From assembly GCF_009914755.1 (NCBI RefSeq), contig NC_060933.1: a DNA stretch of 64,000 bases, one strand, 5' to 3'. This document shows positions 1-64,000 of the stretch, in pieces. A program made the position numbers and the translations under genes. The first letter of the stretch is position 1; each line of letters starts with the position of its first letter. Source of the DNA: the human T2T-CHM13v2.0 reference genome, Homo sapiens. Below the pieces are notes generated by a model. That model was not told the origin of the DNA and did not search any database. It saw only the letters and a program-made list of their open reading frames with translations.

Positions 1-215
1 ACTATTCTATTGTAAATAGAATAGTTGTTGCCTTGGGAATGGAGATGCAGTTAAATGAGAAAGAACATGAGTGGACTTTGTGGTATGATGGTTACTACAA
101 CATAATAGTAAACGTTACTATATTTTAATTATATATGTATATGCATTTGTCAAAACTTATAAATATTACTTAAATTTGTTCACCCTATTTTATGTAAATT
201 TTATATAAAAATAAA
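1..215 (+). mobile_element. Old L1M 3' end fragment
   Basis: gtggttgcc...tgcatttgtcaaaact...tatgtaaattttatat followed by an A-rich tail, typical of L1MC/ME 3' UTR ends. Confidence 0.55.
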
Positions 216-1771
216 CAAAACAGAAAAAAATCCTAGTCTTTTTAGGAGTATGATCAAAGTTAATCACAGATTGTTTATATGTGAATGAACACACAAAAAA
301 TATGTATGCACTTACCTCTCCAAAATGTTGAAGTGTCTGCTTGTAAAAGATACCGTTAATATTTATTCATTTAACATATTCATATGATTCAAACATTTAA
401 ATATTTAAAATAAATATTACCAACACTTTTAGTAAATTGGAAAGTTTAAGTCAATATCGAATTGAGAGTTTTTTTCTCATTTGGTTGATTCATTAATTAT
501 AATCAGCAAAAAAAATTTGCATATGTTACGTTTCGTTATACAGATACATTTGTGACATATAATTGCAGTATTGGGCAATGACTGATAAAGTTGTATTTTA
601 TCAAAACAGCTTTCTGAGTATGTGATATTGTGATATATAAGTAAAAAAATGCTAATTCATGATATTCATGATATGGACAACAGAAATATTTTGTAGCATC
701 AAATTTTAGACAAAAACAGAGGTTTACATTTAACATCAATGTCAATAATAGAGTCAGAATTGATATCAAACTTGAGAAATATTTTTACCAAAAGTAGGTC
801 TTTCATAATTAATATGAATTGATTTCTGCCAAACTATCATATTTAGCCATGTGGTCAGTAATATAATGTAAATTATATGTAGATATATATTTTTAAAGTT
901 GAGGACACCTAAATAAAACATGTAAATTATTTTAATTACTTGACAATCTATTATATACAAAGTATTTAAGTATATTTTAAACATATTTAATTTAACTAAT
1001 TTTTTGAGTGATTTGAGCAAAATTCTGTTTTAGTTCATGTATAGACATGCTTATATTTGAGTTACTGAAAATGCAAACATTTAAGTAGTCTACTCTTAGC
1101 ATATTAATATGTCCTGTATTCATTACAACATTAATTGCATTAAATTCAGCTACTATGAATAAATAATCTATCACATATACATTTTAAAGGTAGAAGCATT
1201 TTAGTTTTATACAAGGATGTCTTTTTGAGCTGACATAGGTTTCCAAGATTTGAGACAATATCAGAAGATTTATTAAAAATGATATGAGACAGCAACTCCC
1301 CACATCACTTTGCTGGCATATATCTGCATGGGTGGGCTTTACTTGCTTCAACAGCACATGGGAATGCAGTGTGCCCCCCATAATCCCCACCAACCACCAC
1401 TGCAGATGGATCCTTGTTGGGCACAGAGTCATCAAGCCCCATCTACACCAGTGCCCTGCCCTTGTGCTGTGCTGCACACAGAGCAGGGGATCCCCCCACA
1501 ACCTGAGCAATTGCTCCTGCTTGCAGACCACAGATAAGGCGCCAAGACCTCCACTGGCCAGCACCCCACCCCAAGCCATCACCACCTACAGTGCAGCAGT
1601 GCACTTGGTCTCCAGCAGAAGGCCCTTGCTCCCCCAACAGCTGCCTTGCCTCCAATACTGTGGTGAACACCTGCAGAGAGGCAGACACCCCTATATCCAC
1701 TAGTACTTTGCTGCAGGTACTGCAGTTTGCTATCCCCAGCACAGTGGACTCCAAATCTCGAGGAGCCACAG

Positions 1772-2886
1772 TGTAAGAGATCGATCAGGTTGTTGTGGGA
1801 ATCAGGAGACTGGAGAGATTGGTAGGTGAAACAGAAGGATTTTTATTGAGTGCACTCAGAACCAGAAGATTAATATCCAAAGACTGGACCCTGAACAAAG
1901 ACAGCACTTGCCTTTTACGCACACTTCTAAAAGGGGGTGGTCTAACTTGAAACAAGCTTACAGTTGTGCAAAGTATAATGATTCAAAAGCAAGGATACAG
2001 AAGAAGAACAAAGGCAGTCAATCATACTACAACAAGTTCACAACTCAGGCTTACATATGACTCTTGCTATGCAGCCCAGATAGCTGTTATCTAGGCTTGT
2101 TCCAGTGCTTTGCATGGGCTTATCTCATAACATTTGCTATGGCATCTAGGGGACTGCAATCTAGGCCTGCTCAGGTGTCTCATGATCTTCACTGTGCTGC
2201 TTAGATGAATAACAGAATCAAAAGAGAAAGGAAAATTTGTTTTTCTTTTCCCTATGTTGAGGGAGCCCTGGGAGACTCTCCAGAGCACATTCTTTGAGCC
2301 CCAGCTTCTTAGATAATGCTATCGAGACTTTGCCTGGGTCTGGGCTTTGCCTGTTACTGCCTTTGGGATGAGTCAGCCTAATACAGAAAGATTGTTTCTT
2401 TCTCTTTTTAATTTTACTTTTCTTTCTTTAATTTCCAGCCTCAAGGGTGATGGGAGAAGATGTAAGAAAAGTTATAGGGAAAAATGCAAACCTCCTTGGT
2501 AGGCCAAAAACTTTGGAGAATAATTTAGCTGAAGGCAGCTAAATTCTCTTAAGGGCAAAGGTTAGATAACAAGGGAATGTAAAGAAACATATCTAGAAAA
2601 ATTGGTTTACTTATGTCTCAGGAAACCAACCTTTGATCATTCATGTGCAAGACTGCTCTCTACTCAGGGGTCAACAATGTTAATTTCCCACAAATTATGT
2701 TTGCTCCAGGCCTTTGTCTTCAAATCTGTACTAAATTAATACAAAGTTCTCTGGCTTAGTGGGACTGTACTCTCATTGGTGATGCTAAGCAGTGCAGTCC
2801 CCTAGCTGCATTCTCAGGCAAAATAACTGTGTCTGAATACTTTCTTCATTGGTCGCTCAGCCAGAGTGTGCGGGATGGACCCGACA
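1772..2886 (+). mobile_element. Solo LTR, LTR22-like (HML-5/ERVK class), split by a second LTR
   Basis: Starts TGTAAGAGATCGATCAGG, resumes at 2444 with ...ttatagggaaaaatgcaaacc, ends GGACCCGACA (TG...CA termini); subfamily by recall. Confidence 0.6.
1791..2443 (-). mobile_element. ERV1 solo LTR (HERV1/ERV3 LTR4-related) nested in the LTR22-like LTR
   Basis: TG...CA termini; reverse strand starts TGAGGCTGGAAATTAAAGAAAG; minus-strand AATAAA near 1843 and a TATA-like element near 1915. Confidence 0.6.
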
Positions 2887-3826
2887 CAAGAGAACAAAGC
2901 TGGGGCCTAATACAAGTCCCCCAGAGTTAGAGCACACAGTCCAGAAGTTGGGAGCTGAGTGTTGGTGCCATAAAATATCCCAGAAATGAAGCCAGTCAGC
3001 TGAATCTACCTTATAACACAAACAAATCTTCGACATCATCAAATAGGATGAAAGAAAACCAAATACCATCCAAAGGTAAGCAATCTCAAAGACTGAAGTT
3101 AGATAAGTGCACAAACATGAGAAAGAATCAGTGCAAGAATACTGAAAACTGAAAAAGCCAGAGTAACTTCCTACCTCCACATAACTGCATCACCTCTCCA
3201 GCCAGGGTTCAGAACAGGGCTGAGGCTGCAATGGCAGAAATAGCATTCAGAATATAAACAGTAATCAAATTCATTGAGCTATAGGAGTATGTTGTAAGCC
3301 AATACAACAGAGCTAAAAATCACAATAAAACATTGCATGACCTGGCAGACAAAATGCCAGTATAGAGAACATAACCAACCTGATAGAGCTGAAAAACACC
3401 ACAAGAATTTCACAATGCAATCGTAAGTATTAACAGCAGAATAGACCACGTGGAGGAAACAATCTAAGAGCTTAAAGAATGGCTTTCTGAAATAAGACAG
3501 GCAGATAAGAATAGAAAAAAAGAATGAAAAAGAATGAACAAAACCTCTGAGAAATATGGGATTATGTAGAGACTGAATCTACTACTGGTGTACCTAAAAA
3601 GGATAGAGAAAATGGAGTCAACTTAGCAAAAGTTGACTTTTGATATTTTTGATCTCATGGATCAAAATATCATCCATGAGAACTTCCCTAACCTAGATAG
3701 AGAGGTCAACATTCAAATTGAAGAAATACAGAGAACTTCAGTAAGATACTCCACAAAAAGATCATCTTGAAGACAAATAATCATCAGTTTCCAAGGCCAA
3801 AACAATAGAAAAAATGTTAAAGACAG

Positions 3827-5300
3827 TGTATTAGTCTGTTTTCACACTGCTGATAAAGACATACCTCAGATTGGGTAAATTATAAAGAAAAAGAGGTTTA
3901 ATGAACTCACAGTTCCACATGACTGGGGAGACCTCACAATCATAGTGGAAGGCAGAAGTCATGTCTTACATGGCAACAGGCAAGAGAGAGAATGGGGACC
4001 AAGCAAAAGCAGAAACCCCTTATAAAACCATCAGGTCATGTGAGACTTACTGACTACCACAAGGACAGTATAGGCGAAACTGCCTCCATGATTCAATTAT
4101 CTCCCACTAGGTCCTTCCATAACACATGGCAATTATGGGAACTACAATTCAAGATGAGATTTGGGTGGGGACACAGAGCCAAATCATATTATTTTGCCTG
4201 TGTCCCCTCTAAATGTGTCCTCAAGTTTCAAAACCAATCATACCTTCCCAACAGTTCCTCAAGTCTTAACTCATTTCAGCATTAACTGAGAAGTCCACAG
4301 TCCAAAGTCTCATCTGAGACAAGACAAGTCCCTTCCACCTATAAGCCTGTAAAATCAAAAGAAAGTTAGTTACTTTCTTGATACTCTGGGGGTACAGGCA
4401 TTGGGTAACTATACCCATTCCAAACAGGACAAATTGGCCAAAACAAAGGGGTTACAGGCCGCATGCAAGTCCAAACTCCAGCAAGGCAGTTGAATCTTAA
4501 CGCTTCAAAATGATCTCCTTTGACTCCATGTCTAACATCCAGGTCATGCTGATGCAAGATGTGGGCTCCCATGGACTTGGGCAGCTCTGCCCCTGTGGCT
4601 TTGAAAGGTACAGTTCCCACCTAGCTGCTTTCACAGGCTGGTGTTGAGCATCTGAGGTTTTTTTAGGTGCATATGCAAGCTGTGAGTGGATTTACCATTC
4701 TGGGGTCTGGAAGATGGTGGTCCTCTTCTCGCACAGGCAGCGCTTCAGTGGGGACTCTGTGTGGGGCTCCAACCCCACATTTCCCTTCCCCACTTCCTTA
4801 GCAGAGGCTCTCCATGATCCCCCCCCTCCCCCACAGCAAACTTCTTCCTGGACATCCAGGCATTTCCATACATCCTCTGAAATCTAGGCTGAGGCTCCCA
4901 AGCCTTGCTTCTTGACTTCTGTGCACATGCAGGCTCAACTCCACATGGACGCTGCCAAGGTTTGGGGCTTGCGACCTCTGACACCATGGCCCAAGCTGTA
5001 CCTTGGTCCCTTTTAGTCACAGCTGGAGTGGCTGGGATGTAGGGCACCAAGTCCCTAGACTGCACACAGAGAGGGGCCCTGGGCCTGTCCCCAGAAAACA
5101 TTTTTTCTCCCTAGGCCTCTGGGTCTGTGATGGGAGGGGCTGCTGTGAAGACCTAGGACATGGCCTAGAGACATTTTTCCCATTGTCTTCATGATTAGGA
5201 TTTGGCTTCTTGTTACTTATGAACATTTCTGCAGCTGGCTTGAATTTCTTCTCAGAAAATGTTTTGTTTTTTTTTCTATTGCATTGTCAGACTGCAAATT
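3827..5300 (-). mobile_element. THE1 (ERVL-MaLR) LTR 3827-4191 plus truncated internal region
   Basis: tgtattagtctgttttcacactgctgataaagacatacc...tttgggtggggacacagagccaaa is the THE1 LTR reverse strand; THE1-int follows and stops abruptly at ~5300. Confidence 0.9.
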
Positions 5301-6099
5301 ATATAAATATATATATAATTTAAATAATATGAGCCAATAAATACATAACTAATTAATATTTAAATTATTAAAGATAAATATTAATTTTAACTATTTTATC
5401 AAAATTGTAAATATGGAAATGTATGTAACATACAATTATTGATAAATAAGTTGGGGGTTTTACTTATGATTCTCTCAAAACCTGAATAAAAATATCCTTT
5501 CTTTTTTGAGTCCTGGATTTTCTTCAGTTTGAACAAATATTGGAATTATTAACTCTGCACCAAAGCTAAATAACTGATTAAGGACACATGATGAACCTAT
5601 TTGCATAAATGTGTAAATGTTATTTTTAAAAGCAGTGAAAAAGTTAATGAAGATATTTAATTAACCTGAAGAGTCCACTTACTAGATAATTCAATGTCAT
5701 TAATTAGGTGACTCATAAAGCAGATGCTTTCCATTTTTTGAGAGTGGCTAGAAAAAAAAAGTTTATGTTTACAACATGACTCTACTAAGAAACCTGAATA
5801 TTATTTCATTACTTTTTATCAAGCTAATATGAGAAAGGAAGCAATAAGATAAAAATAAATGACAGTCACTTCTTGGACTGGAAGCAAAGAAGTTTAACAA
5901 AAGAAAAAAAAAGCATTCTTCCCCACTTTCTTAAAAATTGAGACCACATTTTAAAATAATTTTGCTTGAGGTCTAATTAAAAATATTATAGTTTCCGTTT
6001 TCTGGAAGATTATAGTTTTTCAAAACTGCAACCAGTAGGCAGATAAATATAAATTATGATAAACATAATGTAGATGTATCTTTACAGAAAACTTTAGAT

Positions 6100-6410
6100 C
6101 AAATGTTAGCTTTTTCTACAAAGGGTCAGATTTTAAGTATGTTAGGCTTTGACAATCATACAGTTTCTGTTGCAACCACTCAACTCTGACATAATAGCCT
6201 GAAAACATCTATAGACCACATGTAAGTGAATGATCTTGTGTCCAAAAAAAAACCTTGTTATTTATGAAAACACTGCAGTTTTTACTTTCTGCAATCGTTA
6301 TATGCTACAAAATGTAATTTTAAAAAATTGTTTCAATCATTTAAATCTCTAAAAACCATTATTACCTTGCAGGCTGTACCAAAACCATAGGCCACAGGCT
6401 GCCAATGCTC
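6100..6410. mobile_element. MER58B-like hAT DNA transposon
   Basis: aaagggtcag...tttctgttgcaaccactcaactctg...aaaaccatt...gcaggctgtac motifs. Confidence 0.65.
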
Positions 6411-6880
6411 ACACTGAAGAAACAAAATTGTGATATCAGTACAGCCTTCACACAGAAAATAGAGTTTGAAACTAGAATATCAACTACAACTGGAGAGTTA
6501 AATGAAAAGTCTTATTAGTTAGATGGAGTGGGTTTTGCAAGACACTGGTGAGAAGTACAGAATTTGGGGTAATTGCAGTAATTACGTGGGCTTAAATATA
6601 TATGTGTGGGTAGAAGAGGGAGATGTCAAGTGATGAGAGTAGAGATGAGTTTAGGATAAATTACAAATGTCTTCAGGCCATCCAAAGTGTTTATAATTTA
6701 TTCTAATGGAAGTGACAAGACATTAATGAGATCTAAAATAGGGACTACAAGAAACAGATTACAATAGATAAACAAGACTGTAGGCAGAGAGCTTCTTAAT
6801 TCCACAGTTCATAGGCAAGTCCAAGAAGAAACTTAAGGTGACCTGAACTATAGTAATGACAGCGGATTCACTTATAAGTA

Positions 6881-9203
<2,323 letters not shown>

Positions 9204-9273
9204 TATATTATTTTTATTTACCACTGAATGGCAATATTAAATATGTTACAAGAAGGGTTTGGATATTAAATCC

Positions 9274-9580
<307 letters not shown>

Positions 9581-10399
9581 TAATTCCTTATTATGAAGAC
9601 ACGTAATTCATATAACAAAAACAGTAAAAATGTCTAGAATCCTATGTACTTTCCAGAATGCTGTCAAGAGCTAAGCTGCCATGGAGTTGAAATAGCTAAT
9701 TAAAACAATAAGCCAAAATGACAGTAACAGTCAAATCTTTACTAACTGAGATAGTTTAAGCAAGAAACTAAAGAGGAAAGATCGCTAGCTCCTCCAATGT
9801 TCCATTTTGTCCCATGAAACAGCTCCAGGCCAAGGTCATGTAGATCAGCACAAATGCAGATGTGGGAATTTTCTCAGCAAGGATCTTTTGACCAAGGAGC
9901 CATGAACAAAAAGCTCCTTTCATCTTATGGACCTGGGTGCTTGGGACAGAAAGAGGAGGAAGGGCTAAGAATGGGAAAATACTGAGTTCTGATTCAGAAT
10001 AGAGAATAATGATTTCAATGTTTCCCCTTTCTCCTCTCCCTTATCCCTCTCTCCCTATCATAAGGAGTTCTCTGCAAAGGTTTTCTATTGAGGGTCCCTA
10101 ATAAGGATAGCTCAGATGGGGGTGCCTGAGACTTGAATGGCAGACATGCACAGGAGGATGGTTGGCTAGCGGGGAATGAGTCCTAGACTGCAGCTCCCAT
10201 TAGATATTGTAATGCACTGGCTGTTTGCCAATTCTGGTATAGGGAGAGTATCTTTGTCTAGTGAGGCCTGCCAGGTAAAGCCATTGTCATGGCCTATGGT
10301 TAGGTCTGAAAGATTACACATAGGGTTTCTGCCTGGAGTTGGACTCCTCAGATGCCTTTTGGAATTTCTGTCAAGTGGTAAACATTAATGGAAGATTAA

Positions 10400-10900
10400 A
10401 ACAACTCCAATTTGACAAGACAACTAAGGGCACTGTTCATGAAGAGTGGGCTCTTGCTGTGGAAACTTGGATAATTTAGGATACTATAGAGAAGTGTGGA
10501 ATGAATAATATAAAAAGAATGGTACAAATACCATCCACAGTTCCATGATCAGTTATAAAATTAAGTATGTAATACATTCTTGGGTTTTCTTCTCTTCTGC
10601 ATTGTCATGTATATAATTGTTTGTCTTATTTTATCTTCCATTTTTCCTATCATTTTTAGGGTAGGCTGGTTTGAATAACTTCATAATTTATTATCTTATT
10701 TCAGGATATTAAGACATAGTTGAGACTGAATCTGAAGAGGAGTGAATATCATGGATACCTATTTTGGATAGGACCACTGCATTTTAATTTGTGCAACATA
10801 TATTTGAATTATATTTGACAGGATCATGTACTTGTTACTGTTACTCTTTTGAAGTTTAAGCTTTAGAAAAGGCAGGTGCATGGATATTGAATAGTCTTAA
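10400..10900 (+). mobile_element. Very old ERVL/MaLR internal 3' fragment
   Basis: Weak resemblance to the ERVL-int 3' end (…aaataccatccacagttccatgatcagtt…). Confidence 0.35.
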
Positions 10901-12566
10901 GCTGGACCATCGGCTATTTCAGACTGGCTTACTCAGGCATATTCCAAAACTCTGGTAGTTTGACTAAGTACTTGCTCAATTTGGAACAGCTAAAAATGAT
11001 ATCCCCAGGCTTACTCACAATTCAGGTTTTACATTAAACCTATCTTCTTTAAGGAAAAGAGCCTGAGATAGAAGGTGCCTTCCTATTCTTTTTCCTGACA
11101 AGCAGTGTAACAAAACCATTTACTTTCCTGTAACGACAGTCACAAATGACCAAATGTCCAGTCCTTAGTTCTGTGGCCAACATTCTGTGTTATTCAAATA
11201 TGAACCATGGCTGAGATCCTATGATCAAGAAGCAAGCAGCTATGACAGAAGTATTTTAATGCTTAGAGAAAAAAAAAACAAAGGTAGCAACTAACTGTTA
11301 GGTTAGGGTTAGTCTGCAGATACCTGGATTAAGATATCTTAAGCCACTGTGTGGTCCCTGGCTGACCAGAGTGAGTTCATTTATATCTATCTCCTCTATT
11401 TGGATAACAATAAAAACATAACAGAGAGAGATGGATTCCATAAATATGACTGTTGAAAATGTTATAGCTACAGAGGATCTAAGATGTATGTTTGGTAGTT
11501 GGACTAATATATTGTTTGGATCAAATAAAATATGTGTTAGAGAATGCAACTGTTTATTCAAAGTATAGGGGCACAGTTTAGGCCCAGATCAGTCAGGAAG
11601 GTGGCAAACTGTTTCACACACTTCCTGCCATGTAAATCAGAAATGTTGTGTAGAACAGAACTTATATACAAGCTAAAATAAGTAAACACAAAACAAAAGA
11701 TAGTGACCAAAATCTTTAGCAAGAAGAGGTGCATCACAAAAGGAAAGAGGAACAGGTATGACCTGATATGAAACTATAAGGTACCCCTGTAAGAGTTATG
11801 AATGGAGGCTGCTACAGTAAGTCTAAGGCCAACAATGTAGAGAGAAACAGATGAAATTTTTCTTCGTATTGTTAAATTAAAATGCAAACATTCGAGCTTC
11901 CCAGCTTCAACATCAAAGTAGAAAAAAAAAAAGAAATTTGCATTAGAAATGTGTGTCTAGCTTTTATGAAGGATGACATAAAAAATTATTGTTTCTCAAA
12001 GCAGTTTTTCTAAAAGTACATTTGTAAAATGGACAATGTGCCTCAAGTTACAAAAAATTATTTTATTATTCTCTATGTAAATATGTCTCCCATGAGTACA
12101 TTTAATGATGTTTAGACTAACAATTTTGTTTAAATTTTAAGTTAATAAGATAAACTTTGAAACTGGGAAAAAAACAAATAGCAAAGTTAGCATAATTTTA
12201 GTGCCAGTGGTTGCACAGGAGATCCTGATTCTCCAGCTTCTCAGTCATGGCAAAAGGAGCAACAGTCCCAGCTCTGTCATTTTTCTGGAGGAGTTCTAGC
12301 AATCATTTAGAAGATCAGCCCAAGACCTGCTCCACCAACTCTCCAATCGTGTAAGAAACTAATTCTATATATTAAATTTTGTTTGCCTATATTACCTAAA
12401 GATTTATTCTTATAATCTATAATGGAAAATTGAAATATTGAGTATGCTGATGAAAAAGATTACATTTTCTTAAACAAAAGTTCACTCCTAAATGATAAAT
12501 TCAATTATAGGAACAAATTTAGGTAGGCATAAAAAGAGAAAAGTGAAAATACAATTGAAAAATCGA

Positions 12567-12860
12567 GGCCAGGCGCGGTGGCTCACACCTGTAATCCCAG
12601 CACTTTGGGAGGCCGAGGCGGGTGGATCATGAGGTCAGGAGATCGAGACCATGGTGAAACCCCGTCTCTACTAAAAGTACAAAAAATTAGCTGGGCGCGA
12701 TGGCGGGCGCCTGTAGTCCCAGCTACTCAGGAAGCTGAGGCAGGAGAATGGCGTGAACCCAGGAGGCGGAGCTTGCAGTGAGCCGAGATCCCACCACTGC
12801 ACTCCAGCCTGGGCGACAGAGCGAGACTCTGCCTCAAACAAACAAACAAACAAACAAAAA
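12567..12860 (+). mobile_element. AluY-lineage element with a 12-bp left-arm deletion (AluYc/Yd-type)
   Basis: gagatcgagaccatggtgaaacc lacks cctggctaacac; (CAAA)n tail; flanking repeat gaaaaatYga. Confidence 0.9.
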
Positions 12861-13024
12861 AGAAAAATTGAAGCAACTCCACATGCATTCCAGCTTTACA
12901 GAGTGAAAGTGTACATGAAATTTTATTAAGAGACAATAATTTATAATGCATAATTAACTCAAGAATTAATATTATTTGACACAATTTTGAGCATACTAAA
13001 AGGTAACTGGATTTTATAATCTAA

Positions 13025-13433
<409 letters not shown>

Positions 13434-13529
13434 TTAGTAAATTTTGCATAAGTAAATTATACCTCAGTAAATCTGGCTAAAATACAATGTAAATATGTGT
13501 ATCAACCACCATTAATTTAAAAATTCTAG

Positions 13530-13820
13530 GGCCAGGCATGATGGCTTATACCTGTAATCCTATCACTTTGGGAGGCTGAGGTGGGAGGATCCCTTGAGCC
13601 CAGGAGTTCAAGACAAGCCTGGGTAACAGGGAGAGCCTCATCTCTATAGAAAATTAAAAAATTTAATTAGCCTATCGTGGTGGCTCACACCTGTAATCCC
13701 AGATACTTGGGAGGCTTTTTTGAGGTTATAGTGAGTTATGATCCAGCTACTGTACTCCAGCCTGGTGACAGAATGACATCTTCCCTCTATAAAAATAAAA
13801 ATAAAAATAAAAATAAAATC
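13530..13820 (+). mobile_element. AluJ with right-arm deletion
   Basis: gggaggatcccttgagcccaggagttcaagac is J-type; right arm shortened. Confidence 0.85.
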
Positions 13821-15242
13821 TATGACATTTAACTGATTACATATTTAATCAATTAATTGGAATAAATGATATCCTGATTATGACATTTCAATAGACATAT
13901 TATTATTTATTTTAATGTTTGAATAGAGTAAATAAAGCCCTATTTTTCTTTCAATTTGTCATTTATTTTATGTTGCTTTGAATAGAAAACTAATGCTGCA
14001 ATTGTGTACACCATTAAATCATTAGGTTCTAATTTCCTTGATCTATTACAAAAAGTGATTTTCAATTTTAATATCAAGGGCATTATTTTCAGAATATTGT
14101 TATTCTGCAAATATATTCTGCAAATACATTCTGTAATATTTAAATATCATAATCAAGCAAACTCTTAAATGTGACACCTGAAACAATTATAGGCAAAGAA
14201 AATACTAGTAATATAGCTCACAGATAAAGCTTATTTAGTATAAAGTATGCAAGGAACTTCGGATTCAGACAATATGGCACAGATCCATGTTTTTCCCGCC
14301 TCTTTTTGTTATGCACAACTATATATTTTGAAAATGACACATGTGACTAACATGAAAAAGCTCTAAGAGATGGAGGTAAACAGAAGAAGAGTTAGTTTGA
14401 TATGCAAGGAATGGTGAAACAGCACAACAGCAAGGCATCTTGTGTATCCTGAAGTCCTGAAGAAGGCCTTCAGACTTATTTTTCCTAATCCCCCAATCTA
14501 GCAACAGAAGATACCTCAAGTAAGCTCCTTCCTCCCTTGGATCAATCAGGAGCCACTAGCTTGAGACACCCACCACCATCCAGGAGAAGCAGCTAGGAGA
14601 AACGCTAAGAGAGGTGCTCTCCTTCCCAGTACAGCTTGAGGCTTCCTTTTCTACCAGGAAGCACAAAGGTGGGAAAATAGAATCAGGAAGAGGGACCTAG
14701 TAGAGAAAGTGGCCTGGCCTAAGAAGCTGCTTTGTCCCTGCAGGCCTAAGACTCTCTTCCCAATGACCCCAGAGTAGCCAGGGGACATTGGTTGGGGGAT
14801 TCTACCACACCCCTCACCACATACCTCAGACACCTGGTAGCCTAACCTGGAGAAACTGCTTCCACTGCCATAGGCAGCACTAACAGGGAGCAGTGGAATT
14901 CCCAGCAGCACCATATTAATCAAAGAGTCTGAAATCACAATGCAAAAGCTCTAAACATTAAGTTGGTATTGAAACTACAGCCAAAATAATTGGCCAGTGC
15001 AGGACAGTTCTCCATGTGGCCTTGGATTGACCCAGTTCTCTTCCCTTTCTTCCTTGTAGGTCTTAATAATTACTGTAGATTGTGCTGGGAATACATTATG
15101 GTGAGATAAGGAGGGGCTGACTGGACTAGCCTGGGCCTGTTGCTCTTTCCTCTGGAAGCAGGATGTCCCTCAAAGCTTTAAGTCAATGTTTCACATTGGC
15201 TCTGAGGTATATAACCCTGAACAGGCTGTCTTAAAGAGTCCT

Positions 15243-15585
<343 letters not shown>

Positions 15586-16864
15586 CTAGACAGCTTTCTT
15601 GAGTCTTCAGGAACCAGCTCATTATAGATCCTAGCATTCTTTTGTCCCTTGCTGCCTACCTGTAAGTCACAAATCTGCTTTGTGTAACTTGTTGCATATG
15701 AGTGTATTCTGTCTCCTGCACTCAGACAAGCTGGTAAGCAGCACACAGTAAACCTAATCCACAAAATGCATCCAGCAAGCAGGGCCCCATCTAATGTAAT
15801 CATAGCTTATTTGAGAAGCAGGAGGGGTGATACTTCCTAGTACCCAGCCCTGGGGAAAGATGGCAGCCTGGGGGCATGGGGATTGAATATTTTCAGAGGA
15901 AGGAAGGGTGATAAGTGGGATTTAGGTCTGCCACTTCCCACAGATGTGAATGAGATGGCTGCATGGATCAAGGCAAACAAAAGGCAATGAGGAAATAGAG
16001 GAGCATAGGTACCTTGGTTGGGGATATTTATTTAATTACCCTGTCATTCATGGGGGCAGAGAGTGAGGGAAGTGTGTACTCAACCAGACACTAAGGCACC
16101 TGAGAGGGAAAGAAGAAAGGGGTCCTCAGATCTTCCTTGAGGCATCTGAGAAGGAATCAATACATGTGATAAAGGCCTTCACAGAAAGGGAGACTCATTA
16201 TCTAAAGGACAGATATAGAGAAAGGCCAGGCATGTTTCTTTGATGAAAGGACATTGCAAATCCAATGTATTGGGCTGAATGGCAGAGTCAGAAATGGGAC
16301 CAAGGTCTCAGGGTCCCCAAATGGAGGCCAAAGGCCTTATATTTCTGTCAAGGTAAGAGGAGAAAAGAAAGAAATTCAGACTTTTTTTTTTGATACAGGA
16401 GTCCACATAATATTTCCAGGTCCTCTTAGGGAGAAAAACTGGTGACACTGGAAGGTTTTAGAATGAATGCATTGACCAGTAGTGCTTATCAACCTGTGAT
16501 ATGGCTTTGGTCCATATTGGATGTCAGTGACCATGGTTCTCACTTGTGAGTGCATTATTGGTATTGACCCCCCGACTTCTTGTAGCACAAAAATCACCAT
16601 TGCCTGAGGGGACATACTCTTTGACAACTCAGAATTCAAGCCATAACAGTGGGGCATATCCTGCCTGCCACCTAAACTACCCAAGCCCCAATGGATTATT
16701 TAACAAAAGCAGTACTACATGGTAAGTGGAGAATAGGACATTACTTTACTAATTCAGGACTACAACAAACTATCCCTTTTAAGCAACCTGTAAGGATCCA
16801 TTGGATTCTCCTGTGGCAACCTGGGGCCCAGGACTCATAGACATGCTTACTGACAGCATGGCAT

Positions 16865-19720
16865 TGTCATGCATCAGTGCATCAGTGTGAAGAGACTACC
16901 AAACAGGTTTTTTGTGAGCAACAAGACTGTTTATTTCACCTGGGTGCAGGCAGGCTGAGTCCAAAAAGAGAGTCAGTGAAGGAAGATGGGGTGGGGCCAT
17001 TTTATAGGATTTGGGTAGGTAGTGGAAAATTACAGTCAAAGGGGGTTATTCTCTGGCAGGCAGGGGTGGGGGTCACAAGGTGCTCAGTGGGGGAGCTTCT
17101 GAGCCAGGAGAAGGAATTTCACAAAGTAATGTCATCAGTTAAGGCAGGAGCCAGCCATTTTCACTTCTTTTGATTCTTCACTTGTTTCAGGCCATCTGGA
17201 TGTACACGTGCAGGTCACAGGAGATACGATGGCTTAGCTTGGGCTCAGAGGCCTGACATTCCTGTCTTCTTATATTAATAAGAAAAATAAAACAAAATAG
17301 TGTTGAAGTGTTGGGGTGGTGAAAATTTTGGGGGGTGCTATGGAGAGATAATGGGTGATGTTTCTCAGGGCTGCTTCGAGTGGGATTAGGGGAGGCATGG
17401 GAACCTAGAGTGGGAGAGATTAAGCTGAAGGAAGATTTTGTGGTAAGGGGTGAAACTGTGGGGTTGTTAAGAGGAGCATTTGTCATATGGAATGATTGGT
17501 AATGGCCTGGATGCAGTTTTGTATGAATTGAGAAACTAAACGGAAGACACAAGGTCTGAATAAGTGAAGGAGAAAAACAGGTATTAAATGACTAAGAATT
17601 GGGAGGACCAAGGACATCCAATTAGAGAGTGCTCAAGGGGGTTCAGCATAATTACTTGTTTGGTTGGTGAGTTTTGGGGCTCTATCCTTGACAGAGTCCT
17701 CTTTTTTAAGTTTTAAGTTGGAGGCTGAGCTTGGTGAGGTGTATTTTTAAAAGACAATTTGTCCGTCCTACCATTCCTGAAGATTCAGGATGGTAAGGGC
17801 TATAAAGGTTTTACTGAATACCAAGAGCCTAAGAAACTGCTTGGGTGATTTGACTAATAAAAGCTGGTCTGTTATCAGACTGTATAGAGGAGGGAAGGCC
17901 AAACCAAAGAATTATGTCTGACAGAAGGGAAGAAATCATCATGGTGGCTTTCTCAGACCCTGCGGGAAAGGCCTCTACCCATCCAGCGAAAGTGTCTACC
18001 CAGACCAAGAGGTATTTTAGTTTCCTGACTCAGAGCATGTGAGTGAAGTCAATTTGCCAGTCCTGGGTGGGGGCAAATCCCTGAGCTTGATGTGTAGGGA
18101 AGGGAGGGGGCCTGAATAATCCCTGAGGAGTAGTAGAATAGCAGATGGAACACTGAGAAGTGATTTTTTGAGGATAGACTTCCACAATGGAAAGGAAATG
18201 AGAGGTTCTAAGAGGTGGGCTAGCAGCTTGTAACCTACATGGAAGAGGTTATGCAATGACGACAGAATAGAATGGGCCTGTGAGGCTGGAAGGAGATATT
18301 TTCCTTGGTCAAAGAACCATTTGCCTTGTGTGGGAAGAGATTGATAGGTGGAAGTCTCAGTCGGTGAGTAGGTGGGAGTGACCGATTAGAAGGAGAAAAA
18401 CTGGCCGTGAGGGACAGAAGTTGGAATGCTAGCTGCTTCTTTAGCTATTTTATCAGCATAAGTATTGCCCTGAGCAATGGGATCTGATGCCTTTTGATGG
18501 CCTTTACAGTGAATGACTCCAGCTTCCTTTGGAAGTAAAGTGGCCTTGAGAAGAGCTTTTATTAAAGAGGCATTAATGATGGAGGACCCTTGCGCAGTGA
18601 GGAAACCTCTTTCTGCCCATATAATGGTATGGTGGCGTAGGATATGAAAGGCATATTTAGAGTCAGTTTAAATATTGATGTGTAGTCCCTTTGCAAGAGT
18701 GACGCTCGAGTTAAGGCAATGAATTTGGCTTGCTGAGAGGTAGGGGAGTGGGGCAGAGCGGTAGCCTCAATGATAGATGTGGAAGATACTATAGCATAGT
18801 CTGCCTTTGCTGGTGAGTGGCAATTAGGCCTGGTGGAACTGCCATTGATAAACCAAGTGTGATCAGGGTGAGGAACAGGAAAGAAGGAAATATAGGAAAT
18901 GGAGTGAATGTCAGGTGGATCAGAGAGATACAGCCATGGGGATCAGGTGTGATATCCAGAATAATGTGGGAGGCCAGATTGAAGTCCTGGCCAGGAAAAA
19001 TGGTAATTGTGGGAGACTCAACAAAGAGTGAGTACAGCTGAAGGAGCTGGGGAGCAGAAAGTATATGCATCAGGTGTGAGGAAGAAAATAGATTTTGGAA
19101 GTTATGAGAAATGTAGAGAGTGAGTTGAGCATAGTTTGTGATTTTTAGGGCCTCTAAAAGAATTAGGGTGATGGCAACTGCTGCACAGAGACATGATGGC
19201 CAGAGCAGATCCTGAACTAACCTGTAAGACTTGTCTGGAGTTTGAATAGGTAAAATAGGAGAATTGTAAGGAGAGTTTATAGGTTTTACAAGCCCATGCT
19301 GTAGCAGGGGAGTGATAACAGGCACCAAATATCACACACGTCCATGTGAAGAGACCACCAAACAGACACTGCATGAGCAATAAGGCTGTTTATTTCACCT
19401 GGGTGCAGGCGGGCTGAGTCTGAAAAGAAAGTCAGTGAAGGGAGATAGGGGTGGGGCCGTTTTATAGGATTTGGGTAGGTAGTGGAAAAGTATAGTCAAA
19501 GAGGATTGTTCTCTGTTGGGCAGGGGCGGGGGTCACAAGGTGCTCAGTGGGGGATCTTCTGAGCCAGGAGAAGGAATTTCACAAAGTAATGTCATCAGTT
19601 AAGGCAGGAACCAGCCATTTTCACTTCTTTTGTGATTCTTCACTTGCTTCAGGCCACCTGGATGTATAAGTGCAGGTCACAGGGGATATGATGGCTTAGC
19701 TTGGGCTCAGAGGCCTGACA
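16865..19720 (-). mobile_element. Internally deleted HERV-H provirus (LTR7-type LTRs 16865-17258 and 19330-19720)
   Basis: Both LTRs begin TGTCAGGCCTCTGAGCCCAAGC on the minus strand; perfect TSD GGCAT at 16860-16864 and 19721-19725; pol fragments (NSPYNSPILP, YRLVQDL). Confidence 0.95.
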
Positions 19721-21631
19721 GGCATGGTTTACTGATAGCTCTGCCAGACGACATGCACTGGACCACCATTCAGCCAGTGGTTGGCTATCTTTTGACTGAG
19801 ACTGGACATGGGCATTCTACCCAATGGGCCAAACTAAATGCAGTGGTGATGGCCATGCAGGCTACCTCTATCGCATATCTTGCTATATTTTCAGTGACTT
19901 ATGGGCCATTGCCAAAAGCCTAGCCATCTGATCAGGACAATGGCAATGGAAGGATTGGACTGTTAGAGGATATCCATGTGAGGACAAGGACTAAGAAAAA
20001 CAGCTTGTTGTCTGAAAAAGACAAATATATGTCAATCATATGGGTGCTGAGGCAACTATAGCCACACTTGAGAGGAATTTATGCCATCCTCTTACATAGC
20101 CCATGGGATTTTACTTGGACCAAGGAATATTTTTTACTATTCAAGCAACTAGATAATGGGTACACATTAGTGAAAAAAGATGGGCTTTTTAAGTACATTG
20201 TCATCCTCAGGCCAATAGAGTTATTGAATAATGGAACTCACAAAGCAACTGAAGAAAGAACATCAAGATGTCCTGCTAGTGAGGGGGTAGCCCATCTGAC
20301 TAGGGCAATAGGGACACTAAACACTATGCACCAATGCAAAGGAAACAGCACTGCAGTGCATATTGAGGGACACTGAGCTTGGTTGGGTTGGAGGTGGATG
20401 AGAAACCCACCTGACTAGGCTGTCTGTGCCTGTAAAGTCTCAGTCTGGGTTCTCAACCATTCTTTTTCCTTTTCCCCTATAGAGTACATGTCCTGGGGAT
20501 GAATTGCAGTTCAGGGTGCCATAGTACCCCAGAGAGGCCACCCTGTCTCTAATCTGGAGTTTATACTTCCCTTGGGTACCTCCCCTATAAGGGGATTCCA
20601 CAGGGGTTGGGGACAGGACTAAGGAATGACAGACTGCTAGAATCCCTCTAATGATGCTGGATGCCTCTGATCCTTCCATTTGGGTGGATGATGTTATGAG
20701 ATATACCAACTTTGTACTGGAGTGGATGATTGAGACAGAAAGGTTTGAGTCAAGCAACAAGGGCAATGGATGTCTGCAGAAGTAGCTTGGGACTAAAACA
20801 GACAGACCGGGTTGCTATACCAACTCAGCCTAATTCTTATCCAATAGGTAGAGAACATCTGAGACCCTGGAAAGGGTGAGAGGTGGGCATTAAACTGTCA
20901 GTCTGCTTTTCCACATGGATGGGGCATTATAGGCCTGTGAGCATAATGCCTTAGTGGCCTCTTCCAAAGTGCCATGGTTACACCATGGGTAACCTGACAA
21001 AGTGCTGGATGCTCCATCCACGACCTCGTTCTCTCATTGACTAGAACGATCCTTTCATCTTGCCAGTGGTTAACTACTCCAGCACTCCTAATGCCACAGA
21101 GTACAGTAATGGACCCTAAGTCCTAGCTTACTGAGTGAGGACCTAGCACATGCCACATAGGAAGAATTCAAAGGTGCTATCTTTTAACTTAAATAACTTT
21201 GTGGAAAAATGTCATGACCACAACTAACGAATCTTTGGTGGGCAGGTGCTTTGATGCACCAGGCTCCTTTAATTACAAGGATGTGTGTTCATGATGATGA
21301 AGAGAAGAAGTATCGGAGAGTGCTAGCCCTCTGCGTAGAGGCTTTAGGATTGTATGGGGTAAAATGTATGAGGAAAACTCAGGCAACTACTACCATCAAT
21401 GAGACTTAGCTAGTGAGTGCCAATACCTTCATCCTCATAAATAATACTAGCACAGGGGGTCTGTGTGTGCCAGAGGGCTACATCTTTATCTGTGGGCAAT
21501 CTGGGGTGACTGAAATGCAGGGTGGGCAAAGTCATGCCTGGAAAACTTACAGGTCCTGCCCCATTGAGTGTGCTAGGGATGCTCCTAGAATTCACCCCCA
21601 AAATGAAGTGCTCCATTGACTCAGGAGCCTA

Positions 21632-22450
<819 letters not shown>

Positions 22451-23867
22451 TCTGGCTATGACTCAATGATGTTTCACTGAGACAGAGTCAGCCAAGGTGT
22501 TACATTGATCTGACAAGACAAACCTCCACCTCCAGATCTGGAGAGGTCAATGGGCATATGAAATACACCAGCTTTTCTAAGGGAAATATCTTGGTTGGAG
22601 CAGGAGACTGCAGGTCAACTTTCCAGGTGTCCTTGGACTGACCCAATTATCCCCTCTTTCTTGCTTGCAGTTGTCAAGAGCAACTGTAGTATATGCTGAG
22701 AATGCAATATCCTGAGACAGGGAAGAACTGCCTGAAACAGCCTAGGCCTTGTTACTCTCTCCCTTGACAGAGAATGTTCTTCAAAACTTTAGGCCATAGT
22801 TTCCCATTGGTCCTGAGGTGTGTAACCTAGGGCAAGCTGTCTTGTGGGGTCCCTCAACTGTGGTACAAGTGGGCCATGCACAATCACTCCATCCACTTCA
22901 GGCACTTCACATGCATTCCATCCACTTCAGGCAACTTTGTTGAGCCTTGGGCTACTGGCTCGTAATGGATCGGCTCACATAGGTACCTGTTGTCTCTTGC
23001 TCTTTGTCTGTAAATGATACATCTGCTTTATGTAATTTGTTGCATATGAGTGTGTTCTGTTTAACTGAACTCAGACAAGCTAGTAAATAGTACACAGTGT
23101 ACCTGCCCCACACCCAGGATGTACATGCTAAAGCTAAACAGTGTGACTGCCTGCCAAAAGGAACAGTTTAAATAGAGCTCAGAATTGTCTGCCATGATAG
23201 ACAAATGTCCAGAATATAATTACAAATCACCGATCATACAAAGAACCAAGAAAATAACAATATGAGTGAAAAAAGACAGTTAACTGACACCAACACCAAA
23301 ACGCATCAGATGTTGGAATCATCTGAATATGATTTTAAAATATCTAGCAAAAATGTTTCAACATCAAATAGAAATTATCTTAAAATATATAACAAAATCG
23401 CAAAATATTAACCAAACTTGATTTGTAAAAAAAAAACAACAAAAAAGAACAAAATGTAAATTATAAAAGCAAACAAACACGGTAACAGAAATGAAAAATG
23501 TGTTGGATGGAGTCAATAGTGCCATTGAGATGCGAGAAGGTAAAATCAGTGAATGTGAGGGCAGAATAGTAGAATTTAACCAATTTGAACAACATAAATA
23601 AAATAGACTGATACATAAAATGAACAGAGATGTAGGTATGTGTGAGGCAACAACAAAAGATCCAACATTTTTATTACGTGTACCAGAAAAAAAGTAAAAT
23701 GAGGCTGAAAGAATACTTGAAGAAATAGTGCTTCAAAAAAACCTCAAATTTGCAGAAGACACAAATGTATAGATTCAAGAAGCCTAAGATACCCTACACG
23801 GAATAAACACATTTCAAGAAATATTTTGATTAAACTTTTAAAAACTAAAGACAAAATATTTTTATTT

Positions 23868-24365
23868 GGTAGTTTAGAAACATAAATCTACCACTTTAAA
23901 ATTATAGAGGTCAGAAATCTTAAATGGTTTTCATTAGGCTAAAATCAAGGTGTCAGCAGCACCGCTTTCCTTCTGGGGACTCTAAAGGAGAATACATGTT
24001 CTTGCCTTTTCCAGCTTCTAGGGGCTGTCTTCATTTCTTGTCTCTTGTCCACTTTCCCCATTCCTTGTCTCTTGGTTCTTTCCTCCAGTACAATTAGCAG
24101 TGTAGTATCTTTAAATATTTTCTACCACACTCTTCCACATTTAAAGGATTCTTGTGATTAAATTGCCCCCCCCCAGATAATCAAGTATGATCTCTTATTT
24201 TAAGTTCCGCTGTTTAGTAAGCTTAATGTCATGTGCAACCTTAATACTTTCTTGCATTGTAACATCATATATTCTTATATTACATAGCATATCCTTCCTG
24301 ACATGGAGAATAGGACAGGGACAGTCTTGTGGGGGGTGGGGGGGGGCATTATTCTGCTTATCACA
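23868..24365 (-). mobile_element. MLT1 (MaLR) LTR, truncated at its polyadenylation site
   Basis: ggctaaaatcaaggtgtcagcag...ttgccttttccagcttctag...ggggcattattctgcttatcaca. Confidence 0.75.
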
Positions 24366-24849
24366 GTTAGCAAACAAAGATTTTGTGCCATGAAAACATG
24401 GAGGAAATACCCTTATCCTTATTTTTCTTCAGTCTTTCTCATCAAATAGATCTTTAGATCCAAAAGAGAAGACTCAACATTGCTTTTAATTAAATCTCAA
24501 GATGAACGAAGGGGCACTATGAGCCCTGGGCCCTAGTATTGGAGTAGAACTCATTCCAAAACAATAAGAAAGTTTAGGAAAGAGATTTTTAAGTTGCTCT
24601 AGATATCTTTGAGGATTATGGAGAATAGTAAAAGTTTTAGAAGACAAGAAATGGGCAGTGTACTAGTTTTTTAAAGGAAGATAGATCTCATAAACTATAG
24701 GTGAATGAGTTTGACATTACTTCTGGAAGCAATTTTAAGAAGCATGAAAACAATACTTTAAAAGCACTTAAAAGAATGCTTTGCAATCATGAAACATCAT
24801 GGGCACACTGAGAAGAAATTGTATCAGAAAAATGATATTTCTTCCTATT

Positions 24850-25827
24850 TTTTGAATCTTTATCTTGTCCTTTTATTGTTAGTTGGCATGCAATAATTGT
24901 ACATATTTATGGAAACAGTGATATTTTGATACAGGTGTACAATGCGTAATGATCAAATCAGGGTAATTAGCATTTCAAACACCTCAAACATTTATCATAC
25001 TTTTGTGTTGACAACATTCAAAATCCTCTCTTCTAGCTTTTTGAAAATATACCATAAATTATAGTTATTTCCATGCGACCAGCTATAGAGCACTACAACA
25101 GAACTTATTCCTCCAATATAGCTATAATTTTGTGTCCATTAACCAACCTCTGCTCCCACATCCTTCCCAACATCTAATAACCACAATTCTACCATTTACT
25201 TTAATGAGCTCAAATTTGTTTAGCTCCTGCATATGGGTAAGGACAGACAGTATTAATTTTTCTGAGTCTGACTTATTCCACTTAACATAATGTTCGCTAG
25301 TCTTATCCATGATTCTGCAAATGACAGAATTTCATTCTTTTTATGGCAGAATATTATTCATATATATATATATATATATGAATGTATATACAAATTTGGT
25401 ATATGTATATACCACATTTTTTATCTATCCATCCATTGATGGATATTTAGCTTAATTCCATATCTTGGTTATTGTGAAGACAGCTGCAATAAATATGGAG
25501 GTGCAGATGCCTCTTAAGTGTAATGATTTCCTTTCCTTTGGATAAACACCTAGTAGTGGGATCACTAGATCATATGGTGTCTCTATTTTTGTTTTGAGAA
25601 ACCACCATACAGTTTTTCATAATAAGTGAAATAATTTAACTTACCAACAACAGTGTATGGTAGTCTAATTTTTCATGTCTTACATTTAAATTTTTAATAC
25701 ATTTTGAGTTTATTTTTGTATAAGGTGAGTGATAGGAGTTTAGTTTCATTCTTCTGCATATGGATATCCAATTTTTCCAGAAGCATGTATTGGAGATTGT
25801 GTCCTTTCCCCAATGTAGGTTGTTGAC
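24850..25827 (-). mobile_element. L1MA 3' end (5'-truncated)
   Basis: aataattgtacatatttatgg...aatgatcaaatcagggtaattagcat is the L1MA 3' UTR reverse strand. Confidence 0.85.
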
Positions 25828-26879
25828 AAAACTAAAGACAAAGTCTTAAAAGCAGCCAGATAGAAACAGTCACCTATAGGTGAAACATCACCTATAGAGG
25901 AAAACCAATGTAAATGAAAATACGTTTTTTCATCTGAAACAATGGAGGTCAGAAACAAGTTACACAATATTTTTCAGGTAGTGAAAGAAAAGAGCTGCCA
26001 ACTCTGAATGCTACAGATGTTGTAACTATGCTTCTGGAGTAAAGGAAAATTATATTTTTTGAACTGTTTAAAAATTTGTTGTTAGCAAGCTTACCATTAA
26101 ATGTTTACTAAAACTGTTATTCAAACAAAATAAAGAAAAAAAAGGAATTTTGAACATCAAGAAAGAAGGAAGATATATTAATAGAATTAGCAGAAATATG
26201 AATACATCCAATAGATGTGTTTTCCTAGTGAGTATTATAAATCATAGTTGATGATAGAAACAAAAATTATAACTCCACTTGATACTAAAGGAAGTGATAT
26301 TTAAAAGTATAGAAGATAAAGGAAAATAAATATAAGCTGAGCTTCCTTGCTTTAATCAAAAGTGTAAAACCATTGGTATTTATATATTGTTTTATAAATC
26401 GGATATTAAATCAGGTATTAAAATATGAAGAGTAGCATAAAAAGTATATACAAATTTCCAAAGCAAAGAGTGTATATTGTAGATGTATTCAAACATTGTA
26501 AGTAAAGCAACATGAAAGCTCGAGTAGCACACAGTAAGTCCAAAAAAAAAGGAAAACTGAAAAATGAGAACAAAACAAATGAATATGTAGTAAATAATAA
26601 AATGAAATGCTTAGGTTTTAGTACATTAATAATTACATTAAATATAAGTGACATAAATACACCAATCAAAAGAGAAATTAGCTGAATAAATAAAAAAATG
26701 CAACCTTAACTATTGCTATAGTAAGAAATACACTTTAATTCAATAGTATCAGTAGGTTGCAAGTAAAATAATATAAAAATACATACCATGGAAATATTTA
26801 TCAATAAAAGGGCAAAAGTGGCTATATTAATATCTGATAATCTAGAAGTTAGATTCAAAAATCTTACAAAGAACATTAC

Positions 26880-27480
26880 TAACAACAGAGGAGGCAGTTA
26901 GAGGCTGGCTAGGCAGATAGAGAGGAAGGGTCTTGGGAGAAAGACAGCACCCATGGGAATGCACCTGCACTACCTTTGTGGTGTAGCTAGAATGTGGAAA
27001 TGTGGTTAACAACTTCCTCTTATACCAAGATGTCTCTCAGAAGGGACTGTCCCAATTATGTTTCAATAAATCAACTAAATGTCCTTAACTTGACCCAGAG
27101 CTAATTGTAATATCATTAGCATTGCAGTTTTGGTGCCCCCATGAATTTTGCTTAGGCACTTATGACTAATAATCAAGATGGAGTCACTACTGCCAAACCT
27201 AGGTATGCACAGACAGAACACTCCCAGCAGGGAATTTTACCCCTTCCATTAAGGCAGGACCCACAAAAGACTTCCTTGTTTCTGTCACATAAAGGGATCA
27301 GAACTCAGCCCCATTTCTGGCAACCCTTGTTTGGGTCCACTCTTGCTGCTGAGAGCTTTTCTGTTGCTTAATGAATGCTAATTTGCCTTACTCACTCTCT
27401 GGTATTTGTGTGCCTCATTCTCTTGGTTGTGGGACAAGATCTTGGACCTCACTAAATTAAGGAGTGAGGAGACTGCAACA
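26880..27480 (+). mobile_element. ERV1 solo LTR (subfamily unresolved)
   Basis: GC-richer 600-bp insert in L1; aatcaagatggagtc, cataaa box, gagagctttt...cttaatgaa poly-A region, ends ...gactgcaaca. Confidence 0.7.
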
Positions 27481-29533
27481 CTAATAATAAATGGATCAAT
27501 TCACAAGTAAACATAACAATTCCAAATATATATGCACCAAATAACAAAGTCTTAAACAACATGAAGAGAAAAATTATAGAACTAAAAAATAATAAATTAT
27601 AGTTGTGGGTTTTAACAGCCTTATCTCAGCAATTGATAGAATTATTGGACAAAAATTTAACAATCAGCAAGCATGTAGAAGATCTGTACAGCACAATCAA
27701 CCAACAAGATTTTATTCACACACAAACACACACACACACACACACAGACACACATATACAGATAAATATATATGTCAATTATATATATATCTCTCTCTAA
27801 ATATAGAATCAGTCCACAAAAAACAGCAGAATATACAGTTTTTCAGGAGCTCATGAAATATTAACTAAAATACTAGATGATTTCTTGCACCATAAAACAA
27901 ACGCTGATACATTTAAAAGAATTTATGTCATATAGAGTATGTTCTCTGACCATAATGGAATTAAAATAAAAGTCAGTAACAGAAAGAGAGCAGGAAAATG
28001 TTTAAATGCATTTCACTTATGCAACACAGTTCCAAATGATCTATGGATTAAATATAAAGTCTTAAATAAAAATCTAAAAATATATTTCAACAAATGAAAG
28101 AAAAATACAACATATCAAAATATAGGAAATACAGCTAAGGCTGTGGTGGGAAAGAAATTTATAGTACTAAATGCTTCATTAAAAATAAGAAAAGATCTCA
28201 AATCAATAACTTACACTTGTATCTCAAGAAACTAGAAAAAGAACAGAGTAAACTGAAAGCAGGCAGAAGAAGAAAAATAATCATCACAATAACAAAAATT
28301 CATGAAATTGAAAACAGAAAAAAATGTGAAACAAAAAGCTGGTTTATTGAAAAAATCAATCAATTGATAAACATCTATCAAAACCAACAAAAATAAATAG
28401 AGATGACACAAAACACAACAGCAAATTTTTAAAAAAAAATGCAAATGATCCAATTAGGTAATGGACAAAAGACATCAATGGACGTTTTAACAAGAAAAAT
28501 ATTCAGATGTCAAATAATCCATGAAACATGTTCAATATTATTAATCATCATGGACATGTCAAATAAAACCATAGTGAGATATTTCTACACACCTATCAAA
28601 ATGACTTTTAAAAATTGTGACAATAGCAAAAGCTATTCAGGATGTAAAAAATACGATCACTCATAAGTTGCTAGTGGAAAAGTAAAATAATAGAGCCACT
28701 CTGAAAAATAGTTGACAGTTTTTTAAAAAGACAGACATGTTATTCATTCTTTCCACATTTTTTTTTGTGTGTGTGCTGATTAACCTTCTCTACCTCCTCT
28801 CCAATGCCCCAGTATCCTTACTAGCTTCTGTGGGCACTCAGTGTACCCATAAAATTTTAAGAAAATAATTAAAAATTTTTTAAAGTAAAATAAAAACCAG
28901 ATATGCATAGACCATAGATCCCAGCAATTGCAGTTGTGGGTGTTTAATTTGGAGTGATGAAACTTGTGGTCCCACAAAAACTTGTTCACGAATGTCTACA
29001 ACAGCTTAATTTGTTACAGTTGAAAAGGTCAATAAGCCCAGGTGAATGTTTAATTTGTGGTGAATTTATACCAGAAACCATGAAATACTACTCAGTCATC
29101 AAAGGAACAAAATATTAATTAATGCAATCATTTGGATGTATTTTTAGGAAATTTTGTCGAGTGAATAAAAGTCAATTATATACATTATGTACAACAGTAC
29201 AAGTAGGCCTTGAGACCTACGGGATCATTCTGTGTTGCAGCAAGGCCCTGCCTGCCTCACCAGATGTGGTGAGCCTATCCTATCTCACTCGGAGGGGGCC
29301 AAAATCGGATCTGAAAGGGAGTCTGGAGAACACAGCAGGCATCCTGAAGCTCCACCTCCCTCGGTGGAAGTCGGCTCAAGGAGGTCCTGAGGACAGGACT
29401 CCTAGGGGTTTGGCCCTGGGACAGGACAAGACACCCGCGGCCCCCTCTCCAACGCCGCCCCAAACTGGATCCCGGATCCAGCCGCCGCCATGGCGGCAGG
29501 AAGAACCTCGCTGCCGCCGCCAGGCGGCGGCAG

Positions 29534-29601
29534 TATTTAAAGGGGACGCAGCCATACTGCCAGGAGCGGAGCGCGAGTCCGCTCAGCCAATGCGCATGCG
29601 C
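29534..29601 (-). promoter_or_regulatory. TATA-like + CCAAT + NRF1 module (monomer A)
   Basis: TATTTAAA 29534-29541, CCAAT 29587-29591, TGCGCATGCGC 29591-29601. Confidence 0.6.
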
Positions 29602-29752
29602 GAGGCGGGAGCGGTTTCTCCCGTCACAGTGGTTCCCACGGTTGTCTTAGAAACCAATCCCCGAGGCTTGGCAAAGCAGGAGCCCTCCGTGGCAGTGCTT
29701 GGGTGTCGGGGCTCTGAGGATCCAGCCTGACCTCTCCACGGGGTCGACCTGA

Positions 29753-30533
<781 letters not shown>

Positions 30534-31648
30534 AGCCACACCACGATACAGTCAGCAAGAGGAAGCCGGGAATGGGAGATGGCAACAGTCCCTGTCACTG
30601 GAACGCTGGCCTCTCTGGACAAGCCACCCTTTAGGAACCCCACCCCTTATGCCTGTGGCGGTGGCACGGTGCTGTATCCTGCCTGGGCTCTGGCCTCTAC
30701 TCTCTCCTCCCTCTGGCTCTGCCTCCCCTGTTTCTCAGGGGCCTGGATGCCTCTCGCTCTGGCCAAATGCCTTCAAAAAAGATGACTTCCCAGTCCGTCA
30801 GGGAGACACTTTCTGGAGATCCGTGTCATGATCGTTTCTCTCTCCAAACGTGTTTCTGCTTAATTGGGCAGGTATCATGAGCCGGGAGCTCTTGGCTTCC
30901 ATAGGTGTCTCAGGCAGGGAAGCTTCCTTCTTCCCCACGTTTCCCCTCATGGGTGGATGGATTGCCTAGAATGAGCGCTAGGCGACCGTGACTGGCCTTG
31001 ACTTCCAGGACAGGTGGTGTCCCATTTCCTCTGCAATTCCTGTCTCATTCTTGAGGGACATCCTCTCCTCTGCTCCTGGGTGGCCTGACTCCCTTGATCT
31101 TCTGGACGAAACGAATGTCAGGAAAACAAAGGGACTGGGCTGGGGCTGGGGCTGGGGATGGGGCTGGGGCTGGGTGCAGCCAAAGTTGCCTCAGGGCTAC
31201 CAGGGCGGTGGAGGCTTGGGGGTGGGGCGATTTTTGCCAAAACCTCTTTGCTCCTCTGGTACGCATTTGAAAACGTGGCTTGGGTCAGGCACAGCCCCCC
31301 ATCTCGACCCGCAACCCCCGAGCCCCAGGTGTTCTTCGACTTTCCTTGGCATTGATGGAAAGGTCACTCATTTCCCCCTTCCACCAGCACACGCCTGGAC
31401 ACCACCCTTTGTTTCGCCGTCGCCCCATATGCCTCTGGCGACACACCATCTGCTGTGGGGTAGGCCAGTGCCACGCGTGGTCACACGGTCTCCACGTCGG
31501 ATTCGCCCCTGTTCCTGGTGGCACGTGTCCTGTAAAGCGCGGTCGGCTTTCCGGAGCCCCTGGGCTTTTAGAAGCGGGGCAAGCCACTGATATTTCAAAG
31601 GAGGCGGGAGGCAGAGGGCTGATGGATGAGTGAATTTGCAGCTGACAC

Positions 31649-33058
31649 TAGGCCTTGAGACCTATGGGATCATTGTGTGCTGCAGCGAGGCCCTGCCGGC
31701 CTCTCCAGATGTGGTGAGCCCATCCTATCTCACTCGGAGGGGGCCAGAATCGGATCTCAACGGGAGTCCGGAGAACACAGCAGGCGTCCTGAAGCTCCCC
31801 CTCCCTCCGTGGAAGTCGGCTCAAGCAGGTCCTGAGGACAGGACCCCTGGGGGTTTGGGCTTGGGACAGGACGAGACACCCGCGGCCCCCTCTCCCACGC
31901 CGCCCCAAACAGGACCCAGGATCCAGCCGCCGCCACAGCGGCAGCAGGAGCATCGCGGCCGCCGCGGGGCGGTGGCAATATTTAAAGGGGACGCAGCCTA
32001 TCTGTCCGGAGCGGAGCGCGAGTCCGCTCAGCCAATGCGCATGCGCGAGGCGCGAGCAGTTTCTCCCATCACAGTGGTTCCCACGGTTGTCTTAGAAACC
32101 AGTCCCCGAGGCTTGGCAGAGCAGGAGCCCTCCGTGGCAGTGCTTGGGTGTCCAGGCTCTGAGGCTCCGGCCTCACCTCTCCACGGGGTCGAAGGGAACG
32201 TCTCCGGATGCCAGGAGTCGCAAAGGGCCGACCATGATGATGAAACCCCAGGCGGAGACGGGGGAAGCAGCACGGGATCCCAGCCTCAGGCCTGCACAGA
32301 CGGTGTTGGTTGGGGTGAGTCTCCCCAAAAGTCGTGCCGCCGTCCATGATCTCGAGGACGGGTCGGCCTGCGTGCCCCTGGGCTCCTCTCTCACCGGAGG
32401 GTCGTTCTCCTCCAGAGCAGAACCCCGCAGCCTCAGGGGTTGCCTGGGGGTGTGTGTTTCAATGCCTCTGCTGTATGACTCTGTGTGTGTGTGTGTGTGT
32501 GTCTGTGTGTGTGTCTCCCATTCTCTCTTCTCTCTCTGTCTCTCAGTCTCTGTGTGTTTCTTTCCCACTCTCTGTGGGTTTGTGACAGCCGAAGTTACGT
32601 CAGGGCTACCAGGTCGATGGAGGATTGGGGGTGTTGCGAATTTTGCAGAAACCTCTTTGCTCCTCCGGTAGGCATTTGAAAACGTGGCTTGGGTCAGGCA
32701 CAGGCGGCTCCCCCACCCCCCGGGTCCCAGGTGTTCTTTGATTTTCCTTGGCATTGATGGAAAGGTCACCGGTTTCCTCCTTCCACCGCCACATGCCTGG
32801 ACCCCACCCTTTGTTTCGCCGTCGCCCCTTATGCCTCCGGTGAGACACATTCACACCAACTGCTGTGGGATTGGCCAGTGCCACGCGTGGTCACATGGTC
32901 TCCCCCTCGGATTCGCCTGTTTTCCTCTTTGCAGGTGTCGTGTAAAGCGTGGTCGGCTTTCTGGAACCGCAGGGCCTTTAGAAGTGGGGCAGGCCACTGC
33001 TCTTTCAAAGGAGGAGGGAGGCAGAGGGCTGATGGATCAGTGAATTTTCAGCTGACTC
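31649..33058 (+). repeat. SST1 monomer B (1410 bp, ~1-kb internal deletion)
   Basis: Junction gggtttgtg|acagccgaagtt at 32584/32585 skips the equivalent of ~30158-31177. Confidence 0.9.
31979..32046 (-). promoter_or_regulatory. TATA-like + CCAAT + NRF1 module (monomer B)
   Basis: Same three motifs intact with the same spacing. Confidence 0.6.
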
Positions 33059-33388
33059 TAGGCCTTGAGAATTATGAGATCATTCTGTGCTGCAGCGAGG
33101 CCCTGCCGGCCTCACCAGTTTTTGTGAGCCCATCCTATCTCACTGGGAGGGGGCCAAAATCGGATCTCAACGGGAGTCCGGAGAACACAGCAGGAGTCCT
33201 GAAGCTCCCCCTCCCTCGGAGGAAGTCGGCTCAAGCAGGTCCTGAGGACAGGACCCCTGGGGGTTTGGGCCTGGGAAAGGACGAGACTCCCGCGGCCCCC
33301 TCTCCCACGCCACCCCAAACAGGACCCAGGATCCAGCCGCCGCCATGGCGGCAGCAGGAGCATCGCGGCCGCCAGGCGACGGTGGCGA

Positions 33389-33456
33389 TATTTAAAGGGG
33401 ACGTAGCCTGACTGCCAGGAGCTGAGCGCGAATCGTCCCAGCCAATGCGCATGCGC
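33389..33456 (-). promoter_or_regulatory. TATA-like + CCAAT + NRF1 module (monomer C)
   Basis: Same three motifs intact with the same spacing. Confidence 0.6.
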
Positions 33457-33505
33457 GAGGCGCTAGTGGCTTCTCCCTTCACAGTGGTTCCTTCGGTTGT
33501 CTTAG

Positions 33506-33784
<279 letters not shown>

Positions 33785-33844
33785 TGACCCTGGGCTGCTC
33801 TCTCACCCGAGGGTCGTTCTCGTCGTGAGGAGAACTCCGCAGCC

Positions 33845-33888
33845 TCAGAGATTGCCTGGTGGTGTGTGTTTCAATTCCTCTGCTGTAT

Positions 33889-33945
<57 letters not shown>

Positions 33946-34342
33946 TCCCATTCTCTCTTCTCTCTCCCTCTCTCAGTCTCTGTGTGCTTCTTTCCCTCTC
34001 TCTGTGGGTTTGTGTGTGCATGCCCGTGTGCGTGTGTGTTTTTGGCTGGAGGTGCCCTGTGTGCCACAAAGCGGTTTTTCGCATGGCGGTCTGTCTTTGT
34101 TGAGCCTCTTTCTGCGTCTCTGCCTGGGTCATGAGGCCGGTTGTCAATCGTTTTTGCTGCTGTGGATCCACTTTGGCTCTGTGAAGGCCTGGCCCACGTG
34201 AGGAGATGTGTCGGTCTCGGAGCAATTGAAGTCTCATCCCCATCCTGAGCGGCCTCTTTTCTAGCATCAAAACGAACACACTGCAGATGAGGAGAAGAAT
34301 CCCACAGGAGCTCTTTGTCCTACAGGAGAGCAGCAGACCCAT
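33845..34342 (-). pseudogene. FAM27D1: FAM27D1-like ORF (satellite-derived, doubtful coding)
   Basis: [32 protein letters not shown]...TTGLMTQAETQKEAQQRQ resembles the recalled FAM27D1 N-terminus. Confidence 0.55.
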
Positions 34343-35444
34343 GTCAGAGAAGATGCTTGAGTCTTTTCACGGCTCTTCTCTGAGAAATGAAGCCACACCA
34401 CGATACAGTCAGCAAGAGGAAGCCGGGAATGAGAGATGGCAACAATCCCTGTCCCTGGAACGCTGGCCTCCCTGGACAAGCCACCCTTTTGGAACCCCAC
34501 CCCTTATGCCCTTGGCGGTGGCATGGTGCTGTATCCTGCCTGGGCTCCGGCCTCTTCTCTGTCCTCCGTCTTACTCTGCCTCCCCTGTTTCTCAGGGGCC
34601 TGGATGCCTCTAGCTCTGGCCAAATGCCTTCAACGAAGATGGCTTCCCAGTCCGTCAGGGAGACATTTCTTCGAGATCTGTGCCGTGATTGTTTCTCTCT
34701 CCAAACCTGTTTCTGCTTGATTGGGCTGGTCTCATGACCCGGGAACTCTTGGCTTCCTTAGGTGTCTCAGGCAGGGAAGCTTCCTTCTTCTCCACGTTTC
34801 CCCTCATGGGTGGTTGGATTGCCTAGAATGAGCGCTAGGTGAACGTGACTGGCCTTGTCTTCCAGGACAGGTGGTGTCGCATTTCCTCTGCACTTCCTGT
34901 CTCATTCTTGAGGGACATCCTCTCCTCTGCTCCTGGGTGAACTGAAGCCCTTGATCATCTGGCAGAAAAGAATGTCAGGGAACCCAAGGGACTGGTCTAG
35001 GGTGGAGGGCTGGTCCTGGGGCTCGGTGCAGCCAAAGTTGTGTCAGGGCTGCCAGGGCCTTGGACGGTTTGGGATGGGGCAAATTTTGCAGAAACCTCTT
35101 TGCTCCTCTGGTAGGCATTTGAAAACGTGGCTTGGGTCAGGCACAGGCCCCCCCCCACCCCGCGTGTCCCACGTGTTTTTCAATTTTCCTTGGCATTGAT
35201 GGAAAGGTCACCCGTTTCCCCCTTCCTGGACACCACCCTTTGTTTCGCCGTCTCCCCGTATGCCTCCAGTGACACGCATTAACACCAACTGCTGTGGGAT
35301 AGGCCAGTGCCACGCGTAGTCATATGGTCTCCGCCTCGGATTTGCCCCTGTTCCTCTTTGCAGGTGTCCTGTAAAGCACTGTCGGCTCCCGGAGCCCCAG
35401 GGCTTTTAGAAGCAGGGCAGGCCACTGCTCTTTCTAAGGAGGGG

Positions 35445-36263
35445 GGCATTGAAAAACACACCCCCAAGCAATCCCTGAGGCTGTGATGTTCTGCTCTCTA
35501 TGAGAAGGACCGTCGGGTGAGAGAGCAGCCCAGGGGCATGCAGGCCGACCTGTCCTAGAGATCACTGACGGAGGCACGACTTTTGGGGAGACTCACCCCA
35601 ACCAACACCGTCCGGTCAGGCCTGAGGCTGGGATCCCGTGCTGCTTCCCCCGTCTCCGCTGGGCTTTCCTCATGGTAGTCGGCCCTTTGCGACTCCTGGC
35701 ATCTGGGGACGTTCCCGTTGACCCCAAGAAGAGGTTAGGCCGGAGCCTCAGAGCCCGGAAACCCAAGCACTGCCACGGAGGGCTCCTTCTTCGCCAAGCC
35801 TCGGGGACTGGTTTCTAAGACAACCGTGGGAACCACTGTGACTGGAGAAGCCGCTCCCGCCTCGCGCATGTGCACTGACTGAGCTAACTCGCGCTCCGCT
35901 CCTGACTGTCAGGCTGTGTCCCCTTTAAATACTGCCACCTCTGAGCGCGACAGCAGCGAGGCTCCTGCTAGCCCCGCTGCGGCGGCTAGATCCGGGGTCC
36001 AGTTTGGGGCGGCGTGGGAGAGGGGGCCGTGGGTGTCTTCTCCTGTCCCAGGGCCAAACCCCGAGGAGTCCTCACCTCAGGACCTGCTTGAGCCGACTTC
36101 CACTGAGGGAGGGGGAGCTTCAGGACGCCTGCTGTGTTCTCCGGCCTCCTGTTCAGATCCAATTTTGGCCCCCTTCGAGTGAAATAGGATGGGCTCACCA
36201 CATCTGGTGAGGCAGGCAGGGCCTCGCTGCAGCGCAGAATGATCCCATAGGTCTCAAGGCCTA
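35445..36263 (-). repeat. SST1 monomer D (inverted, first ~820 bp only)
   Basis: Reverse complement of the monomer start through cctcagg...tcaatgcc. Confidence 0.88.
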
Positions 36264-38367
36264 GTGTCAGCTGCAAATTCACTTATCCATCAGCCCTCTG
36301 CCTCCCTCCTCCTTTGAAAGAGCAGTGGCCTGCCCCGCTTGTCAAAGCCCTGGGGTTCCGGAAAGCCCACCGCGCTTTACAGGACACCTGCATAGAGGAA
36401 CAGGGGCGAATCCGAGGTGGAGACCATGTGACCACGCGTGGCACTGGCCTATCCCACAGCAGTTGGTGTTAATGTGTGTCACCGGAGGCATACGGGGTGA
36501 CGGCGAAACAAAGGGTGGTGTCCAGGCATGTGCCGGTTGAATGGGGAAACGGTTGACCTTTCCATCAATGCCAAGGAAAATCAAAGAACACCTAGGACCC
36601 GGGGGGTGGGGGTCCTGTGCCTGACCCAAGCCAAGTTTTCACATGCCTACCAGAGGAGCAAAGAGGTTTCTGCAAAATTCGCCCCACCCCCAACCCTCCA
36701 CCGCCCTGGTAGCCCTGACGCAACTTAGGCTGCACCCAGCCCCAGCCCCAGCCCCAGCCCCAGCCCCAGCCCAGTCCCTTTGGTTCCCTGACATTTGTTT
36801 CGGCCAGAAGATCAAGGGAGTCAGTCCATGCAGGAGCAGAGGAGAGGATGTCCCTCATGAATGAGACAGGAAGTGCAGAGGAAATGCGACACTACCTTTC
36901 CTGGAAGACAAGGCCAGTCATGGTCACCTAGCGCTCATTCTAGGCAATCCACCCACCCATGAGGGGAAACGTGGAGAAGAAGGAAGCTTCCCTGCCTGAG
37001 ACACGAATGGAAGCCAGGAGCTCCCAGGTCATGTGACCTGCCCAATCAAGCAGAAACACGTTTGGAGAGAGAAACAATCACGACATGGATCTCGAAGAAA
37101 TGTCTCCCTGACCGACTGGGAAGTCATCTTTGTTGAAGACATTGGGCGTCAGCGAGAGGCATTGAGGCACTTGAGAAACAGGTGAGGCAGAGCAGGAGGG
37201 AGGACAGGGCAGACGCCGGCGGCCAGGCAGGATGTATCACCATTCCACTGCCAGGGTCATAAGGGGTGGGGTTCCAAAAGGGTGGCTTGTCCAGAGAGGC
37301 CAGCATTCCAGTGACAGGGACTGTTGCCATCTCCCATTCCCGGCTTCCTCTTCCAGACCGTATTGTGGTGTGGCTTCATTTCTCAGAGAAGAGCCATGAA
37401 AAGATACAAGCATCTTCTCTGATGTGGGTCCGCTGGTCTCCTGCGGGACAAAGAGCTCCTGTGGGGCTCGTGTCCTCGTCTGCAGTGTGTTCATCTTGAT
37501 CCTAGAAAAGAGGCTGCTCAGGATGGGGATAATATTTCAATTGCTCCGGGACCGAAGAATCTCCTCACCTGGGCCAGGCCTTCACACACCCAAAGCGGAA
37601 CCGCGTCGGCGAAAGGGATTGATAACCGGTCTCATGACCCAGGCAGAGAGGCAGAAACAGGCTCACCAAAGACAGGCCGCCATGCGAGAAACAGCTTTGT
37701 GGTGCACAGGGCACATTCAGCCAAGGACACACACGCACACGGGCACACACACACAAACCGACAGAGAGAGGGAAAGAAACACACGGAGACTGAGAGACAG
37801 AGAGAGAAGAGAGAATGGGAGACACACACACATACAAACACAGACACACACACAGAGTCTTATAGCAAAGGCATTGAAAGACACACACCCAGGCAACCCC
37901 TGAGGCTGTGGGGTTCTGCTTTCGACGAGAACGACCCTTCGGTGAGAGAGCACCCCAGGGGCACGCAGGCCGTCCTGTCCTCGAGATCACCGTGTCACGA
38001 CTTTTGGGGAGACTCACCCCCACCAACACCGTCCAGAGAGGCCTGAGGGAGGGATTCCATGCTGCCTTCTCCGGACTCTGCGTCGGGTTTCCTCACCCTG
38101 TTTGGCCCTTTGTGACTCTTGGCATCCAGAGACTTTCCCCTCGACCCAGTGGAGTCGTCAGGCCAGAGCCTCAGAGCCTTGACACCCAAGCACTGCCACG
38201 GAAGTCTCCCCCTTTGCCAAGCCTCGGGGACTGGTTTCTAAGACAACCGTGGGAACCACTGTGAGGGGAGAAACCGCTTGTGCTTCGCGCATGAGCATTG
38301 GCTGGGCCGACTCGTTCTCCCTTCCTGGCAGTCAGGCTGCGTCCCCTTCAAAGAACGCCACCGCTGA
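36264..38367 (-). repeat. SST1 monomer E (inverted, lacking the first ~320 bp)
   Basis: Reverse complement of monomer A; ends at gtccccttcaaagaacgccaccgctg. Confidence 0.88.
37523..37903 (+). ncRNA. FAM27E: FAM27E-like ORF/lncRNA in inverted monomer E
   Basis: MGIIFQLLRDRRISSPGPGLHTPKAEPRRRKGL...QAERQKQAHQRQAAMRETALW resembles the recalled FAM27E2/E3. Confidence 0.7.
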
Positions 38368-40659
38368 GAACTGACCCTCACATCTCCCTTCCTGAATTTC
38401 TTTAGGGAAAGCAACAACCATCCCTGTAAGCCATGGGTTTTCATGCGGAGGAAGGAGAGGGCTAGTTGTCTGAGAGGGAAACTGCTTAAGGCTGCAGACT
38501 AGGAAATGGGATTCCAGGTTTAAGATAGCTCCTTTCTGGACCTCAGTCCTTCACCTAGTCACCTAGTCACAGGGTGGATCGCCTCTAAGGATACTTAGTG
38601 GAAAAGGAACCAAATTCGGGATGGTTCTCCTTGCTTTAAGCCTTGATGGGAGACGGGGAGGCCAACCCTTCTCTGCAGACCGTGATCCTCACTAGACAGA
38701 GGAGCTCCAAACCTGCCCATCTCATCCCATGCACCGACGGTGCCTGGCCTGGCTCCAAACTCCCGAAAGGAACTATTTTACAGGTGCCAAAAAGGGGACA
38801 GTGTTGATAATAATAATAAAATGAAACAATCTGATTGGGGCATTGCTGGATCAGAAAATGTGTGACCTTTTTAAAGTTAAATTGTTAAAAAAATTTAACT
38901 ATTAAACATTTTAAATATTAAGCCTGATCTGTTTGGTAGCCCTGGAGCAGGGCTGAAGCATAGAGAGAAACCTTTCCTTCAGCCAGGTTGTCTGTGTCAC
39001 ACTGATTTATTTTTGTTTTATTTGTGGATTTCTTAATGGACCCAATGGTGGTTCCTCTTTGCACCCCTCGGGTTCACAGGCAATTCCATCCTAGCCCAGT
39101 TCTCAGTTCTGGTTTAGTTTTCATAACTTTTGGGGGTCCAGGGAGCCATGAGACTGGAGATAGAAAGCAGAAGTGCACTGGGGCGGTGGGTCTGCCTTGG
39201 CTTACCCCCAAATTTCTGGATTCCAGGTGCCTTGCTCCAGTCCCCGCCCCATCCTAGGCTCAAGATGCTCTCCCACGCTACTAACCACTGGTCCGGTCAA
39301 AGCCCAGGCTGCTGCCAGCCGCCATGTTATCTCCTAGCCTGGCTAGGGTGCCTGCTAGCCAGCAGTGGCTATGGTGGTGTGCAGAGTGAGGGTGAGTTTT
39401 TGTATTGACTGCCATTCCGTTTACCTCAACAAGTATGTTTGGGCAACCATTCTGTGCCAGGCAGCAGACAGAGTCCCTGCACTGCAGGAATTCCTAGTCC
39501 TGTGGGCAGGGGTGTGTGGAGGATGGCACATGGTGGTTAGCCTGGTCCAAGGGTCTCCACTCCCTTCCTAGCATCCTAGAGATCCTGGAGGCTAGGTTGG
39601 CCACAGAGACTGAGTTCAGGACAATTCCTTCACGCAGTTAACGAAGTTATCTGTAACTTCCTGGTTAAAAAAAAAACACACACACACACACAAACACAAA
39701 AACTGTCAGTCGTGGGAGGTATTTCCCCACTGGGCTGGTTGGTAGCAGGGGAAGAACTGTGGACCCCTGGCCGAGTGGCGCCTGGAAGGAGGCTGACGTA
39801 CGAGTGGTATAGCTGTGAGTAGGAGAAGTGAGATCTAGTGGGGTAAGTCCATGTTCCCTGTTCCTAAAGTCAAATTCTCCCTGAAAAGACCCAGGGCAGC
39901 ACTGTTAGGGAGCTGAAGGAGTCCCTCTGTACCCAGAGGGAATTAGGCCACTCAGGCCTCAGAGAAGGAGGGCGGGTGGTGAGGACAACCTCCCTAAGCC
40001 CCCATCAGAGCAGGCCCAATACTTGGAAATTCACTCCTCAGTCCACCAGATTCTGGTCCCATCCTACATCCGCACCAGGGCACAGGAGGCCCACATAAAA
40101 ACAAGCTTTATTTGGCCAAATTAACTCACTTTCCTGGATTACCTTACTTATTGGAAAGCAAAAGTACACCCCACGCTCCTCGCCCTGTCCCTGACTAAAC
40201 CTCTTTATCTCTGAAGCCCACTCTTTGAGACCTAAAAATTAGGGTTCAAGAGAAACGCTCTAGGACTACAGGAGTGACATGACAGTCCCTATCCTACAGT
40301 GCACTAAAAGCCAAACTGAAGGCTGCTTCCTCGGTGGAGAGTGTCTCAGGGTGAGGTGGCAGGACTGTTAGCCGCTTCTCATTTTACAAGCTCCTTGTCC
40401 ACAGTCATCTGCACCAGCCCCTCACAAAACTGGTTCTCGCCTTCTGGTGGGTGCTGGTGTTTACCCCTTTCCTCCCACTATCTGTTCAAACCGAGCCCAC
40501 CCACCCTCCATTCACCTCCCCTCCTTAAGTCTCCCTGAGCTCTATTTACCCTTTTGTAACTCCATCCCTCCATAAGTACACAACTCTCCTAGCTGGTTTC
40601 CTAGAGGGCAGATACAGTGTTTCCAGTTGGCCCTCTGCAGATATCTGTGAATAAGTCTC

Positions 40660-41220
40660 TCCCAGCCCCTACATATAAATGTGTCTGTTCTAGACAGATG
40701 GGCCTAAGTCCCAACGTAAACACATCACTGGATAATTACACCTTATATACATACAGATCTCTCTATAGAGTTATATTTGAAAGTGTCTATAACTCTAGAG
40801 AGAGATTGCAGCATGCACCTATAGGACTATAATTACTTATGTCTATTTTTATAACTATGCAGTTATAAATAGATATGCCTATATATAGTGATAATAATAT
40901 AGAAATATCTCCATAGCCATATATGGCTCTAAGTGAATGCTCTAACTACTCTATTTCGCAATCAATAAGTATATATCTCCTGATACATAATTCTAACAAT
41001 ATACGTTTTTATCTATATAGCTGTTCAGAGATATAAATCTGTCAGGATATCAAATGTACATAAAGCCGGATGGCTGTAAGGGAGTCGCATATTTTCCCAT
41101 ATATAAATCTGCTCCTATAACTACTGTATATGCACAAATACAATGGAAATAATTATATTTCCCGCAAACGTAAATCTGTAAATACAACCACAGCACATTT
41201 AGGTACCATTAGACATAGAG
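40660..41220. repeat. Degenerate TA-rich low-complexity tract
   Basis: Dense tata/ctata/tataac motifs within otherwise GC-balanced DNA. Confidence 0.6.
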
Positions 41221-41599
41221 CAATATTTCCTAGACATCAGTCTGTCATTAGAGCCACCAGTGCCTCCAAACAGAGAGTTATAGAGGGAGTTATAAATAAT
41301 CTCTCCAGATGTGAACGGATCAGTAGAACTAGATGTAAACATGACTCCAAGCCGTTCCTCCTCCTCCTTCTTCTTCTTTGTAAGATATTCCTGAAGCAAG
41401 CCCAGTCATATAACAGGGTGCAGAGGTGTCTGGGTACTGGTATTTTTTCCCCCAAGGAGAGTCGGAGGTGGCTGGACTTTGGGAAACTGTGCAGGAGTGG
41501 GTAGGGGACAATGCCCGCTCCCAACACAGCCCAGAAGCCCCTTCCATCTGTCTCTTGGTGGCTGAGAGCTTGGGCAAGTGGAGAGGCCTAAGGGAGAAA

Positions 41600-41950
41600 A
41601 ATGAAAAAGCAGAGTCTGGCTTGAGTCGTTCGGCCCTTCGGCCTAAAACCCTCTCAACAGGGAAGCCCCGAACAGGCGTCGGAGCGGAGAGAGCCCACGA
41701 GGCCCAGAGGCTGGGGGAAAGGGGCTGCAGGCCGGGCTGTGGAGGCCGAGCAGAGTCGCCAGCCGGTGCCTGACCGCCCGGCGCCCCGTCTCCCGGGGCC
41801 GCTGCCTCGCCCTCGGCCTGGAACACAAAACCTGGGCCCTAGCCCTGCGCCCTGTGCTCAGCACTTCCACTGGTCTTATTTTATTGCTGTTTTGTCCAAT
41901 TAGGTATCGCAGCATCCTCCACCCGGTGTTGTTTTCAAATGCGAGGGCAC
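41600..41950. promoter_or_regulatory. Small CpG island
   Basis: High GC and CpG density (ccgcccggcgccccgtctcccggggccgc). Confidence 0.6.
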
Positions 41951-41965
41951 CCAGGGCTTTCTGAA

Positions 41966-41968
<3 letters not shown>

Positions 41969-42007
<39 letters not shown>
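41969..42007. repeat. (GT)n microsatellite
   Basis: About 19 perfect GT units. Confidence 0.95.
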
Positions 42008-42010
<3 letters not shown>

Positions 42011-43739
42011 GCTTTAAATAAGTGACTCAGTGGATAGTGTATTTCTCTTTTCAGACCAAATGGGTCACCGGCTACTGAAAAAGAATCCAGACCTCTGAAA
42101 GGGTTCGTGACAAATTTTTTAGAAGTTCTCACGCTCATCTGTTACGATGATTTTCTTTTCTTTTTTCTCTTTTAAAAAAGTTGGCTAATTTGTGTTTCTA
42201 TATTCCTCTTTAATTTTATTTTTATTGGGGGTACAAATGTTTTTAAAGGAGGGATTTCATTAGACCCGAAACTGTGGGGTGGCTTCCTCTCTAGCCAACT
42301 TACTATCTCTACGCCTGTGATTCCCATCTCCCCCAAGAAAACAAACCAATTAAATGACCAGAAAACTGTACCTGGAGAAAATGAAGTATATGTTGCAGGA
42401 TCCGGGACCGCGGTCTTTGCTTGCTTCATGAAAAATCGGCTGGTCTCCAAACTCGCGAAGGAAAATTCAAGGCGCCTCAACTCCTCCTTTTAAATTTTTT
42501 AATAAAGAGCCTAGAAAGGGAACTTTCCCTGGGCCTGCCGGAGCCCCAGCCTGGCTCTCCCAACTTCCCAGCGGCCATAAATGTTTTTCTGCTTCCATTC
42601 GGGCCCCCCGTCTTCCCGGACATCTCTGAGCTCCTGCCGGATCAAGGCTGTGGTCATCACCTCATTCATCTCTGCTGCTTGGCCTGGGCCTGCACATTTG
42701 GCCTCCTTCTTAAAACAGGGGCTCCTAGAGAGTCCCAAAATCCATTAACCATTCCCATATGTGGGATCCCTTCCCTGATCACACAAAGCAGAAGCCTGAG
42801 AAAAAAAGCAATAAAGAGTGGCCTCCTGGCTCTCCTTCTCCTCTTACGTCCCTTGTCTGGGAAAGGGGTTCCCAACCGCAGCCCCACCAAGAGCATATTA
42901 AGAAGCTGTCTTCCTCCCTTCCTTTCCTATCTCCCCCTCAGATGCTGTGATCCTGACTCCTGTCTCCACCTCAAAATATTTCCTCTTGCATTTTATTGTT
43001 ATTCTGTTATGCAGGGACTGTTAACTACTGTTTTATTATTATTATTCATTATTTATTGTTATTAAGATTGTCGTTAGAGATTTGTTCACCACCGTTCAAG
43101 GGACAGCAGCCTGGCCCAGGGGGAAGCCTGCCTCTCCCTGTCTGTCTCTCTCTCTCTCACACACACACACACATACACACACACACACCCTAACACAGTG
43201 CACACTCACGCATATATGGTCACAAATGCCTGCTGTGTTCAGGCCCCTGCACAGCAATCCGAAGAGGCAGGCATCCTACCCCAGCATGCAAACAACACAC
43301 TGCCCACGCACACCAGCATTCAGGCAGAACACCACCCCCAGACCAACGCCAAAACCCACACGCACCGAGCTTGCAAGGAAAGGAAAATACATAAAGAATC
43401 CCTTCTCTCCAAAACCTGGAGGGGTGAGTCAGGCCTCTGTCTCTTCCCCCCAGTCGCTTTCGCTTTCTCTTTTTTTTTCTCCTTGTTTACAGCTTCAGAG
43501 AGCTCAAGGCCCATAAATCTTGAGGGGTCTACAGAGCGCAGAACACATTTGTATGCATCGTTAGGATTCGCTAATACCTAAGCCCATTAAGGAGCGTGTA
43601 TGCGCGTGGTTTCCGGTGTGTATTAACTTATAGTTAAATTCTGGAGGAAAGGGCATTGTGAATTAACATATACCAAATCCATCATGGGCTTTTGTCATAT
43701 CAGATTAGTCAGTCATGGGTTTGGGGGAGCAACTTGCCT

Positions 43740-45000
43740 GGGTCGGCGTGTACCCACCCTTCAAACTTTGTGGAGCAGGCCCCTGGGTCTTGGGAAACAC
43801 GAAGGCATTCCTATCCAGCCCCAGTCATTCGGATCCCCCAGGCCTAGCGGCTGCACACCTGCGAGATGGAGGGGGGACTGCAGACCCGGGTGCGGGAGGC
43901 CAGTGCCAGCGAAGAGAGGTGGGCAAGGGAGGCCCCTCCAGCGTCCTGCTGGGGTTGAGTTGGGGCGGCTCGTCCCGTGGCCGCTGGGTCGTCTGGTTTC
44001 CGCTTTCCGAAAGAAATGAGAGGAGAGACAAGTGGAGTCGCTGAACTTTAATTAAACCGTAGAGAAGACAGCGGGGGGAGGGAAAAAAAATCGGAGAAGG
44101 AGGAGGAGGTGGCCGAGAGATCAAGGAAAGGAAGTCCTGGTGGCTCCGGAGAACTTGGAAATCTCTCCAAGGGGCTGAAAGCTGGAAGTTGTATGAAGGT
44201 GTTCCTTTCCCACACCCCAGCTACTCCGCCCCAGTCGAAGAGGCTAATTCCGGCCCTCTTATAAAAATAAGAAAGAAAAGGTGAAGAAAAAGAAAGTCTA
44301 ATTATGTGGCATGTTTCAGCCAGGTGTTCCTGGTTCCAATGACTCAGACCCTATTGGAGCCCTGAGGGTCTGGATAATTGGGCCTGCATAGACAGAGATG
44401 AAGGATGCCATTTCTAAAAGGAGGAAGGGGAGAGGAAAATGCCAAAGACCAAACAAGCTAAATTATTGTGTCTGTGTAGATCTATTTGCCTATTTACGTA
44501 CAGCAGGCTGTGGGGGTGGAGGGTGAGGGAAGGCCAGGAATAAACGACCAGGATGGAGCGGGCTGGCAGGAGAGAAAATGCGCCCCCCGCCCTTTGCGGG
44601 AACAGCCAAGGGGCCTCCTCAGCTCGCAGCTCAGGCGGCCGCGCTGTGTACCGGTCCGGAGCCAGGGCCGGGCTGGGGGAGGGGAGGCGGGGGAGGGAGG
44701 GGAGGCGGGGGAGGGAGGGGAGGCGGGGGAGGGAGGGGAGGCGGGGGAGGGAGGGGAGGCGGGGGAGGGAGGGGAGGCGGGGGAGGGAGGGGAGGCGGGG
44801 GAGGGAGGGGAGGCGGGGGAGGGAGGGGAGGCGGGGGAGGGAGGGGAGGCGGGGGAGGGAGGGGAGGCGGAGGCGGGCCCTCCCCGGGCGCTGTGAACTT
44901 TAGCTGGGCCGCCGCCTGTAAGCCCCAGAAAGCATTAAAGGTGCAGCAGCCCGCGCCAGACTCCGCAGCCGCCTTTGTACACGTGATTTATGACTTCAAT
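43740..45000. promoter_or_regulatory. CpG island / promoter-like region (possible FAM242-type lncRNA 5' region)
   Basis: CpG-rich with GC boxes; E-box CACGTG 44980-44985 overlaps TGATTTATGA 44984-44993; the FAM242 link is inference only. Confidence 0.5.
44681..44870. repeat. 18-bp VNTR (GGGGAGGCGGGGGAGGGA) x10.5
   Basis: Perfect tandem copies. Confidence 0.97.
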
Positions 45001-45514
45001 CTTGGTTCACCAAGAGTTCACACGGCTTTGGCTGCTGTTGAAGGTTAAAAGATGGTCTTCGCTTGACAAGTTGGACTATTGAAAATTCCTTCTTCTTCTT
45101 TTTTTTTTTTTTATTTTAGAAGCAAAGAGCAGAGGCTCAGGAGAGAAAAAAATTGGGGGGTGGGGGCAGGGGACAGGGGTTGCAGGTGGGCCAAAATGGT
45201 AGGTCAGGAAGGTTTGTCTTCCTATATTTAGGCTTTTTGTTGTTAGGATTTGCGTGTGTGTTGGGGAGAGGGTAGATAATAAGAGGGAGCTAGGCAAGAG
45301 ATGTAAAGATCTCTCATATGTAGAGGTCAAAGGAGTGAAAAAAAAACTCGTGCTTCCACAGTTAATTATCTGGGTAACTTGGGTCACACCCCCTAACTGA
45401 TCCTCCTCCAGAAACCAGAAATGGGCCAGGTAAGGGAGAGAGTTTGGGTAAAGGGTAAGGTTTGTGTGCTTCTCACTGGGTGTACTTGATCATCCACCTT
45501 ACCTGGGTAACTAC

Positions 45515-45682
45515 TTTTTTTTTTTTTTTTTTGGAAATGGGGTCCAGCTCTGTTTCCCAGGCTGGAGTGTTGTGGCACCATCATAATTCACTGAAGCCTC
45601 AAACTCCTGGGCTCAAGTAGTCCTCCCACCTTAGCCTCTTAAGTATGTGAGACTGCAGACATGTGCCACACCACCAGGTTGG
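45515..45682 (-). mobile_element. Alu monomer/half (FRAM/AluJ right arm)
   Basis: Poly-T followed by ccaggctggagtg...aaactcctgggctcaag. Confidence 0.8.
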
Positions 45683-46027
45683 GTAGCTGCTTTTCAATGT
45701 GCTTCTGCACCCACAGATTTGGAAAAGGGTATTTTTAGGCAGCAGTCTTTCAACTCTCTTCATCCTGTATGTTTAGCCTGCCATTTACATTTGATGCACA
45801 TGAAGAGGCTAATGGGAAGGAAATCTATAGAACTGGAATTGGAAGTCCTTTTGAATCCCAAATCCCCTTGGTCTAAGAGCCAGTCTCTCTTCTTTCTAGC
45901 GTTTTGACAAAGGTCGTGCCACAGCAGAGATGGTGGTCAAAGGCCTCCTAAAGACCAGGATCTAAGGCCCCTTCGTGATCTAAGGCTCTGAGTACTTGGA
46001 GAGACAAAACTCACTCCTTCTTTGTAG

Positions 46028-46031
<4 letters not shown>

Positions 46032-46063
<32 letters not shown>
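46032..46063. repeat. (GA)n microsatellite
   Basis: About 16 GA units. Confidence 0.95.
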
Positions 46064-46069
<6 letters not shown>

Positions 46070-48671
46070 GAGATACCTTGAAGCTGAGGGTCTGCTTGGC
46101 TCTTTGAGGTTTTTTTTAAGATATGTTTTTAAAAAATTTTCTGGAGTGGGAATTGGGACTGTGTGCACTGGGAAGGGGAACAGCAGAGAGCTGTGTCTGG
46201 AGTTGGGTGTGCCTCCCTAGCCCTATTAAGGCCCCATCTCCATTACCAATGCTAGGTAAATGTCTTCTTAAGAGATAGAGCCAGCCCCTCAAATCCAGAT
46301 CTGGGAACCAAAGGCATCCACGCTAGAAGGGGCACTCCCTCCTTCTCTTTCTACATAACATTAGAGAGGTATTTTCCCACCATGTGAGGACTTAGATAAG
46401 AGAAGGAGAAGAGCCAGAAAGATGTCCACATCTCGCCGGGACACCTAGCACCAGGCCCTCCTACAGGGGACCTCATATGTAAATAGCAGAATGGGGAGCA
46501 GAGAACAGAGAGACCCCAGAAATCCAGAGTCCAGGCTCTGAGGTCACTTTGGCAGGAATGGTCCTCTGGCCTTATGAAGAACAGAGGGGCAATATGGCAC
46601 TGTTTAGTAGCTCAGGGGGTGGTAGCTGTTAGGAGGAATCAGCCAAGGAAGCTAATGGATCTCTTCCAGGTTCTGGTTGGGAAGCAGAGGAATGAACTTA
46701 ACGGCCTCTGGAAGTAACATCTATACTGAAGTCCCCTTCTCACACTTTCTGAGTGTGTTCCTCCCTGGGAAATAATTCCAGTGGGCTTGTGCTTATCTGC
46801 AAGTCTGGGGTAATTATGAATTATTAATTCATCATTAAGACTTGATTGTGACCGTTGCTCTCCAGTGGACCCATTTATCTCCTTCTTTGTGAGGCAGAGG
46901 GCAGCCTCTGTTAGCCCTTGGCTTCTGTAACAGGCAAACTGAGGCCAGCCCCTCTTGAAGGCACTCCTTGAACTCTGCCCTAGGTGGGATGGTTGCCTCA
47001 TTACCAGTCAAGTCATGTTGCACCTCAGAGTATTTGTGGGATACAGCCACCTCCCACAAACTTCACATTTCAAAGTGCTTTGTAGGCTCCTGGAGAGATA
47101 GAGTAGGGGATTGGGAGTGAGACTCCAACAGGGGAAGAAACTTGGCCAAGCTGTGAGTGGAGATAGGAATTAAGGCGAGGTGGGAGGACTCCCAGGCACA
47201 GTATCTAAGCAATCTGGGATCAGGAATGGGCATTTTGCCTTCCTTACCCTAAGGAGATGCTAGTCTCCCTCAACTCTCTGGGGACCCCTGAACACATATC
47301 TGGCCCCTTTTCCTGACCTTTCTAGGGGAGACCCCAGAGACAGCCTCCCTGGAGCCACATTGCAAGTGGCCAGAGCTGCATCCAGCATCACCCCCTCTGA
47401 GGGGCCGGTAGACAGCTCCAGGCGGAGCTCAAAGTGTCCTCGGACTCCAGCAGGAAGTGTTGGACTGGATGTCGGTGGGGTCCTTTGAGACCCCGATTCT
47501 GCAACCTCAGCCCCCGGGGCCCTCCAGGCCCACAGTCCTGCTGACTGAAATGTCGGCAATGGTGGCCACTGCGCCTCTGCTCAAGAGTTTGCAGGAAGTT
47601 CCACGTGGGAGATCAAGTGAGAGTGGCCAGGGGCCTCTAGCAATGACCAGCAGACAAAGCCTGGTCTCCAGGCATCACCAGGCCACTGGGCCAGGAGCCT
47701 GAGCTGTGGGCTCTGTGGTGGGTGGATGCTGGTTTTCTTCACTGGTACAGGAGAAAATGGGGATCCTGAGAGATCCCATGGAGAAGCTTCCAGCAAGCTG
47801 GGCCTGGATCCCAGCCCGCCTCTGCTCAGGTGTTCATAGTTGTGGACGCTGAGTATCTGCCAGTCCTAGTCCCTCGGAGGGACCCATGCACTCCAGGAAG
47901 CAGCCTCAGACCCAGGGAGGTGGTATCATGCACTGATGATGGCAAGGCCTCCTGGAAGCCCCTGGGGCAAAACCTCTTGGCAGTGCTCAAGGCCCCACAC
48001 TGGAAAGTGGACACAGCACAGTGATTTGCCATGTCCAGGCCGGTGCAGAGCAGCAGGCAGCCCACGTCACTCTCCTGGGCCATCTCTCTGCAGGGGACAG
48101 CCACCATCTGAGCCCCCCATCCAGGGGTTCCCATGTGGGGACACCTTCTGGCAGCCCAGCTGAGCTCCCACCCCTAGCAAACACTGCCGGCCTCCCACCC
48201 CAGAGTGCTTTCAATGGCAGCAGCCCCCGAGGGCACCCAATGAGAGACCCCAACTGAGAGCCCCCAAGCATGCCCTCCAGACTCCTGGCGAGTGGGACGG
48301 TGAGTGAGGAGGCCCGAGATCTGCCTCACAACAGAGCAGAGCATGCCTGCTCCAAGCCGGGGTCCTCTCCAGACATGGAAGGAGGGAGGGAGAGAAGGAG
48401 GGAGGGAGGGGAAGGGGGAGGGGAGGGGAGGGGAGGGACCAGGGAGGATAATGAAAAGGACCTGGCACTATTTGTAGAGACACACTTCTGCCCACTGAGA
48501 AGATCCTCGGCCTTGATGTCCAGCTCAGCGGTGACGGAACCCGGACAGAGAGAGCAGGACCCCAGCATGAGAGTAGCAATGGACGTCACAGCAAAACATC
48601 CACATTTCACAGTCACGACTTCCAGGAGCAAACCGAGCCTCTCCAGCAGCAGGGTGAGAGGTGACAGGGCA

Positions 48672-49102
48672 CAGTTGAGGAATCCCAGGGCTGCCGTGAT
48701 AGGGGTGCCCACACAGGGCTTCAACAACGGGTGTCCACTCCCTCGCAGTCTGGAGTCCCACGTCCCAGATGGAGGTGCGGGCAGGGCCGCGCTGCCTCTG
48801 AAGGTTCTGCAGGAGCACCCTTCCTGCGTCTTCCACTACCGGTGGCTCCAAGCATCCTTGGCTTGTGGCCGCATCACCCCACTGTCTGCTTTGTCGTCTC
48901 AGCCTCCTCCTCCTCCTCTCTGTGTCTGAGTCTGGATTTCCCTCTTCCTGTGAGGACACCCGTCACCAGGTTCAGGGCCCACCCTACCCCCGTATCTCAT
49001 CTGAACTAATTCCACCTGCAAAGAGCCTATTTCCAAATAAGGTCACATTCTGAGGTTCTGGATGAACATGACTTTGCGGGGGACACCATCTAACCCTGAA
49101 CA
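48672..49102 (-). mobile_element. MLT1B-like MaLR solo LTR
   Basis: ccagggctgccgtga...ccttggcttgtggccgcatcac...ctatttccaaataaggtcacattctgagg. Confidence 0.85.
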
Positions 49103-52100
49103 TATAGTGTCGGGAGCAGGCACTGCAGAACTGAGGTCAATCTGTTTCCATCTGTGTCTCCTGGACACCCCAGACACCCTTAGAGCCATGGGGAGGCCGC
49201 AGTGCCACCAGTCAGGCTGGAGACCCCTAAGTGGGTGCCCAGACAGGGCCCATGGCAGGAGGGCAGTGGGCACAGAGGAGGAAGGCCGGGCTGCTCCCTG
49301 CTTCTCCTCTCCCTCCTCCTTCTCCACTGGAAAGTTCCACAGAAGAGTCATTTGGAGGTGAGCAAGGACTCAGTAGGGCTATTGCCCTGGAGAGGAGGCG
49401 GCCGAGGAAGGAGAGCCCAGCACGGCTCTCGGAGGCTTCGCAGGGAGTGGGAGTCAAATACCTGGGAGGAACGAGGGCCCTCTCCAGGAAGAAAATGTCT
49501 CCAAACCCTCAGAACCCTCCACAGACCTAATTGCCAAACAAAGAAACATGTTTTCTCAAGTTCCATCCTCAGCTTCAAGATGACCCTGCGTGGGCGAGCT
49601 GTGTTTGTTTGACCCGTCTGGACCTGCATGAACCTGAAGACATGGGCCCCAGCCGGAGAGGAGGGGCCTGTGGTCACAGCCCGGTCACCAGCCCAGTCTC
49701 GGATTCTTGGCCCCATGACAGGTGCTGAAGAAAGGCAAGGGGGCTGGGGTCGCTGTGGGTGGTGCCACGTGGGAGGACACGTGTTAGAGGCACACGGCCA
49801 GTGTAGGTCCCTCCCTTTGTCACTGGCCAGCAGTGTTCTGCCCCCGGTCAGCTATTTCCCTTCCACAGGCCTCAGTTCCCCTCTGAAAACACCAGCATCA
49901 CTGGCCAGTGGTAAAAATTAAACACGCTCTTAATCTTCCAGGCTCTGTCCTGGACACATGGTGACCATCACCAGCATGAGTCAAAGGCCACGAACCAGGC
50001 ATGTGTGGCTTCAGGACAAAGGGACTGCACCCACACCCCATTCAGTGGGGTGACCCCTTCCTGCTTCATCCTCCTCCCCAGCAGCCACCTCCTCCCTCGG
50101 GGTGCTGGCTCTCCCCAGCCGCACAGCAGCCCGCACAGACCCGTGGCCTGTGTCCTGTCTCCCCATCCCCCCAGGACAGCCAGGCTGTGTAGACAGGGCA
50201 GGGGACCAGCATCTTCTGAGGCCCCAGACACAGCTCCTCAGGCCCCACCTTTGGCCCCCACACACCTCCACCCCCCAAGGGGGATCCTCATGGGGCAGCA
50301 GCGATGCCCCACGGAGTGTCCTGGAGGGTGGGGCGGGGTGAGCGTCTGTGCAGGCAGGGCGAGACCATGCAAGGCAGGCTCCCCATCTCCGGCTCATCAA
50401 ACACCTGCTGCCACGGGCCCACCCAGAGAAAAGTGGGATCAAGGCCTACAGAGGCCCCTGCCTCGTGCTCTGCTGGGGTCCCCAGGGAGGTGAAGCCTCT
50501 GCTGGTCCACTGTGGCCCTAAAGGCTGCAGTTGAGACACCCGTGCTGCCAGCTCCAGACTTACAGGGGCATCTCCACCCTTTGCATGCCTAAACACCACC
50601 CCCCGACCCCTCCTTCCCCCACACTGGGACCCTCCCAGGGCACTGGACCCCACCGGGCCCCAAGGTCCCCAGGGGCCATAAGTTCCCCCTCCCACCCCAC
50701 CCCAGGAGGAACACTGCCCATAGCTCACTGAGGCAACGTCCAGCCTCTAAGCCCAGGAGCTTCCTGTGCTGGAAAATCACCTCCCATTTCCAGATGAGGC
50801 CTGGGCCGGGAGAGCACGCTCTCCCCACACTCTGCACCCTGCCCCAGCTTCTTCCCCTGCCTGCCATGTGCCTCGGCCCCCAGGAGCCCCAGTCCCCACC
50901 CACAGCCTGCAGCAAAGCCCCATTCACACCTCCTATGACATGGTCCTGCTGCCCTCCAGGACCCTATCACCTAGTGCAGGACGGGTGACCAGCAGGCAGG
51001 GCACAGCAGCCAGGAGCAGCTTGTAGGAGCCCCTGAGCCCTGCCCTGGCTGATGCCTCCTGGGCCATGTCTGACACATCCTCAGAAGCCCATTTCTCAGA
51101 TGCAGTATCCTCAGCCTTTGGGAGGGATTTGGGACACTTGAGCAAGGCCCTGAAGCATGTGTAGGAGTTCTCCTATCCCGACTTTCAGGCCACCTGTGGT
51201 CAGGGGGTTCCCTGTGCTGCCCGAGGTCCTGCCGTGCCCGCTGCACTAGCTGGGGTGCCCTCCCTTTCAGCAGTCCTCAAAGGAGTCTCACCATGCTAGG
51301 AAATTTTAAACCCCAGCCTCAGCCTGCATGGTTCCCTCCCGCTAAGGCACCCCTCACTGTCTCATCTCCTCTTCTGTGGGTGCTCCCTGACCCTCCTCTT
51401 CCCCCTCCAGGCTGGCCCCAGGCTCTCCCTCTCCTCCCACAGCCCTGAAAGGTCATATTGCCAGCATTGCCAGCACTCATGTCTGGGTCTCTGTCTCTCC
51501 CACCAGAATAGGGGCTCCTTTACGGATGGGGGTCCTGTCCAGCTCCTCCCTGAACCCCGGAAGGCACAGGGAAGGAGCCACTCTGTGGCTCCAATTCCAA
51601 GACTGCCTCTGAGCTTCATAACTGCCTCTCTCTCTGCCATTGAGGGCTCATGCATTTTAAAACTTTCTCCGGAGGAATAATTCACTCTTTGCCATGACCC
51701 AATTATCTTTCCAGTTTCTGGGCAGAGTTACTGAGTGATGTTCTGAGGGTGGCTTGGTGGGCAGGCTGGCAGCGGGAGAAGGGTCTCACCTGCAGGCTGC
51801 ACAGGGCCTCTTCCTCCCACCCTCCCGGGCCCGAGGCCCCTTCCCACACCCCTAGCTCCACAGCAGCAAAGCAGGGCTGTGGGGTGGGCCAATGCCTCGA
51901 GGCATCACCACAGCCAGGCTCTGGAGCAGAGGGCCCTGCATCTGTGTGTGCTGCCTTTGCAGCCTCAGTTCAGGCTCAGGCGCAGCTCTAAGCCTCAGTT
52001 TCCCCAGAAAATGGGCTGGTTTGGGGATTCCATGAGTTGATGCCTGTTGTCAGCACTGCACTGGGCTCCAAGTGAAGAGCCCAGAAAGGGACTCTGGACT

Positions 52101-52409
52101 CAGAGGGAGCCAGGGCCCAAGCCTGCTTCTCCTGCTGCCTGCTGGTCTGTCTTGGGGTCTGCCTTCTGCTCTGTCATGTCCCCTGCTGAGCCTCTGTTTC
52201 CCCAAATATAAATGTAATTGAGGTTTTTAGTACCTTCCTTACTGGTAGCTGGGAGGACCAAGCGAGAAAACGCCTCTGAAATAACCTAATCAAGTAGACA
52301 ATGCTCACCAGATGAGCTCAGAGGCTGCAGTGGAGACGGCGTTCCTGCACTCGACAGACACTCCAGGCCCGCCCCAAGGAGCCCGTCCAATGGAGGAGGC
52401 ACGCACATG

Positions 52410-52987
52410 TGTTACAGGACCAGCAGATGTGTATGCCCACAGCGCTGTAACACACCCCTGACGTGGAGACAGCAGGGTTTGCAGCAAAGAAAGGGCGTAT
52501 TGATCACAGGGCAGTGAGTGAGGGGGTGGGAGGGAGCTGCAAATCCCTGTCCCTAAAGAGTTCCAGGCTGGGGTTTTTAAGGGGATCTGGGGGGTGAGAG
52601 GCTGGAGAATTGGGTTGGCTGATTGGCTGGGGTAAGGGGCTGAAATCTTCAAGATGTGGGGACTTGATGATTCTTCGGCAGCTCAGGTCCTCCAGGGTCC
52701 TACGGGCTGGCTGGCATCAGGAGCTTCCTCGGCACGCAGGGCCTGAAGGGGAATCTCAAAGGGAAACACACGTTCCCAGCGCTCATCTGCAGAGCAGTCG
52801 AGAAGGCAGTGGACTTGTGGCCAGGCCTGTGTGACTCTGGGGCCACAGGCAGCAGACAGGCTTGAGGCAGCCTGTCAGAGCATGACCACCCAGGGACGAG
52901 TGTGAGGGCGCCAGGCTGAGTTCATTTTCGTTTCTCCCCCTCCCTTCTTCCCTGGTTAATTTTATGAAGTTTATGGGGACGATTTCA
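52410..52987 (-). mobile_element. ERV1 (MER4-group, MER31-like) solo LTR
   Basis: TGTTAC...ATTTCA termini; gagacagcagggtttgcagca and ggctggggtttttaaggggatc. Confidence 0.7.
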
Positions 52988-53984
52988 CACACACACCTGC
53001 AAGCACACTCCTGCCCACTCCATACAGCTCCCAGGCAGTCACAAGGTGAAGGCTGCCCTTCTGACAAGGGGCTGGTGCTCTGCCAGCTGGAAGGGGCACA
53101 GGGAAGGGACCCCCCACCAAGCCCATTGGCCTCCAACATCCTTCCAGGAGGCAGGTGTTCAGCCCCAGACACCCCCACCCCAGCCAGCCGACGCAGCTCA
53201 GGAGGGGGTGGGAGTGGTGCTGCTCCCGCCAGAGTGCACCCACATTGCCACCCCAGGTGAGGTGGGGACAGCACCGTGGGAGGGAGGGAGGGGCACAGTG
53301 ACAGCTGCATGCGGAGACGCAGCGAGACGAGTCTCAGAACCTTCCAGACAGAGCTGGTCAGAATCTCATCAGTTAAGGTTAACGTTAGCATTGGGAGGCA
53401 ACTTCCAGCCCCGCTTAGAGTGGTGCAACCACATCACCCCAGTTTTTGCTGTTGGATTCTCCAGGAAGCACTGGTTTCCAGATCCCTGACTTTTAAACAG
53501 GAATTAGCATCCTTTTTCTGCCTGGCCAGCATCTCCTGCAAGCGGGCCTGGCTGCAGCTCAGATGCTGGGAGAGTAGGTTCACATCAGGACATGCCAAAT
53601 CGATCCCTCACTCTCATTAGGACCCCCACGGGGGGAGCACCAGCTCCAGGGTTTTCCATCAGCCTCTGGTCTGAGTGGCTGCTCCTAGCCCCCCTCCCAT
53701 GAAACTCCCCAGCAGGAGCTCTGGCCTCTCACAGGCGGGGTTCAGCTCCAGAAAACTCCCGCTGAGGATCTGTGCTGACCTGGGGCTTCCTGAGAAGAAC
53801 GAGGGTCCCGAAGAGTCCTACAGACCCTCAACCACAAGTGTCCTTGGAGGACAGGAAAGGAGCTGGGAGGCAGGACACTTCGGCTTTGGCAGGGACTGAT
53901 CCTGTGAGCCCCCAGGTGCAGGGCGGGTTACAAGATGGACTGTAGGATGGGGTCACCCACTGCTCAGTCCAGCCAGCCAGCCAC

Positions 53985-54790
53985 ATGACCATTCATCCAG
54001 CTGCCAGCACATCCCCCTCATTATCCATCTACACACGGCCATTCATCCTCCATGAGTCTATCCCCACACCAACACCTGCCAGTGCAGCCCCCTCACCATC
54101 CATCTACACACACACTGGCCAATGCCCAGCTCCTCCAGTGCCACCCACCATCTCCCACAAGCACAACCTAACAGTCCTCCTACCCACTAGCCATTCATTG
54201 CCATCAAACCATCCACCTACCTGCGTACCCATTCTCCATGCACATCCAGCCAGCCACTCACCCTAACCCACCTGTCAACCTAACACCCACGTGCCCTTCA
54301 TTTACCCAACACACACTTAGCAACTAGTTATCCAGTTGCTTGCCACATCAATCCAATAGCAACCAGTACCTCCATCCAATCAGCAAAAGATTCATTGATC
54401 AGCTCCTTTATTCAACCAGGAATCCATTCACCCATCCACCCTAACCCAAACCACCTCTTCAGTAATACAACCACACACCAACTAATCCACCAGCCATCTG
54501 TCAGTCTGGCTGATCTTCCTATTCACACATCACCAAACCAACTATCACCCATCCATTTAACCAGCCACCTACCCATCTGTCCATCAATCTATCAGCTATC
54601 CACCTGCCAAACCATTCCTCCCCCCACCCCATCATCCACCCATCCATCCAACACCCCAGGCAAGCATCCATAGTGACTGCCCCCCATCCATCTACCCATC
54701 TCTTCACCTGTCATCCGTCCACCCCTTCCAACTATCCAGGCCACTTCCTGAACCCTCCTTCCATCTCTTCCTCACATATCCAGCCACCCA
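53985..54790. repeat. Degenerate (CCAT/CCAC)n tract
   Basis: About 800 bp of G-poor ccatcc/ccaccc motifs. Confidence 0.8.
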
Positions 54791-55260
54791 CAAATTCATT
54801 CAACAAATATGCATTCACTAACAAACACTTAGCAAGCACTCACCAACACCAGGTGTTGATTGAGGTGCTGGGTATACCTCAGGAACAAATTAGACAGAGG
54901 AGCACACATTCTAGCCGGGTGAGACGAACAGGAAACATCAACAAAGAGCTGTTGCACGTCAGGGGATAAGTGCTACACGTAAGGCAGAACTGGGTCCTGG
55001 AGGGAGAAACGGGCTTCTCTTCTGGGTGAGGCGGTGGGGAAGGCCTCTCCAAAAAAGGCGGCATCCGAGGAGACGAGGGAGACATGAAGCACGAAGGGCA
55101 TTCCAGGTAAAGGGCACAGGAAGCACGGTGGCTCTGAGGCCCGAGGATACTCTGGAGGTTGGAGGGGACTGAGTGGCTGTCAGCCATCCAGAACCGAGGC
55201 CGTGAGAAGCAGCAGACGCCAGCCCCTCTGTGGGTGAATAGGAGGCAGGGCTGGACTGGA
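54791..55260 (-). mobile_element. L2 3' end
   Basis: attcattcaacaaat...aggtgctgggtatac...gcattccagg...aggg. Confidence 0.65.
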
Positions 55261-56888
55261 CAGGTACGATCAGCCTCACTTCCCAAGCCCGGGCCACCTG
55301 CCGTAGCCCCAAGCCTCTGGAAACAGGCTCATCCTCCACCTGAGTGACGTTCAGACTTGGGAAAGGGTGGGAGTGGCTGGAACATACGCTGGGAGGTCAG
55401 CGGGGCCCGCCCACCGGCAGTGGGCTCAGAGGTGGCCGAGGCACTGACTCTGGGTGAGAGCTTTGCCCTGCCTCCTGCAGCCCCCAGCTGCCTGCCTTTC
55501 CCTCAGAGGCTCCACACTTGGCTGTTCCTCAGTCCCACGGTTTCTCGGGACCAGCATCAGGGCCGCATTGAGCCTCCACCTTTGAGGCCACACCAGGCCC
55601 CGGCTGGGTGGATCCCTGAGGATCCAGACTCACAGAGGCCAGGCACACATGCCACCTTGACATGTGTTGCTTTCCACCATGAGGATCATGTCTGCCGCCA
55701 GCTCCCCTCAGGCTGCTCAGGGCCGTGCCCTCCACAGACCACTCACCCTCAGCAACCAAGCAGGGGTCCTGAGACGAGGCTGGAAGGGTCCGGGATTCCT
55801 GCCCAGCCCCCGTTCCTGTTCGGGTGGCCTTGGATGAGTCGCTTTCTCTCTCTGCTCCTAAGCTGCACTGTTCCTAGAATGGGATCTCGAACCTGGACCC
55901 TGAAGAGCTGTGGTGAAAATTACATGTGACAGCTGATGTGAAAACAAGTTCTAAATGTTTTCTGCACCGATACTGAACTTCACCGGGGCCCTGGGCTCCT
56001 GGACCCAGCACAGGCTCGGACATGGCCCCACTCTGTGTTCCTGAAAACGGCTTCCTGAAAGGAACCGCTTCCCCATGGGACTCAGGCAAGACTCACAACA
56101 CCCCCTGGTTTACCGGGGCAAGGCCAACCCAAGACTCCCCAGTCCCTCTGCCTGGTGAACAATCCCCCTGACTGCTCCTCCCACTAAGCCGCCCCACAGG
56201 ATGCCTGTGACCCAGGCTTGGGTTAACATGGCGCCGCCCTCCAGGTCCTCAGCTGAGGCCCCAACTGGAGGCAGCAGACAGCCCCTCAGAGGCCAGGGTG
56301 GTTCCGGGAGGAACTCTGCTCCACTGTCCCACGGGTACCGTCATCCCATCTCCCAACACTCATGCCTCTAGCCTTGCCGACCACTTTCTGTAAGAGAAAA
56401 CCCCTGTCCCAACCCTCAAGACGCCTGCAGAGCTCATGGTCAGGCATCCTCCTCCCTGCAGCCATCCCCTCCCCTAAGACTGCACGTGTCTTTCTCTGGC
56501 ATTGGTTCTCAGTGGTTCTTACGATGGGGACAATGGTTCCCTCTCTTCTGACCGCATCTGCCCAGGGAAGACACCAGCATTCCTGGCCCCATGTCCAGCT
56601 GTGGCCCAGGGCTCCATGAGGACCCAGGAACTGTGGCACACAGGGTCCCTCTGCTCGGTGGCTGATGTGGTAAGGAGGGACAGACCCACTGCGAGGCCCC
56701 ACGCAGGCACTGTACAAATGACCCTTCTCACAATGGCACAGGCTCTCTGGGGGCTCACATATGTGACAGCTATGGGGGGAGGGTGGGAGGCTGTGGGCTA
56801 AGCCAAGCCCCAGGTCCCACCCCACAGGTCCAGGAAGGGACAGGATGACAGGCAGGACAGGCCAGGGTGAGCGAAGTCTTGACCCTGG

Positions 56889-57325
56889 TGTTAACCCAAA
56901 ATATCTGAGATGGGTCTCAGTCAATTTAGGAAGTTTATTTAGCCAAAGTTAAGGACATGCGCCCATGACACAGCCTCAGAAAGTCATGATGCCCAAGGTG
57001 GTCAGGGTGCAGCTTGGTTTTATACATTTTAGGGAGGCGTGTGGCATCAATCAATATGTGTAAGAGGTACATTGGTTTCGTCCAGAAAGGCAGGACCACT
57101 GGAAGGAGGGAGGGGGCTTCCCGGTCACAGGCAGGTGAAGAACAAACTTGCATTCTTTTGAGTCTCTGATTAGCCTTTTCAAAGAAGGCAATCAGATACG
57201 CATGTCTCTCAGTGAGCAGAGGGATGGCTTCGAATAGGGAGGCAGGTTTGCCCACAGCAGTTCCCAGCTTGATTTTTCCCTTTGTGTAGTGATGTTGGGG
57301 TCCCAAGATTTATTTCCCTTTCACA
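56889..57325 (-). mobile_element. MER4A-type ERV1 solo LTR
   Basis: TGTTAAC...ggtctcagtcaatttagg...cagcttggttttatacattttaggg...TTTCACA; flanks CTGG/CTGC. Confidence 0.88.
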
Positions 57326-57998
57326 CTGCCTTCAGCCCTCAGGTCACCTAGAGTACAGGCTCGGTTCTGGGAGGCTCTGGGCAAGATGGGCTCTTTGAGT
57401 CCCAGCTGACCAGGCTGCTTGGGAAGGCAGTGAGCACAAGCTCCTGTTTAACCTGTGCTGTGAGCATCACTGCGAGTCCCTGGTGGACCGGGCTGCAGGG
57501 ATAAGGGACCCTCGAGGCCACAGGCAAGGAGGCTGGCAGGCCAGTGTGGTCTACGTCTGGTGACACCACACCTCGCCGGCACCCTGCTCTGGGTATTAGT
57601 AAGCAAGGGTGACCCCTCGCTGGCACCCTGCTCTGGGTGTTACTAAGCAAGAGCGACCCCTCGCCATCCCTCCCTTGCCTCCCAGCCCTTCCGTGAGCTG
57701 AGAAAGAGTCTCCTAAGGCCGCGGGGCATTCGAGCAGCCCCTGTGAGCCATTTTGCTTCCGCATCTCATATTTCCCTGCGTCTTTTAACCAAATATATGA
57801 AGTTGTGAACACAAAACTGTCAACTGAGCTAGCTGTCTCCCTCTAACAAGATCAGTCCCAATTATGCCAGCTGCCAGGAGGGTGCTGAGAGCTGCGTTCC
57901 TCTGAGATCCTGTCTCCTGCGGTGACGCGGTGACGGTGCAGGGCAGGCCCAAGGAGTGTGTTTGAGAGGCCCCTGTGGCCGCTTCCAGAGCACTGTCA

Positions 57999-58240
<242 letters not shown>

Positions 58241-58944
58241 AAGAAAATCATAAGGAAGAAAAAATATATTTGCTGAGCTGGCACAGCAGGAGGGAAGGGG
58301 TTTCCTCGTGGCAGATCCTGGATTGGGGGCATGGAGGCAAAACTTTCAGTTGGAAATGTCAACACTGTCCCCACAACAGCAAAAACACCAAGGATGGCAA
58401 CCCCTGGGTAGGGGCGGCCCCTCCGAGGCACGCTGAGCCCTTCCTTATTTCACATGTGCTCACGTCGGCCCTGGGGGAACAAGTCGTTGCCAGTCACACT
58501 AGAGTATACACAAGGTATCCCCCTGTGCCTGGCCCTGGGGAGGAGGACTCTGGTCCTACCTGGGGCAGGAGGATGGAGAGAAAGGAGACCAGAGCCAGCT
58601 GTGAGTCTCCAACGGTTCTGGCCAGGCAAGCAGGGGCAAGCAGCATCTGCAAAGAGGCTGGGGTGTAATTCTGGCAACAGCTTGATGGGGATCTAAGCGG
58701 GGGGAGGCTGGAGAGGTGGCTGTGAGTAACCAATGAACTCTACTAAACAGGAATTCAATCCAGGGCCTAGCACTGTAACCCAAATATCTTCAGGGGTCCA
58801 GATGGCCCAGTCCATGCACAGACTTCCCTTCAAAGGAAGCCAAATCAGAGCTGAGGGACTTGAGGAATTGTAGTTCTTCACTGTCAATTTCCTTGTTAAA
58901 CCTCCCTGCGGTTTACAGGGAACACCATGAAGAAATCCAACCCA

Positions 58945-59800
58945 GACATCTTTCCTTCACAGACTCCACACTCAGCTTCTCCCCCTCCCACGCTGCTCCT
59001 CCCTGTCCTTCCCAGACCCCACACTCAGCCTCTCCCTCTCACACTGATCCTCCCTAGTCCATCCCAGACCTCATCCTCAGTTTCTCCCCATCCCACACTG
59101 CTTCTCCTTGTCCTTCCCAGACCCTATGCTCAGCTTCTCCCCCTCTCACGCTGCTCCTTCCTAGTCTTTTCCAGACCCCACACTCAGCTTCTCCCTCCCA
59201 GCTGCTCTTCCCCAGTCCTTCCCAGACCCCACACTCAGCTTCTCCCTCTCACACTGCTCCCCCCTAGTCCTTCCCATACCCCAGGCTCAGCTTCTTCCTC
59301 TCACGCTGCTCCTCCCTCATCCCTCCCAGACCCCACACTCAGCTTCTCCCTTCCACCTGCTCTGCCCTTGTCCTTCCCAGAACCCACGCTCAGCTTCTCC
59401 CCATCCCAGGCTGCTTCCCCCATCCCTCCCAGACCCCATGTTCAGCCTCCCCCATCCCAGGCTGCTCCTCCCCTGTCTTTCCCAGACTCCACAATCAGCC
59501 TCCCCCTCCCAGGCTGCTTCTCCCTGTCCTACCCAGACACCACATTCAGCCTCTCCCTCCCACACTGCTCCTCCCCTGCCCTTCCCAGACCCCACGCTCA
59601 ACCTCTCCCTCCCACGCTGCTCCCTGCTGTCCTTCCCAGACCCCATGCTCAGCTTCTCCCTCCCACGCTGCTCCCCCCATCCTTCCCAGAACCCACACTC
59701 AGCTTCTCCCGCTCCCAGGCTGCCCCTCCCCATCCCTCCCAGAACCCACGCTCAGCTTCTCCCACTCCCATGCTGCTCCCCCCTGTCTTGCTGCTCCCTG
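58945..59800. repeat. Pyrimidine-rich minisatellite, ~55-60-bp unit, ~15 copies
   Basis: Recurrent ccttcccagaccccacactcagcttctccc...gctgctcc. Confidence 0.92.
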
Positions 59801-60989
59801 CTCCTTTCTCCTTCCTCCTGGGCCTCCACCCACCCATCCTGCCTGCTGGTCACAGTCACTGTGCTAACGCCCTTCCCCACACAGCCCACAGGGCCCATCC
59901 CCCAGGCTCGCTGTAACTGCCTTCTATGAGAGGGCTGTGCTTGGGCAGCTCTGGTGACACACACTGGCATGTCACCCTGGGCGTGTCATGGGGAGCCACT
60001 GGAGAAACCCTGCACTAGAGCAAGGAATCAGCAAGAAGAAGGGCAGCCTGAGCCAGAGCTGGGAGGGGAGTGGGAAGGCTGAGGGGTACAGGGAGGTGGC
60101 AGGGCGGGAGTGGTGAAGCCATGCAGCAGAGGGGGAAGCTGCTCCCGCCCACATTTGCTCCCACAGGAAGATGCCAGAAGACCCTTCCCCCAACTTTGCC
60201 TTTAGTTTCTGGTTTCCAAGGAAATCTGAGAGCCTGGACACACCTTAATGAGCCCTGGAGATGACACCTCCTGGTGGGTCCCACTTGAAAGGCTGTTGAC
60301 TCTGCTCTAGGCCCTCCCTTTGAGCCATCCTGGGGCACCTGCCTGGGACACACATCCCCAAGGAGACACCATCCCATCAGGCACAAAGCCTGCACTAAGC
60401 GTGCTGCAGTCACCTGCTCTGTCATTCTGGAAGGGGGCTCAGCCCACCCTCACTGGGGCAGAAGGCAGAATCAGACCACCTGTGTACGAGGGGCAGTGAT
60501 ATTCAGAAAGAAATCAGCACTGAGCTTATGAAAACACCAGCGGCACAAGCAGAAGAGTAAGGGAACAAGGGCTCAGAGGAAAATCCTTCCTCACAAATAG
60601 ATGTGCTTCACCTAACAGAAAAAATATATATATATATATTTTAAAAAGATTTACTGTGCTATCCATAAGGCACAAGGACTGCAGCTGCTAAAAATCAAAA
60701 TCAAGCTCACAGGGGCCAGGACACTCTGATCAACAGGAGGAAGATTCTAAGAGGCAATGTCAGTGGAGTGATTGCCCACCACATGCCAGAAAACGGAGTG
60801 CCCCTCACACATATGGACTCAGCACTTCCAGGCGGAATGCCCTGGCATGCAGGAGTAGCCTGGTATGTGGGTGAGTCACAGGTGAGTCTAGACGGGGTGC
60901 CTGGTCCTGTATCCTCCAGATGTTGCATGGAAATTGTCATTATCTTTGTCTTCCCCCATGAGCACAAAGCTGAGAACTGCTGTGTGCAC

Positions 60990-61330
60990 TTCATCCACAT
61001 TCTAAGCTCCAGCGTTCACTACAAGTATCCTCATTTTAAAGACAGTAGGCCCACATGAAGTAATTCTCCCAAAGTCACACATTTCAACGTGAAGGAACCA
61101 AGATTTGAATCCAGGCAGTTTCGCTCCAGGTGCTGTACCTCCAACCACTAAACTACAAAATCACTAACCTTTACTAAATGCTTTCTATGTGCCAAGCACA
61201 ACAGCTGCATTATCTCATTTAATTCTCCCAGCGACTCTCTAAGATAGGAATTTGTGTTTCTATGTTGAAGATGGTACAATGAGATGAACTGAGGCCAGGT
61301 TACACAGTTGGGATATGATGGAGTTCTAAC
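60990..61330 (+). mobile_element. MIR fragments
   Basis: tcctcatttta...ccaaagtcacac...gatttgaatccaggcag and attatctcatttaattctc. Confidence 0.7.
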
Positions 61331-61429
61331 AAAATGGTTCAGGGCTTTAAACTAAAATCAAGGGAAAAGTGTATCCGAGACCACCAGATCCACCAAGGAG
61401 AACCAAACAAGTAGATCACCCTTGAAAAC

Positions 61430-62460
61430 AAGAACAAGAAATTAAGACAGTGTGGCATTGGTATAAGGATAGGCAAATTGACGGGCAGAACCTAAGAGAG
61501 TCCAGAAGCCACTGCCATCTGTGCAGTCACCTGATCTATAACAAAGACAAGGCTGAGATGTGGGGCTGGGGGGCTGGTAGGGTGTGGTCTTTTCCATTGC
61601 TGAGTCAACTGGATATCCAAATGGAAAAAAGAAAGCAGCCTTACCCCTGCCTCACACCACATACAAAAATAAATTTCAGATGGCCTGGAGATCTAAATGC
61701 AAAAGGGAACACAATAATGCTTTTAGAGGAAAACACAAAAAACATCTTCATGACCTCAGCTTAAACAAAGATTTCTTAAACAAAACACAAATCATTAACC
61801 CTGCATTTGTGGGAGGCTGAGGTGGACAGATCACTTGAGCCCAAGAGTTTGAGACCAGCCAGGGCAACATGCCAAAACCCTGTCTCCACAAAAATTACAA
61901 CAATTATCCAGCTGTGGTGGTGCACACCTGTAGTTCCAGATATTCAGGAGCCTGAGGCATGAGGATTGCTGAAGCCTGGCAGGCCAAGGTTGCAGTGAGC
62001 CAAGTTCACAGCATTTTACTCCAGCCTGGGTGACAGAGCGAGACCCTGTCTCAACAAATGAGACAAAACAACAACAACAAAAAACTTCATATCATCAAAA
62101 GACACTGTTATGAGAACTGCAATTCATATATCTGAAAAAGGACTCTTAACCAAAACACATGAAGAACTCGTGTAAACCAACAAAAATAAGATTGATATCC
62201 CACAGAAAAGGGGAAAAATACTTGCACAGATGCTTCACAAAAGAAGCAATTCAAATGGCCAAGAAATATACAAAAAAGTGTTTGACACCATTAATCATCA
62301 GGAAAATGCAAATTGAAACTACAGTGTAATCCACTTACACACCTACCAGCATGACTAAAATAAGGAGACAGAAAATAATAGGTGTCGGCAAGGATATGGA
62401 ACAACCAGAACTCTCTTGCAGCTGCTGGTGAGAGAGTCAATGGGGCAGTCACCTGAGGCA
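61430..62460 (+). mobile_element. Old L1M ORF2 3' fragment interrupted by AluJ (~61797-62085)
   Basis: aagacagtgtggcattggtataaggatag (WHWYKDRQID); cctcacaccacatacaaaaataaa. Confidence 0.85.
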
Positions 62461-62576
62461 GAAGTTTCACCCAGCCCCAATATCACCTCATCTTAACCGA
62501 TAACATCTGCAACAACTCTATATACTAATAAGCTTGCATTCTGGAATTACTGGGGGTAAAGGCTTCAATATATCTT

Positions 62577-62885
<309 letters not shown>

Positions 62886-63260
62886 TAACAGTGTGTTTGT
62901 CTGTAACACATCTTATACTCCAATAAAAGTGTGTTTGAATTCACAATAAAAATAGCTGATGTGCATTAAACATTGGCAACGACCTGGCCTCTGCTCCATG
63001 CACTATACATGCCTTGCTTCCCCCTCACTCAAAGTGCTCTGGATCCTTGGAAAGGAGGCGTAGACCTGGGTGCAGTGGAGATAAAGGGAGAGGGGCCTGC
63101 AGCCCATCCAAGGCAGACTGTCCTCACGTCCTGGGTATTTGCCTCAGGAGAATGTAATGTCTGTGATCCACCCCCCACCCCCAGGCTCCTGCCCAGGAGA
63201 AGGTCAAAAGCTGGTTGGGTCTTAGGGCATGACCCAAACAGAAGGCTCACTCAGCTGCAC

Positions 63261-63906
63261 TGAGGCAGGAAAATAGGGTCTGGAGGCAGGGAACCTGAGG
63301 CCAATTCACGCTGACTTCCTAGAGCTAAATCAAAAGGAAAACCACAACTTTCCACACCTAAGTAACAGAAGGACGAGGGGCTATTCCCTTTGCAACCCCC
63401 CCCTCCTTTTCTGCTTGGCAGATTGAAAATTGAAACTACCTCTGATTGGTAACTTTCTGCAACCAATCATATATTTGCATAGGAGTGTAAGTTTGTAACT
63501 TCGCTTTAGCCTCTAATTGGTTGCTTTCACAACCAATCAGACGCTTGCATAGGGTGTAACCTTTGTAACGTCACTTCAGCCTCTGATTGGTGGCTTCTCA
63601 ATCAGACTGATTGCAAGCCATTACCTCATTTACATAGGGTGTACACCAAGTAACGAATGGGAAATTTCTAGAGGGTATTTAAATGCCAGAAAATTCTGTA
63701 ACGGGGCTCTTGAGCCCCTGTGCTCAGCCGGCTCCCACCTTGTAGAGTGTACTTTCATTTTCAATAAATCTCTGCTGCTGGCTCCCACCTTGTAGAGTGT
63801 ACTTTCATTTTCAATAAATCTCTGCTTCTTTCCTTGCTTGGTTTGTGCATTTTGTCCAAGTCTTTGTTCAAAATGCCAAGAAACTGAACACCCTCCACCA
63901 ATAATA
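63261..63906 (+). mobile_element. MER51-type ERV1 solo LTR
   Basis: Starts TGAGGCAGGAAAATAGGGTCTGGAGGCAGGG; tandem CCAAT-containing repeats; TATTTAAA near 63676; AATAAA twice. Confidence 0.9.
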
Positions 63907-64000
63907 ATGCCTGGGGCTCAGGTGCCTGTGACCTGCTCCTCTTTGTTTCTTCTTCCCTGAGGAACATCTTGCTCAGCTCCTCTTAGGAACCAAATATCTG

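What the first reader, a model, noticed from the sequence alone, without database searches (positions are those of the whole stretch)
31649..33058. A single 1.41-kb SST1 monomer sitting between 2.4-kb monomers
Seen: monomer B is 1410 bp because of a clean ~1-kb deletion with GTG microhomology (junction 32584/32585), and the NotI sites at 31955 and 33365 are exactly 1410 bp apart. Known: SST1 occurs as ~2.4-kb and ~1.4-kb (NBL2) monomers, and the 1.4-kb arrays on acrocentric short arms are linked to Robertsonian fusion sites. Inference: this mixed array may preserve the founding deletion of the 1.4-kb class, or record sequence exchange with acrocentric arrays.
Basis: partly seen in the sequence, partly recalled or inferred. 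Interest (0 to 1): 0.8.

Follow-up and report, generated by a model that had tools for sequence, protein, structure and literature searches.

The report
Lone NBL2-type SST1 unit on chr9
A single 1.4-kb satellite unit near the chromosome 9 centromere carries the same internal deletion as the large repeat arrays on chromosomes 13, 14 and 21 where Robertsonian fusions occur, and looks like an old, never-amplified relative of them, which published work already hints at.

Summary
Monomer B (31649-33058, 1410 bp) lacks 1019 bp present in its neighbours A and C. The NotI sites are 1410 bp apart.

All 30 complete chr13/14/21 monomers I fetched have the same breakpoints (A-coordinates 954|1974). They also share the junction letters, including one extra base. 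B falls in a 100/100 clade with them but outside their own crown clade. It carries 14 of 30 crown-diagnostic bases. An AU test rejects grouping B with A and C (p = 7e-6).

The locus is paralogous to the acrocentric array flank. At least 18.8 kb upstream of A matches the flank of the chr13/14/21 arrays at about 97.5%. B-to-array divergence scales with flank divergence.

The same A-B-C-inverted D/E cluster recurs at three other chr9 sites. Best reading: B is a single-copy stem relic of the SST1-sf1/NBL2 progenitor locus on ancestrally acrocentric chr9. Whether it never expanded or collapsed from an array is unresolved without ape genomes.

[quoted passage not shown] Interest is moderate.

The parts
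10377..26189 (.). Upstream flank shared with the flank of the acrocentric SST1-sf1 arrays (segmental duplication). The lower limit is set by what I could fetch.
   Evidence: Window 10377-25410 aligns as one HSP at 97.4% to chr13:12,442,000-12,456,999. Window 20384-26189 aligns at 97.6-97.8% to the chr13, chr14 and chr21 array flanks.
26190..28003 (.). A 1814-bp AT-rich stretch present in the chr9 copies but absent from the acrocentric flank.
   Evidence: The chr13/14/21 alignments jump from 26189 to 28004 with no gap on their side. The chr9 paralogs align straight through. GC is 0.324.
28004..29203 (.). Immediate upstream flank of the array, also shared with the acrocentric arrays.
   Evidence: 96.5-96.6% BLAST identity, 2.77% substitutions against chr13/14/21. 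0.50-0.84% against the chr9 paralogs.
29204..31648 (+). Monomer A, full length (2445 bp).
   Evidence: It clusters with its positional copies at chr9:41.64 and 79.50 Mb (100/100).
31649..33058 (+). Monomer B, 1410 bp, SST1-sf1/NBL2-type (central 1019 bp missing).
32576..32590 (+). Deletion junction: ...GGGTTTGTG, then one extra base (32585), then CAGCC...
   Evidence: A 76-nt junction word finds only chr13, chr14, chr21 and chr9 in the whole genome.
32252..32264 (-). Match to the PRDM9 13-mer CCNCCNTNNCCNC at monomer position 604.
   Evidence: It is also in A and C, and in 10 of 30 sampled acrocentric monomers, so it is not specific to B.
31955..31962 (.). NotI site at position 307 of B.
   Evidence: The same position carries NotI in 25 of 30 sampled acrocentric monomers.
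33365..33372 (.). NotI site at position 307 of C.
33059..35446 (+). Monomer C, full-length type, cut at A-coordinate 2405 by the inversion junction.
   Evidence: The junction is shared by five other loci.
35445..36263 (-). Monomer D, inverted, A-coordinates 1-818.
36264..38364 (-). Monomer E, inverted, A-coordinates 321-2445.

Best explanation
B is an SST1 subfamily-1 (NBL2-type) unit that shares its deletion by descent with the 1.4-kb units of the chr13/14/21 arrays.

The deletion removed about 1.02 kb. It runs from a (TG)n tract to the end of a (GGGGCT)n tract, joined at a GTG microhomology with one extra base. It arose once.

B sits as a single copy between two full-length units. They form a 9.2-kb, partly inverted SST1 cluster inside a segmental duplication. 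The same duplication supplies the flank of the acrocentric arrays.

After the chr9 and acrocentric copies separated, the acrocentric copy amplified the short unit into arrays that evolve in concert. The chr9 copy kept one short unit. It stopped exchanging and was later copied to other chr9 pericentromeric sites.

Shown: the same junction, the clade membership, the stem position, the shared flank and the four chr9 copies. Inferred: that the single copy is the unexpanded ancestral state rather than a collapsed array, and the timing.
For: Same breakpoints:
- 30 of 30 complete acrocentric monomers show them.
- The junction letters are identical, including the extra base.
- The 76-nt junction word gives 62 genome matches: 59 on chr13/14/21, 3 on chr9, and 0 for the reversed control.

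Phylogeny (52 rows, 1408 columns, chr19 outgroup):
- B and its three chr9 copies lie with 19 of the 20 acrocentric monomers in the tree in a 100/100 clade. The twentieth, the chr13 edge monomer, branches just outside it.
- Those 19 acrocentric monomers form their own 100/100 crown that excludes B.
- The AU test rejects a B+A+C clade (p = 7.4e-6).

Stem position:
- Of 30 crown-diagnostic columns, B has 14 in the sf1 state, 15 ancestral and 1 other.
- The edge monomers of the chr13, chr14 and chr21 arrays keep the chr9-like state next to the junction.

Shared flank:
- At least 18.8 kb upstream of A matches the acrocentric array flanks at about 97.4-97.8%.
- The first about 250 nt of the acrocentric edge monomer are A-like.

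Proportional divergence:
- Flank: 0.50-0.84% among the chr9 copies against 1.96-2.77% to the acrocentrics.
- SST1 units: 2.6-2.9% against 7.5-9.9%.
- The ratio is about 3.3-fold in both comparisons.

One short unit per locus:
- Both old chr9 lineages (48.14 family and 48.36) have exactly one short unit at the same position, with the same inversion junction.

Literature (passages read):
- sf1 has a central gap (PMC12657243).
- sf1 occurs on acrocentric or ancestrally acrocentric chromosomes, and HSA9 is ancestrally acrocentric (10.64898/2025.12.22.696095).
Against: - No ape genome could be searched, so the direction of events (never expanded or collapsed) is not shown.
- Gorilla HSA9 carries large 1.4-kb arrays according to the preprint. 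That makes a former array on ancestral 9p plausible.
- The monomers are mosaics. B's left part is nearest to A/C types and its right part to the m2/E types. The A and C positions are occupied by different monomer types at 48.14 and 48.36. Conversion has therefore reshuffled these clusters, and positional orthology is imperfect.
- The three-way split between the 48.14 family, 48.36 and the crown is an unresolved polytomy.
Confidence: 0.72

Rival explanations
1. Collapsed array. The chr9 loci once held longer sf1 arrays, as gorilla HSA9 does now, and unequal crossing-over reduced them to one unit. A and C would be the divergent array-edge units.
For: - The acrocentric arrays also have non-standard edge units. 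One edge has an A-like start. At the other end sits a terminal unit that keeps the centre (A-coordinates 1-1906).
- Unequal crossing-over does act here. chr9:43.19 has an A(1-954)+C(955-2405) recombinant that has lost B.
- The gorilla HSA9/18 arrays are described in the preprint.
Against: Two chr9 lineages about as old as the split from the acrocentric crown (B against the 48.36 copy about 7-8%) both have exactly one short unit at the same place. The collapse would therefore have to predate their split or to have happened twice.
Confidence: 0.2
2. Import. An sf1 unit was copied from an acrocentric array into a pre-existing full-length chr9 array by ectopic exchange or gene conversion.
For: - Interchromosomal exchange of SST1 is documented for the acrocentrics (PMC12657243).
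- The chr9 monomers are mosaics.
Against: - The flank outside the array is shared as well, over at least 18.8 kb.
- B lacks about half of the crown-diagnostic bases.
- B-to-crown divergence is what the flank divergence predicts.
- The unit sits at the same position in four loci.
Confidence: 0.06
3. Independent local deletion that resembles the acrocentric one by chance, or an assembly artefact.
For: - Both breakpoints lie in simple-sequence tracts that could break repeatedly.
- An independent deletion does exist in the chr17 arrays (777-2034).
Against: - The junction is identical to the base, including the extra base.
- B shares derived substitutions with sf1 on both sides.
- The AU test rejects a local origin.
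- The same structure is assembled four times on chr9.
Confidence: 0.02

Closest known systems
SST1 subfamily 1 (NBL2) arrays on chr13, chr14 and chr21, the Robertsonian breakpoint arrays (PMC12657243; 10.1101/2022.08.15.504037)
   Same: - Same 954|1974 deletion and junction letters.
- About 1.41-kb length.
- Similar CpG load: 80 CpG in B against 77-83 in eight of the nine array units checked (71 in the chr13 edge unit).
- NotI at position 307.
- PRDM9 13-mer near position 600 in some units.
- Same upstream flank.
   Different: - B is a single unit, not an array.
- It is 7.5-9.9% diverged from the array units, which are reported as about 99% alike.
- It has only 14 of 30 crown-diagnostic bases.
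- It is flanked by full-length units and lies on chr9.
[quoted passage not shown] 2018, PMC6009586, passages read)
   Same: This is very probably the same set of chr9 loci, described from hg38 by similarity to an NBL2 consensus.
   Different: The passages I read give no junction, flank or tree analysis. They report no RNA from chr9 copies. I did not see their Figure 1C or their supplements.
SST1 type 2L / 2S partial monomers beside the acrocentric arrays (PMC12657243; KaryoScope preprint)
   Same: These are non-deleted units at the edge of an sf1 array. The chr13 terminal unit I found (A-coordinates 1-1906, 1883 bp) fits the reported 0.8-1.9 kb size. Its centre is closest to chr9 monomer A (92.7-95.6%).
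   Different: I equate my chr13 terminal unit with 'type 2L' from size and place only. On chr9 the flanking units are complete or nearly so.
chr17 pericentromeric SST1 arrays of about 1.16-kb units
   Same: These are also short units made by an internal deletion of a 2.4-kb unit and then amplified.
   Different: The breakpoints differ (776|2035) and the units form a separate clade. It is an independent event.

Membership tests
SST1 subfamily 1 (NBL2) | About 1.0-kb central deletion relative to other SST1 units ('central gap') | tested here: met
   The breakpoints are the same as in 30 of 30 complete chr13/14/21 monomers. The junction letters are the same. The genome-wide junction word is limited to chr13/14/21 and chr9.
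SST1 subfamily 1 (NBL2) | Unit length about 1.4 kb | tested here: met
   B is 1410 bp. The acrocentric units fetched are 1394-1422 bp.
SST1 subfamily 1 (NBL2) | Groups with chr13/14/21 monomers in a monomer phylogeny | tested here: met
   B is in a 100/100 clade with them but outside their 100/100 crown. The AU test rejects the alternative. The tree lacks chr4 and chrY monomers.
SST1 subfamily 1 (NBL2) | Very high identity among units (about 99% reported), i.e. taking part in concerted evolution with the acrocentric arrays | tested here: not met
   B is 90.1-92.5% identical to the 20 acrocentric monomers kept in the tree alignment. It lacks 15 of 30 crown-diagnostic bases.
SST1 subfamily 1 (NBL2) | Tandem array of short units | tested here: not met
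   There is one short unit between full-length units in the window and in the three other chr9 loci.
SST1 subfamily 1 (NBL2) | Predicted PRDM9 motif CCNCCNTNNCCNC in the unit | tested here: inconclusive
   The motif is present in B at position 604. It is also in A and C, and in only 10 of 30 sampled acrocentric units. I could not see which site the paper's figure marks.
SST1 subfamily 1 (NBL2) | Location on an acrocentric or ancestrally acrocentric chromosome | not testable with these tools
   That HSA9 is ancestrally acrocentric is taken from the preprint. What I tested is that the flank is paralogous to the acrocentric array flank.
SST1 subfamily 2 (MER22) for neighbours A and C | Full-length (about 2.4 kb) unit grouping with autosomal arrays such as chr4, chr17 and chr19 | tested here: inconclusive
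   A and C are full-length in type. In the tree they join the sf1 clade and other chr9/chr20 units in a 100/99 group that excludes chr17, chr7 and chr19. No published consensus was available for comparison.

The most novel reading that the evidence does not exclude
The chr9 mixed clusters preserve the birth configuration of the NBL2/sf1 unit: one short unit made by a single illegitimate join between a (TG)n tract and a (GGGGCT)n tract, still lying beside its full-length relatives.

At chr9:48.36 Mb the full-length unit next to the short one carries 13 of the 30 sf1-diagnostic bases, on both sides of the deletion, and keeps the centre. It would be a surviving full-length sister of the progenitor.

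The 13/14/21 Robertsonian-hotspot arrays would then be an amplification of this one unit inside a copy of the same duplication.
Probability: 0.35. Interest if true: 0.6.

Novelty: new member of a known kind. Interest (0 to 1): 0.42.

Why it matters
The 1.4-kb SST1 subfamily is the recombination substrate of the common human Robertsonian translocations.

Guarracino et al. described its deletion as shared only by the chr13/14/21 arrays. Here the same deletion is shown in four single units on chr9, with the same flank as the acrocentric arrays and an older sequence state.

This gives a concrete locus for testing how and when the hotspot subfamily arose, and whether it was amplified from one unit. 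The test would follow this flank through the ape T2T genomes.

The locus has no evident function of its own. The gain is evolutionary bookkeeping, and part of it is already published.

Tried and rejected
- TRF cannot see the 1.4-2.4 kb period because its longest period is 500. It found only small minisatellites.
- A whole-genome DNA search with B scored only 1 of 672 first-look candidates, the window itself. I switched to pattern searches.
It covered chr12, chr17 at 22.96 and 23.10 Mb, chr20 at 25.86-26.07 Mb, more of chr19, and further flanks. Those loci and chr4 and chrY are not in the tree.
- The supplements of PMC12657243 gave only one small readable PDF, which I did not read. bioRxiv supplements are closed. 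Published monomer tables that may already classify these chr9 units could not be checked.
- The PRDM9 motif turned out not to discriminate sf1 in my sample.
- The NotI site at position 307 is not a stable marker of the chr9 short units. It is absent from the three B paralogs.
- I considered recent gene conversion between the short unit and its full-length neighbour at 48.36. It is not supported, because no near-identical tract exists (segment identities 90.7-95.6%). Ancient conversion is not excluded.
- The 1814-bp chr9-only stretch at 26190-28003 was inspected for poly-A runs and open frames, without a clear result.

Full report
**What is in the window**

A GC-rich block starts at about 29.2 kb (GC 0.29 rising to 0.57). 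Direct repeats start at 29204, 31649 and 33059, spaced 2445 and 1410 bp apart.

I used the first unit (A, 29204-31648) as a ruler and ran BLAST against the window:
- B is 31649-33058. A 1-954 matches at 90.8% and A 1974-2443 at 84.1%.
- C is 33059-35446 and covers A 1-2405.
- Two units follow on the minus strand: D (35445-36263, A 1-818) and E (36264-38364, A 321-2445).

The cluster is therefore 9.2 kb: three direct units and 1.2 inverted units. B lacks 1019 bp (A 955-1973), seen as a single 1018-column gap in MAFFT.

NotI sites lie at 31955 and 33365, at position 307 of B and of C. They are 1410 bp apart. Three sites in the window compare with 0.11 expected by chance. A, B and C differ from one another by about 10%, so the cluster is old.

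**Same deletion as the acrocentric arrays**

The window's assembly is held as G000, and the window is C9:48112001-48176000. A conserved 26-mer with up to 3 mismatches has 203 matches genome-wide and 0 for the reversed control. Only 100 of them were listed. They include:
- runs with about 1.41-kb (or doubled) spacing on chr13 (12.30-12.44 Mb), chr14 (6.96-6.99 Mb) and chr21 (9.37-9.45 Mb);
- several chr9 loci whose spacings copy the window's.

I fetched 20 loci. Results:
- All 30 complete chr13/14/21 monomers align to A as 1-953/954 plus 1974/1980-2445.
- A 120-nt probe across B's junction aligns without gaps to 34 acrocentric monomers at 91.6-96.7%. One of these is cut by the end of the locus. 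It also aligns to one unit at each of chr9:41.64, 48.36 and 79.50 Mb.
- The junction reads ...GGGTTTGTG, one extra base, CAGCCGAAG... in all of them. The extra base is C everywhere except in the window's B, where it is A.
- In every full-length unit the left side reads ...TTTGTG followed by a (TG)n tract. The deleted segment ends ...(GGGGCT)n GGGTG. The join is therefore a GTG microhomology plus one base, between two simple-sequence tracts.
- A 76-nt junction word with up to 3 mismatches finds 62 places, all listed: 59 on chr13/14/21 and 3 on chr9. The reversed control finds 0.
- The more diverged chr9:48.36 junction word is unique.
- The chr17 arrays have a different deletion (776|2035, 1.16-kb units).

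**Phylogeny**

From 66 usable monomers I thinned the acrocentric and chr17 rows to 54. I then dropped two very divergent partial units, leaving 52 rows and 1408 columns (those present in B). The tree was IQ-TREE GTR+F+G4 with a chr19 outgroup.
- B and its three chr9 counterparts, 19 acrocentric monomers and one full-length unit (chr9:48.36 'm4') form a clade with 100/100 support.
- The 19 acrocentric monomers form their own 100/100 crown.
- The chr9 units lie outside that crown in an unresolved three-way split.
- A and C group with their own positional copies.
- Holding B with A and C lowers the log-likelihood by 104.3 (AU p = 7.4e-6).

Identity over B's columns:

| Comparison | Identity |
|---|---|
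| B vs acrocentric units | 90.1-92.5% |
| B vs A | 90.3% |
| B vs C | 89.9% |
| A or C vs acrocentric units | about 87% |

I found 30 columns where at least 90% of crown units share a base that at most one other full-length unit has. In these, B has 14 in the sf1 state, 15 ancestral and 1 other. The other chr9 short units score 15-16.

The edge units of the chr13, chr14 and chr21 arrays keep the chr9-like state beside the junction. B is thus a stem member of the subfamily.

**The locus is paralogous to the acrocentric array flank**

- Window 20384-26189 aligns at 97.6-97.8% to the sequence just outside the chr13, chr14 and chr21 arrays. The chr14 copy is in opposite orientation.
- Window 28004-30157 (flank plus the first 954 bp of A) aligns at 93.5-93.6%.
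- With 10 kb more of chr13, the match runs as one HSP from window 25410 back to 10377 at 97.4%, which is the limit of what I fetched.
- Window 26190-28003 is absent from the acrocentric copies.

The acrocentric edge unit is A-like in its first about 250 nt and sf1-like after that. At the far end of the chr13 array sits a terminal unit covering A 1-1906. It keeps the centre, which is closest to A (92.7-95.6%).

Divergence scales in the same way for flank and units:

| Comparison | Flank substitutions | SST1 units |
|---|---|---|
| Window vs chr9 paralogs | 0.50-0.84% | 2.6-2.9% |
| Window vs acrocentric copies | 1.96-2.77% | 7.5-9.9% |

The units are about 3.3-fold faster than the flank in both comparisons. 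So B and the arrays appear to have parted when their flanks did (inference).

From recalled genome-wide divergences, 2-2.8% lies between the human-gorilla and human-orangutan values. That fits the published statement that sf1 is absent from orangutans.

**Paralogs**

- chr9:41.64 and 79.50 Mb repeat the whole A-B-C-D-E cluster and its flanks at about 97%.
- chr9:48.36 Mb has the same B, C(1-2405), D and E(321) layout and the same inversion junction (91.5%). It is about 7-8% diverged and abuts a tandem repeat with a ladder of about 170 bp. I infer this is alpha-satellite-like.
- chr9:43.19 Mb has a single unit that is A over 1-954 (98%) and C over 955-2405 (98-99%). It is an unequal A x C exchange that removed B. 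The switch lies at the same (TG)n tract as the deletion's left breakpoint.
- chr20:30.51 Mb shares the inversion junction but is truncated before the B position.

Both old chr9 lineages have exactly one short unit. For this reason I favour 'never expanded' over 'collapsed'.

**A possible full-length sister**

At chr9:48.36 Mb the full-length unit next to the short one has these properties:
- It is B-like in its left part (92.4-96.8% to B).
- It carries 13 of the 30 sf1-diagnostic bases, on both sides of the deletion.
- It keeps a centre most like its other neighbour (94.0-96.4% over 1201-1973).
- It has no near-identical tract with the short unit, so recent conversion is unlikely.

It may descend from the undeleted progenitor, or it may be an old conversion product.

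**Other features of B**

B's CpG load (80; observed/expected 0.61) equals that of eight of the nine acrocentric array units I checked (77-83); the chr13 edge unit has 71.

The PRDM9 13-mer is present near position 600. It is also in A and C, and in only 10 of 30 acrocentric units.

NotI at position 307 is present in 25 of 30 acrocentric units but not in the three B paralogs.

**Literature**

I read passages only, not whole texts, figures or supplements.
- Guarracino et al. [quoted passage not shown]
- de Lima et al. (PMC12657243) define sf1/NBL2 with a central gap, 'primarily' on acrocentrics. They also describe type 2L/2S partial units beside the arrays.
- Dumbovic et al. [quoted passage not shown] - The KaryoScope preprint notes chr9-specific k-mers inside the arrays.
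- My three searches found no paper describing the shared flank, the junction identity on chr9 or a full-length sister. Closed supplements may hold monomer tables that do.

**Verdict**

The feature is a stem-lineage, single-copy member of a known subfamily, in a paralog of the acrocentric pseudo-homologous region. It is largely anticipated in print. The added details are the exact junction, the shared flank, the proportional divergence and a candidate full-length sister. These make the origin of the Robertsonian-hotspot subfamily testable in ape genomes.

Noticed in passing
L014 (chr9:43.19 Mb) 3886-6282; window 29204-35446: One paralog has a single A(1-954)+C(955-2405) recombinant unit and no B. 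The switch point falls in the same (TG)n tract as the left breakpoint of the sf1 deletion, which suggests that the tract is a recurrent exchange site.
   Followed up: partly
L025+L004 (chr13:12,301,351-12,303,233): The last unit of the chr13 sf1 array keeps the central segment (A-coordinates 1-1906). Its centre is closest to chr9 monomer A. It probably corresponds to the published 'type 2L' partial monomer, judged by size and place only.
   Followed up: partly
L008 4665-7057 (chr9:48.36 Mb, unit m4): A full-length unit that clusters inside the sf1 clade and carries 13 of 30 sf1-diagnostic bases on both sides of the deletion. It is either a candidate undeleted sister of the sf1 progenitor or an old conversion product.
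   Followed up: partly
L019, L020 (chr17:21.63 and 22.68 Mb): Arrays of 1.16-kb SST1 units made by a different internal deletion (A-coordinates 777-2034). This is an independent case of a shortened unit being amplified.
   Followed up: partly
window 26190-28003: A 1814-bp AT-rich stretch (GC 0.32) present in the chr9 copies but missing from the otherwise colinear chr13/14/21 flank. I did not determine whether it is an insertion or a deletion.
   Followed up: partly
window 44677-44870: A perfect 18-bp G-rich tandem repeat (10.8 copies, 100% matches) just after the third NotI site (44635). It lies inside the span of the predicted lncRNA LOC107987069.
   Followed up: no
window 58953-59784: A 52-bp (or 103-bp) C-rich minisatellite of 16 copies at about 80% matches. 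It coincides with a strong negative GC skew.
   Followed up: no
window 29620-30817: According to the hub's annotation, both exons of the predicted lncRNA LOC105379444 lie inside SST1 monomer A. The second exon (30408-30817) lies in the central segment that B lacks.
   Followed up: no
L009 (chr9:48,364,970 onward), L017, L021, L022: The chr9:48.36 cluster abuts a tandem repeat with an alignment ladder of about 170 bp. The chr20:30.51, chr7:58.01 and chr1:126.8 Mb SST1 loci share this repeat. Each of these except chr1 starts with the same partial unit (A-coordinates 1391-2445). This resembles the published alpha-satellite plus SST1 duplication blocks.
   Followed up: partly
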